A stretch of DNA of 46,315 nucleotides, taken from positions 1 through 46,315 of the IMG/VR virus record IMGVR_UViG_3300033485_000030; one strand, written 5' to 3'. This document shows, piece after piece, positions 1-46,315 of the stretch (its first letter is position 1; each line of letters begins with the position of its first letter). The DNA is from a virus. Lineage: Duplodnaviria; Caudoviricetes. Below the pieces are notes generated by a model. The model worked only from the letters and a program-made list of their open reading frames with translations, was not told where the DNA came from and searched no databases. The translations under genes were made by a program, and so were the position numbers.

Positions 1-7
1 TAGAGAA

Positions 8-2503
8 TTGAGAAGTCAAATTACTATTGAAAGAAATAAAACATATGCGGCACGTCAGGCTATGGCATATCGATTAAAAGAAAAAGGTTATTCAAATTCT
101 GCTATTGCCAAAAGGATGGGAATAAACGATCACACTGTAGCTGATCTTTTAGAACCATCTAGAAAATATAAACAAGATGTTGCGAAGACAATAGCGGACA
201 ATCTTGAAAAGGAAGTAAATGAAAATCGATATTTAGATGTTGGGTCTGGAGTTGAAACTTGGTTAGGAGTAAGCGGAACAAAGAAAACGGTTGCTCTTGA
301 GTTATTGAAAGAACGAGGTTATAATGTTCATGTTATTCCACAAGAGCAGCAAGGAACTGGAAAATATACATGGATGAAGGTTCTTGTTCCTCCAGGCGTT
401 AGTAAGGAAATGGTTTCGAGAAATCGTGAAAAAATAAAGACTATAGGTGCTCGTAGTGATGATGGAGGAGAAACTTTTAATCCTCAAGGGCCTCCTATAT
501 TTCTCGATGGAAAAAGAGTTTTCGTTCAATACGGATCTTCAAAAGATGGTGTAATTGAAATTCGTAGGAATGTTCAAGATCTTTCTTTAGGAAATAAAAG
601 ATATGCTCAAGTGCGTATTGGTGTAGATGGCACTCACTATATGAAGGGGATGGCGATGTATAGTGATGATATTCCTGAAGGATATGATATTATTTATAAC
701 ACAAATAAAAAACTGGAAGAGGCTAGTAAAGTTTTTAAAGCATTAGAAACAAAAGATCCAGATTACCCATTTGGGGCCGTTACAAGAGAAAAATTTTATG
801 ACAACAATACAAAAAAATCACCAATTAATATAGTAGGAGGAAAAGAAGGAGCTGGTGAAGAAGGTGCATGGGATGAATGGTCAAAAAATATTTCTTCTCA
901 AGTTCTTTCTAAGCAATCTCCAGCATTAGCAAAAAAACAATTAGGATTGGCATATAATCTAAAAAAAGACGAATATGATGAAATAATGTCATTAACTAAT
1001 CCGGCAGTAAAGCAAGCTCTTCTTGGTCCTTTTGCTGATTCTTGCGATGCTGCAGCAGTTCATTTAAAAGCAGCGGCTCTTCCTAGACAATCTTCAAAAG
1101 TAATTTTGCCTATTACTTCTTTAAAAGAAAATGAGGTTTATGCTCCAGGTTATTTAACAGGAGATCGATTAGCTCTTATCCGCCATCCTCATGGTGGATT
1201 ATTTGAAATACCAGAAGTAATAGTAAATAATAGAAATTTAACAGGAAAAAGACTTTTGGGAAATGCAAAAGATGTTATAGCAATGAATCCAAAAGTTGCA
1301 GCAAAATTATCAGGTGCTGACTTTGATGGGGACACGGTTATAGCTATTCCTAATAAAGCTGGTTATATTCAAACTAAACCATCTTTAAAAGCTTTAACAG
1401 ATTTTGATCATAAAGCTTCGTATCCATATTATGAAGGTATGAAAGTTATGGATAAACGTACAAAAGCTATAAAGATGGGTGATATTAGTAATCTTATCAC
1501 TGACATGACAATAAAGGGAGCTAGTCAAGATGAAATAGCTAGAGCTGTCCGCCATTCAATGGTGGTAATTGATGCTGAAAAACATAAATTAAATTATGTA
1601 CAATCGTATTATGATAATAATATAGCCCAATTAAAAAAGAGATATCAAGGGAAGTCAACAGCTGGAGCTTCAACTCTTATATCTAGGGCTGGTGCTGAGA
1701 AAAGAGTAAATGAGAGGGTAGAAATAAGACCTAAAAAAGATGATCTAAATTATAAAGGAGAGAAACTTTATAAGGAGACCGGTCGAACATATTTTAAAAC
1801 TGATTATATAAAAGATCCTAAAACTGGAAAGAAAATCTATTTACAAGGACAGGGAAGGATTGTAAAAAAACAAACAAAAAGTACAAGGATGGCTGAAGAA
1901 TCTGATGCTTTTAAATTATCATCTGGTACTCGTATTGAAGAGATATATGCTAAGCATGCTAATGGATTAAAAGAATTAGCAAGAAAAGCACGAATTTCTT
2001 TAGTTCGTACAGAGAATATTAAATACTCTCGCTCAGCTAGAGAAACATATGCACCTGAAGTAAAATCTCTTTTAGGAAAATTAAAAGTTGCTATGAGGAA
2101 TAAACCACTAGAGAGACAGGCCCAGTTAGTGGCCTCTAGGATAGTCCGTGCTAAGAGAAGGGCTAATCCCGATATGGAAGAAGATGATTTTAAAAGAATT
2201 AGAGGACAAGCTTTAGTTAATGCTAGACTAAGAGTAGGGGCTAAGAAAGAAAAGATAACCATTACTGATAGAGAATGGGAGGCTATTCAAGCTGGCGCAA
2301 TTAGTCATAATACTCTAAGAAACATCCTTAGTAATGCAGATTTAAAAGTATTAAAGCAAAGAGCTACTCCTAGACTTTCTACTCCTTTATCTCCTGCTAG
2401 AACTTCTCGAGCTAGAGCAATGATAAACGAAGGTCATACTTATGCAGAAGTAGCCGATGCCTTAGGTGTTTCTATTGATACAGTAGCAGAAGCTATTGAT
2501 TAA
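8..2503 (+). CDS. Putative single-subunit two-barrel RNA polymerase (YonO/eukaryotic RdRP-like) with N- and C-terminal HTH domains; probably 5'-truncated by the window edge
   Basis: GADFDGD metal-binding motif (nt 1313-1333), upstream RHP motif, and YAQVRIG...MKG resembling the QxR..G..KG motif of RdRP-like barrels. HTH-like segments GYSNSAIAKRMGINDHTVADLL and GHTYAEVADALGVSIDTV. The frame is open to the window start. Confidence 0.75.
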   Translation: MRSQITIERNKTYAARQAMAYRLKEKGYSNSAIAKRMGINDHTVADLLEPSRKYKQDVAKTIADNLEKEVNENRYLDVGSGVETWLGVSGTKKTVALELLKERGYNVHVIPQEQQGTGKYTWMKVLVPPGVSKEMVSRNREKIKTIGARSDDGGETFNPQGPPIFLDGKRVFVQYGSSKDGVIEIRRNVQDLSLGNKRYAQVRIGVDGTHYMKGMAMYSDDIPEGYDIIYNTNKKLEEASKVFKALETKDPDYPFGAVTREKFYDNNTKKSPINIVGGKEGAGEEGAWDEWSKNISSQVLSKQSPALAKKQLGLAYNLKKDEYDEIMSLTNPAVKQALLGPFADSCDAAAVHLKAAALPRQSSKVILPITSLKENEVYAPGYLTGDRLALIRHPHGGLFEIPEVIVNNRNLTGKRLLGNAKDVIAMNPKVAAKLSGADFDGDTVIAIPNKAGYIQTKPSLKALTDFDHKASYPYYEGMKVMDKRTKAIKMGDISNLITDMTIKGASQDEIARAVRHSMVVIDAEKHKLNYVQSYYDNNIAQLKKRYQGKSTAGASTLISRAGAEKRVNERVEIRPKKDDLNYKGEKLYKETGRTYFKTDYIKDPKTGKKIYLQGQGRIVKKQTKSTRMAEESDAFKLSSGTRIEEIYAKHANGLKELARKARISLVRTENIKYSRSARETYAPEVKSLLGKLKVAMRNKPLERQAQLVASRIVRAKRRANPDMEEDDFKRIRGQALVNARLRVGAKKEKITITDREWEAIQAGAISHNTLRNILSNADLKVLKQRATPRLSTPLSPARTSRARAMINEGHTYAEVADALGVSIDTVAEAID

Positions 2504-2516
2504 GAAAGAGTATTAT

Positions 2517-2783
2517 ATGAATACTGACACGATGTTAACAACAATTGATAATCCTTTTAATCCTTTCACTCAGTTTGATGAATGGTATGCATATGATACT
2601 GAGAAAGGCTACCATACTTGTAATTATTTGTCGCGTGTTGCTAAAGTTTCTGATGATTTAAGTGATGATGAAGAAGCTTCTGAGATTTCCCGGGCAATAG
2701 ATGAGATTGTTCACTTTAATATCAATGGTATGTATATTAAAGTAACCCCCGAGAATTTTGAAACCAGACCTAAGAAAAAATAA
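2517..2783 (+). CDS. Small acidic hypothetical phage protein (MLTTIDNPFNPFTQFDEW)
   Basis: Directly follows the polymerase-like gene; ATG at 2517 or 2532; protein-like composition. Confidence 0.75.
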   Translation: MNTDTMLTTIDNPFNPFTQFDEWYAYDTEKGYHTCNYLSRVAKVSDDLSDDEEASEISRAIDEIVHFNINGMYIKVTPENFETRPKKK

Positions 2784-2800
2784 TACAGGATAATGATGCC

Positions 2801-2876
2801 AGGAGGGGGGGTCTCGTAAAAAATACCCCCCTTCTGCATCGCGTGGCTCTCAAAAAATTCCCCGGGGGTAAAATTG
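2801..2876. other. GC-rich non-coding island, candidate cos/packaging-site region
   Basis: Inverted repeat GGAGGGGGGGT(2802-2812)/ACCCCCCTTCT(2825-2835), then CGCGTGGCT (2840-2848), then AAAAATTCCCCGGGGGTAAAATT. Lies between the polymerase block and the first virion gene. Confidence 0.45.
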
Positions 2877-2891
2877 AGGTTATCTTTCTGG

Positions 2892-3035
2892 AAAGTGTTT
2901 CTAAAAGAAGCGTTGAGTGTTGTGATTCGATCCTCCTTTTATTGGCACCTGACCGCCGTTTATCGAGCTGCCCACTCATTTTCCCTCCTTTTATTAGAAT
3001 CATATACTATTCAACGCTTTCTTTAGAATCATTTT
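2892..3035 (+). ncRNA. Candidate long-hairpin RNA A with two anti-Shine-Dalgarno motifs in the loop
   Basis: About 35 bp stem 2892-2928/2997-3035 with 4 G-U pairs on the + strand; loop has CCTCCTTTTATT twice (2932-2943, 2984-2995). Confidence 0.6.
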
Positions 3036-3055
3036 ATTGAAAAGAGGTGATTTTT

Positions 3056-5974
3056 ATGTCTGTCAAAGATTCAGACACTTTGAAAAGTTATTTTGCTTTA
3101 AGTAAAGTTCCGACTCCTTCTCAGTATATAGATTTAATCGATACAATCTTTGATCAAGGAAGTGGTTCTGGAGGAGATCATGATCACGATAATAAGTATG
3201 TGAAACTTCTTGAATCAGATAATATTATAGCTAGACATATATTTGCTCCTTCATCTCCACTTTCTCCTTTTATTCTTTCTGACAATGCTCAAGGTAAATT
3301 AGTAATAGGACTCAAAGCTGATCAGTTAAACAAATCTGTATTCGCAGGCAATGGTCTTACTGGTGGTGGAATTTTAACAAGTAGTATTACTTTAGATGTT
3401 AGTGCTGGAGATGGTCTTAGTGTTGGAGTAGATTCAATTTCTTTGCAAACTCCAGGAACTTTATCTTATAATTCAACAAATAATCCAGTATCAAATCACA
3501 CCCATTCAATTACTAATAGTTCAAATCCTGGTGCTTCAGAGAGTATATTATCAACCAATTCTTCTGGTCATTTAAGTTTAATTAAATTGAATACCGATGT
3601 GATTGGTGATAGAAGCGGATCAAATATTGAAATTAATCCTACTGGAGATATTACTCTTAATCCTGGTGGTAACGATATTTTACCTTTAATGAATTATGAT
3701 CTTAATCTAGGTTCTATAAATAAAAAGTTTTTAACTTTACATGCTGCTGAATTGTGGGTTGAAACATTGGTTGCTCAAAATACAATTGCGACTATTGGAG
3801 GACGTATCCTTATTGGTCCAACAACCGTTTTAACTAATGATCTTGGAACGAGTCAAACAAATTTAGTTTTAAATTCTGGTTTTGAAACGTCTGGTAGTGG
3901 TGGTTCTGATGTATTTTCTGATTGGACTGAAAGTGCTCCATCAGGATCCATTGTAAAAGATACTACTATTTATTATGAAGGTTCAGCTTCTTGTAAAATT
4001 GTAGCTGGTGTAACTCTTGATACATGTGTTTATCAAGATTTTTCTTTAACAGCTGGTTATTCTTATAGTCTTAGATTTTGGACAAGAAGTGATGGTGGTG
4101 GTTATGATTTACGATATGGAGTTTATGATATAACACATTCTTCTTGGATAATTTCTTTAACAGGAACTGGTAACAAAGCTACTTCTTGGGAAAGATTTAT
4201 TACTTATTTTTTAGTTCCTTCAGGTTGTACTTCTGTTAGATTGTATTTATATTGTACAGAAACTTCTGGATATTATGGAAACTTTGATGCTGTTTTAATT
4301 TCTAGAGATACAATTATTGTTAAGCATAATGAAATGAATATTTCTGATGTAGCATATATGGAAGCAGATGGAAAAGTTGAGTTTTTGTTAGTAACCTCGA
4401 CAGCATCTGAAGTATCTAATGGTTATCAATACTCGGTAGTAAGAGATTATGATGGATCAGGTTTAACAGCATGGTATGCTGGAGATGCAGTATTTAATAC
4501 TGGAACAACTGATCAAGGTTTTATAGATCTTTATTCTATAAGAGGCGTTAAACTTCCAACTCAATATGGTCCAACCATTGTTGGTAATGTTAGATCATCT
4601 TTAACATATAATGATTGGATTGAACATTGGGCTATTGGAAATTTAAATGGTCTTTATGGATATGGTGTAGATACCTATGGAACCGCTTTTGGAAAGTATG
4701 CAAATTCTAAATCCTTTTTAACCATTGATGCAACAAATGGTATAAGAATGCGATATAGAGATGGATCTGGAGTTTTAACAACGAGAGCTCAATGGGATCT
4801 TAGTGGTAATGTTTTGATAGGCCAAGTTGGTAGTTCCCTTTCCAATATATATATTAGTTCTGGTCAAATTCAGTTACGTAACAATACCACGGTTAATATT
4901 CAATTAGATACAAGTGGTAATGCAACTTTTGGTAATGTTGCCACTAATCAGGGAAACATGTATTGGAACGTTTCAAATAAAAGAGTTGAATTTCGTGGTG
5001 GAACAGATGGAACCGTTGTGCAAGCTTATGTTGATACGACAGGAGCCATTAGCGCTGGTTCTGGAGTTGTTCTACTAAATTCAGATGGATTAAGTATTAC
5101 TTTTGGAAATGGCGATGTTAATGAGATAAAATTTAAATCTGGTTCAACCAAGGTAGGCTATATTCAATTTGCCGGTACATCTTCTGATACATCAGCAATA
5201 ATTAGAGGTGGTGTAAATAGTCAGAATGGTTATGTTCGCCTTGAAGCAGCAGATGCAGCATATTTTCTTATAGATAGTAATTCTAGTGCTGTTTTAGATA
5301 GTTATAGTAATTTTAATATTCAACTTCCAGGTGATAGTAATTATGTTAATATACTTGGTGGATCTTATAGTACTTATTTATATGCGTCTGGAAGAGTGGA
5401 CGTCGGAGAGGATTGTAGAATTAATGGGGGTTTATATGTTGGGGGACTTGGTGTAGATCCTGGAGTTGGAATTATACGATGTGTTTATGATCTAATAGCT
5501 GACGGAGGTATCATTGCTGGAAGAAATGCTGATCCTGGTGATGGAAATATTCAATTTACTGGAAGTCTTGGTTCCTATAAAAATTCAACCGTTTATACCG
5601 GTTATATATTTATTCCTTTATCAACACCATTAACTTCTACATCTTGGGATGGAGATGCTAGAAGTACAACGTCAAAAACATTAATTGACTTATCTTCAGT
5701 TTTTGGAGCACCAGCTGGAATTAAAGCGGTATTGTGTCAGATACAGTTACGAGATTCTGGTAGCGCAGCAAATGATTGCTATTTAATATTAGCTGCTCAT
5801 AATACTGCAGGTCAAGGAAGTATTGTAAGATGTACTGGCATTGCTAATGATTCTTCTCATAACGAGATGGTTATTACTGCTTGCGATGCAAATGGAGATA
5901 TATATTACCAGTGTCAAGCTAGTGGTTCATCAACATTAGATATATGGCTTCAAATTTATGGTTATTGGATATAA
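3056..5974 (+). CDS. Tail fibre / receptor-binding protein with an internal carbohydrate-binding-like domain
   Basis: About 970 aa, Gly/Ser/Thr rich, HDHD and HTH metal-knot-like motifs, NLVLNSGFE...W...EG CBM-like segment, globular C-terminal tip. Confidence 0.7.
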   Translation: MSVKDSDTLKSYFALSKVPTPSQYIDLIDTIFDQGSGSGGDHDHDNKYVKLLESDNIIARHIFAPSSPLSPFILSDNAQGKLVIGLKADQLNKSVFAGNGLTGGGILTSSITLDVSAGDGLSVGVDSISLQTPGTLSYNSTNNPVSNHTHSITNSSNPGASESILSTNSSGHLSLIKLNTDVIGDRSGSNIEINPTGDITLNPGGNDILPLMNYDLNLGSINKKFLTLHAAELWVETLVAQNTIATIGGRILIGPTTVLTNDLGTSQTNLVLNSGFETSGSGGSDVFSDWTESAPSGSIVKDTTIYYEGSASCKIVAGVTLDTCVYQDFSLTAGYSYSLRFWTRSDGGGYDLRYGVYDITHSSWIISLTGTGNKATSWERFITYFLVPSGCTSVRLYLYCTETSGYYGNFDAVLISRDTIIVKHNEMNISDVAYMEADGKVEFLLVTSTASEVSNGYQYSVVRDYDGSGLTAWYAGDAVFNTGTTDQGFIDLYSIRGVKLPTQYGPTIVGNVRSSLTYNDWIEHWAIGNLNGLYGYGVDTYGTAFGKYANSKSFLTIDATNGIRMRYRDGSGVLTTRAQWDLSGNVLIGQVGSSLSNIYISSGQIQLRNNTTVNIQLDTSGNATFGNVATNQGNMYWNVSNKRVEFRGGTDGTVVQAYVDTTGAISAGSGVVLLNSDGLSITFGNGDVNEIKFKSGSTKVGYIQFAGTSSDTSAIIRGGVNSQNGYVRLEAADAAYFLIDSNSSAVLDSYSNFNIQLPGDSNYVNILGGSYSTYLYASGRVDVGEDCRINGGLYVGGLGVDPGVGIIRCVYDLIADGGIIAGRNADPGDGNIQFTGSLGSYKNSTVYTGYIFIPLSTPLTSTSWDGDARSTTSKTLIDLSSVFGAPAGIKAVLCQIQLRDSGSAANDCYLILAAHNTAGQGSIVRCTGIANDSSHNEMVITACDANGDIYYQCQASGSSTLDIWLQIYGYWI

Positions 5975-5983
5975 AGGAGAATA

Positions 5984-6241
5984 ATGACCAAAACTATTAT
6001 CTTAACAGATGTTATCGTTGATTATATTCACGTTGATTATGAGAATCAACGAGTATTAGTTGGTTATAGACTTATTGATGATTACGGAACTAAATGGGAA
6101 GGTGGTGAGGCAATATTTTGGGTAACAATGCCTTCTGAGCCTAACGAAAAAGATTTTCAACTCCCAACAAGTTATATTCCAAACCTTTTAAATCTTCAAA
6201 CAGATGCAGATGCAGCAATAACTGGAAGATTTTTGATTTAA
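5984..6241 (+). CDS. Hypothetical protein, probably fibre-associated
   Basis: AAAGGAG RBS; follows the fibre gene. Confidence 0.7.
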   Translation: MTKTIILTDVIVDYIHVDYENQRVLVGYRLIDDYGTKWEGGEAIFWVTMPSEPNEKDFQLPTSYIPNLLNLQTDADAAITGRFLI

Positions 6242-6252
6242 AAAGGAGAACT

Positions 6253-6624
6253 ATGAAAATTATTGATTTAGTACGAGCTCAACAAAGTATAGAAACAATT
6301 ATGACTCGTAAGATGCCTGGAAAACTAGCTTATGCTTTTTCTAAGAATTTTCGTCTTATTAATCTTGAATTAGAATATTATAATGAAGCTAGAATAAAAC
6401 TTTTGAGTGATAATTGGCCATTTGATGGAAAAACTCAATCTTATAGTATTCCTGAAGAAGATAAAGAAAAATGGAAACAAATTCATGATGAATTATTAAA
6501 TAGCGAATCAAGTTATAAACCATATACTTTAGATGCTAATCTTGTGAATGATATCGAATTAACTCCTGGTGAGTTATTTGATCTTTGGTTTCTTTTTGAA
6601 GAATTTCCATCTGTCAATGGATAA
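6253..6624 (+). CDS. Hypothetical helical protein, possible tail-fibre chaperone
   Basis: AAAAGGAG RBS; KLAYAFSKN...ELEYYNEAR pattern typical of small proteins that follow phage fibres. Confidence 0.6.
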   Translation: MKIIDLVRAQQSIETIMTRKMPGKLAYAFSKNFRLINLELEYYNEARIKLLSDNWPFDGKTQSYSIPEEDKEKWKQIHDELLNSESSYKPYTLDANLVNDIELTPGELFDLWFLFEEFPSVNG

Positions 6625-6629
6625 ATATT

Positions 6630-7661
6630 ATGATAAGTAAATCCCCAGAAGAAACACGAATTCAAAAATTAGAAAAAGATTTACGAAAATATAAGGCTCT
6701 TGCTAGTAAAAATCTCACCTTAGTAAAATTATATGAGAAAGAATTAAGCATTACAGATAAGATCGTTACCGTGGTACGTGAAAGCATGGATATTTTACCA
6801 GAAATAGAAATGCCAGTTTTATATGTATCACCAGAACATCATCATGAAGAATCAGCTTTATTACTTTTGTCTGATATTCATATAGGAAAGAAAACAAAAT
6901 CATATAATCCAAAAGTTTTTGTTCATCGATTGAACAAACTTAAAAATGCGATGATGAGTATTGTTACTGCACAACGAGGCATTCGTCCTATTAGGAAATT
7001 ATATATAGTAATGAATGGGGATATTGTCGATGCCGAGGCTGTTTATCCAAGTCAATCTGTGGATCATATTGCTATACCAGTTATAGATCAAATATTTACT
7101 ATTGGTGTTCCTGAGTTAACTTCATTTTTATTATATTGTTTGGCAAACTTCGAAGAAGTAGAATGTATTTGCACTCGAGGTAATCATGGTCAGCAAAATG
7201 CAGCAAAATGGAGTTCTTCTAAATCAACCAATTGGGATTTTGTTTTATATAAAGCTTTAGAAGGAATGACTACTAATCAATCCAGAATAAAGTGGAATAT
7301 CAATACTAAGGATTGGAAATCTATTTTCAAAATTTATAATTATGGTTTTCTTGCAACACATGGGAACATGATTAAAAGGTTTTATAATTCTCCATTTTAT
7401 GGTATGACTAGACAAGCTGAACGATGGTCTAATGCTTACAGAGATAGAATAAGATTAGATTATATTCTTTATAGTCATTTTCACACATTAGATGCTGGAA
7501 TGAGACATAATAATCTTCAAATTTTTGTTAATGGAAGTTTTACAACTGACGATCCTTATGCAGAAGAAAATATAGGTGTAGCAAGTACACCAGAACAACT
7601 CTTATTAGGGATCCATCCTAAGTATGGAGTTTCTTGGAGATATCCACTGAAATTAAGTTAG
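6630..7661 (+). CDS. Calcineurin-like metallophosphoesterase
   Basis: Ordered motifs SDIHIG, NGDIVD, GNHG, THG, SHFH; N-terminal coiled coil. Confidence 0.85.
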   Translation: MISKSPEETRIQKLEKDLRKYKALASKNLTLVKLYEKELSITDKIVTVVRESMDILPEIEMPVLYVSPEHHHEESALLLLSDIHIGKKTKSYNPKVFVHRLNKLKNAMMSIVTAQRGIRPIRKLYIVMNGDIVDAEAVYPSQSVDHIAIPVIDQIFTIGVPELTSFLLYCLANFEEVECICTRGNHGQQNAAKWSSSKSTNWDFVLYKALEGMTTNQSRIKWNINTKDWKSIFKIYNYGFLATHGNMIKRFYNSPFYGMTRQAERWSNAYRDRIRLDYILYSHFHTLDAGMRHNNLQIFVNGSFTTDDPYAEENIGVASTPEQLLLGIHPKYGVSWRYPLKLS

Positions 7662-7665
7662 TAGT

Positions 7666-7809
7666 TAGTTTCCAAGTGCTTTCAGAAGGGATATCGATTA
7701 AGTCTGCCAAAAAAATTTGACGGTAGTCGTTTTTCTCCTTTCAAGAGACCCTCTCATTATAGGTTAATACAGACTACACGATATCTCTTCTAAAAGTGCT
7801 TGGAAACTA
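7666..7809 (+). ncRNA. Candidate long-hairpin antisense RNA B; loop complementary to early-gene ribosome-binding leaders
   Basis: Arms 7666-7696/7779-7809 pair at 30 of 31 positions (3 G-U); inner stem AGTCTG/CAGACT; loop 7727-7747 is the exact reverse complement of 40750-40770. Confidence 0.7.
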
Positions 7810-7839
7810 TATTAAAAGTACTTAAAAAAAGGAGTTAAA

Positions 7840-8739
7840 ATGTTCAATACAAAGTCGATTTTCAACTGGAATGTACCCCAAATCAAAGGAGGTGATCCTT
7901 TAAAGTTTGCTCAGTTATTAGTAGATGCCAATTTTGAGGGAGTTTATTTAAAGTGCGCAGATGGTCCATTTATTTTTAAACAATGGCCTGGTGGTCCTTG
8001 GCCTAGTTGGGGAGAGAATGTAAAGATTGAATTAGTTAATGCTTTACGTGATGCGGGATTGAAAGTTTATTTTTGGCACTTTCTTTATGGACATAATCCA
8101 AAAGGAGAACTCGATATCGCGGTTCATCAATGTGATGAATTTAAACCTGATGGTTATATTTGGAATGTTGAGGGTTCATTTGATGAACAAGTTAAAGCAG
8201 AAGCAAATTCGAGAATGATAAGCACCGGTTTTAGAAAACTACATCCAGAAATTCCACAAGCACTTTGTTGGTGGGCATTTCCATTAAATCCACGAAATCC
8301 TAAAATTGAATGGCATCCTATTCGTGTTGCTAAAGCTTGGATGGAAGTTGTAGATTATGTTATGCCAATGATGTATTGGGATGGAAGTGGAGCATCTAAC
8401 GCTGTAAGTTATTTAGAGAAAAGTATAGGAGTTTGGAGAAGTTTTTGTAATCTTCCAATGATTCCAGTAGGAAGAGCATATATTGGTGATGGTGGTAAGG
8501 CAACTTCAGAAGCTATAGAAGCGTTTGCTCAAAGAGTTATGGAATTAGACGAGGAAGCTAAATTAGTTGGAATTTCTTGGTGGTCTCTTGATCATTCTTT
8601 TAAGAATGTTTCTTGGTGGGATGCTTTGACTGGGACTCCAAGATTTTCTGGTCCTCCAATTCCAACACTTCCTACTAAAGTAATATTAGAACGTTTAGTT
8701 AATAACCACAAGGAGTTATTCCCAGAATTATTTGGATAG
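7840..8739 (+). CDS. Putative endolysin, glycoside hydrolase (GH25-like TIM barrel)
   Basis: VYLKCADG, GLKVYFWHFLYG, GYIWNVE (DxE-like), MPMMYW and GISWWS strand motifs; strong RBS. Confidence 0.6.
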   Translation: MFNTKSIFNWNVPQIKGGDPLKFAQLLVDANFEGVYLKCADGPFIFKQWPGGPWPSWGENVKIELVNALRDAGLKVYFWHFLYGHNPKGELDIAVHQCDEFKPDGYIWNVEGSFDEQVKAEANSRMISTGFRKLHPEIPQALCWWAFPLNPRNPKIEWHPIRVAKAWMEVVDYVMPMMYWDGSGASNAVSYLEKSIGVWRSFCNLPMIPVGRAYIGDGGKATSEAIEAFAQRVMELDEEAKLVGISWWSLDHSFKNVSWWDALTGTPRFSGPPIPTLPTKVILERLVNNHKELFPELFG

Positions 8740-8750
8740 GAGTTGATATT

Positions 8751-9104
8751 ATGGCTAGTTCCAAGAAAGGTGTTATTAAGCGTGTTAAGCCAAATAGAAG
8801 ACCTCCAGCACCAACTCCAGAGGCTCGCGAAAATCAACTTATAAAAGCAGCGATCGATTTGGCTGAAGAGCAACTTTCTAATGGAACTGCGTCTGCACAA
8901 GTCATTACACATTATTTAAAACTAGGTTCTACCAAAGAACGATTAGAGAAAGAAAAACTTGCTAGAGAAAATGAACTTCTTTTAGCTAAAACAGAAGCTC
9001 TTCAATCTGCTAAACGGGTTGAAGAGCTTTATGCTAACGCTTTAAATGCAATGCGTTCTTATGGTGGAACTAGAGAAGCGGATGATGTCGATGACAATGA
9101 TTAG
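8751..9104 (+). CDS. Hypothetical protein, possible small terminase subunit
   Basis: RBS TAGGAG; helical; upstream of HNH and terminase. Confidence 0.55.
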   Translation: MASSKKGVIKRVKPNRRPPAPTPEARENQLIKAAIDLAEEQLSNGTASAQVITHYLKLGSTKERLEKEKLARENELLLAKTEALQSAKRVEELYANALNAMRSYGGTREADDVDDND

Positions 9105-9507
9105 ATCATATAGAGAGTTGCGAAGATTGCCTACATTCGAAGAACGCTATAATTATCTTCGTTTAAAAGAAAATGTTGGAGATTCTACATTTGGTTTTGA
9201 TCGTTTTTTTAATCAAAAGTTTTATAGATCTACGGAATGGAGACAAATTAGATATAAAGTTATTGAGAGGGATAATGCCTGCGATCTTGGTATACCAGGT
9301 TATGAAATAGGTTTTCAACCCCTTATTCATCATATGAATCCCATTTCTATTAAAGATATAGAAGAGGCTAATGATGATATATTTAATCTAAATTTTCTAA
9401 TTTGTACAACATATAATACTCATCGCGCTATTCATTTCGGTGATGAATCTTTACTTATCAAATCGCCTATAGTTCGTCGTCCCGGTGACACGACTCTTTG
9501 GCGTTAA
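9097..9507 (+). CDS. HNH endonuclease
   Basis: W..IR.KVIERDNACD...IHHMNP...FLIC....THRAIH; overlaps the upstream stop; start at 9091 or 9097. Confidence 0.8.
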   Translation: MIRSYRELRRLPTFEERYNYLRLKENVGDSTFGFDRFFNQKFYRSTEWRQIRYKVIERDNACDLGIPGYEIGFQPLIHHMNPISIKDIEEANDDIFNLNFLICTTYNTHRAIHFGDESLLIKSPIVRRPGDTTLWR

Positions 9508-9524
9508 ATGCTAAAGGAGTTTAT

Positions 9525-9935
9525 ATGGATAGTATATTAAATACAGTTAAAATGGCACTAGGCGTCGAACTTAATTATACTGGTTTTGACATTCAGATTC
9601 TTCTAGATATTAATAGTGCCATAGTAAATTTAAATCAATTAGGAGTTGGTCCAAGAAGTGGATTTGTTGTTAAAGGAGAAAGTGAAAGTTGGACTGATCT
9701 TTTAGGATCATCTAATTTGTTAGAACCTGCTAAAAGTTATATAGTACATAAGGTTCGCTTATCTTTTGATCCTCCTACTAATTCATTTTTAATAGATGCT
9801 ATACAACAACAAATAAGAGAATTAGAATGGCGCTTAATGGTTCAAAACGATCGTCCTTATAATGATTGTTATGAGGAAGTAGTATTAAATGAATTTGTTT
9901 ATGTTAATTCTCTAGATTCTGTAGGAGGAGTATAA
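9525..9935 (+). CDS. Head-to-tail connector/adaptor-like protein
   Basis: AAAGGAG before ATG 9525; SILNTVK.ALG...FD.QI...IN and FDPP motifs. Confidence 0.6.
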   Translation: MDSILNTVKMALGVELNYTGFDIQILLDINSAIVNLNQLGVGPRSGFVVKGESESWTDLLGSSNLLEPAKSYIVHKVRLSFDPPTNSFLIDAIQQQIRELEWRLMVQNDRPYNDCYEEVVLNEFVYVNSLDSVGGV

Positions 9936-9936
9936 T

Positions 9937-10554
9937 ATGCCATATCCTAATGAGCATGCAGTTAGAGTAAAAGATCCTGGTTTATTCATTCCTGATTCTT
10001 TTAGAAGTAAAGAAATAAAACCAGGAATACGAATAATTATTGGTAAATTAAAAAGTGGAACTTCTATGGTTACGCAGGCATATAGATTTTCATCAGATAG
10101 TTATACTATTGAAGAAGTTAGATCTTGGTTAAAAGATAATAATGTGGCTTATATGAAAATTGAACCTGCCAGTGAAAAAGAAGATAATAAATTGGAACAT
10201 ATTGGCGTTAAAGGAATGCGTTGGGGTGTTAGGAAATCAATAAATTCTGGGAGATCGTCTGGCAAAAAAGGGGGTTCGAAAGAGAGTCCTGATTATAGTA
10301 ATGTATCTAAACTCAGAAAAAAGAAAATAAAGAGTATGTCTAATGAGGAAATGGAAAGAGTAGTTAAACGAATGAGTTTAGAGAAAAGATATAAGGAAAT
10401 TAATCCTAGTAAAGTTAAACGTGGAAGTAAAGCTGTTGGTAACGCCTTTACAACTGTAGGTCAAGTGGCAGGAGTAGCTGCATCCATAGTTACATTAGCA
10501 ACTCTTGGAAAAAAATTCTTCGATTATTATAATAAAGTAAAAGGTGGTGGATAA
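9937..10554 (+). CDS. HIGVKGMRWG-motif protein with an extra N-terminal PYPNEH domain
   Basis: LEHIGVKGMRWGVRK in mid-protein; basic C-terminal half with a hydrophobic helix; AGGAGG RBS. Confidence 0.7.
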   Translation: MPYPNEHAVRVKDPGLFIPDSFRSKEIKPGIRIIIGKLKSGTSMVTQAYRFSSDSYTIEEVRSWLKDNNVAYMKIEPASEKEDNKLEHIGVKGMRWGVRKSINSGRSSGKKGGSKESPDYSNVSKLRKKKIKSMSNEEMERVVKRMSLEKRYKEINPSKVKRGSKAVGNAFTTVGQVAGVAASIVTLATLGKKFFDYYNKVKGGG

Positions 10555-10973
10555 TGAATGATGAACATTTAGAACATATTGGTATTAAAGGAATGCGATG
10601 GGGTATTCGTAAAAAAATCGCCGAAGGACATGGTCGAGCTGCTCAAATTCATATGAAAAGAGCTGAAAATGCTGATAAGCTTTTTCCAAAAGGCGGAACT
10701 TTACATCGTAAAGCTGCTGAACGACATAAAAGGATAGTAGAAAGACTTAAACAACCAATTAAACATTATGAACCAATGAGTAAAGCAGATAAGAAATTTT
10801 TTACAAAAGCTGCAAAAGGTGTTGGATTAGCACTTGGTATGGTAGGTAGTGCTGCTATTTCGTCTTATCTTATGAATAGAGCTATGAATAAATATTATGC
10901 ACGAAAAGCAGCTGACGCAATAGGCGCGATGCTATTAAACAAACAAGCTCGATCTATTATTCATCTTCCATAA
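10554..10973 (+). CDS. HIGIKGMRWG-motif protein
   Basis: N-terminal LEHIGIKGMRWGIRK; TAATG coupling to the upstream gene. Confidence 0.7.
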   Translation: MNDEHLEHIGIKGMRWGIRKKIAEGHGRAAQIHMKRAENADKLFPKGGTLHRKAAERHKRIVERLKQPIKHYEPMSKADKKFFTKAAKGVGLALGMVGSAAISSYLMNRAMNKYYARKAADAIGAMLLNKQARSIIHLP

Positions 10974-11001
10974 TTTTATAAATTATTTTTAAGAGGTTAA
11001 G

Positions 11002-12747
11002 ATGTCCTTATCGAATACAGCAGTTCCTATTTATTATGGTGAGTTTCGAGAAAGAGTGATACGAGGTGAGATACCAGTATGTAAAGAAATCTCATTAGAA
11101 ATGAATAGGATTGATCAGCTTATAGAAAATCCTGGTATTTACTATGATGATCAAGCTGTAGAAGGTTTCGTTCGTTTCTGTGAGAATGAACTCACTCTAA
11201 CCGACGGAAGCGATTTAACCTTACTTGATACTTTTAAATTGTGGGCAGAACAAATTTTTGGTTGGTATTATTTTGTTGAGCGAAGTATTTATGTGCCAAA
11301 TGCCAAAAATCGTGGTGGAAAATATATTAGAAAACGAATTAAAAAACGTTTAATTAATAAACAATATTTAATAGTTGCCCGTGGTGCAGCTAAATCTATG
11401 TATGCATCTTGCATACAAAATTACTTTTTAAATGTTGATACGTCTACCACTCACCAGATTACAACTGCCCCAACAATGAAACAGGCAGAAGAAGTTATGT
11501 CGCCTATACGTACTTCTATCACACGCGCACGAGGTCCTTTATTTCAATTTCTTACCGAGGGTTCGTTACAGAATACCACTGGTTCACGAGCCACTCGTCA
11601 AAAATTAGCTTCAACAAAAAAAGGAATTGAAAATTTTCTTACTGGTTCCTTATTAGAAGTACGTCCAATGTCAATTGATAAACTTCAAGGATTACGCCCG
11701 ATGATTGCCACAATAGATGAGTGGTTATCTGGCGATATTCGTGAAGATGTTGTTGGTGCTATAGAGCAAGGGGCTTCTAAACTTGATAATTATTTAATTG
11801 TTGCGATGAGTTCAGAAGGAACAATTCGTAATAGTAGTGGCGATACTATTAAGATGGAACTAACGGATATACTTAAAGGAGATTATATTAATCCGCATGT
11901 TTCTATCTGGTATTATAAATTAGATGATATCAAGGAAGTAAATGATCCAAGAATGTGGCCGAAGGCTAATCCAAATTTAGGTAAAACAGTTACTTATGAA
12001 ACTTATCAATTAGATGTTGAAAGAGCGGAAAAAGTTCCTTCTACAAGAAACGATATTCTTGCAAAAAGATTTGGTATTCCAATGGAAGGATATACTTATT
12101 TCTTCACTTATGAAGAAACTCTTACTCATAGGCATAGAGATTTTTGGTCAATGCCATGCGCTCTTGGATTTGATCTTTCTCAAGGTGATGACTTTTGTGC
12201 ATTTACATTTTTGTTTCCTTTGCCCAATTCATCTTTTGGAATCAAGACTCGTTGCTATATTTCTTCATTAACATTAAAGAAATTACCAGGTGCTATGAGA
12301 ATTAAATATGAGCAATTTCTTGATGAGACAAGTTTACAAGTTCTTGAATGTACAGTTTTAGATATGATGGAGGTCTATGAGGATTTAGATAATTTTATAA
12401 CCGAATCTAGTTATGATGTCCGTTGTGTTGGATTTGATCCATATAATGCTAAAGAATTCATCGAAAGATGGGAAAGGGAAAATGGTTCTTATGGAATAGA
12501 AAAGGTTCCACAAGGAGTGAAAACCGAATCTGTTCCACTTGGTGAGTTAAAAACCCTTTCGGAAGAAAGAATGCTTAAATTTGATCAAGAACTTATGAGT
12601 TTTGCAATGGGTAATGCCATTACATTAGAAGATACTAACGGTAATCGTAAACTTCTTAAGAGAAGATACGAACAAAAAATAGACCCTGTTTCGGCATTAT
12701 TAGATGCTTATGTTGCTTATAAAGCAAATAAAGATCAGTTTGAATAA
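11002..12747 (+). CDS. terL: Terminase large subunit
   Basis: Walker A-like VARGAAKS, Walker B ATIDE, WPKANPNLG, nuclease GFDLS, C-terminal KIDPVSALLDA. Confidence 0.92.
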   Translation: MSLSNTAVPIYYGEFRERVIRGEIPVCKEISLEMNRIDQLIENPGIYYDDQAVEGFVRFCENELTLTDGSDLTLLDTFKLWAEQIFGWYYFVERSIYVPNAKNRGGKYIRKRIKKRLINKQYLIVARGAAKSMYASCIQNYFLNVDTSTTHQITTAPTMKQAEEVMSPIRTSITRARGPLFQFLTEGSLQNTTGSRATRQKLASTKKGIENFLTGSLLEVRPMSIDKLQGLRPMIATIDEWLSGDIREDVVGAIEQGASKLDNYLIVAMSSEGTIRNSSGDTIKMELTDILKGDYINPHVSIWYYKLDDIKEVNDPRMWPKANPNLGKTVTYETYQLDVERAEKVPSTRNDILAKRFGIPMEGYTYFFTYEETLTHRHRDFWSMPCALGFDLSQGDDFCAFTFLFPLPNSSFGIKTRCYISSLTLKKLPGAMRIKYEQFLDETSLQVLECTVLDMMEVYEDLDNFITESSYDVRCVGFDPYNAKEFIERWERENGSYGIEKVPQGVKTESVPLGELKTLSEERMLKFDQELMSFAMGNAITLEDTNGNRKLLKRRYEQKIDPVSALLDAYVAYKANKDQFE

Positions 12748-12771
12748 TTATATTTTGATAGGAGAAAAAAA

Positions 12772-13332
12772 ATGGAAAAAAATCTTATTACCAATGTTAT
12801 GAAAATTAGAGAGGAGATTATTGTTAAAAATTCTATGAATATCGGACGTAAACTTAAAACTCATTATTCGATCGAAGCTATCCGTGATGGTCAAGTACTA
12901 TGGACCGAGGAATTTGATAATTTAGTAGTCGATGCAGGTTTGAATGATTCTTTAGATAAGCATCTTAAAGGTAGTGCATATACTGCTGCTTGGTATGTTG
13001 GTGTAGTTGGTTCGTCTCCAACATTTGCTGCTGGTGATACAATGGGCGGTGGTCATGCTGGTTGGACTGAGAGCACCACATATGATGAAGCAAATCGTCC
13101 TACGTTGACTCTTGGGGCCGTTTCTGGTAAGAGTGTCGATAATTCAGCTAGTAAAGCAGTATTTACAATCAGTGGTACTGTAACTTTGGGTGGTGCCTTT
13201 GTTGTTAGCACTAATAATAAGGGTGGCTCAACTGGTACTCTTTATGGTGGTGGAGCTTTCTCACAGAACCGTGCTTTAGTTGATAACGATGTTCTGAACG
13301 TGACAATTACTTGTACTGCTGCTGCATCCTAA
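12772..13332 (+). CDS. Virion structural protein (fibre/decoration cassette)
   Basis: Gly/Ala/Thr/Val-rich beta protein with NLVVDAGLN motif; RBS. Confidence 0.6.
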   Translation: MEKNLITNVMKIREEIIVKNSMNIGRKLKTHYSIEAIRDGQVLWTEEFDNLVVDAGLNDSLDKHLKGSAYTAAWYVGVVGSSPTFAAGDTMGGGHAGWTESTTYDEANRPTLTLGAVSGKSVDNSASKAVFTISGTVTLGGAFVVSTNNKGGSTGTLYGGGAFSQNRALVDNDVLNVTITCTAAAS

Positions 13333-13333
13333 T

Positions 13334-14017
13334 ATGAACAAGACCATCTATACATTGAACGTAGATGGATATAGTTCTGAAATAACTGACTTAACTTATC
13401 CATTACTGAAACGTTATGCAGATAAAATTAATGCTGATTTTTTCATAATTACTGATAGAATTTATCCACAATTTCCTCCAGTATATGAAAAGTTGCAAAT
13501 ATATGATCTGCAATATATGAAAGGAGATGATTGGAGTATTTATATCGATAGCGATGCTATAGTTCATCCCGATTTCTTTGACGTAACAGAACTCGTTCAA
13601 AAAGATACAGTTTTACATAATGGTTGTGATTTTGCTAATAATCGATGGCGTTATGATCGTATTTTTCGTCGAGATGGTCGTCATATAGGATCTTGTAACT
13701 GGTTTACTGTTGCATCGGATTGGTGTAGAGAATTATGGAAACCATTAACTAATTATGAAAAATATGAGGAAGCATTAAATAATATTTTTCCTATACAAGA
13801 TGAACTTAATACTATTATTACTAGAGAACATCTTATAGATGATTATATTCTTTCTCATAATATAGCAGAATATGGTTTTCATTTTACTACTCTAATAGAA
13901 TTAATAAGTAAGCTTAATATACCAGGTAATTATTTATGGCATCAATATACTATATCGACTGAAGAAAAAGTTAAGCAATTAAAAGAAACGCTTAAGAAAT
14001 GGAATCTATATGGCTAG
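13334..14017 (+). CDS. GT-A fold glycosyltransferase-like protein
   Basis: YADKINADF, YEKLQ, WSIYIDSDAIV (DxD) motifs. Confidence 0.65.
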   Translation: MNKTIYTLNVDGYSSEITDLTYPLLKRYADKINADFFIITDRIYPQFPPVYEKLQIYDLQYMKGDDWSIYIDSDAIVHPDFFDVTELVQKDTVLHNGCDFANNRWRYDRIFRRDGRHIGSCNWFTVASDWCRELWKPLTNYEKYEEALNNIFPIQDELNTIITREHLIDDYILSHNIAEYGFHFTTLIELISKLNIPGNYLWHQYTISTEEKVKQLKETLKKWNLYG

Positions 14018-15107
14018 CAATACTTATACTACACCCGGACCTGGAAATTTTACTGTTCCAAGCGATGTTACTCAACTTATTATAGAATTATGGGGCGGTG
14101 GAGGAGGAGGTGGTGGATCAAATCAAAATTCCACTGCTGGAGGAGCTGGAGGTGGTGGTGCTGGTGCATATGTTAGAATCGTTGTAGATAATGTAGTACC
14201 TGGTAATGTGCATGGGTTTAATGTTGCTTCGGCTGGTGCAGGGGGCCCAGCCGGTAACAATAATGGAAATTCTGGTGGAGCTTCAAATTTTTATAATAAT
14301 TCTGGTGGTAATACAAGTATTATTGTTTCTGCAAATGGTGGTGGTGGAGGTCTTAGAGCTAATAATACTGGTAATAAAGCTGGTATTGGTGGTGCCGCTA
14401 ACGGAGAAGTAGGAACATCATATAAAGGTGGAAACGGTTCTAATAATGGTGGTGTTAGTACTGGTGGTGGTGGAGGTGCTGGAGCAGGAAATGCAAATGC
14501 TGGTGCCGATTCAACTGGACAAACAGGAGCAACAGGAGTTAATGGTGGTGGATCTGGTGGTAATGGTGGTTCTAGAAATGCTAATGGTAATAATTATCAA
14601 ACAGAACCAGGTGCTGGTGGTGGAGGAGCAGGTAGAGCTAATGTGACAGCTCCAAGAGCTGGTGGCACAGGGGCAAATGGTAAAATTATTGTTACTTATT
14701 ATATAAATATTACCGAAAGTATAACTTTAACTAGATCCTCTGGAATATCAATTACTGAAGGATCTTCTTTTTTAGAGAATGTTACAGTAACTAGATCTTC
14801 TGGGATATCTAATAGTGAAGATTTATCCATTCCAGAAAGTGTTACATTAACTAATTTTACTGGAATATCGATTAGCGAAGAAGTATCTAGTCAAAATATT
14901 GAGGAAAGTATAACATTATCTAAATACGATGGAATTATTTCATTAGATGAATTAGTAGGACAAGATGGAAACATATTAACTAAATACGATGGAATTAGTT
15001 TACTAGATGAAGTAGAAAACCAAGATGGAAATACATTAGTAATTGATAATAAAACTATTAGTGTAACAAATTTTGCAATTATTGAAGAAACTTTATATGG
15101 AAATTAG
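14010..15107 (+). CDS. Glycine-rich-domain fibre protein with C-terminal ~20-aa repeats
   Basis: FTVPSDVT..IELWGGGGGGG ... GANGKIIVTY glycine-rich domain, followed by ESITLxRxxGI repeats. Confidence 0.75.
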   Translation: MASNTYTTPGPGNFTVPSDVTQLIIELWGGGGGGGGSNQNSTAGGAGGGGAGAYVRIVVDNVVPGNVHGFNVASAGAGGPAGNNNGNSGGASNFYNNSGGNTSIIVSANGGGGGLRANNTGNKAGIGGAANGEVGTSYKGGNGSNNGGVSTGGGGGAGAGNANAGADSTGQTGATGVNGGGSGGNGGSRNANGNNYQTEPGAGGGGAGRANVTAPRAGGTGANGKIIVTYYINITESITLTRSSGISITEGSSFLENVTVTRSSGISNSEDLSIPESVTLTNFTGISISEEVSSQNIEESITLSKYDGIISLDELVGQDGNILTKYDGISLLDEVENQDGNTLVIDNKTISVTNFAIIEETLYGN

Positions 15108-15112
15108 GAGGT

Positions 15113-15529
15113 ATGATGTCTATTTTACAAATATTATACAATGAAATTATTAATGATCCTCTTGGACGTGGTTATTCTAATATGACAAATGCTGAAATAG
15201 CTGAAAGTATTAATACTATTAATAGAAGTAAAACAAAATCATATTTGAACGGTTCTATTATTTATGAAACTATTGATATTTCAGAATATATCCTTCTTCC
15301 TCTGACAGAAAAAGAAGAAGTTTGGAATATTATTCATCTTGGAGAAAACATTGATGTGCGTCCAGGAAGTAAAGCACGTACTCGTTTTATTTCAATATTT
15401 GGAGTTGGTTCTAATACAATTTCAGCACTTGCTAATATATTAAATATACCTATTAGTCGTGGGGAAGAATTAGGAATTGGTGAGGTATCAGAAGGACTAG
15501 TATTTGAAGCGAAAGCCTTAGGAGGATAA
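15113..15529 (+). CDS. Hypothetical protein of the fibre cassette
   Basis: AGGAGG RBS; DPLGRGY and SRGEELG motifs. Confidence 0.7.
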   Translation: MMSILQILYNEIINDPLGRGYSNMTNAEIAESINTINRSKTKSYLNGSIIYETIDISEYILLPLTEKEEVWNIIHLGENIDVRPGSKARTRFISIFGVGSNTISALANILNIPISRGEELGIGEVSEGLVFEAKALGG

Positions 15530-15530
15530 T

Positions 15531-15974
15531 ATGAGTACATCTAAATGGGAAGCTAGAGCAAATGCTGAGACTGTTTTATCTACAGAATTAAATTCATTAG
15601 CAAATGATGGGAATAAACTCTCTGCAGCATTTGATAATTATTCTAGCGATAAGCTTTATCTTTATGCCGAGTTTGAATTATATCTTGCCGCCCAGAGTAC
15701 TAGAAGTGCTGGAGCTCATGTAGCTTTATTTATTCTTCCGGAACTAGATGGTTCAAATTATAGTTATGGTGATGATTCTACAGATCCATCAGCTTCTTCT
15801 TTAGTAGCTACCTTTCCTCTTGATGCCGCTACTAATGCTAGATATATAGTTATTACTGGCGTTGTTCTTCCTCCTACTAGTTTTAAGATTCTGGTAGAAA
15901 ATAAAACTGGAGTAGCATTTGCTAGTAGTAGTAATACACTAAAAATGCGACGTTATAACGTTCAGGGGGTTTAA
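15531..15974 (+). CDS. Hypothetical beta-rich protein of the fibre cassette
   Basis: AGGAGG RBS; tightly packed. Confidence 0.7.
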   Translation: MSTSKWEARANAETVLSTELNSLANDGNKLSAAFDNYSSDKLYLYAEFELYLAAQSTRSAGAHVALFILPELDGSNYSYGDDSTDPSASSLVATFPLDAATNARYIVITGVVLPPTSFKILVENKTGVAFASSSNTLKMRRYNVQGV

Positions 15975-18900
15975 ATGGCCATAAAGTTTGGAGTGACGCC
16001 AGGAAATCCAGGTTTTTCTATTTCCAAACTTCCATCTAGAAGATCATATAGAGTTAATTGGGCAAATCCGATTACCAAAAACCTAGTATTCTTTGCGTCA
16101 TGGCTAAACATTGGTACCGATTTAGCAACAGATCTTGTTCGTGGAAGACGTTCTACCAGAGGTGGTGTTCAAACTCGAAAAGCTGTTTCCGATCCCGAGA
16201 TGGGAGAAGTATTTGAATGGGGCGCAGACACTGAAACCGGTGCGGGAAGAGATATATTATCTTGGGGAATATTATCTGAGTGGAATGGAAGAAACCAAGC
16301 TTCTATAGCAGTATGGTTGAAAGTATTAGATGATGCTACCGGCACAGAAATTTTATTTGGAATTCAAGATGCGGGTAATTCTTGGGAAGGTTATAATGTT
16401 GAGACCTGGACATCGGGTATGCGCAATGCCGAGGCCTCTCCCGATGACACATATATAGGGAGAGAAACAACTGGTACTGGACTCCCCGGTAAATGGGAAC
16501 TTCTTGTAAATGTTTATGATGGAACAAAGTCAACAGTCGAAGAACGACTAAAACTTTATCAAAATACTGTTCCATTAGGCGGAACTGTTGGTACTATACC
16601 AACTGCGCTGGGAACGTTTACAGATATATGGCAAATGCATGCTGGAAATTTTGGAGAGCCAGACTGCCATTATAGAGCTCTTTATTTTGCTGGATGGCAA
16701 CGTTCTCTTACTCCATATGAAGTATCTCTTCTCTACGCACCCCAGACACGTTTTGATATATATAGATTTGATGATCCAACATTTTTCTTAATATTAGATG
16801 GGGGTGCAATTAATGAATCAGTTAGTTTATCAAAATCTGTAGGAATAGTTTCATCTAATCAAGTTAATATTCAAGAATCTGTCTCTTTAGGTAGAACTAA
16901 TGGAGTTTCCATCGGTATATCAACAATTTCAGTTGTTCAAACAAAAGGTACTAGAACTATTTCAGGAAATACTTATTATGATTTAGCGTTTGATAGCAAT
17001 ATTACTGCTGGAAATCGTATTGTGATTATTGTAGGTAAGGGTGCCGGTACTGATCAAACTCCTTTTGTTCTTGGAGATATTTCTAAATCAGCAGGTACTG
17101 CTACTCTTGGTTCATTTACAATGGAAAAGAGTGCTACTCATAATGAAAATATTAGACATGCAGCTATATATTCTGCACATGTTACTGGTTCTGGTAGTTG
17201 TACTATAAGAATAGCTGTTACTATAGATAAAGCAGTTATAATAGCCCTTGCAGAAATACACTCCGGACTTGGTTCTTTAGTTGTTGGTAATAGTACTAAT
17301 TCTGGTCAAGGAAATACTGGTTATCCCTCATCAGGAGATATAACAACTGATGGAGAAGGTATTATTATCGGTGGTGGACAGATACAAGATCCACCTTCTG
17401 AAATAATTACTGAAGATACTTTCTTTACTAATATTTATAAATCAGCCGATGTTAATTATTGTACAGGTGCTTCAGAATATCGAATTGTACCTCAAACTAC
17501 TACTGATGCAGTAAGTTATCTAGCTCCATCAACGGTTAAATGGGTGTTAGTTGGAGCAACTTATTTAGTATCAGAAGAAATAGAAGAATCTATTAGTCTA
17601 GAAAAGAATTTAGGAGTATCATTTTCTGAGCAATTATATATATCAGATAGTTATATTCTAACTAAATCTGCCGGAATAGTTTCATCCGATCAGATAATAG
17701 TAGAAGATAGTTATATTCTAACTAAATCTTCAGGAATAATTTCATCCGATCAGATAATAGTAGAAGGTAGTTATATTCTAACTAAATCTTCTGGAATAGT
17801 TTCATCCGATCAGATAATAGTAGAAGATAATTTACTCCTTTCAAAACTTAATGAGATATTATCAACTAATCAAGCAGATATTCAAGATTTTATCAATCTT
17901 TTAAAGTTAAAAGGAATAAATATTTATTCGTCAATTTTAGTTGATGAAAGTTCTTTATTAAATATATTTGAAAATTTAGTAGTAGTAGAGCAAACGGGTT
18001 CAGCTATTGAAGAGTCAATCACTTTATCAAAAAGACTTTATGTAACTCAAAAACAACCAGCAGTAGAAGAATCAGTTATTTTAACAAAGTCCATTGGAAT
18101 AATTTCATCCGATCAAGTTAATATTCAAGATACTTCAGTTCTTATTAAATCATTAAATATTATTAGTATTGATCAAGTTTTTATTCAAGATTTAGTAAGT
18201 TTTTCAATATCAAATTTAATAATTTCCTTAGACCAAATAATAATTAGTGATGAATTTAGTTTAAATAAATTATTAGGCATTAGTAGTCTTGATAGTCCAG
18301 TTACAGAAGAAAGCATTAGTTTAATAAAGAATTTAATATTATCTTCTTCTGATCAATTAGATATATTAGATAATATAAATCTTGGAACTGTTTTATCTAT
18401 TAATGCAATAGAAACTATTTCAGTTTATGATAGTTTAATCTTTTTAAGATCTAGTGATATATTACTAAGCGATCAAGTTAATCTTCAAGAAATAGTTAGT
18501 CTTCTTAATATTAAAGGAATTGAAGCAGTTTCACAAGTTTTTGTTAATGATGCTTTAAGTTTTTCATTATTAAAGACTATATTAGTAATTGAAGAAACTC
18601 AAGGACAGTATGCTGAGGTTATTACTTTAGCACGTTATAATACTATAAGTATATTGCAAGAAGGAATAAGTAATGTTAGTGAAAGTTCTCTTCTTAGTCG
18701 ATTAAACGGAATTAATATTACTGATCAAAATATATCTAGTGCTAATATTAATTTAGCTCGTTCAGATGGATTGAGTAGTTCTTTAACAAGTATAATTAGT
18801 GTCTCTTCTTCCTTAGATCGCTTTGCTACTATCACTAGTGTTACTAATTCTAATGTTAATAATGATATTTCATTAAGTTATCTCAAAGGATTAAATAGTA

Positions 18901-19277
18901 ATGATCAATTAATTTTAAATTATTTAGTAAATCTATCAAGATCGAATGAATTAGGAATATTTGATAGTAGATATGTATTAGAAAATATTGAATTTGGATA
19001 TACTAATTATTTAAACATAAATGATAATGCGCTAGTTTTTGAAAATATTGGACTTTACAAAATAGATTTTGTTACTCTTGTAACACTATTAATAGCTGGT
19101 AATGAAATTAGTCTTTATCAGTTTAAATATGTTATAGCAGAACCATCGCTTCCTTACATATATATTCTAGGCGATCATTCGGTAGCAGTTCTTTTTAGAA
19201 ATAAATCTATTTTTGTACCTTTTAGAGATAAATCTATTCATATACCCTTTAGAGATAAACGTTTGTCTAGTGTTTAG
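15975..19277 (+). CDS. Large fibre/adhesin-like protein: LamG/concanavalin-like N-terminal domain, second beta domain and long ~20-aa repeat stalk
   Basis: SIAVWLK...WELLVNVYDG...LKLYQN...WQRSLTPYEV LamG pattern; many ESIxLxKxxGIxSSDQ repeats. Confidence 0.75.
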   Translation: MAIKFGVTPGNPGFSISKLPSRRSYRVNWANPITKNLVFFASWLNIGTDLATDLVRGRRSTRGGVQTRKAVSDPEMGEVFEWGADTETGAGRDILSWGILSEWNGRNQASIAVWLKVLDDATGTEILFGIQDAGNSWEGYNVETWTSGMRNAEASPDDTYIGRETTGTGLPGKWELLVNVYDGTKSTVEERLKLYQNTVPLGGTVGTIPTALGTFTDIWQMHAGNFGEPDCHYRALYFAGWQRSLTPYEVSLLYAPQTRFDIYRFDDPTFFLILDGGAINESVSLSKSVGIVSSNQVNIQESVSLGRTNGVSIGISTISVVQTKGTRTISGNTYYDLAFDSNITAGNRIVIIVGKGAGTDQTPFVLGDISKSAGTATLGSFTMEKSATHNENIRHAAIYSAHVTGSGSCTIRIAVTIDKAVIIALAEIHSGLGSLVVGNSTNSGQGNTGYPSSGDITTDGEGIIIGGGQIQDPPSEIITEDTFFTNIYKSADVNYCTGASEYRIVPQTTTDAVSYLAPSTVKWVLVGATYLVSEEIEESISLEKNLGVSFSEQLYISDSYILTKSAGIVSSDQIIVEDSYILTKSSGIISSDQIIVEGSYILTKSSGIVSSDQIIVEDNLLLSKLNEILSTNQADIQDFINLLKLKGINIYSSILVDESSLLNIFENLVVVEQTGSAIEESITLSKRLYVTQKQPAVEESVILTKSIGIISSDQVNIQDTSVLIKSLNIISIDQVFIQDLVSFSISNLIISLDQIIISDEFSLNKLLGISSLDSPVTEESISLIKNLILSSSDQLDILDNINLGTVLSINAIETISVYDSLIFLRSSDILLSDQVNLQEIVSLLNIKGIEAVSQVFVNDALSFSLLKTILVIEETQGQYAEVITLARYNTISILQEGISNVSESSLLSRLNGINITDQNISSANINLARSDGLSSSLTSIISVSSSLDRFATITSVTNSNVNNDISLSYLKGLNSNDQLILNYLVNLSRSNELGIFDSRYVLENIEFGYTNYLNINDNALVFENIGLYKIDFVTLVTLLIAGNEISLYQFKYVIAEPSLPYIYILGDHSVAVLFRNKSIFVPFRDKSIHIPFRDKRLSSV
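17647..17829 (+). repeat. Three near-identical 60-bp tandem repeats
   Basis: GATAGTTATATTCTAACTAAATCT...TCATCCGATCAGATAATAGTAGAA x3, coding DSYILTKSxGIxSSDQIIVE. Confidence 0.95.
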
Positions 19278-19284
19278 AGATAAA
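19194..19284 (+). repeat. Four TTTAGA(G/A)ATAAA repeats
   Basis: Copies start at 19194, 19221, 19248 and 19273 (spacing 27, 27, 25). Confidence 0.85.
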
Positions 19285-19331
19285 TGGCTTTCTATTTTAA
19301 GGAGGAATAACCATGATCTAAGGAGATTATT

Positions 19332-19685
19332 ATGACATATCTTGTTGCGAGTAAAGATCCAAATAATAGTGAACCATATTTTGTTATTTGGTGTGATATA
19401 GAAACTGGTCTTAATGATGGTAGTAAACATGATCACGGAGAATTACAAGGAAGTACTATTACTTCTGTTGAATGGATATTTCCGGATGGATCAGAATTAA
19501 CTAAAAAATCTTCTAACCAAAATGCTATAACAATTCAGGGTATTGCATATGATGAAGATACCGTTTGCACTATTTGGGTAGAAGGTGGTGTACATAATAA
19601 AGATTATCAATTAATTTGTCGAATTATTGCCAGTGATGGCAGAAAATTAAACCAACCGTTAATTATCCCAGTACGTCAAAATTAA
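19332..19685 (+). CDS. Small Ig-like/adaptor-type structural protein
   Basis: KDP N-terminal motif, TITSVEW, TIWVEGG, YQLICRI; AAGGAG RBS. Confidence 0.6.
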   Translation: MTYLVASKDPNNSEPYFVIWCDIETGLNDGSKHDHGELQGSTITSVEWIFPDGSELTKKSSNQNAITIQGIAYDEDTVCTIWVEGGVHNKDYQLICRIIASDGRKLNQPLIIPVRQN

Positions 19686-19715
19686 AATTAAAATAAAATT
19701 ATAGGAGATATAAAA

Positions 19716-20291
19716 ATGGCTACAGATTTAACCGCAGCAGACCTTGCGTTATTCAACGCAGATCAAATTGCATTTCATGAACAAATGCGTCTTATGGGAT
19801 ATTATGGCACTCCCGTAAATGCAGTAGAAGCTAGTGTATCCTTAACTCTTGCTGCTCAAGCAACTGCTGGTGATACGATGACCATCGGCAATAAGATGTA
19901 TACTTATGTGGCGAGTGGTGCAAATGAAGATGGCGAGATTAATATCGGTGCTGACAAAGCCGCCACTCAAACTAACACAAAAGCTGCCATTAATGGAACT
20001 GATGGATATAATGTTGCACATACCCAGGTTGTTTGTGGAACTTTGGCCGGTGATGTTTATCCAATCACGGCTAAAGTAGCAGGAACTGCTGCCCATTCGA
20101 TTCTTTGCTCAGAAACATACACCTCTGGTTCGAATGTGTTCTCGCATGATCATTTGCAATCTGGTGTTGATGGCACTATTGGTATTCATGGTGTGCCAAT
20201 GATTGATACAACTTATCTATATTTCGCAGTTGCTGATAATGGAGTTGCAGATAAGAATTGGCGCCGCGTTTCTCTTGGTTCTGCTTTCTAA
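19716..20291 (+). CDS. Probable virion decoration/structural protein
   Basis: Ala/Gly/Thr rich; C-terminal YLYFAVADN....NWRRVSL; RBS. Confidence 0.6.
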   Translation: MATDLTAADLALFNADQIAFHEQMRLMGYYGTPVNAVEASVSLTLAAQATAGDTMTIGNKMYTYVASGANEDGEINIGADKAATQTNTKAAINGTDGYNVAHTQVVCGTLAGDVYPITAKVAGTAAHSILCSETYTSGSNVFSHDHLQSGVDGTIGIHGVPMIDTTYLYFAVADNGVADKNWRRVSLGSAF

Positions 20292-20356
20292 TTTAATAGT
20301 GAGATTGGCATACTATGTATGGTGATTAAAATTTCTAAATAAGGAGGTGGTGTGTA

Positions 20357-21616
20357 ATGCCAAATTCATTTGGTGATAGACTGAGACATGCATGGAATGC
20401 CTTTCGTGGTACCGAAAGTCAAGCATTTGAACTTGGACCAGCATATAGCATAAGACCAGATTTGTATAGACTAAGACTTGGAACAGAAACGTCAATCATT
20501 TCCTCGATATATAATAGGATTGGTATTGATGTAGCGTCTATTCCCATTCAACATGTTCGCCTTGATGAGGATGGACGCTACTTAGAAACTATACAATCTG
20601 GTCTTAATAATTGTCTTACATTAGAAGCAAATATAGATCAGACTGGTAGAGCTTTTATTCAAGATGTAGTAATGTCACTTTGTGATGAGGGATGTGTTGC
20701 CATTGTTCCTGTTGATACAACCATAAATCCTGCAATTACTGGCTCTTATGATATTATAACATTAAGAACAGCTAAAATTCTTGGATGGTATCCCAAACAT
20801 GTTCGTATTAATTTATATAATGATATAACCGGATTTAAGCAAGAAATTACACTTCCTAAATCTATGGTCGCTATTATTGAAAATCCACTTTATGCAATAA
20901 TGAATCAACCAAATTCAACATTGCAACGTCTTATATCAAAATTAAATTTACTAGATGTAATAGATAATCAAAGTGGATCAGGAAAATTGGATTTAATTAT
21001 TCAATTACCATATGTAGTTAAAACCGAAGCGCGAAGATTGCAAGCAGAAAATAGGCGAGCCGATATTGAAGCTCAGTTAATGGGATCAAAGTATGGTATT
21101 GCCTATACTGATGGTACGGAAAAGGTTACACAACTAAATAGACCTGCAGAGAATAACCTGATGGGACAAATTGAGTTTCTAACGAGTATGCTATATAGCC
21201 AGTTAGGTTTAACAAAAGCTGTCTTTGACGGTACTGCGGATGAAAAAGAGATGATAAATTATTATAACCGTTCCATTGAACCGTTCCTTTCTGCAATTAT
21301 AGATGGAATGAAACGTGTCTTCATAACAAAAACAGGTAGAACCCAGGGTCAATCTATTATGGCTGTTAGAGATCCTTTCAAACTTGTTCCTGTTAGTCAG
21401 ATTGCTGATATAGCAGATAAGTTTACAAGGAATGAAATTCTTACATCTAATGAGATTCGACAAATAGTCGGTCGTAAACCTAGTAAAGATCCTGGTGCAG
21501 AAGAATTACGTAATAAGAATCTTAATCGACCCGAACAGGACAAACCAGAAGAGGGTCAACCTGAACAGTTAGAGGAAGATTCTGAAAATAATCAAAATGG
21601 AAGGAGTTTATTTTAA
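20357..21616 (+). CDS. Portal protein
   Basis: 419 aa; RLRHAWNAF start, NRIGIDVASIP, ILTSNEIRQIVG; upstream of the capsid gene; AAGGAGGTG RBS. Confidence 0.9.
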   Translation: MPNSFGDRLRHAWNAFRGTESQAFELGPAYSIRPDLYRLRLGTETSIISSIYNRIGIDVASIPIQHVRLDEDGRYLETIQSGLNNCLTLEANIDQTGRAFIQDVVMSLCDEGCVAIVPVDTTINPAITGSYDIITLRTAKILGWYPKHVRINLYNDITGFKQEITLPKSMVAIIENPLYAIMNQPNSTLQRLISKLNLLDVIDNQSGSGKLDLIIQLPYVVKTEARRLQAENRRADIEAQLMGSKYGIAYTDGTEKVTQLNRPAENNLMGQIEFLTSMLYSQLGLTKAVFDGTADEKEMINYYNRSIEPFLSAIIDGMKRVFITKTGRTQGQSIMAVRDPFKLVPVSQIADIADKFTRNEILTSNEIRQIVGRKPSKDPGAEELRNKNLNRPEQDKPEEGQPEQLEEDSENNQNGRSLF

Positions 21617-23368
21617 ATGACTGACGCTAAGTTTGATTTTGGTGGTTATGCCACTAAAAATGGTCTTAAATGTACTGATGGTCGTGTTATTTTAAGGGAT
21701 GCCTTTAGAGATAATGACGGCACGACTGTACCATTAGTTTGGCAGCATCAGCATAGTGAACCATCAAATGTTCTTGGCCATGCTTTACTTGAAAATCGCG
21801 AAGATGGAGTTTATGCTTATTGTACTTTTAATGAAACTGAGTCTGGTAAGAATGCAAAACTTCTAGTTAAGCATGGTGATATTGCATATTTATCAATTTA
21901 TGCGAATCAACTTGTTGAGAAAGCTAAAAATGTTATTCATGGTATGATTCGTGAAGTAAGTCTCGTTATGGCTGGAGCAAATCCAGGAGCTGTTATCGAT
22001 AATTTAGCCTTCGAACATGGTGACGGAAGTATTACTACCGATTTAGAAGAGGCTATTATTTATACTGGTTTAGAATTAGAAGCTCAAGAAGAAAAACCTA
22101 TGGAAAAACCTATGGAAGAAAAACCTATTGAACCAATTAAACATGCTGATGATAGTGATGATGAAACCGTCGAGGATGTTTTTAACACTTTAAGTGAGAA
22201 ACAAAAGACGGCAGTTTATGCAATTGTTGGAGCCCTAGTAGAGGGCGAAGAAGATGAAGAAGAAGCTCAGCAATCCGATGCTGACGATAATATTTTAACT
22301 CATGAAGGAGATATTGGTATAATGAAAAACAACGTTTTTGACGTATCAGCTGGCAGTCCTCGGGTGTATCTTACTGGGGATCAATTTAAAGAGATTACTA
22401 CTGATGCCTTTAAATATGGATCATTAAAGCAATCAATTTTAGCACATGCTGGAACTTACGGTATTGATAATATTGACTATTTGTTCCCAGATGCTCGTCT
22501 GGTAGAAGGTCAACCCGCATTTTTGAAACGCGAAACTACTTGGGTAGCTCCAGTTATCCAGGGAACTCGCCATACTCCATTCTCACGTATTAAGTCCGTT
22601 TACGCGGATATTACGGTTGACACGGCTCGTGCCATGGGTTATGTTACGGGAGAGTTGAAGAAAGATGAAGTTTTCGGTCTTTTGAAGCGTACTACTAGCC
22701 CAACTACGATTTATAAGAAGCAGAAGCTTGATCGTAATGATATTCTTGATATTACTGATATGGATATCGTTGCCTGGCTGAAAGCAGAAATGCGTGTTAT
22801 GTTGGACGAGGAAATTGCTCGTGCCGTATTGGTTGGTGATGGTCGTTCTGGTGTCTCAGAAGATAAAATTGACGAAACTTGTGTTCGTCCCATCTGGACC
22901 GATAGCGATCTATATGCTCATCATGTTAAATTGCCTTCTACCGACAATCTGCCGGAAGAAGTTATTGACAAGATCACCGCAGCTCGTGTTAATTATAAAG
23001 GATCCGGGAATCCTGTCCTGTTCACTAGTCCTTCTTTCTTGAGCGAAATGCTCTTGATCAAAGATACTCTGGGATATCGTATTTACAAGACTGAAGCCGA
23101 TTTGGCTGCTGTTCTTCGTGTTTCTCGTATTGTTGAAGTTCCAGTTATGGAAGGTCTACATCGTACAGACACCCTTGAATATGATCTGCTTGGTCTTATT
23201 GTTAATCTTTATGATTATACTATCGGTGCAGATAAGGGTGGTGCCGTTAGTATGTTTGACGATTTCGATATTGATTACAATCAATACAAATATTTGATCG
23301 AAACTCGTATTTCTGGTGCTTTGACTCTGCCTAAGTCTGCTTTGGTTATTGAACGCGCCCAGGCATAA
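21617..23368 (+). CDS. Fused prohead protease + HK97-fold major capsid protein
   Basis: N-terminal FGGYA...VPLVWQH...LSI...IREVSLVMAGANP protease; acidic linker; capsid part with EEIARAVLVGDG. Confidence 0.9.
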   Translation: MTDAKFDFGGYATKNGLKCTDGRVILRDAFRDNDGTTVPLVWQHQHSEPSNVLGHALLENREDGVYAYCTFNETESGKNAKLLVKHGDIAYLSIYANQLVEKAKNVIHGMIREVSLVMAGANPGAVIDNLAFEHGDGSITTDLEEAIIYTGLELEAQEEKPMEKPMEEKPIEPIKHADDSDDETVEDVFNTLSEKQKTAVYAIVGALVEGEEDEEEAQQSDADDNILTHEGDIGIMKNNVFDVSAGSPRVYLTGDQFKEITTDAFKYGSLKQSILAHAGTYGIDNIDYLFPDARLVEGQPAFLKRETTWVAPVIQGTRHTPFSRIKSVYADITVDTARAMGYVTGELKKDEVFGLLKRTTSPTTIYKKQKLDRNDILDITDMDIVAWLKAEMRVMLDEEIARAVLVGDGRSGVSEDKIDETCVRPIWTDSDLYAHHVKLPSTDNLPEEVIDKITAARVNYKGSGNPVLFTSPSFLSEMLLIKDTLGYRIYKTEADLAAVLRVSRIVEVPVMEGLHRTDTLEYDLLGLIVNLYDYTIGADKGGAVSMFDDFDIDYNQYKYLIETRISGALTLPKSALVIERAQA

Positions 23369-23385
23369 TATTAAGGAGTTCTAAT

Positions 23386-23712
23386 ATGGCAAAGTTTCAC
23401 GGTTTTATAGGTTATGCTGAAGTTGAAGAAAGCGAAACTGCGCCAGGCGCATGGATTGAGGTTGTTACGGAGCGTCCCTGCAGTGGAGATATTCTTCGTA
23501 ATACAAAACGTTGGGAAAATGCTGAAAAAGTTAATGAAAATTTAACAATTGATAACCGTTTTAGCATAATCGCTGACGAATTTGCTGTTAATAACTCTCA
23601 CAATATGCGCTATTTAAAAATAAATGGTACCTCTTGGAAAATAAGTTCTTTTGAAATTCAGAGGCCACGTATTATTTTAACGGTGGGAGGAGTGTATAAT
23701 AATGGGAACTAG
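23386..23712 (+). CDS. Head closure/stopper-like protein
   Basis: Position after the capsid gene, size, WKISSFE..RPRIILT. Confidence 0.6.
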   Translation: MAKFHGFIGYAEVEESETAPGAWIEVVTERPCSGDILRNTKRWENAEKVNENLTIDNRFSIIADEFAVNNSHNMRYLKINGTSWKISSFEIQRPRIILTVGGVYNNGN

Positions 23713-24007
23713 AGCCGATTTCCAAACACTTCTTGAAACATTATTGGGTTCTAGGAATGTATATTTCCAACCTCCTCCCACTTTTCAAATGAACTATCCA
23801 TGTATTGTTTATAATCTTGATGATATTGATACATTATTTGCAAATAATGTTCCATATAAACTCGAAAAACGATATTCTCTAACCGTTATAGATAGGGATC
23901 CGGATAGTTTAATAGTTGACAAAGTTGCATCTTTGGAAAAATGTTTATTTGATAGGCACTTTGTTAATGATAATCTCAATCACTATATTTTTATAATCTA
24001 TTATTGA
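23702..24007 (+). CDS. Tail terminator/completion-like protein
   Basis: NVYFQPP...YPCIVY motif; precedes the major tail gene. Confidence 0.65.
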   Translation: MGTRADFQTLLETLLGSRNVYFQPPPTFQMNYPCIVYNLDDIDTLFANNVPYKLEKRYSLTVIDRDPDSLIVDKVASLEKCLFDRHFVNDNLNHYIFIIYY

Positions 24008-24021
24008 AAGGATATTTTAAC

Positions 24022-24687
24022 ATGACGAAACTAGTTTGGGATGATACTGGTAAACGTTATTTTGAAACCGGTATTGATAAGGGTGTTTTGTATGTAATGG
24101 ATGGTAGTGGTAACTATCCTTTAGGCGTTCCATGGAACGGTTTGATCAGTGTCACGGAGAGTCCTGCTGGTGGTGAACCAACAAGCATTTATGCAGATAA
24201 TATTAAGTATTTAACTTTGATGTCTACTGAAACTTTTGGTGCCACGCTTGAAGCTTATACGTTCCCAGAAGAATTTTATGCGTGTGATGGATCGAAAGAA
24301 ATTTCTACTGATAAAGGTGGTTATGCTTATCAGCAACCTCGTAGCCAATTTGGCCTAGTATATAGGACTAAATTGGGTAATGATGTTGGTGGACAAGATC
24401 TTGGTTATAAACTCCATCTTATCTATGGTTTGCTAGCTTCTCCATCTGAGAAGGCATATAATTCCGTGAATGATTCTCCTGAGGCGCTTACTTTTAGTTG
24501 GGAGGTTACTAGTACTCCTGCCTCTTTCACCGGTTTTCAGCCTGTAAGTTTAATCGTTGTTGATTCAACAAAAGCTACTGTAAATGGTCTAGCAGCTTTG
24601 GAAGATGAGTTGTTTGGCGATTCTGGGGCTGGTGTTGCCAATCTACCATTGCCTGCGGCAGTGAAAACTTTGTTAGAGACTACCTAA
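24022..24687 (+). CDS. Major tail (tube) protein
   Basis: KLVWD...GVLY...WNGL..VTESP...YADNIKY...EAYTFP...FSWEV. Confidence 0.85.
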   Translation: MTKLVWDDTGKRYFETGIDKGVLYVMDGSGNYPLGVPWNGLISVTESPAGGEPTSIYADNIKYLTLMSTETFGATLEAYTFPEEFYACDGSKEISTDKGGYAYQQPRSQFGLVYRTKLGNDVGGQDLGYKLHLIYGLLASPSEKAYNSVNDSPEALTFSWEVTSTPASFTGFQPVSLIVVDSTKATVNGLAALEDELFGDSGAGVANLPLPAAVKTLLETT

Positions 24688-24700
24688 TTTTCATTTATTA

Positions 24701-24742
24701 AAAATAGGAGCCTTGATAATATTGTCAGGGCTCCTATATTTT
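24701..24742 (+). terminator. Hairpin terminator after the major tail gene, possibly bidirectional
   Basis: ATAGGAGCCTTGATAA / TTGTCAGGGCTCCTAT flanked by A and T runs. Confidence 0.7.
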
Positions 24743-24752
24743 AGGAGGAGAT

Positions 24753-25064
24753 ATGATGAAACTATTTATTAGTCAACCTATGAAAGGAAAGACAAAGATA
24801 GAAATTGAAGAGGTAAGAGCTCAAGCTTTCAAGGAAGTAAAAGAAATGTTTCCTAGAGAAAAAATGGTTCTAATCGATTCTATTATTAAACAAGATCCTC
24901 CTAATGATGTAAATCGTGATATTTGGTATCTTGGTCAAAGTATACTTTTATTAGCAAAAGCAGATGTTGCATATTTTGCTAAGGGGTGGAGAGATGCAAA
25001 GGGATGTATTGAGGAAAACCTTTGTGCTAGTTCATATAATTTAATAACTATTGAAACAAACTAA
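24753..25064 (+). CDS. DUF4406-like / nucleoside 2-deoxyribosyltransferase-like small protein
   Basis: KLFISQPMKG ... LLAKADVAYFAKGWRDAKGCIEE pattern. Confidence 0.65.
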   Translation: MMKLFISQPMKGKTKIEIEEVRAQAFKEVKEMFPREKMVLIDSIIKQDPPNDVNRDIWYLGQSILLLAKADVAYFAKGWRDAKGCIEENLCASSYNLITIETN

Positions 25065-25085
25065 AAATTTTGAAAGGAGTTTTTT

Positions 25086-25466
25086 ATGCTTAAGAAAACA
25101 ATGACTTATGTGGACTTTGATGGGGTAGAAAGAACTGAGACGTTCTATTTTAATCTAACAAAAGCTGAACTTGCCGAGATGGAATTATCCACAAAAGGTG
25201 GATTAGCCGAGAAGATTAATGCCATAGTAGCAGCCGAGAACGGAGAAGAAATTATTAGACTCTTTAAGGATGTTATTGCCAGATCTTATGGTGAGAAAAG
25301 TGAAGATGGTAAACGCTTTGTAAAAAGCGAAGAACTTAGCAAAGCTTTCACTCAAACTCAAGCCTATAGCGATCTCTTCATGGAATTAAGTACATCGGCA
25401 GAAGCAGCGAGTGCGTTCATTAATGGCGTAGTTCCTGTTATGGAAAATCCTCCGCCTAAATCATAA
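25086..25466 (+). CDS. Tail assembly chaperone
   Basis: Between major tail and tape measure genes; YVDFDG.ERTETFYFNL. Confidence 0.7.
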   Translation: MLKKTMTYVDFDGVERTETFYFNLTKAELAEMELSTKGGLAEKINAIVAAENGEEIIRLFKDVIARSYGEKSEDGKRFVKSEELSKAFTQTQAYSDLFMELSTSAEAASAFINGVVPVMENPPPKS

Positions 25467-25486
25467 AACTTATAAGGAGACTAGAG

Positions 25487-26026
25487 ATGCTGACTATAAC
25501 TATTCCAGCTACTGAATTGTGGAATGAGAGAACGTCCCAATTTGTTAAAACTAAAGAACAAATTTTGCAGTTAGAGCACTCTCTAGTCTCCTTATCGAAA
25601 TGGGAATCTAAGTGGTGTAAGCCATTTATGTCCAACACTGAAAAAACGTCAGAAGAAGTTATTGATTATATTCGTTGTATGACAATAACTCAAAATGTCG
25701 ATTTTGATATATATTATTGTCTTACTAATGAAAATATGAAAGAAGTAAATTCTTATATTGATGCACCAATGACAGCAACAACGTTTTCTGATCAAAAGAA
25801 AACAATTAATAGACAAATTATAACAGCAGAAATTATTTATTATTGGATGATATTATTTAATATACCTTTTGAATGCCAAAAATGGCATCTTAATAGATTA
25901 CTTACTCTAATTAATGTTTGTAATATTAAGAATCAGCCTAAAGGAAAGATTGGGAGAAAAGAACTTCTTTCACGTAATGCTGCACTTAATGAGGCTCGTA
26001 AAGCTCAATTGAATACGACAGGTTAA
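25487..26026 (+). CDS. Second tail assembly chaperone-like protein
   Basis: Own TAAGGAG RBS; LEHSLVSLSKWESKW, WHLNRLLTLI. Confidence 0.65.
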   Translation: MLTITIPATELWNERTSQFVKTKEQILQLEHSLVSLSKWESKWCKPFMSNTEKTSEEVIDYIRCMTITQNVDFDIYYCLTNENMKEVNSYIDAPMTATTFSDQKKTINRQIITAEIIYYWMILFNIPFECQKWHLNRLLTLINVCNIKNQPKGKIGRKELLSRNAALNEARKAQLNTTG

Positions 26027-26027
26027 C

Positions 26028-26405
26028 ATGATTACTATTAAACATAGTGGAGATTTTCGTAATACGGAGAGATTTTTAAATAAAGCGCAAAATCTTAGAC
26101 TGCATTCTATTCTTAGTAGTTATGGAAAGAAAGGAGTTGCAGCTCTTAGTTCTGCGACTCCAAAAGATACCGGAATAACAGCTTCTTCATGGGATTATAA
26201 TATTGAAATAACTAAAAATGGTTACTCGATAGCCTGGTTTAATAGACATGAAGAAAATGGTATTATGCCCGCGATACTTATTCAATATGGGCATGGAACT
26301 GGAACTGGTGGATATGTTCAAGGAATGGATTATATTAATCCTGCTATGAAACCCATATTTGATGAACTTGCGGAGGCTATATGGAAGGAGGTATCTAATT
26401 TATGA
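26028..26405 (+). CDS. HK97 gp10-like neck/tail component
   Basis: ATPKDTG.TASSW, IQYGHGT, YINPA motifs. Confidence 0.65.
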   Translation: MITIKHSGDFRNTERFLNKAQNLRLHSILSSYGKKGVAALSSATPKDTGITASSWDYNIEITKNGYSIAWFNRHEENGIMPAILIQYGHGTGTGGYVQGMDYINPAMKPIFDELAEAIWKEVSNL

Positions 26406-29400
26406 GTAGTACAGTTGATAATAGAGTTGTTGGTTTAGGATTTGATAATAAGCAATTTGAAGCTGGAACAAAGCAAAGTATAGAATCACTCAACGCTCTA
26501 AAAAAGGGTTTGCAATTAGATGAATCAGCTAGAAGTTTAGCAAATTTAGCTAGTGCCGGAAGAGCTTTTAATTTGGGACCTATAGCCGATGGTGTTCAAA
26601 GTCTACAAAATAGATTTTCCACTTTTGGTATTATTGGTATGACCATTTTGCAAAATCTTACGAATAAAGCTATGGAATTTGGGCATAAGATGTGGCAAGC
26701 AATAACTGGCCCAGCTAAAACAGGTTTTGCAGAATATGAAACTCAAATGAATGCTATTCAGACAATTATGGCAAATACGGCTTCCAAAGGCACTACTATG
26801 GATGAAGTTAATGCTGTATTGGATGAATTAAATACATATGCTGACAAAACTATTTATAATTTCTCAGAAATGACGAAAAATATAGGCACCTTTACTGCTG
26901 CGGGTATTGATTTGAAAACCTCAGCAGATGCTATTAAAGGTATTGCTAACTTAGCTGCTGTTTCTGGTTCAAATTCACAGCAAGCAGCTGTCGCGATGTA
27001 TCAGTTATCTCAAGCATTAGCTTCTGGTACTGTTAAATTAATGGACTGGAACTCTGTAGTAAATGCTGGTATGGGTGGTCAAGTATTTCAAGACGCTCTT
27101 AAAGAAACTGCTCGTCTTCATGGTATTGCTATTGATAATATGATAAAGCGTGAGGGCAGTTTTAGAAATACCTTGCAAGAGGGTTGGTTAACAAGTGAAA
27201 TTTTAACCGAGACCTTATCAAAATTTACCGGAGATCTTACAGCTGCCCAATTAGAAACAATGGGATATACTGAAGACCAGATAGCTGGAATTTTGAAACT
27301 TGGTCAAACTGCTAATGACGCGGCAACTAAAGTTAAAACATTAACACAATTAAAAGACACTTTAAAGGAAGCACTAGGATCTGGATGGGCACAAACTTGG
27401 AAAATTGTTGTTGGTGATTTTCAAGAAGCTAAAACATTCTTTACTTATCTTAGCGATATGTTTGGTGGAATTATTACTAGATCTTCAGATGTTCGTAATG
27501 AAATATTACAAACTTGGAAAGATTTAGGTGGAAGAACTTTAGTTATAGCTGCTATTAGGAAAACATTTGAAGCAATAGTCGTTGCGGTTGCACCGATTAA
27601 AGATGCTTTTAAAGAGATCTTTCCAACTGAGGTTAACTGGGGTAAGAAACTTTATGACATAAGTTTTAGTTTAATGTTGTTTGCTCACAACCTCAAAATG
27701 GGAGGAGAAACTATTGAAAAGGTAAAGACTATTTTTAAGGGTTTCTTTGCTATTTTTGATATTGCAATAATGGCTCTTACTGCTTTCTTTGGTCTATTTG
27801 ATAAAAGAGCTATTGGCGGTGGAATAGAATCCTTAGGAAAGTCTTTATTTGATAACGTTGTTAGAATTGCCGAATGGATTTTAAATCTTAGAGATGCACT
27901 TAAAGCAGGGAACACCTTTGTAAAAGGCATAGAAAATATAAAATCTGCAATTGCGACCTTTCAAGACAAAGTTGCCGAAGTTGTTAGTAAAATTAGAACG
28001 GAGTTTGATAAACTTAAAGAAGCATTTGAATCTTTTAAAGTAAAGATTAAAGACGCCTTTACTTTTGGCAGTGTAAACACCAGTGGAATAACTGATTTCT
28101 TTGAGAAGATTAAAATTCGTTTTGCTCCTTTGGAAACTTTAGTAAAAGTTGTTGCTGTTGTAATAGGCGGTTTAATAAAGTTATTAGAAAAATCTGCTCC
28201 TATTCTTGTTGGATTAGGTAGTTGGATTGGAAAAATATTAGGTGGTCTTGGTACTGCCATTTTTGATGCTGTTTCAACACTCGATTTTAGTAATCTATTT
28301 GATGCACTAAATGCTGGATTCCTTGGCGCATTTATATTAGCACTTCAGAAATTTGTAACCAAAGGAACTAGTACTCTTGGTAGTATCGAGAACATGTTTC
28401 AAGGTATATCTGGAGTTTTAGACGATGTTAGAGCTAGTCTACAAGCCTATCAGCAAAATCTAAAATCAAAGACTTTATTAAATATAGCTATTGCTGTTGG
28501 TGTTTTAGCTGCTTCATTACTTGTAATATCATTAATAGATTCTAAGAAACTTACAACGGCTCTTGCTTCTGTAACTGCCTTATTTGCAGATCTAGTACTT
28601 TCAATGCAACTCCTTGGTCAGGGCACTGGTGGAGCAGTAGGTGGTGCCATGGGCTTAGCTATAAGTTTAATGGCTATGTCTACAGCTATTTTACTGATTT
28701 CTGGAGCTATAAAAGTATTATCCACAATGGATAAAGAAGAATTAAATAATGGTCTTCTATCCTTAGGAGCTATATCTGCGGGTGTTGTTGCTCTTTCTCG
28801 CACAATGTCCGGTGCAAAGGGTTTTGCAGCTAGTGCTATTAGTCTTATGTTATTTGGCGTCGCTCTTAAAATTATAGTCGACGTCGTTAAAGAATTGGGA
28901 AATATTGATGTTGACGTTTTGCAAAAAGGATTAGTTAGTATAGGCATATTAATGGCCGAACTTGCTGCTTTTACCCAATTAAGTGGAAAGTTTGGAATTG
29001 GTGGTGGATTAGGAATTCTTGCTTTCGCAGCGGCCTTATTAGTATTGAGTATATCCGTAGAAAAATTTGGAGAAATGGATATTGGCGTTCTAAAGCAAGG
29101 TTTGATAGCGATGGGAGCTATATTAGCCGAATTAGGATTATTTATTCTCTTGACGGGAGATAGCAAAAAGGTAATGGCAACTGCCATTGCTATGACTATT
29201 CTAGGTGGAGCTATACTTATATTTACCAAAGCCATAGAGATTTTAGGAAAAATGACTTGGGAAGAGATAGGAAAAGGTTTAGCTGGGATAGCTGGTGCTT
29301 TATTGGCTATAGTTCTCGCCGTGAATCTTATGCCTAAGAATATTCCATTTGTAGCTGTTTCCTTAGTTATAATTGCAGGCGCAATTTATATTTTAGCTAA

Positions 29401-30958
29401 TTCCCTAACACTCATGTCAAAAATGACTTGGGAAGAGATAGCAAAAGGCTTGGCTACTCTGGCTGGCGCATTTCTTATAATTGGTGTTGCTATGTACGCC
29501 ATGCAAACTAGTATTGGTGGAGCTCTAGCATTAGTTGTTGTAGCAGGAGCCTTAGCAATACTTACCCCAGTATTAAAAACACTGGGGGGTATGGGTCTTA
29601 CTGAGATAGCGTTAGCATTGGGTGCCCTTGCAGGAGTGTTTATTATTCTTGGTATAGCGGGAGCTCTTTTAACTCCTACTGTCCCCACTCTATTAGGATT
29701 AGGTATTGCCATTATGTTACTTGGTGCCGCCATCGCATTAATAGGTGGGGGTATATTACTATTTTCTATGGGGTTGGCAGCTTTAGCTGTATCTGGTGTA
29801 GCTGGGGCTACTGCCTTGGTTGCTATAGTAGGTGTGCTACTTGGAATTGTTCCAATGGTAATAACTGCTATAGTAGAAGGACTTAAATTATTTTCAGAGT
29901 TAATTATTGGAGCGGCTCCAGTTTTTGGAGAAGCTTTAATAGTACTTATAGAAACGATTTGTAAGGTTATTATTGACTCCGTTCCAGATGTTGTAGAAGC
30001 TCTTCAAGTAGTACTAACAGGTCTTATTCAACTTATTAGAGATAATGTGCCACCAGCAATTGATGCATTTTTATTTCTAATAGCCGAACTTCTTAAATCA
30101 TTAGCTGCGAGTATACCAGATTTTACTCAATCAGCTTTTGATATCTTATTAGGATTCTTAAAAGGTATTCGAGATAATATTGGAGAGGTTGTAATTGTTG
30201 TTGGTGAAATAATTACTGAATTTCTTGATGCTTTAGCTCTTGAATTACCTAAAATTATTCAATCCGGTGTAGATTTTATAATTAGTTTTATTGATGGAAT
30301 AGCTGCGGCTATTGAAACTAGTGGTCCCGATTTAACCGCTGCTGTAGGAAGACTTGCAAGTGCAATAATTAAAGGACTTACAGATGGTCTTTTAGGTGGT
30401 GTAAATGCTATTGTTGCAGCTATTGGTAATATAGGTAGTTCAATTATTGGCGCTCTTAAAACATTACTCGGTATTACCTCTCCATCAAAAGTAATGATAG
30501 CGATAGGTATTCAAGTAATTAAGGGATTGCTTATTGGTTTAAGAGATCGTGCTAATAGTATCAAAGATGCTACTGAAGATCTTGGTGATAGAGCTGTATC
30601 GGGTATGAGTAGAGCGATTAGACGTATTAACGACGCTCTTAATGCTGACATAAATCAGTATCCAACGATTACTCCTATACTAGATTTAACAGATCTTCAA
30701 AATGGAAGTAGAGCTATAGATAGGATGTTTATTAATAAAGGAATTAAATTGTCAGAGAGTATGAATAGGTTGGCTTCTGTCTCCGGAAAAATGTCACAAC
30801 AAAATGGCTCCGGGGAAAGAATGATAAATCCAAATCCAAATACAGTCATAACCTTTAATCAAACTAACAATTCACCTAAGGCTTTATCTTCATTTGATAT
30901 CTATAAAGATACTAGAAATCAGTTATTAATGTTGAAAGGATTGGTCATAAGCAAATGA
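26402..30958 (+). CDS. Tape measure protein
   Basis: 1518 aa, Ala/Gly/Leu-rich helical, tape-measure domain (YADKTIYNF...MYQLSQALASG), hydrophobic repeats. Confidence 0.93.
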   Translation: MSSTVDNRVVGLGFDNKQFEAGTKQSIESLNALKKGLQLDESARSLANLASAGRAFNLGPIADGVQSLQNRFSTFGIIGMTILQNLTNKAMEFGHKMWQAITGPAKTGFAEYETQMNAIQTIMANTASKGTTMDEVNAVLDELNTYADKTIYNFSEMTKNIGTFTAAGIDLKTSADAIKGIANLAAVSGSNSQQAAVAMYQLSQALASGTVKLMDWNSVVNAGMGGQVFQDALKETARLHGIAIDNMIKREGSFRNTLQEGWLTSEILTETLSKFTGDLTAAQLETMGYTEDQIAGILKLGQTANDAATKVKTLTQLKDTLKEALGSGWAQTWKIVVGDFQEAKTFFTYLSDMFGGIITRSSDVRNEILQTWKDLGGRTLVIAAIRKTFEAIVVAVAPIKDAFKEIFPTEVNWGKKLYDISFSLMLFAHNLKMGGETIEKVKTIFKGFFAIFDIAIMALTAFFGLFDKRAIGGGIESLGKSLFDNVVRIAEWILNLRDALKAGNTFVKGIENIKSAIATFQDKVAEVVSKIRTEFDKLKEAFESFKVKIKDAFTFGSVNTSGITDFFEKIKIRFAPLETLVKVVAVVIGGLIKLLEKSAPILVGLGSWIGKILGGLGTAIFDAVSTLDFSNLFDALNAGFLGAFILALQKFVTKGTSTLGSIENMFQGISGVLDDVRASLQAYQQNLKSKTLLNIAIAVGVLAASLLVISLIDSKKLTTALASVTALFADLVLSMQLLGQGTGGAVGGAMGLAISLMAMSTAILLISGAIKVLSTMDKEELNNGLLSLGAISAGVVALSRTMSGAKGFAASAISLMLFGVALKIIVDVVKELGNIDVDVLQKGLVSIGILMAELAAFTQLSGKFGIGGGLGILAFAAALLVLSISVEKFGEMDIGVLKQGLIAMGAILAELGLFILLTGDSKKVMATAIAMTILGGAILIFTKAIEILGKMTWEEIGKGLAGIAGALLAIVLAVNLMPKNIPFVAVSLVIIAGAIYILANSLTLMSKMTWEEIAKGLATLAGAFLIIGVAMYAMQTSIGGALALVVVAGALAILTPVLKTLGGMGLTEIALALGALAGVFIILGIAGALLTPTVPTLLGLGIAIMLLGAAIALIGGGILLFSMGLAALAVSGVAGATALVAIVGVLLGIVPMVITAIVEGLKLFSELIIGAAPVFGEALIVLIETICKVIIDSVPDVVEALQVVLTGLIQLIRDNVPPAIDAFLFLIAELLKSLAASIPDFTQSAFDILLGFLKGIRDNIGEVVIVVGEIITEFLDALALELPKIIQSGVDFIISFIDGIAAAIETSGPDLTAAVGRLASAIIKGLTDGLLGGVNAIVAAIGNIGSSIIGALKTLLGITSPSKVMIAIGIQVIKGLLIGLRDRANSIKDATEDLGDRAVSGMSRAIRRINDALNADINQYPTITPILDLTDLQNGSRAIDRMFINKGIKLSESMNRLASVSGKMSQQNGSGERMINPNPNTVITFNQTNNSPKALSSFDIYKDTRNQLLMLKGLVISK

Positions 30959-31950
30959 TAAATTCCGTAACTATTACCAATCATTTAAACGAATCTATTT
31001 TAATTGACTTAAGGGACCCGGTACCCTCCGGGTTCCTTATTCAATATATTGATGGTTTAGGTCCTCCAAAAGCCAATATTGAAGTAACAGAAATGTCCTT
31101 AATGGATGGATCTTTTTATAATTCGGCTAGAGCTCAAACAAGAAATATAGTTTTTGGTATTACTTTTGTAACTCCTTGGAGAAGTATTGTGCTTGAACCT
31201 ACACCACCTGCCCCAGATCCTCAAATAGAGGGAGGGGAACTAACTGGAGAAAATACGTCTGGGATTACTATTGAAGATATTAGACAAAAAAGTTATAAAT
31301 ATTTTCCGTTAAAGAAACGTATTAAAATGGTTTTTGATACGGATAATCGCACTTCAGAAGTTTATGGTTATGTAGAATCGAATACTCCAAATATTTTTAG
31401 TGCTAATGAGGGAACTATTATATCTATTGTGTGTCCATTTTCATATTTATTAGGGGAAGAAATAAATGAAATAGCGTTTGGATCTAGAATTCCTTTATTC
31501 GAATTTCCATTTTCAAATCCTTATGGATCAGCAACTTTGGAATTCTCAGAAATTGATAATCTTTTTACAAGAAATATTTATTATAATGGAGATGTTGATA
31601 TTGGAGTAATTGCAACAATTCATGCCATTGGAGATGCTGAGAATGTAACTATTTATAAAATTGAACCTTTACCGTCTGAAGATATAAAAATAGATACTGA
31701 TCGTCTTGTGGCTCTAACTGGTGAAGGAATTCATGCTGGGGATGATATTATTATATCGACGGTTAAAGGTGATAAATATGCTCATTTATTTAGAGATGGT
31801 GAAACAATTAACATACTTAACTGTCTTGAAAAATATCCGGACTGGTTCCAATTAACAAAAGGCGATAATATTTTTACATATGAAGCAGAAACTGGTGGGT
31901 TAAATCTTCAAGTAAAACTTCATTATCAACTTGCCTATGAAGGGATTTAA
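30955..31950 (+). CDS. Distal tail protein (Dit)
   Basis: Directly after tape measure; DGS.YNSAR..TRNIV, FEFPF, WFQLTKGDN. Confidence 0.8.
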   Translation: MINSVTITNHLNESILIDLRDPVPSGFLIQYIDGLGPPKANIEVTEMSLMDGSFYNSARAQTRNIVFGITFVTPWRSIVLEPTPPAPDPQIEGGELTGENTSGITIEDIRQKSYKYFPLKKRIKMVFDTDNRTSEVYGYVESNTPNIFSANEGTIISIVCPFSYLLGEEINEIAFGSRIPLFEFPFSNPYGSATLEFSEIDNLFTRNIYYNGDVDIGVIATIHAIGDAENVTIYKIEPLPSEDIKIDTDRLVALTGEGIHAGDDIIISTVKGDKYAHLFRDGETINILNCLEKYPDWFQLTKGDNIFTYEAETGGLNLQVKLHYQLAYEGI

Positions 31951-31952
31951 AT

Positions 31953-33206
31953 ATGGAATTAATGGTTTTGGACGTTAACTTTGAAAACGTAGGAATTATT
32001 GACGTATTTGAATCCCTTATATGGACTGATAGATATTTTGAAGCTGGCGATTTTGAATTATTAACAGTACCTACTCAATATAATATCTCAATATTAACTC
32101 AAGGATTATATGCCTCCATTAAGGAATCGGAGCATATTATGGTAATTGAGGATCTTCATATAAAAACAGATCCTGTTGATGGAAATAAAGTAGTTGTAAA
32201 AGGAAGATCTCTAGAAAGCATTTTAGATAGGAGAATTATTTGGGAACCTATATTCTTTGATGAAGAACCTATTCAATATGCTATTTTTACATTATTAAAT
32301 ATGCATGTTATAAATCCTGCAGACAATTATAGAAAATTTTCAAATATGATATTTGAGCATTCAACCGATCCAATAGTTCTTTCTATTATTATTTCAAGTC
32401 AATATTGGGGTAATAGTATATATAATTCGATTGTAGATCTTTGTTATTCTAACAATATTGGTTTTAAAATGACTTTGAACGACGAAGGAAAATATGTATT
32501 TAAATTGTATTCTGGAATTGATAGATCTTATAATCAAGTTAATAATCCCTATGTTATTTTCTCTCCTGATTTTGAAAATCTTAAAAATTCAGAATATATA
32601 ACGTCAAACAGACTTTTAAAAACAGCAGTTCTTGTTGCTGGAGAAAAAGGGGTTGGAAATGCTCAAATAGCTTTAGAAACAGATCCTTCTGCTCACACAA
32701 TACAAGATATTGTTAGAAGAGAAATGTTTTTAGATGCTCAAAATGTATCTGCTGTAGATCCATATGGTTTTCCCCTTTCATATGAAGAATTAATTGATCA
32801 ACTAAATCAAAAAGGATTAGAAGAACTTTCGAAAAATATAGTTGTTCAAACGTTTGCTAGTGAAGTAGATCCTACTAGTGAATTTGTTTATGGAACCGAT
32901 TTTTTTCTTGGAGATGTATTACAAGTAAGTAACGAATATGGTTATGAAGGAAAATCAAGGGTTATAGAAATTGTTCGTTGCGAAGATGGATCTGGAATTA
33001 AATTTTATCCAATATTTTCCTATGTTCGTGAAGGGATAATAGTGGATGAAAGTATTACCCTTGCAAAGAAAATAACAGTGCAATGTCCTAAAGATATTAG
33101 TGAAAGTATTATATTAGCAAGAAAAAATGAAATGTTTGATGGAGTTTTCGAAGAGATATATTTTGATAAATTTTCATTTATTTATTCTTTAGGTAAATTT
33201 GGATAG
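31953..33206 (+). CDS. Minor tail protein (ReqiPepy6 gp37-like/Tal position)
   Basis: FESLIWTDRYFEAGDFEL, GRSLESILDRRI, RREMFLDA, YGTDFFLGD. Confidence 0.8.
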   Translation: MELMVLDVNFENVGIIDVFESLIWTDRYFEAGDFELLTVPTQYNISILTQGLYASIKESEHIMVIEDLHIKTDPVDGNKVVVKGRSLESILDRRIIWEPIFFDEEPIQYAIFTLLNMHVINPADNYRKFSNMIFEHSTDPIVLSIIISSQYWGNSIYNSIVDLCYSNNIGFKMTLNDEGKYVFKLYSGIDRSYNQVNNPYVIFSPDFENLKNSEYITSNRLLKTAVLVAGEKGVGNAQIALETDPSAHTIQDIVRREMFLDAQNVSAVDPYGFPLSYEELIDQLNQKGLEELSKNIVVQTFASEVDPTSEFVYGTDFFLGDVLQVSNEYGYEGKSRVIEIVRCEDGSGIKFYPIFSYVREGIIVDESITLAKKITVQCPKDISESIILARKNEMFDGVFEEIYFDKFSFIYSLGKFG

Positions 33207-33215
33207 GAGAATATT

Positions 33216-34433
33216 ATGTCTTTAACATATGGATTTTATGACTCGGTTACTGGTGATAGAACATATACAGCTTTGCAATTTTCAGCGTTATTAGATTCTA
33301 TCATCAATGATGGCGTTTTTATGTCAATAGGTTCTGCCTTTGCTGTTAGTCCAGGAACGGGAATGCAAGTTAGTGTAGGTATAGGACGAGCATGGTTTGA
33401 TCATACTTGGACATATAACGATTCCCTTTTTAACTTAACAATAGATACTGCTCATGCAACATTAGATAGAATTGATACTGTTGTTATTGAGACTAATTCT
33501 AATAGTGGTGTTCGAGCAAACTCTCTTAAAGTTATTAAGGGAACTGCCGGATCTTCACCAGTTCCTCCAACATTAACTCATACTTCCGAAGTTAATCAAT
33601 ATCCTCTAGCAGACGTATTTGTTGGTAATGGTGTTACTTCGATTCTTGTTGGAGATATTATGTATAGGGTCGGATCCTCTGATTGTCCTTTTGTAACTGG
33701 AATTTTAGAAACGCTTGATATCGATGTTATAGTTGCTCAGTGGCAAGATGATTTTGAAGTTTGGTTCCAATTTTTACAAGATGAATTGGACGAAAATCAA
33801 GCAGCTAATTTACAAGCTCAAATTCTAGAACATGATCATTCTGATCCTTTACAAACATTAATACCTACTGCTGGATTAGAAGATGGGTTAATAACATTGG
33901 TTAAAATGGCATCTGGACAGAAATTTAAGAAAATTGGAGAATTTGTAGGTGACGGAGCAAATGTTCCGGATTGGTCCTCAATACCAACAGATTTTACTCA
34001 TTTATTTCTTATATATAATGGTCTTTCTACCAGACTTACATCTGCGTTGGATTCTATTTATTATATAGTAAATAATGACACTTCTGCCCATTATTATACT
34101 ACCTTGTGGTTAAAAACGGCCACCCAGGATGTTTGGAATTGGGGAGTATCAAATCCTCATGCCTATGGTCTGTTCGGTGGAATTTTACCAGCTCAAAATG
34201 CTGGATTTTTGACTACTGGATCTGGTTTGGTTGTATTTCCTAATTATAAAGGAACTACATTTTATAAGTCAGCTATTCATTATGCGCACTGGTTTAGTAG
34301 TTATTCAACGGGTTTAATATTATCTCATTCTTATTGGAATCAAGTAACAGCGATTAATAGACTTAATGGTAACGTATCCGGAGGATATAAACCTCGTGCT
34401 GGTAGTGTTTTCAGTCTTTATGGTTTCGATTAA
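33216..34433 (+). CDS. Minor tail/baseplate protein
   Basis: YGFYDSVTGDRTY...GRAW...DRID N-terminal domain followed by a beta-rich C-terminal domain. Confidence 0.75.
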   Translation: MSLTYGFYDSVTGDRTYTALQFSALLDSIINDGVFMSIGSAFAVSPGTGMQVSVGIGRAWFDHTWTYNDSLFNLTIDTAHATLDRIDTVVIETNSNSGVRANSLKVIKGTAGSSPVPPTLTHTSEVNQYPLADVFVGNGVTSILVGDIMYRVGSSDCPFVTGILETLDIDVIVAQWQDDFEVWFQFLQDELDENQAANLQAQILEHDHSDPLQTLIPTAGLEDGLITLVKMASGQKFKKIGEFVGDGANVPDWSSIPTDFTHLFLIYNGLSTRLTSALDSIYYIVNNDTSAHYYTTLWLKTATQDVWNWGVSNPHAYGLFGGILPAQNAGFLTTGSGLVVFPNYKGTTFYKSAIHYAHWFSSYSTGLILSHSYWNQVTAINRLNGNVSGGYKPRAGSVFSLYGFD

Positions 34434-34445
34434 AAGGAGTGATAT

Positions 34446-34760
34446 ATGACTCCAGCTTTTTATATTCCATCTTTTTTTAATCTTCTATTACTTTTCTGTG
34501 GATTAAGTTTATTACTTAGCTCAGTATATTTTCTGCTAATTAAAATTTTTCCATGGTTTGTAACTTTTCCTCTTGCGGCTTATGGTTTACATTTTTCAGT
34601 ATTTTATGGTCTTATAAGCTTTTCTCAATTAACAGGTCATATACTTAATAATGAAACTATGACCTTTTGGAGCGCTATTCTTAGATTTCATGGGGTTATA
34701 ACAGCTCTTGTGTTGGTATTTATTCTATCTTTGATTTTTGGAAGAAAAAAACATGACTGA
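34446..34760 (+). CDS. Small multi-pass membrane protein
   Basis: About three hydrophobic segments and a basic C-terminus; RBS. Confidence 0.7.
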   Translation: MTPAFYIPSFFNLLLLFCGLSLLLSSVYFLLIKIFPWFVTFPLAAYGLHFSVFYGLISFSQLTGHILNNETMTFWSAILRFHGVITALVLVFILSLIFGRKKHD

Positions 34761-35169
34761 TTATGCTCTCGATCCCCTTGAAATATTGCTTATTATAATT
34801 ATTCCATCGATTATTTCTGGAGTTCCAGCATTAATCTCAGCAATAGCAGCATGGAAAACTGAACGTAAAAAGAAAGCAGAAACCTTAACAGAAGAAGGTA
34901 GCGCCGCGGAAAAAGTTGCAATGGCGTATGATAGATTAGTTGAAGATCTTCAAATAAGAATTGATAAAATGGAGGCTCGATATCAAAAAGATTCTGAACA
35001 ATTTCAAGAAAGGTTAAAAGCAGCCGAACAAAGGATAGATAGACAAGGAAAACGGATTCGGCATCTTGAGCAAGGTGTTGATCAATTGATTACTCAAGTA
35101 AAATCATTAGGGGCAGAACCAGTTTTTACTATTCCTCCTAATGAACTAGAAAATGATAAAGATTTATAA
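34753..35169 (+). CDS. Membrane-anchored coiled-coil protein (lysis cassette)
   Basis: N-terminal TM helix followed by a long coiled coil; upstream of the holin. Confidence 0.65.
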   Translation: MTDYALDPLEILLIIIIPSIISGVPALISAIAAWKTERKKKAETLTEEGSAAEKVAMAYDRLVEDLQIRIDKMEARYQKDSEQFQERLKAAEQRIDRQGKRIRHLEQGVDQLITQVKSLGAEPVFTIPPNELENDKDL

Positions 35170-35182
35170 AAAGGAGATTATC

Positions 35183-35668
35183 ATGTTTAGTAATAAAGTC
35201 TATGACGTTTTAAAATTTTTGGCGCAATACGTTCTTCCTGCTCTTGCAAGTTTATATTATGGTCTATCGGCAATTTGGGGTTTACCATATTCTGAACAAG
35301 TCGTAGGTACAATCTTAGCAGTTGATGCTTTTCTAGGAGCATTGCTCGGTATTAGTTTGATTCAATATAATAAGAAGCAATCTGATAAATATGTGCAAGC
35401 TCAAATGCCAGAAATTATGGAACAAACTGCCTCCTCAAAATCTGTTTTTGCAATGAAAAGTACTACATACGATATCTTTTATTGGATCGTCCAAGTAGTT
35501 CTTCCTGCCCTTGGCACACTATATTTTGCACTTTCCTCTATCTGGAGTTTACCATATTCTGAGGAAATTGTGGGTACGATCACTCTAATTGATACTTTCT
35601 TAGGTATATTCCTAGGTATTAGCACTTCTCAATATAATAAATTAAATAGTGGTGTTTCTCCGACGTAA
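35183..35668 (+). CDS. Holin with two tandem Dp-1-like holin domains
   Basis: YD....Q.VLPAL..LY..LS.IW.LPYSE..VGTI...D.FLG..LGIS..QYNK occurs twice. Confidence 0.8.
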   Translation: MFSNKVYDVLKFLAQYVLPALASLYYGLSAIWGLPYSEQVVGTILAVDAFLGALLGISLIQYNKKQSDKYVQAQMPEIMEQTASSKSVFAMKSTTYDIFYWIVQVVLPALGTLYFALSSIWSLPYSEEIVGTITLIDTFLGIFLGISTSQYNKLNSGVSPT

Positions 35669-35677
35669 TTTTCTCCT

Positions 35678-35702
35678 TCGCATAATAAACATGGGCTATA
35701 AT
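35678..35702 (+). promoter_or_regulatory. TCGYR-N14-TATAAT promoter, copy 1
   Basis: TCGCA-TAATAAACATGGGC-TATAAT. Confidence 0.7.
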
Positions 35703-35735
35703 GAAGGAAAAAACTTTATTAAGGAGAATAAAATC

Positions 35736-36020
35736 ATGAATAAAAAGAAAATCCCGAGAATAGAAGACGAGATTGATCACATATTAAGATTTATGGCGAA
35801 TCATGAGCCGGATAAAGAAGAATATTCAGTTGCCACAAGAAACTTGAAGGAGTTATATGAAGCTCGAAGTAAGAAAAAAGCGAGCTTCATAGAAGCCGCA
35901 GAGGTACTAGTGGTAGTTGCAAGTATTTTTGAATTACTGGCTGTTTTACGCCACGAGGAAATCAACGTGATAACCTCGAAAGCATTTCAAATGGTTTTGG
36001 GATTGAAAAAATTCTTGTAG
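35736..36020 (+). CDS. Hypothetical protein
   Basis: TAAGGAG RBS before ATG 35736; between promoter 1 and a terminator. Confidence 0.7.
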   Translation: MNKKKIPRIEDEIDHILRFMANHEPDKEEYSVATRNLKELYEARSKKKASFIEAAEVLVVVASIFELLAVLRHEEINVITSKAFQMVLGLKKFL

Positions 36021-36038
36021 TAAATAAAGTTTTAAAAG

Positions 36039-36069
36039 GAGGAGTCTAAAACATGGACTCCTCTTTTTT
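36039..36069 (+). terminator. Intrinsic terminator
   Basis: GAGGAGTCT / GGACTCCTC + T6. Confidence 0.8.
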
Positions 36070-36073
36070 CTCC

Positions 36074-36098
36074 TCGTAGAAATTACAATGATTATAAT
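36074..36098 (+). promoter_or_regulatory. TCGYR-N14-TATAAT promoter, copy 2
   Basis: TCGTA-GAAATTACAATGAT-TATAAT. Confidence 0.7.
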
Positions 36099-36122
36099 AG
36101 AGAGTTTCTAAAGGAGAAAAAA

Positions 36123-36371
36123 ATGATTGACATAAAATATTTTAAAGCCATAAGATTGCATTTAGGTTTAAGTTTGGAAGATATTGCTCGTGAGATGCAT
36201 TGCACAAAGCAAACTATAAGTAATATTGAAAACGGGAAGTCGAAGCATAAAATGGCAATAGCATTCTATGAAGAAATTTTAGGAAACCATTTAAAAGAAA
36301 CTCCAATAAATACAAAAGAGTATTTTAATGCTATAGAATATCTTTATAAAAAGAAGTTAAATAGAAATTGA
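36123..36371 (+). CDS. XRE-family HTH transcriptional regulator
   Basis: IRLHLGLSLEDIAREMHCTKQTISNIENGK. Confidence 0.9.
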   Translation: MIDIKYFKAIRLHLGLSLEDIAREMHCTKQTISNIENGKSKHKMAIAFYEEILGNHLKETPINTKEYFNAIEYLYKKKLNRN

Positions 36372-36393
36372 AGCCGAATAGGCTTCTTTTTTT
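36370..36393 (+). terminator. Intrinsic terminator
   Basis: GAAGCC / GGCTTC + T7. Confidence 0.75.
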
Positions 36394-36417
36394 CAAAAGT
36401 TTAAATAAAAGGAGATT

Positions 36418-37335
36418 ATGATGAACGATTTTGATGATGTTTATATTTTACCACAATATAGCAATATTGAACGAGGTGACGTAGATTTGTCAGGAAATAT
36501 ATTTAACATTCCATTGAGTGTTCCAGTGCTTTCATCGCCAATGGATACCGTGTCCAAACTTCCAATGCTTAAAGCTCTTATTGAAGAGAAATGTCTCGGT
36601 GTTCATCACCGTTACTGTTCTCTAGCAACATTATTGGAAGCCAGTGAATACGGTGCTATTGCCGTATCTCCTAGCATTCCATTAGATTTTTTAGAAAAAT
36701 ACTCTATGGATTATAATATAGCAGTATTGGATGTGGCGCATGGCCACACTCGAAGGAATTTAGATTATTCCTTCGAACTTGTAAAAATGGGATGGAATGT
36801 TATTAGTGGGAATATAGTAACCAGAGATGCTGCAGAGGACTATTTGAAACTTGGGATTAAGCATCTAAGAGTAGGTATTGGGTCTGGGAGCGTATGCACA
36901 ACTAGACTCGTTACTGGTGTTGGACGTCCACAATATAAGGCAATTCGTGAAATTCATTCTGAGTTTAAAAATGACGCGTTAATTATTTCCGATGGGGGTC
37001 ATAGAAATACTGGGGATATAGCAAAAGCCTTTGCTTTGGGTGCTTCCTATGTTATGCTAGGAAGAATGCTAGCAAGCACTAGGGAGGCTGAAAATGACGG
37101 TATTTATAGTGGTATGGCAAGTTCTGCAGCCTTACGGCGAAATCGAAAAACGGAATTCTTTGTCGAGGGGAAATCTGAAATAATTTATGTAAATCAAACT
37201 GTTCATGAGGTAATAACTGAAATTAAAGCGGCGCTGGAAACAACCTGTTATTATTCTGGTGTAAAGACATTAAAGGGTTTGGCAGGAAATTTCGAACTTT
37301 GTAGCGATCCTTTGAAAAATATACCTTGGAGTTAA
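36418..37335 (+). CDS. IMP dehydrogenase / GMP reductase family protein without CBS domains
   Basis: SSPMDTV, DVAHGH, GNIVT, VGIGSGSVCTTR (catalytic Cys), SDGG, GDIAKA, YSGMAS. Confidence 0.9.
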   Translation: MMNDFDDVYILPQYSNIERGDVDLSGNIFNIPLSVPVLSSPMDTVSKLPMLKALIEEKCLGVHHRYCSLATLLEASEYGAIAVSPSIPLDFLEKYSMDYNIAVLDVAHGHTRRNLDYSFELVKMGWNVISGNIVTRDAAEDYLKLGIKHLRVGIGSGSVCTTRLVTGVGRPQYKAIREIHSEFKNDALIISDGGHRNTGDIAKAFALGASYVMLGRMLASTREAENDGIYSGMASSAALRRNRKTEFFVEGKSEIIYVNQTVHEVITEIKAALETTCYYSGVKTLKGLAGNFELCSDPLKNIPWS

Positions 37336-37373
37336 TTTGGCAAAAATACCCCGAGGGTCAATTTCGTAAAACC

Positions 37374-37398
37374 TCGCGGAAAAAACACGTGTTATAGT
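37374..37398 (+). promoter_or_regulatory. TCGYR-N14-TATART promoter, copy 3
   Basis: TCGCG-GAAAAAACACGTGT-TATAGT. Confidence 0.55.
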
Positions 37399-37431
37399 AG
37401 AGAATACTGTTGTGTATTCTCTATTTTTTTT
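37398..37431 (+). terminator. Intrinsic terminator overlapping promoter 3
   Basis: TAGAGAATAC / GTATTCTCTA + T8. Confidence 0.7.
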
Positions 37432-37466
37432 CTAAATTTTTAATACTCTTGAAAGGAGAAAATAAT

Positions 37467-37925
37467 ATGGACGAGAAAGTTATACGATCTCTTATAATCG
37501 ATCCAAAATATAATTATAGTTTGGAAACGATCGGATGGGGATCTGAGGAAGCAATTGCTGAATTTAAAGAATGGATTCACTTTTGGAGAATTAAGAAAGC
37601 TTATTCAGAAGGAAATTATGAAATTAGGACAGGAACTCCTCCAGATGACTATAATTTTTACTACTCGGAGATGTGCTGGGGGTGGTTAAAATCGGGGCGT
37701 CGAGATCGACCTGTCGTGGTAACGTTCGCCGATGGCGAACGTGGATCAGAGGTATTTGACTCATCTAATCATGGCTTGATCATTTGGTACCAAGGATCAA
37801 AGAAGGCGCTGGACGTACTATGGATGCATAAAGCCTCTCAGGCACTCTTGAGTAAACGTATAAGCCCAGGCGAATTCATAAGCATAATAAAAATGATTAT
37901 TGAGGATGAAGAAGATAAGAAATAA
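37467..37925 (+). CDS. Hypothetical protein
   Basis: CTCTTGAAAGGAGAAAA leader before ATG 37467. Confidence 0.75.
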   Translation: MDEKVIRSLIIDPKYNYSLETIGWGSEEAIAEFKEWIHFWRIKKAYSEGNYEIRTGTPPDDYNFYYSEMCWGWLKSGRRDRPVVVTFADGERGSEVFDSSNHGLIIWYQGSKKALDVLWMHKASQALLSKRISPGEFISIIKMIIEDEEDKK

Positions 37926-37935
37926 AGGAGGAAAA

Positions 37936-38265
37936 ATGCCAATTTTTGAGGACTATACCGCATTTGTAGATGGGATAGTTATTGATGTGTTACATTATTT
38001 CGAAACTATAGAGAAAATCACCAGGTTGATCGAGAAAAAACTTGGTGGGCATTTATTTACGAGATTGGATAATAAGATTGTATATTTAGGCTGGGTCAAG
38101 GGAAATACGGAATATAATCAGGCTTTTTCTCTTGAAGAGTTCAACAGGATTATTGATCCATGGGCTCTAGCATACAAATTTATCCGATCTTGTGAGGATT
38201 CTCTCCGCGAGGTCCACCCCGGCGATTCAGGGTGTGGCGAATCCAAAAGGATAGAAACGTCCTGA
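37936..38265 (+). CDS. Hypothetical protein
   Basis: AAAGGAGG RBS before ATG 37936. Confidence 0.7.
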   Translation: MPIFEDYTAFVDGIVIDVLHYFETIEKITRLIEKKLGGHLFTRLDNKIVYLGWVKGNTEYNQAFSLEEFNRIIDPWALAYKFIRSCEDSLREVHPGDSGCGESKRIETS

Positions 38266-38273
38266 GGTGACCT

Positions 38274-38303
38274 GGGCAGTCAACAAGGCTGCCCTTTCTT
38301 TTT
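38274..38303 (+). terminator. Intrinsic terminator
   Basis: GGGCAGTC / GGCTGCCC + TTTCTTTTT. Confidence 0.75.
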
Positions 38304-38320
38304 CTTGAAAGGAGGAAAAA

Positions 38321-38647
38321 ATGGTGGCTAAAGATGGAGAAGATTGGAAAATTGATAAATTTTTCGCCAAGGCGTTATTAGGAGAAAAGGAAGTTATGGA
38401 TGAACATCAGAATATCCTTTTAGAAATGAATGATGAAATCATTTTAAGAAAGATTGAAAATATTTCATTAAATCTTGAACGCTTAATGAATAAAATTGAT
38501 AATTGGAATCATCGATTTCAAAACAGAAATAAAGATGTATATAATAGTTCATTTGTTGAACTATTAGAATATTACGAAGAGGATATGAAAAAATTAGAAT
38601 TAGAATTGAATAAACTAATTTTGGAGTTTAAAAAGGAGAAAAAATGA
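38321..38647 (+). CDS. Hypothetical coiled-coil protein
   Basis: TCTTGAAAGGAGG RBS. Confidence 0.7.
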   Translation: MVAKDGEDWKIDKFFAKALLGEKEVMDEHQNILLEMNDEIILRKIENISLNLERLMNKIDNWNHRFQNRNKDVYNSSFVELLEYYEEDMKKLELELNKLILEFKKEKK

Positions 38648-39393
38648 CGTTAGGAACCATTTTAAAAGCAGTTGTAAGGGGAATAGAAAGGGAGTCTCCT
38701 ACAATCCTAACAGTCCTTGGGGTTAGCGGAGTTGTAACAACTGCTATTTTAGCGGTTAGAGCGACTCCTAGAGCTCTCTTTCTTATAGAGCAAGCAAAGA
38801 AAGAAAATGATCCAAAAAAGGAGTTTACCAAATTAGACACCGTCAAAGCGTCCTGGAAATGCTATATTCCCAGTGCCCTTATGGGTGTGGGAACAGTAGT
38901 TTGCATAATTTCTGCCCATTCGATTAATCTGCGTCGAAATGCGGCGATTGCTGGACTCTACACAGTAAGCGAGGCAGCGCTAAAGGAGTACCAAGAGAAG
39001 GTAGTTGAGATAATTGGCGAAAACAAAGAAAGGAAGATAAGAGAAGAAATTGTACAAGATCGTCTTGACAGAAATCCTCCCAAAGAGATTGTTTTGACTG
39101 GGAAAGGGAGTACTTTATTTTACGATTCTTGGTCAGGACGATATTTTGAGAGTGATATGGAAAAGGTTAAGAAAGCGCAAAACGATCTTAACCATGCTTT
39201 ATTGGGCGGCGATATGTATTTGTCGCTAAACTCGTTCTATGATGAATTGGGCTTAGAGCGAATCGATGGGGGAGAAGAAATTGGATGGACGTTCGATTAT
39301 GGGATGCTGGAGGTGAAATATACCTCCAAGATAACCAATAACGGCGTCCCCTGTATCGTAATAGAGTATTCTATAAAACCGAAACATTTTTAG
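38644..39393 (+). CDS. Conserved phage membrane-associated protein (DUF6353-like), paralogue of 42491-43402
   Basis: SPTILT.LG..G...T...A.RAT, RRNAAIAGLY, SLNSFYDELGL..GW pattern shared with the paralogue. Confidence 0.7.
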   Translation: MTLGTILKAVVRGIERESPTILTVLGVSGVVTTAILAVRATPRALFLIEQAKKENDPKKEFTKLDTVKASWKCYIPSALMGVGTVVCIISAHSINLRRNAAIAGLYTVSEAALKEYQEKVVEIIGENKERKIREEIVQDRLDRNPPKEIVLTGKGSTLFYDSWSGRYFESDMEKVKKAQNDLNHALLGGDMYLSLNSFYDELGLERIDGGEEIGWTFDYGMLEVKYTSKITNNGVPCIVIEYSIKPKHF

Positions 39394-39402
39394 GAGGAGA
39401 AA

Positions 39403-39558
39403 ATGGGCGATCTTATTTTCAGGAGAGACATAACCGACAGAAGCTTTTTTGAAAAGGTCGAATGCTGTCTCGTTTTTATTGCAGCTGTCATATTCTCTAT
39501 AGGAGTTCTGGCAGCTTTAGTAGCTTTAGGAATTTGGGCTTGGAAATTCATTTCCTAA
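39403..39558 (+). CDS. 51-aa membrane protein (not in ORF track)
   Basis: AGGAGG RBS; MGDLIFRRD...VFIAAVIFSIGVLAALVALGIWAWKFIS. Confidence 0.65.
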   Translation: MGDLIFRRDITDRSFFEKVECCLVFIAAVIFSIGVLAALVALGIWAWKFIS

Positions 39559-39560
39559 GC

Positions 39561-39585
39561 TCGCAGTTTTTACATGGGTTATAAT
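39561..39585 (+). promoter_or_regulatory. TCGYR-N14-TATAAT promoter, copy 4
   Basis: TCGCA-GTTTTTACATGGGT-TATAAT. Confidence 0.75.
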
Positions 39586-39617
39586 GAGAAGTAAAATTCA
39601 AAAAAGGAGAAAAAACA

Positions 39618-39809
39618 ATGAACGAAGAAGTAGTAGGTTTGCTTAACCTGAGTCCCAAAACCCTCAAAGTGTTGAAGGTCAGTTTCGTGGTTGTTGGTAT
39701 CGCCGCTGGCGCAATTGTAGCCGGTGTGATACTGTACAAAACCGGAATGCTTGGCAGCACGGACGAGTTGGTTGAGGAGCTGGTTGAAACAGCCACCTCA
39801 TCGTCATAA
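39618..39809 (+). CDS. Small single-TM protein
   Basis: AAAGGAG RBS; one hydrophobic helix and an acidic tail. Confidence 0.7.
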   Translation: MNEEVVGLLNLSPKTLKVLKVSFVVVGIAAGAIVAGVILYKTGMLGSTDELVEELVETATSSS

Positions 39810-39829
39810 ATATCCGAATTACTTCAATC

Positions 39830-39867
39830 GAAAGATTCGCACGAAAAAAATCGTCGGATCTTTCTTT
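39830..39867 (+). terminator. Probable terminator hairpin
   Basis: AAAGATTCG-C-ACGA / TCGT-CGGATCTTT followed by a T-rich tract. Confidence 0.55.
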
Positions 39868-39897
39868 ATCTTTTTATTTTATCCTAAAGGAGAAAAT

Positions 39898-40236
39898 ATG
39901 GAATTAGATGATGCCTTAGATCTTGGAGCCAAAGCATTGATAAAAATTCGACCTGGTACTTATGATGCACGTACTAGGGAGGATTATCGAAAGCGTTACG
40001 ATGATATTAATAATGCCATCGCAATGCTTAGAGATCTTAAAAAAGGTACTAATAACCTAGAAATTGAAAAGTTAGTAGATAGTTTGGATCTTGCAGTAAA
40101 AGCATTGATGAAGGTCCGACCAGGCACTTATGATGCTGGTACTCGGGACGATTATAGAAAACGTTACGATGACATTAATGATGCCATTGCGACGATTAAA
40201 AGCTTCAAGAAAGGGCTATTAGATGGAAAAACTTAA
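39898..40236 (+). CDS. Hypothetical protein made of two tandem ~55-aa repeats
   Basis: D.LDL..KAL.K.RPGTYDA.TR.DYRKRYDDIN.AIA twice; RBS before ATG 39898. Confidence 0.8.
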   Translation: MELDDALDLGAKALIKIRPGTYDARTREDYRKRYDDINNAIAMLRDLKKGTNNLEIEKLVDSLDLAVKALMKVRPGTYDAGTRDDYRKRYDDINDAIATIKSFKKGLLDGKT

Positions 40237-40363
40237 AGAAACCATAAAAAAGGTTGTTAACGCGCCGGCTCCTGTTGGAAAGACAGTGTTGGTTGCGGGT
40301 ACTATCTTATGCGTGTCATTTCTCCTGACACATAAGATGAAAGTCATCCTTGTATTTGGATGA
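40223..40363 (+). CDS. 46-aa hydrophobic protein (not in ORF track)
   Basis: MEKLKETIKKVVNAPAPVGKTVLVAGTILCVSFLL...; fills the gap up to promoter 5. Confidence 0.5.
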   Translation: MEKLKETIKKVVNAPAPVGKTVLVAGTILCVSFLLTHKMKVILVFG

Positions 40364-40364
40364 T

Positions 40365-40389
40365 TCGTAGTTTTTACATGGGTTATAAT
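40365..40389 (+). promoter_or_regulatory. TCGYR-N14-TATAAT promoter, copy 5
   Basis: TCGTA-GTTTTTACATGGGT-TATAAT; spacer identical to copy 4. Confidence 0.75.
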
Positions 40390-40419
40390 GAAGTAAAAAC
40401 TGAAAAGGAGAAAAAGCAA

Positions 40420-40698
40420 ATGGAGAAAGAAACGAAAGTTAAAATCGTTAAGATTGCCGTAACTTTGACCGCCAGTGTATGCGCGGCAACAGTTGCCACA
40501 GCAGCTATAAAGGGAATGCTTCCGACGGGTGAGGTGACTCGGTTGAACAAAGTCATCTACGCTGTTGGAACGTTCGTCCTTGCGAGCGCGCTGGCGCAAT
40601 ATGGTGCCGAATACATGGGGGATCTAGTTGATGGTTTCTTGACGGGAGATTTTTCAAAATCTCCACAAGCAGCCGTAAAAGTAATTTACGAGGACTGA
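40420..40698 (+). CDS. Small two-TM protein
   Basis: AAAAGGAG RBS before ATG 40420; two hydrophobic helices. Confidence 0.7.
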   Translation: MEKETKVKIVKIAVTLTASVCAATVATAAIKGMLPTGEVTRLNKVIYAVGTFVLASALAQYGAEYMGDLVDGFLTGDFSKSPQAAVKVIYED

Positions 40699-40706
40699 AA
40701 AGTCCG

Positions 40707-40741
40707 AAGTCAAGCATCGAAAGGTGCTTGATTTTTTTTTT
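40707..40741 (+). terminator. Intrinsic terminator
   Basis: GTCAAGCATC-GAAA-GGTGCTTGAT + long T run. Confidence 0.85.
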
Positions 40742-40774
40742 GACGGGGCCTCTTGAAAGGAGAAAAACGAGTGT

Positions 40775-41188
40775 ATGAATTTTGATCAAGTTATTGCTGC
40801 GGAATCGCTGTTGTTGAAAAAGCCAATATCTATAGTAAATGAATATGTTGGCTTTGTAATGAATACAAAGCCTCAGTCGAGAGTGAGAATTATCAGGGAC
40901 TATCCGTTTGGGTGGCATGCAGAAGTGGCCGCCCTCGACCGTGTTTGGGTTGTGGCGTGTGTAAATAGTTCCATTACGTTGTTAAATGTCAGCGATTCTG
41001 CTGGAATGAAGAAAAATGGATCGTTTGTTAGGGTAGGAGTGAAAGACGCGATTGAGGATGAAGTATATTTCCTAGGAATCGATTTCACTAGGGATCATGT
41101 GTTTTCCCCCTTGACATGCGATTCATTTTTCCTAAAAAACGAACCACCATGCTTTAAGTGGTGTAAAAAAAAGTTCGTGGAGGATTAA
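40775..41188 (+). CDS. Hypothetical protein
   Basis: CTCTTGAAAGGAGAAAAACGA leader. Confidence 0.65.
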   Translation: MNFDQVIAAESLLLKKPISIVNEYVGFVMNTKPQSRVRIIRDYPFGWHAEVAALDRVWVVACVNSSITLLNVSDSAGMKKNGSFVRVGVKDAIEDEVYFLGIDFTRDHVFSPLTCDSFFLKNEPPCFKWCKKKFVED

Positions 41189-41307
41189 TCGATGATTTTT
41201 AAGATACTTGAAGGATTGGGTTGTATAAAATTACTGGCCTGGATTATGTTAGTGCTTATGTGTGTAATTTCATGGTCAGTATTATTGTTAATGGGAAGGG
41301 AACAAAT

Positions 41308-41925
41308 ATGGCAGAAATAGAACTTCCAGAACTTCCAGGAAATAGTAAATCAGGAGAAAAAAAAATTAAACAGGTTACAACGGCAAGGAAGATAGTTAGA
41401 AAAAAAAGCTTTTTAGATACTCTATTTGGGGGAACATTAAAGAGCGTTGGAAGTTATATTCTACTAGAAGTTTTGATTCCCGCAGCCAAAAATACCTTAA
41501 GTGAGATGATCAATAATGCCTCGGATATGCTTCTCTTCGGAGAGCCTAAAGGTCGTCGAAGAGATCGTGATCGTGACTCTCGTGGAAGAGGGACGTATGT
41601 GAGTTATACGTCCTACTATGACAGAGATAGAGAATATAATGATTCCATGCGGAGAGATAGACGTCTTTATGGGAGAGAGCGATTTAACTCAGATGAGATT
41701 GTGCTTCCGACTAAACAGGATGCAGATGATGTAATCCTGAGTATGTATGATATTTTTGATCAATATCAAGCAGTATCTGTTGCAGAGTTCTTAGAGCTTG
41801 TTGGCCTTCCCAACGAGCACACAGATCTTAATTATGGCTGGACAAATTTAAGGGATGTTGCGGTTAGTAGAGTTCCTGATGGCTGGGTGGTCGATTTACC
41901 TATTCCAAGACCTCTTCCTAGATAG
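41308..41925 (+). CDS. Conserved hypothetical phage protein
   Basis: LPGNS start, VLIPAAK, SVAEFLELVG, YGWTNL, LPIPRPL; likely start ATG 41308. Confidence 0.75.
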   Translation: MAEIELPELPGNSKSGEKKIKQVTTARKIVRKKSFLDTLFGGTLKSVGSYILLEVLIPAAKNTLSEMINNASDMLLFGEPKGRRRDRDRDSRGRGTYVSYTSYYDRDREYNDSMRRDRRLYGRERFNSDEIVLPTKQDADDVILSMYDIFDQYQAVSVAEFLELVGLPNEHTDLNYGWTNLRDVAVSRVPDGWVVDLPIPRPLPR

Positions 41926-41930
41926 TTTAA

Positions 41931-42031
41931 AAAAGCCAACAGGATGCACCTTATAAATGCTGGTCATAATAGGACGAGTTAGCCAGATAGAAATTAAATA
42001 AATGCTGGGAATACCAGGACTGTTGGCTTTT
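41931..42031 (+). ncRNA. Candidate structured RNA/regulatory element
   Basis: Perfect 12-bp closing stem AAAAGCCAACAG/CTGTTGGCTTTT enclosing two ATAAATGCTGG repeats. Confidence 0.4.
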
Positions 42032-42051
42032 CTAATTTAAAAAGGAGAAAA

Positions 42052-42246
42052 ATGGATCAACATTATGTTTTTAAACTGAGAATCTATGACTTTGTGTCCG
42101 ATGAAACATCTTTAATTTATGTTGCAGCAATAAATGCTGCAGAAGCTGTTGAAATTGGAAACGAGATAAAACCAAATTGTTGGATCGAACAACTCAAAGA
42201 CATTGATATGAGGATTCATGTAAAGGGGGAATCATGTCAACAATAA
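42052..42246 (+). CDS. Small hypothetical protein
   Basis: AAAGGAG RBS; similar to 42320-42490. Confidence 0.7.
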   Translation: MDQHYVFKLRIYDFVSDETSLIYVAAINAAEAVEIGNEIKPNCWIEQLKDIDMRIHVKGESCQQ

Positions 42247-42323
42247 TTTGGGCAATGTTTATGATTGTAATGATAATCGCTGTACTGGCTTGGGACAATT
42301 GCGGAAAGAGTAGAAAAAAATGA
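42234..42323 (+). CDS. 29-aa single-TM peptide (not in ORF track)
   Basis: AAGGGGG RBS; MSTIIWAMFMIVMIIAVLAWDNCGKSRKK; ATGA coupling to the next gene. Confidence 0.5.
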   Translation: MSTIIWAMFMIVMIIAVLAWDNCGKSRKK

Positions 42324-42490
42324 ATATTCTGCATATGTTCTTGGTCAAAATTTGTCATCGACCTAGTGGAATAAATTACAAACTATATATTCCAGCCAAA
42401 GGTCCAAAAGAAGCAGTAAAAGAAGTAAGAAAAATAGATCCAAATGGATTTATTAAATCTGTTAAAGATATTGATAAAAGGAGAAATTAG
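42320..42490 (+). CDS. 56-aa protein, paralogue of 42052-42246 (not in ORF track)
   Basis: MNILHMFLVKICHRPSGINYKLYIPAKGPKEAVKEVRKIDPNGFIKSVKDIDKRRN. Confidence 0.7.
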   Translation: MNILHMFLVKICHRPSGINYKLYIPAKGPKEAVKEVRKIDPNGFIKSVKDIDKRRN

Positions 42491-43402
42491 ATGTTTAATA
42501 TTAGTGTTTTTAAAACATTGGTAACGAATAATTTAGGTCGTGCCGGTTTAGTTTTAAGCAAGCATAGTCCGGAAATTTTTCTGGGAACCGGGATCGTTAG
42601 CGTGGTAGCAGGAACGATTCTTGCCTGTAGAGCAACTCTTGAGATTGAAAATATTCTTGAGCCCGCTCGCCAGACGATGCATAAAATTGACACAGTTCTA
42701 GAAGCCGATATTCCAGAATATCCAGAAGAAGTCGCGCAAAGGGATAAAGCATTAGTATATGTGAAAACTGCTGTGGAGATTACGAAAGTTTATCTTCCAT
42801 CAGTTGGACTCATCGTGCTCGGTTTTGGACTGATTGTCGGATCTCATAACATTCTTACAAAGCGTAATGCGGCGATTGCCGCGGCTTACAAACTTATCGA
42901 GACAAGTTTTAACAAATATCGCGAGCGCGTCCGCGATGAATATGGTGAAGATACAGATAAAAGGCTCATGCTTTATGAAGCTGACAAAAATGAAGAAGTT
43001 GTAAAAGGCAAAAAGGGTAAAAAAGCTCCGGGGGTAATTAATAGCGCATATCCTTATTCCTTTGTTTGGTGCGAGGAAAATTCAACCCAATTTCAACGAA
43101 GTTATTCTGCGAATCTTTTCTTCTTAAGATCGAACGAAAGATTTGCGAATGATATGTTGAATTCGAGAGGTCACGTTTTCCTCAACGAGATTTTTGATGA
43201 TCTAGGTTTGAAAAGAACTCCAGAGGGTGCAATTGTGGGCTGGGTGAAAGGCTATAACCAGCATAATCCCAGCAATGATAAGTACATTGACTTCGGATTA
43301 AACGATCCGGTCAATGAGGAAAAAGGGGATACTCGAGAAGCGATGATTCAACCATTTTACCTCAACTTTAATGTTGATGGGCCTATTTATGACTGTATTT
43401 GA
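42491..43402 (+). CDS. Conserved phage membrane-associated protein (DUF6353-like)
   Basis: KHSPEI..GTG...ACRAT, KRNAAIAAAY, GHVFLNEIFDDLG, VGW, LNFNVDG. Confidence 0.75.
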   Translation: MFNISVFKTLVTNNLGRAGLVLSKHSPEIFLGTGIVSVVAGTILACRATLEIENILEPARQTMHKIDTVLEADIPEYPEEVAQRDKALVYVKTAVEITKVYLPSVGLIVLGFGLIVGSHNILTKRNAAIAAAYKLIETSFNKYRERVRDEYGEDTDKRLMLYEADKNEEVVKGKKGKKAPGVINSAYPYSFVWCEENSTQFQRSYSANLFFLRSNERFANDMLNSRGHVFLNEIFDDLGLKRTPEGAIVGWVKGYNQHNPSNDKYIDFGLNDPVNEEKGDTREAMIQPFYLNFNVDGPIYDCI

Positions 43403-43517
43403 CTAGAAGCCCTTGTGTGGAACGAACCATTGCTTTTTGAGATGGAAAAAGATCCAGATAACTGGATCTATGATAATGGACGTTATAAAGGAAAATTAGA
43501 AAATGGAGTATGGAGAT

Positions 43518-44138
43518 ATGAATACTAAAAATTTTGGAATTGTTTTTTTAGGGGGTTTAGTAGGAGGAGTACTTGGATATGTTCTTGGCGAACTTGTTGT
43601 TGAAAAAATCCTAGCAAAGGGTGCTGAAAATGTTGAGTTTATTGAAACCTCCATCGAGGAAGGTCTTTCCGATATGCTAAAAGAAATAGGTACTGATGAG
43701 GCGGATCGAAGGCATTTGGATTATACTAAGTTTGCCAAGGCGGATTTGGAGATGCTTGTAAAACCATATACTGCGAGTAATGATGAAACAGAAGAAAAGA
43801 TCAAGATTATCTCTCTTGACGAGTTTACTAAAAGTGGACTCCCAAAAGAGATTATTCTCTATTTCGAGACGGACACTACCTTCTCGACAGAGCAGGAAGC
43901 AATAATAGAAAATCCTGCCGATCTCTTCGGACCAAATATCCATCTGCATTTTGGTGAGTTAAGCGAGGATGACGATATTGTCTATGTGCGGAACGAGAAT
44001 AACGGAGTCGAGTATGAGATTACTCGACTTCGACAGAGTTATTCCGTTGTCGTCATGGGGTTGCCTGAGCAACCTGTAAAACCAAAGCGTAGGAGAAAAA
44101 AGACGAATGATAAAGACGAAGATGAGTCAGAGGAGTGA
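43518..44138 (+). CDS. Hypothetical protein with an N-terminal TM helix
   Basis: GGAG before ATG 43518; FG.LSEDDDIVYVRNE...EYEI. Confidence 0.75.
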   Translation: MNTKNFGIVFLGGLVGGVLGYVLGELVVEKILAKGAENVEFIETSIEEGLSDMLKEIGTDEADRRHLDYTKFAKADLEMLVKPYTASNDETEEKIKIISLDEFTKSGLPKEIILYFETDTTFSTEQEAIIENPADLFGPNIHLHFGELSEDDDIVYVRNENNGVEYEITRLRQSYSVVVMGLPEQPVKPKRRRKKTNDKDEDESEE

Positions 44139-44673
44139 AAATAATATAAGTTATTTTGATTGGCTTTTTGATTTGATTAAAAATAAAAATAGTCAAGATT
44201 TAAAAGAGTTTATATCCGACTTACACCATCTTGGATTCTATTGCATAGTTCCAAACGATGATAATAGAATCCAAGATGCTTTTGAATTAAGGAAAAGATA
44301 TCTTATTGATTTTCCAAATGGTAAAGTACCAGAAAGAAAATCATCTTTGTCTTGCAGTATGCTAGAGTTATTAATAGCCCTAGCAGAGCGAATGGACTTC
44401 ATTTTAAACGACGGAAACAATACTAATAGAATTCATTGGTGGTTTTGGCTTTTTATCGATAATTTGAAATTGCAGAAATATACTTCGTACGATGCAGACA
44501 AAGAAAGAAAAAAAGAAATAAATCAGGGTATAATAAGAAAGCTAGTCGAAAGAGAATATAGTGGTGATGGGAATGGTGGTATATTCCCATTGAATTATCC
44601 ATATCGAAACCAACAAAGGTTGGAGTTGTGGTATCAGATGATGGATTATATTAATGAAAATTATGACTTTTAA
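44107..44673 (+). CDS. Conserved hypothetical phage protein
   Basis: YFDWL, NDDNRIQDA, CSMLELLIALAER, GNGGIFP, ELWYQM. Confidence 0.75.
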   Translation: MIKTKMSQRSENNISYFDWLFDLIKNKNSQDLKEFISDLHHLGFYCIVPNDDNRIQDAFELRKRYLIDFPNGKVPERKSSLSCSMLELLIALAERMDFILNDGNNTNRIHWWFWLFIDNLKLQKYTSYDADKERKKEINQGIIRKLVEREYSGDGNGGIFPLNYPYRNQQRLELWYQMMDYINENYDF

Positions 44674-44779
44674 TCTCGGCGGAACGCAGCAGGGTGTCCC
44701 TTTATCGGCGGCGTCAATATCGGGAGGTAAAGAAGGTGAGAATTCCCGAGCCCTGCTATCATATTTAGGAAATTTTATT

Positions 44780-45079
44780 ATGAATATAACACGAGAAGAT
44801 GCTAAAAAATCAGTTGGACCTGGATGGGGATCACTTATAGACAAAATTTATGATTTTCTTCCAGAGAGTTCTTTTGTATTGCAAGTAAAAGAAAAATATG
44901 GTACTCTACGATTTTATGTAGATACCGATGAAAAAATATTAGATAAAATAGAAGAAATAGAAAAAGAAAGCGAAAAAATTTGCGAAATATGTGGAAAGGA
45001 GGGTTTACTAAGAACTGACTTAGGTTGGTGGTTGACCCTCTGCGATGAAGATTACAAAGAAAGGAAAAAAAATGGATGA
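44780..45079 (+). CDS. Small protein with QVKEKYGTLRFY motif and C-terminal CxxC zinc site
   Basis: VGPGW..LI, QVKEKYGTLRFY, CEICG...TLC; likely start ATG 44780. Confidence 0.75.
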   Translation: MNITREDAKKSVGPGWGSLIDKIYDFLPESSFVLQVKEKYGTLRFYVDTDEKILDKIEEIEKESEKICEICGKEGLLRTDLGWWLTLCDEDYKERKKNG

Positions 45080-45293
45080 AATAATATTAACAATAAAAGG
45101 TGATACTATTCCTCAAAGAATAATTTTAAAAATAGTTAGAGACATTGAGGATATTTGCAAAGATGCTATTCCGCCTGGAACAGATTATGGAATCTCATTG
45201 CATCATCAATCAGAAACTATTTTAGATTCGGTAATGGCTAAAAATATTTCTGAGAAAAAGGAAGAAGAATCGGTAGAAAATCCACTTCCATAA
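45072..45293 (+). CDS. Hypothetical protein
   Basis: AAAGGA before ATG 45072; overlaps the upstream stop. Confidence 0.6.
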   Translation: MDEIILTIKGDTIPQRIILKIVRDIEDICKDAIPPGTDYGISLHHQSETILDSVMAKNISEKKEEESVENPLP

Positions 45294-45324
45294 ATAGAAT
45301 AAAAGCTCTTGAAAGGAGAAAAAG

Positions 45325-45813
45325 ATGGTACGGATAAATTATCATTATCCAATGAATTCGGATACTGGAACGTATGTCATAATGATATACGATGAAGTAT
45401 CTGAAAATAATATACGCTTTGTGAAATTTAAGCTACCAGATGATCAACTCAATAATGTATTTAATGCAAGAAGTTATTATGCAAAGATGACTGAGACTTC
45501 TGAACAGTATATTATTGATTGTGTAAGCTGGGAATGGTTTAAAAATCATAATGATATTTCAAATCTTCCAATAGATGAGCATAAATTTTACACCGGAAGA
45601 CCAATTTCACATGTATCTGAAGTATTTCGAATCTTAGATGCATGGAACGAAGAGAAAGGACTGGGTTTAGAAACACACAAGGAGATTTTAGAAGATATCC
45701 TAAATACTCTAAAGGTTAAAGAAGAGATTTTAAACCAAATTGAGAAAGAAGCTCTCCATGTTGGGACCTATAAGGATATTATGATTTTTGTTCTGGAGGG
45801 AACAAAGAGATGA
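45325..45813 (+). CDS. Hypothetical protein
   Basis: CTCTTGAAAGGAGAAAAA leader. Confidence 0.75.
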   Translation: MVRINYHYPMNSDTGTYVIMIYDEVSENNIRFVKFKLPDDQLNNVFNARSYYAKMTETSEQYIIDCVSWEWFKNHNDISNLPIDEHKFYTGRPISHVSEVFRILDAWNEEKGLGLETHKEILEDILNTLKVKEEILNQIEKEALHVGTYKDIMIFVLEGTKR

Positions 45814-46085
45814 ACAAATCTATAAGTCCAACTCGAACATATGTTGCGATGTGCTCAAAACCCAGATTTGAGGGCTATTACTTTAGGAAATTTAAATTGC
45901 CAGAGTCAGTAGATGATGAATTAATTAAAAACAACTCCGAAGAGGCATCTCATTATTTCCTAAACTCCCTAGATCAATTTTCCTGTGTTGATGGCTGTTT
46001 ATCATTTGAAGACTACTCGAATATCAAATCCGCAGAGGAAGAAAAATTGGTTTTTCCAAAGGGAGAAAAATGGCCATTGGATTGA
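45810..46085 (+). CDS. Hypothetical protein, probably related to 45325-45813
   Basis: ATGA coupling; shares TYV.M...F.KFKLP. Confidence 0.7.
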   Translation: MNKSISPTRTYVAMCSKPRFEGYYFRKFKLPESVDDELIKNNSEEASHYFLNSLDQFSCVDGCLSFEDYSNIKSAEEEKLVFPKGEKWPLD

Positions 46086-46207
46086 TCGTGATGTGGTTTT
46101 GTGTTATGTGTGGTCTCTATACTAAACATATTTTAACTAAAGAAAAGTACAGGGATGCATATAAGTGTACCCGTTGTGGGTACATTCGGAAATACAAAGT
46201 AAGATAG
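46070..46207 (+). CDS. 45-aa zinc-ribbon protein (not in ORF track)
   Basis: AAGGGAG RBS; CVMC...CTRCG. Confidence 0.65.
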   Translation: MAIGLIVMWFCVMCGLYTKHILTKEKYRDAYKCTRCGYIRKYKVR

Positions 46208-46216
46208 GAGAAAATA

Positions 46217-46315
46217 ATGGATATTTTGGAACTCTTAAAAACTTTGGCATGTATTACTATTATTATAATTTGGAGCTTAATAATAGTAAGATTAATTTCG
46301 ACTTGGGCTAGATTA
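46217..46315 (+). CDS. Small hydrophobic protein, truncated by the window end
   Basis: TAGGAG RBS; MDILELLKTLACITIIIIWSLIIVRL... Confidence 0.55.
   Translation, partial: MDILELLKTLACITIIIIWSLIIVRLISTWARL

Follow-up and report, generated by a model that had tools for sequence, protein, structure and literature searches.

What may a long predicted RNA hairpin do that displays the complement of ribosome-binding sites in its loop and is located just inside the left end of a phage genome, directly before the late genes? This question is raised by positions 2892 to 3035, hairpin A, of the window, which is the whole stretch of 46,315 nucleotides analyzed here. The window comes from a 1706-like (AM/AU/AW/EL/Lactococcus-type) siphophage. 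On the + strand, genes for terminase, portal, a capsid-protease fusion and the tail come first, and a group of small early/middle genes follows them. The left arm is called late solely because the packaging and virion proteins are encoded there. The inferred left cos end is 43 nt upstream of the first base of hairpin A, which has the following surroundings.

8–2503 (+): single-chain two-barrel RNA polymerase (phrog_4291, DFDGD motif, QDE-1/P74 gp62-like fold); the start of the gene is upstream of the window.
2802–2848 (no strand): right genome end and inferred cos junction; 2802–2844 are the terminal bases of the records of cultured relatives.
2850–2868 (+): conserved left-end motif, an A-run followed by CCCCGGGGG; candidate packaging site or promoter.
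3056–5974 (+): first left-arm gene after hairpin A, 972 amino acids, no PHROG or Pfam match; its leader is not a preferred partner of the loop.
7666–7809 (+): hairpin B, second member of the hairpin family, UUCUCC class, with a loop complementary to early leaders.
8751–9104 (+): phrog_4259 gene, the marker downstream of the family hairpin in relatives.

The cos junction was placed near 2848 because 2802–2844 matches the last bases of several relatives' records, for instance 55769–55811 of the 55815-bp DizzyRudy record and likewise Scap1 and others. A scan for promoters and terminators around hairpin A yielded none that could be tied to it. Copies resembling the left-end motif also occur elsewhere: an A-run/CCCCGGGGG-like copy at 37343–37365 directly precedes an early promoter-like site, and a third look-alike of the CCCCGGGGG motif at about 43028 lies inside coding sequence. 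A promoter-like motif, TCGC ... TATAATG, stands before early genes at 35679, 36075, 37375, 39562 and 40365, and three of these copies constitute the repeat family D18. Two head-region genes contain repeats with a 60-nt period (14700–19000), and a holin with two tandem holin domains is encoded at 35153–35668.

Relatives of the polymerase were found in 250 phage records, mostly from phages of Arthrobacter, Gordonia, Streptomyces, Microbacterium, Rhodococcus and Lactococcus, and these phages are the supercluster that has been described (10.1101/842583, PMC7302621). The structural model (pLDDT 80.6) is most similar to QDE-1 and RDR2 (E 2e-9, TM about 0.33) and also matches the phage polymerases P74 gp62 and gp64. 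The N-terminus, covered by L001 upstream of 3431, carries a short LxHIG motif resembling those in the proteins at 9937 and 10554. A genome scan for the host returned two MAG contigs and no usable host.

Folding of 2892–3035 as + strand RNA gave −39.9 kcal/mol with a z-score of −6.17, and none of 200 shuffled sequences was equally stable, compared with −33.1 kcal/mol, a z-score of −3.27 and 2 of 200 equally stable shuffles for the minus strand. The elements of the predicted fold are as follows.

2892–2928 (+): 5' arm of the hairpin A stem.
2932–2943 (+): anti-SD copy 1 (CCUCC class), predicted single-stranded, unpaired probability 0.89.
2977–2995 (+): complement of a start codon, spacer and anti-SD copy 2, predicted single-stranded, unpaired probability 0.87–0.95.
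2997–3035 (+): 3' arm of the hairpin A stem.

The closing stem comprises 35 pairs, with G-U pairs at 2895/3032, 2907/3020, 2917/3010 and 2922/3003 and a single A-C mismatch at 2906/3021. This agrees with the original prediction of a long stem with four G-U pairs against one A-C mismatch, which had omitted a U-U mismatch (2898/3029) and two bulged U residues. The loop of 68 nt (2929–2996), also as predicted, contains CCUCCUUUUAUU twice, at 2932–2943 and 2984–2995, with a mean unpaired probability of 0.89 for copy 1 and 0.95 for copy 2, and both cores remain unpaired when 2850–3250 is folded. The proposed extension of the second copy to the complement of a start codon was found as CAUUUUC at 2977–2983. 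An inner stem between GGCA and UGCC, assumed to separate the two copies, received a pairing probability of only 0.09 and was abandoned. Shuffling the loop 20,000 times produced a repeat of at least 12 nt in 3 cases, and 1 of 681 tiles of the window contained such a repeat. On the + strand of the window, the 12-mer of A is present at the two loop sites only and its complement is absent. A strand-neutral finder identified only four stems in the window at its threshold; hairpins A and B, which agree in size and architecture as the original prediction had stated, have anti-SD loops, and the remaining two stems are inside coding sequence. At 41929–42031, just before the leader of early gene 42052, about 14 pairs form another stem, which closes a loop of roughly 75 nt; its only Rfam matches are at chance level. 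The original reading of an RNA-type structure rather than a DNA palindrome, displaying anti-SD sequence on the + strand and akin in architecture to hairpin B, is supported by the G-U bias, covariation and loop conservation observed across the family.

This family was surveyed in the best 80 of 557 phrog_4259 loci, 6 of which had less than 230 nt upstream and were dropped, leaving 74 evaluable loci. A long stem not more than 1.6 kb upstream of the phrog_4259 gene was present in 57 of the 74. An anti-SD core was found in all 57 loops with a permissive pattern, and the exact CUCCUUU in 50. Control stems downstream numbered 7 in 545 kb, and none of the 7 had an anti-SD core. In the remaining 17 loci the element was not found, and at least 2 of these loci end inside the element. 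Loci that span the cos junction contain, directly behind it, long stems whose sequences are unrelated and whose loops are of the CUCCUUU type. Counted with the strand-neutral finder, 37 non-redundant elements have 117 G-U pairs against 36 A-C mismatches, and in 24 of them the left-end motif is located a median of 26 nt upstream of the stem, compared with about 30 nt for hairpin A. Double changes affect 16 of 27 and 21 of 29 pairs in two alignable subfamilies, values that none of 500 shuffles reached in a test that ignores kinship, and controls with a slid structure lowered the paired fraction to 33 to 51%. The stems in these two subfamilies covary and the loop core is nearly invariant. Among hairpin B and four relatives, 18 of 37 pairs carry double changes.

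Hairpin A shares three features of the family. Its 35 pairs with 4 G-U against 1 A-C lie within the 25 to 50 pairs and the + strand G-U bias of the other stems, its large loop presents the unpaired CUCCUUU core in two copies, and it is positioned after the left-end CCGG(A/G)GG motif and before the packaging genes. Covariation and conservation of the loop, proposed as a check of the original prediction, are present family-wide, but the covariation is borrowed from the family in the case of A because no orthologue of A was found. A double-motif pattern retrieved four loci, three of which proved on folding to be tandem or direct repeats without the stem, the fourth being L055. Cos-plus-motif patterns retrieved 63 loci, with a stem only in the window's own record and in L241. 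Apart from the cos region, a blastn search of the cultured phages with A matched nothing beyond short stretches attributed to chance. The closest relative, L183, ends before the left end, and the model of another subfamily (R1) scored 12.9 bits on A (E 0.55), below three unrelated matches.

Among 12 cultured phages, Mudcat, Gordon, Egad, Camille, Yotsuba, P162 and CHPC971 carry the element, and the left-end hairpin was not found in Tanis, Secretariat, Scap1 and OlympicHelado. Most cultured genomes were covered to 50 kb, and the twelfth, Pepy6, to 6 kb, which is short of the marker gene. Tanis (L057), a DJ phage without the left-end hairpin, has a long stem with a pyrimidine-rich loop in its early region (36001–36171), the best complements of which are only 11 nt long. 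Two hairpins of the family type stand in tandem directly behind the cos region in L046 and L047, and L112 and L039 have two long stems each. In L050, positions 10346–10411 on the minus strand match the Pistol ribozyme with 35.9 bits, just over the gathering score.

Rfam 15 gave no match at gathering score in the window or over the hairpins of nine related loci, for skipping-rope or any other family. The hits of MIR1514 (22.7 bits, E 0.08, cut-off 90) and sn3060, obtained at E up to 10, were taken as chance. A literature search yielded no description of the element. The supplements of Fremin 2023 and Weinberg 2017 could hold the motif; the files searched from the former gave no match, and the portions of PMC10690425 and PMC5737381 covered by the search do not mention the element. 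The hairpins upstream of the phrog_4259 gene are a widespread family of anti-SD hairpins that is absent from Rfam, and A is a credible member of it.

Loop seeds were compared with gene leaders in 15 genomes, composed of the window, 9 uncultured and 5 cultured phages, with gene starts and early/late borders called by script. Four genomes with no left-arm hairpin listed, G008, Tanis, Scap1 and OlympicHelado, stayed outside this comparison; the element of G008 appears as L087 in the family survey. Exact complements of at least 12 nt to a loop were present in 75 of 710 early leaders, as against 5 among the 307 late ones (p 9e-8). For 11 of 18 loops, no other genome ranked above the phage's own, counting ties (permutation p<1e-4, with kinship ignored). 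Where the leader motif differs, the loop differs alongside, with exact runs of 16 to 24 nt that often extend over the spacer and the AUG; such runs were found in G003, G004, G007, G009, G010, CHPC971 and for hairpin B. The median energies of whole loops did not separate early from late leaders in most genomes, and the signal seems therefore to be confined to a subset of the leaders. The second hairpins of G007 and CHPC971 (L180, 45261–45421) are both inside the early region. Each of them has one partner leader with a 16-nt match, which is that of the DNA polymerase gene in CHPC971.

Hairpin B follows this pattern, with exact complements of 21, 18 and 17 nt to the early leaders 40775, 45325 and 37467 and a best partner at −38.0 kcal/mol, which none of the foreign leaders equalled. 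Its orthologue is located at 3420–3557 of L183. For hairpin A, the candidates in the window are as follows.

39375–39410 (+): leader of early gene 39403, strongest candidate of copy 2, −21.6 kcal/mol.
37908–37943 (+): leader of gene 37936, candidate of the original prediction, −16.1 kcal/mol, ordinary.
36393–36426 (+): leader of the IMPDH/GMP-reductase-like gene 36421, longest exact complement to A, 11 nt.
42463–42496 (+): leader of the DUF6353 gene 42491, 10-nt exact complement to A.

The likeness to the leader of gene 37936 exists, but its pairing energy is equalled by 18% of 732 GGAG leaders of other phages, and 37936 is not supported as a specific target of A. The energy of the 39403 leader is equalled by 0.5% of the foreign leaders, which is not significant over the approximately 60 genes tested. 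The IMPDH/GMP-reductase-like gene occupies 36421–37335 in the early region. Compared with the other 14 genomes, the own genome of A ranked 3 by exact run and 12 by energy, and for the individual seeds 3 and 2 with z-scores of 0.8 and 1.0. The top three exact runs of A had means of 10.0 and 9.7 nt on early leaders versus 8.0 nt on late leaders; the late leaders 26402, 10554 and 15531 came close behind the early ones in pairing with A, and of the window's 12 GGAGG leaders 7 belong to late genes. The match of copy A to the visible phage leaders is near background, little stronger than its pairing with foreign leaders. The evidence for the family is strong and that for the targets of copy A is weak.

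Part of the early region may be missing. Of 10 relatives, 8 have 19 to 33 kb between the DUF6353 gene and the polymerase gene and the remaining two have 11.7 and 15.0 kb, compared with 11.1 kb here; these distances suggest that about 10 kb of early genes, probably including the DNA polymerase gene, are missing from the window. Searches for this segment gave no match, one unrelated locus and no motif in five partial relatives, and the 3.4 kb upstream in L001 contained no good partner of A.

The composition of the other loops suggests how A and B may be related. In six of the eight two-core loops besides A, the first core is CCUCC and the second a non-C core, compared with one CCUCC core in 27 single-core loops. 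In L241 the exact 12-mer of A stands beside a B-type core, and for all five other CCUCC-class seeds the own genome ranked first. From these three observations, A looks like the GGAGG half and B like the GGAGA half of a pair. The GGAGG specificity, which relatives keep in one loop together with a B-type GGAGA specificity, is here probably contributed by A. B is likely to cover GGAGA leaders with long matches, and A to cover GGAGG leaders broadly, or else a single leader in the missing 10 kb.

Because similar hairpins in relatives change their loops with their own early leaders, hairpin A is likely an RNA that lowers early protein synthesis. The preferred reading, a late-operon antisense RNA whose loop masks early ribosome-binding sites and lowers their translation, is given an even chance of being correct. 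Its starting points are the fold and position of A, the G-U bias and covariation of the family, the fixed loop core and the joint change of loops and leaders in the relatives. The left-arm transcript would start with hairpin A, ahead of the packaging and virion genes. This RNA is likely made, and its probable late timing is taken from the structural genes behind A. Long double-stranded RNA stems can keep a loop open, protect RNA ends and be cut by RNase III. The 35-bp stem may do the same here, and RNase III may excise the hairpin by cutting within the stem. The loop would then pair with the SD, the spacer and the start codon on early-region mRNAs that have GGAGG-type leaders, and this pairing would lower early translation as virion synthesis begins. 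In a wider and tentative form, held at somewhat below an even chance, the lineage with its actinobacterial and Firmicutes hosts may end the early programme by RNA alone, using a private signature in its ribosome-binding sites and a complementary loop on the late transcript, with the switch split between A and B in this phage.

Other explanations have to be weighed against the preferred reading. The foremost of them, itself unlikely, is a broad decoy, in which A would bind host mRNAs with strong AAAGGAGG leaders and contribute to shut-off, or would bind all strong leaders. The core of A is the generic CCUCCUUU, presented twice, and A does not have the phage-specific flank seen in B and is not tuned to the visible phage leaders; the 18% of foreign GGAG leaders that pair with it at −16.1 kcal/mol or below fit this reading as well. 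The loops of relatives, however, track phage leaders, those with CCUCC-class seeds included, and a decoy would also affect the phage's own seven late GGAGG leaders. Next in rank, and rather improbable, is an action in cis as the 5' leader of a late transcript, through an effect on stability, processing by RNase III or regulation of the gene that follows, with the anti-SD loop paired to the next ribosome-binding site or to nothing. In favour of this, the element always stands in sense directly upstream of a late gene, comes shortly after the left-end motif and is not followed by a terminator. The adjacent downstream gene was nevertheless the best partner in none of 18 elements; the leader of the gene at 3056 has a 5-nt match to A and 41 of 61 genes do better. 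The unpaired cores in the extended fold likewise speak against pairing in cis, which would also leave the matches of 16 to 24 nt to distant early leaders unexplained.

Three further readings have low to very low probability. The loop and the leaders may share a site for a protein that binds double-stranded DNA, similar to an operator, or A may be a decaying inverted copy of a leader without a role. This is quite improbable: a DNA site or an inversion would produce the same sequence in inverted form, and A has no orthologue, but the excess of G-U over A-C and the interchange of G-C and G-U point to a fold of single-stranded RNA, the matches are centred on the SD and often reach the spacer and AUG, and A retains a 35-bp stem and two identical cores. 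That the hairpin RNA serves as guide, primer or template for a QDE-1-like polymerase, in an RNAi-like silencing of early mRNAs, is very improbable, although the neighbouring polymerase resembles QDE-1 and RDR2 most and both polymerase and hairpin mark the same phage lineage. The same fold also matches the P74 enzymes, BI and DJ phages have the polymerase with no left-end hairpin detected, and YonO, another single-chain phage polymerase, is reported to be DNA-dependent and to transcribe late genes (PMC5467207). Least probable of all is a leftward gene of 69 amino acids that starts on the minus strand with the ATG at 2979, the loop being just the complement of its ribosome-binding site. The spacing between SD and ATG is good, and in Mudcat the annotated gene 2 occupies this spot on this strand, but the reading frame runs across the cos end and has no match in Pfam. 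Behind 28 of 43 cores there is no start codon, and the other 15 yield products of 2 to 101 amino acids with no shared sequence; Mudcat, Gordon, Camille, Egad and Yotsuba would have 65, none, 9, 22 and 59 amino acids, respectively. Mudcat gene 2 (L058, 371–568, minus strand) was annotated over the hairpin and Egad gene 1 (L248, 395–526, plus strand) over the stem, and both may not be genes.

If the antisense reading is true, a lytic lineage uses a single structured RNA, which recognizes a signature common to the leaders, to time its switch from early to late expression, in place of a protein or an antisense RNA with one target. Such a regulon-wide antisense timer would bear on the question of what binds over-conserved ribosome-binding-site motifs like the SAS of mycobacteriophages, and would offer a function for repeats of the SAS type. 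Copy A would add the case of a second, differently addressed copy. The family can be tested now because seven cultured phages carry the element. Provided that the function holds, this would be a new form of phage antisense control.

The hairpins can be compared with several known systems. The RNAIII/RsaE-type small RNAs of Staphylococcus aureus use unpaired C-rich loops, often in several copies, to pair with the SDs of several mRNAs; they are host small RNAs whose hairpins are short and which have a promoter and a terminator of their own, and Rfam revealed no match of their sequence or structure to hairpin A. The skipping-rope RNA was considered for its name and its link to phages, and was rejected: Rfam showed no match to it, whether at gathering score or with E up to 10. 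It is described as having a 3' terminator and an association with DUF3800-type genes (PMC5737381).

The c4 RNA of phages P1 and P7 is cut from a longer transcript and its open loops pair in trans, covering part of a ribosome-binding site (PMC5320573). The likeness consists in a phage RNA loop placed over a target ribosome-binding site in trans, which is a prediction in the case of hairpin A. According to the same source, c4 is a 77-nt RNA with three stems that is processed by RNase P and acts in immunity and lysogeny, whereas the hairpin family has a single stem of 25 to 50 bp with a loop of 35 to 125 nt at the head of a late operon, and the loop matches a class of early leaders. Membership in c4 was rejected on the different fold, the lack of a match to the Rfam c4 models and the lytic late context.

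The SAS of cluster K mycobacteriophages are extended SD motifs that precede non-structural genes and are over-conserved; one copy, in reverse, is not tied to any gene start, and it was left open by the authors whether an RNA or a protein binds to them (PMC3203893). This is the same layout, viewed from the side of the targets. The window cannot be assigned to SAS itself, since the 13-bp consensus does not occur and the leader motif here is of the CUCUUGAAAGGAG type; sequence and phage lineage are different, and the SAS reverse copy comes without a described hairpin or function in that account. In the hairpin family, unlike SAS, the reverse copy is presented by a loop whose stem covaries, and this copy changes together with the leaders.

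Follow-up and report, generated by a model that had tools for sequence, protein, structure and literature searches.

A conserved hairpin RNA in the virion arm of a tailed-phage group, with a loop complementary to early-gene leaders: a putative antisense brake on early translation

The window analysed here, a stretch of 46,315 nt of tailed-phage DNA, contains a long hairpin at 7666-7809 (hairpin B) that is supported as a structured RNA of the plus strand. Together with its copies in related phages, it constitutes what, on the sequence evidence, is a real, conserved, and uncatalogued RNA family. We propose, with a probability of roughly 0.6, that it acts as an antisense RNA of the late operon, which damps translation of early genes by means of a loop complementary to their leaders.

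Phage Group and Genome Layout

All substantial genes of the window are located on the plus strand. A polymerase-like gene is followed by virion genes up to approximately 35.6 kb (left arm) and by small non-structural genes thereafter (right arm). The landmarks are as follows.

8-2503, plus strand: putative single-subunit RNA polymerase gene (phrog_4291), signature of the phage group
2800-2875, no strand: likely genome ends, with the left end probably near 2849
6630-7661, plus strand: calcineurin-like phosphoesterase gene, upstream of hairpin B
7840-8739, plus strand: gene downstream of hairpin B, no family hit; its leader matches the loop over only 7 nt
8751-9104, plus strand: phrog_4259 gene, annotated as unknown and called "small terminase" by position only; anchor for the search for relatives
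35679-40391, plus strand: promoter-like motif with -10 box in five copies (35679, 36075, 37375, 39562, 40366), of putative function

The polymerase-like protein matched 250 phage records, among which Arthrobacter, Gordonia, Streptomyces, and Lactococcus phages lead; a close phage record for the window was not obtained by Megablast. Judged by this gene and the gene order, the window phage belongs to the group that passages of 10.1101/842583 describe for Streptomyces BI, Arthrobacter AM/AU, Gordonia DJ, Rhodococcus CC, Microbacterium EL, Lactococcus, and Faecalibacterium phages. In the passage on the polymerase-like protein, the same source considers it a possible RNA polymerase with YonO-like motifs; the words hairpin, promoter, Shine, and repeat are all absent from its text. 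As YonO is the transcriber of the SPbeta late genes according to a part of PMC5467207, the window enzyme may, by analogy, transcribe the late genes in the same way.

Contigs from both runs X3 and X4 stop at 2849, and a motif similar to that of the likely genome ends opens the records of cultivated relatives. Since all five copies of the promoter-like motif are situated in the right arm, beyond 35.6 kb, this arm is called early and the left arm late; the two classes derive from gene content and the promoter-like motif, and four of the early/late boundaries were placed by hand. A promoter scan of 2500-9000 remained near chance (37 vs 29.4 +/- 5.4 expected), and no terminator-like site was found after hairpin B. 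A query with the gene at 7840 retrieved one relative, in which the hairpin is present.

Some further features of the window concern its genes. An IMP dehydrogenase/GMP reductase-like gene (36418-37335) opens the right arm. ORFs 14010 and 15975 share 60-nt (20-residue) repeats (14709-15034 and 16806-18497), ORF 35153 encodes two holin domains with an internal duplication at 35231-35640, and the ORF starting at 39898 carries a 168-nt internal repeat (39891-40214).

Structure of Hairpin B

The hairpin is composed of a long closing stem and a wide loop domain.

7666-7696, plus strand: 5' arm of the closing stem (27 Watson-Crick and 3 G-U pairs over 31 positions)
7779-7809, plus strand: 3' arm of the closing stem, partner of 7666-7696
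7697-7778, plus strand: loop domain of 82 nt with weak, competing inner helices
7727-7747, plus strand: guide segment, antisense to right-arm leaders, with an anti-Shine-Dalgarno (anti-SD) core at about 7733-7744
7748-7761, plus strand: loop segment whose reverse complement resembles a -10 box plus spacer; not conserved (2 of 55 hairpins)

The closing stem agrees with the initial annotation, which had counted 30 paired positions, three of them G-U, in a 31-nt arm pair. A 6-bp inner stem described at the same time (7701-7706/7770-7775) is present in the centroid structure, but the minimum-energy structure contains a competing helix (7723-7728/7772-7777) instead. The fold has a z of -8.0, and none of 200 shuffles was as good. 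Nearly the same value was obtained for the minus strand (z -7.9), so the strand is not given by folding alone. In hairpin B of the window, the unpaired probability of the core is 0.63. As 2849-8161 is covered without difference by a contig of a second study (run X3, flagged as a possible source), hairpin B is no assembly artefact.

Occurrence and Conservation

Relatives were collected with the phrog_4259 gene as anchor, using the best 80 of 539 matches. A long stem upstream of this gene was found at 59 of these 80 loci, and in 54 the best stem encloses the core; of the remaining loci, 6 have less than 200 nt of upstream sequence and 15 lack a stem. After deduplication, 47 of 52 loci hold the core in anti-SD orientation and a single one in sense orientation.

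The window was combined with 20 viral records, selected from 36 by length, and 15 of the 250 phage records into a set of 36 genomes; the records of G028, Tanis, and P118 lack the final 0.1-4 kb. Of these 36 genomes, whole or nearly so, 28 carry the element; they are 1706/Oengus/AM-AU-EL-type phages and comprise Lactococcus, Arthrobacter, Microbacterium, and Curtobacterium phages as well as gut and environmental contigs. Cultivated carriers are Cheesy, Egad, Gordon, Camille, Count, Yotsuba, P118, and CHPC971. In all 28 carriers the element is situated between the left end and the phrog_4259 gene, with a near-constant stem of 27-40 bp and an overall length of 101-242 nt. Its absence in 8 of 36 genomes, two of which are 71-74% complete, indicates that it is dispensable in part of the group. 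Seven of these eight cluster in a quick terminase tree (SH-aLRT 88). Model R1 recovers B-like copies and misses those in Cheesy, P118, CHPC971, G017, G019, and MT835495, so that its lack of hits in the eight genomes without the element carries little weight.

Stem mismatches were scored symmetrically for both strands. G-U occurs 159 times vs 47 for A-C, and 37 hairpins lean to G-U and 6 to A-C. Among five close copies, both sides changed in 19 of 31 pairs, which was reached by none of 500 shuffles, and slid controls gave 1-7 pairs. In 20 diverse copies, all 27 consensus pairs co-vary. The excess of G-U over A-C together with the stem co-variation indicates an RNA of the plus strand. Considering primary sequence, the anti-SD core is the only well conserved part of the family (invariant columns in alignment A2). 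In 55 hairpins its median unpaired probability is 0.77 vs 0.48 for the rest of the loop, and some family loops hold two anti-SD cores.

No Rfam match was found in the window at the gathering score, and in the relatives none apart from one tRNA; Rfam E-value hits near the element are long-hairpin noise well under the cut-off. A description of the element was not found in the open-licence literature searched, nor were its loop motifs in the searched part of the PMC10690425 supplements (10,000 candidates).

The family loops differ between subgroups. In actinophages (L142, L148, L151, L165, L168, L193) a small inner hairpin is located just 5' of the anti-SD, and its loop often contains a start-codon complement. 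The subgroup of L013, L020, L023, L025, and L026 has a different conserved small loop.

Complementarity to Leaders of the Window

Matches between the loop and leaders of the window, with net binding energies in kcal/mol, are the following.

40750-40770, plus strand: best target, leader of ORF 40775 (137 aa, no PHROG, Pfam, or NCBIfam hit); 21 nt exact, net -26.1
45306-45323, plus strand: target, leader of ORF 45325 (162 aa, no family hit); 18 nt, net -18.8
37446-37462, plus strand: target, leader of the ORF starting at 37467 (152 aa, no family hit); 17 nt, net -15.6
38303-38319, plus strand: target, leader of ORF 38321; 17 nt with one G-U, net -11.4
38632-38643, plus strand: target, leader of DUF6353 gene 38644 (Pfam); 12 nt, net -10.2
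36110-36121, plus strand: weaker match, leader of HTH gene 36123; 12 nt, duplex -30.6, net just -2.9 after opening costs
39603-39614, plus strand: weaker match, leader of ORF 39618; 12 nt, net -8.9
39886-39896, plus strand: weaker match, leader of the ORF starting at 39898; 11 nt, net -5.2
40404-40415, plus strand: weaker match, leader of the ORF starting at 40420; 12 nt, net -8.2
42041-42052, plus strand: weaker match, leader of ORF 42052; 12 nt, net -8.2
25070-25079, plus strand: best left-arm match, leader of tail assembly chaperone gene 25086 (Pfam Phage_TAC_17); 10 nt, net -9.6

The matches reported initially were all recovered: 21 of 21 nt at 40750-40770, which extend to 30 nt at 90%, 18 nt at 45306-45323, 17 nt at 37446-37462, and core matches of 11-12 nt each to the ribosome-binding sites (RBSs) of 36123, 38644, 39618, 39898, 40420, and 42052. 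In case of 38303-38319, 12 nt are exact (38303-38314) and the match then proceeds through one G-U to 38319. Under an order-1 Markov model, applied post hoc, the expected numbers of copies in the window are 7e-8 for the 21-mer, 1e-5 for the 18-mer, and 3e-5 for the 17-mer.

Out of 9257 sliding 31-nt probes of the plus strand, the loop is the best with regard to leader complementarity. It matches 10 of 24 right-arm leaders and none of 32 left-arm leaders over at least 11 nt, and the next-best probe site reaches 6; these class counts rest on automatic gene starts, a few of which are misplaced. In the earlier observation, late RBSs mostly share just the short core; two left-arm leaders (25086 and 12772) do share 10 nt.

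With opening costs included, net binding of -10 kcal/mol or better is reached by 5 of 24 early leaders and by none of the 32 late ones, with medians of -8.0 and -3.2 kcal/mol, respectively. About eight further early leaders at -8 to -9 overlap the three best left-arm leaders (-8 to -9.6). These values stem from an opening-cost calculation that ignores loop threading, the loop pairing being a pseudoknot to dimer folding. Since net binding is spread in this manner over the early leaders, the predicted effect in the window phage is graded. The initial statement that a whole class of early genes is hit is therefore too broad, as five of 24 bind strongly and the remainder overlap the best late leaders.

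Loop and Leaders Change Together

In the 28 element-bearing genomes, leader matches were counted for AGGAG-bearing leaders only. The mean match is longer for early than for late leaders in 25 of 28 genomes, and at least 11 nt are matched in 105 of 619 early vs 15 of 327 late leaders. The best early leader reaches this length in 23 genomes; none does so in the other five, in part owing to fragmentary records. The longest matches include 26 nt in G026. Loops fit their own genome better than foreign genomes with a z of 9.4 for early and 3.5 for late leaders. When the loop flanks were shuffled and the 7-nt core was kept, the top-three match fell from 12.1 to 8.9 +/- 0.19.

A failure of loop and leaders to co-vary in relatives had been named at the outset as evidence against the antisense reading. 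Co-variation was found: in 13 branch-independent pairs of genomes, with Cheesy and G014 excluded, the own loop matched right-arm leaders better than the exchanged one in 11, with one loss and one tie (p 0.006). For left-arm leaders of the same pairs the ratio was 7:4 with 2 ties.

Matches are more frequent in the front part of the right arm (52/368 vs 47/717) and are not limited to promoter-proximal genes (9/62 vs 96/1232, p 0.09). The leader of the RNA-polymerase gene matches over at most 7 nt in 21 genomes, so that it is matched in 0 of 21.

Left-arm leaders rarely match loops, with the exception of that of the tail assembly chaperone gene, which reaches at least 11 nt in 11 of 18 genomes vs 3 of 600 other left-arm starts. 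This gene is situated in the tail module in the window (25086-25466) and in gut-type relatives, and in the right arm in the actinobacterial branch; in the left arm it is usually preceded by a terminator-like hairpin. Due to the right-arm location in the actinobacterial branch and the preceding hairpin, the chaperone gene may be regulated like an early gene.

Hairpin A and the Sister Clade

A second long stem is located close to the left end of the window.

2885-3042, plus strand: hairpin A, second long stem with two anti-SD segments, z -3.4

Hairpin A, which was missed by model R1, sits at the left end, where many relatives carry their single copy. It is best regarded as a putative second, two-seed copy of the element, akin to hairpin B by architecture and position only. 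Its best match comprises 11 nt in the leader of 36418. Within 350 nt of the left end, one 11-nt anti-SD word is found at three sites, 2933 and 2985 (hairpin A) and 3264 (inside ORF 3047-5974); its sole complement in the window is at 36404, in the leader of the IMP dehydrogenase-like gene. Long stems without an anti-SD loop are also present near the left end in Egad (L148:168-274), Gordon (L151:170-271), and Miek (L144:46-133).

The element-less clade has a different early leader, which directly follows the -10 box. Complements of its 5' part are found on the plus strand within right-arm stem-loops.

Sister-clade complements (record coordinates), plus strand: Tanis 37285 (L172); Pepy6 47933 and 69722-69783 (L179, L180); PherryCruz 26887 (L160); LibertyBell 30740 (L191); Miek 30970 (L163)

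Four of these stem-loops, from Gordonia, Rhodococcus, and Streptomyces phages, are built alike, and the sister-clade stem-loops gave no Rfam hit. Possibly, they represent an analogous anti-leader RNA. Other sister-clade copies flank promoters as DNA palindromes.

Comparison with Known Systems

An open C/U-rich loop that pairs with the SD regions of several mRNAs is known from RNAIII, RsaE/RoxS, and 6C RNA, which are host-encoded, free-standing genes with their own promoter and terminator. The element has such an anti-SD loop in common with them, but it is encoded by a phage as part of an operon and evolves together with that phage's own leaders.

Phage antisense RNAs, as portrayed in parts of PMC5320573 and PMC12197685, act on single operons and mostly in lysogeny. 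According to the same parts, c4 of P1 and P7 resembles the element in being a phage-encoded structured RNA with loops complementary to RBSs of its own mRNAs and a specificity that shifts with the loop; trans action is proposed for the element. c4 differs in its three stem-loops, a cut by RNase P to about 77 nt, the antirepressor operon as target, and a role in lysogeny (PMC5320573, PMC12197685). The element, in contrast, has one stem of 27-40 bp within 101-242 nt rather than a three-stem-loop fold of about 77 nt, lies in the virion arm, is complementary to a large number of scattered leaders, and is carried by lytic phages. The Rfam covariance model of C4 had no match in 2700-8000 at E up to 5 and none in the relatives. 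Found in the sequence are three features that characterise an anti-RBS antisense RNA: a conserved single-strand structure with compensatory change, an accessible seed to distant RBSs, and a common change of seed and targets. By analogy, the element would work like the trans-acting anti-RBS antisense RNAs, as a member of neither C4 nor any Rfam family.

On the target side, the leaders of the window resemble the start-associated sequences (SAS) of Cluster K mycobacteriophages and Cluster EF Microbacterium phages, which sections of PMC3203893 and PMC7302621 describe as an over-conserved extended RBS motif before right-arm genes. Both are over-conserved RBS motifs that occur at non-structural genes only and in one orientation, with a lone reverse copy. 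In the window, the 17-mer occurs at three right-arm leaders, no left-arm leader, and once in reverse, and the 11-mer has nine plus copies, all at right-arm starts, and one reverse copy (hand-set starts, five of them wrong). The SAS differs in its motif and phage group, and the sections concerned mention neither a hairpin nor an antisense partner; of the 13-bp Cluster K consensus, the window leaders share the AGGAG core only. In its discussion of the SAS, PMC3203893 leaves open whether RNA or protein is the binding partner, and for four Cluster K phages it reports a lone SAS in reverse orientation, away from any start. These lone copies are candidate guides of the same kind.

Proposed Function and Alternative Explanations

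The structure, strand bias, conservation, complementarity, and co-variation described above are observed in the sequence; transcription, timing, the early and late classes, processing, and repression are inferred. According to our proposal, hairpin B is a non-coding RNA module that would lie in the first part of the virion (late) transcription unit. The long stem would keep the loop open, whose sequence is the reverse complement of an extended RBS in a subset of early genes. Transcription of the left arm would yield the RNA, either within the transcript or excised at the stem, and the RNA would pair in trans across SD regions and block ribosome loading, strongly for few genes and weakly for more. 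The RNA-polymerase gene and nearly all virion genes would escape, as their leaders differ outside the core. Such a brake on early translation would come after late activation. An RNA-based early-to-late switch, as initially suggested, is an overstatement: the phage RNA polymerase is the probable driver of late transcription, which makes the RNA more likely a downstream brake than the switch itself.

Several points count against the brake. Any strong SD offers a partner for the core, 11 nt are attained by just 17% of the early leaders with AGGAG, and left-arm leaders co-vary as well, although weakly (z 3.5). The recurrent match of the chaperone leader, the spread of matches beyond promoter-proximal genes, and the eight element-less genomes point the same way. 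Furthermore, threading or cleavage is required to accommodate a duplex of two turns within a closed loop, and the copying of leaders into the loop would by itself yield own-phage matches. That such copies are retained in an open loop, in one orientation and at one position, argues for a function. The different early leader of the element-less clade also speaks for the brake.

A narrower or differently timed antisense regulator, serving the one to four best-matched genes or acting as an early, carrier, or prophage immunity factor like c4, is an unlikely explanation that nevertheless deserves consideration. Beyond four or five targets net binding falls off sharply, in Egad and Gordon a single called leader each attains no less than 11 nt, and a homologous first early gene is among the top matches in five genomes; moreover, relative G004 is classed as a provirus, and read-through from the right arm over joined ends may occur. 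However, the top targets are mostly unrelated genes between phages, several genomes have 9-12 matching leaders, and the element-bearing cluster EL phages are described as lytic, without integrase or repressor, in the pertinent section of PMC7302621.

That the loop is a general anti-SD sponge, which mimics the 16S tail and damps any strong SD including those of host mRNAs, with the own-phage matches as a by-product, appears improbable. The near-invariance of the anti-SD core alone, the weak co-variation of late leaders, and the two cores in some loops would suit a sponge, but the flanks outside the core match own early leaders far above shuffles, and virion genes would be hit too. The base after the core is likewise at variance with it: A occupies it in the loops (19 of 34 sites) and likewise in early leaders (308 of 619), whereas late leaders favour G (160 of 327), the base that is paired by the 16S tail.

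We see little probability in a cis element of the late transcript, be it a stem for RNase III-type processing or for stabilisation, or a switch acting on the next gene, with an incidental loop match. The location ahead of virion genes and the near-constant stem are in agreement with it, and a length of 27-40 bp is compatible with the requirements of RNase III. Relative L201 also has a 13-nt match to its downstream leader. Against it, the downstream leader is matched over at least 11 nt in 1 of 28 genomes vs 23 of 28 for the best early leader, and over 7 nt in the window. Processing would fit the brake as well, yet it leaves the loop unexplained.

Very improbable is a DNA feature, whether a cruciform close to the packaging end, a segment that can invert, or what is left, in inverted form, of an early promoter-leader cassette. 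Both strands fold, very long matches such as the 26 nt of G026 exist, and the reverse complement of the window loop resembles a -10 box, leader, and SD; this is opposed by the G-U strand bias, the same orientation at 47 of 52 loci, the -10 box in 2 and the full promoter motif in 0 of 55 hairpins, and the lack of a strand-switching joint in four runs, whose contigs drop rare forms. An invertible promoter segment, from which both orientations and unbiased mismatches are expected, was rejected on account of the strand bias and the lack of joints, and a minus-strand promoter in the loop on account of the -10 box in only 2 of 55 hairpins.

Hardly credible is a loop that serves as RBS of a small minus-strand gene, as annotated for gene 2 of phage Cheesy (L142:372-569, minus): an ATG stands at SD distance at 19 of 65 sites vs 10.9 +/- 3.0 expected, but is missing at 46 of 65, window included, the frames have 2-69 codons and no common sequence, and the mild excess fits an antisense that extends to the start codon. 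The equivalents in Egad, Camille, and Gordon comprise 22 codons, 9 codons, or are absent, and thus Cheesy gene 2 may be spurious.

Implications

Returning to the antisense brake, it is tempting to speculate on a phage-wide RNA timer, a tentative extension that we consider less likely than not. In a lytic group that spans host phyla, a standardised RBS would tag chosen genes, and the late unit would begin with a single re-programmable guide that silences the tagged set and spares the RNA polymerase. The guide would be refreshed by copying of leaders, the sister clade with its changed tag would have a separate complementary RNA, and the SAS of other actinophages would be the target side of such a system.

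If true, lytic timing in a phage group with dairy, soil, gut, and wetland members would gain a translational layer, exerted by one RNA whose evolution is coupled to that of an entire leader set. It would also offer a testable answer to the question what start-associated sequences, as presented in parts of PMC3203893, are for, and it would explain a likely mis-annotated reverse gene, Cheesy gene 2. Natural pairs of guides and leaders would be supplied, and, as the carriers include cultivated Lactococcus and Arthrobacter phages, whose hosts are non-pathogenic, direct testing is feasible.
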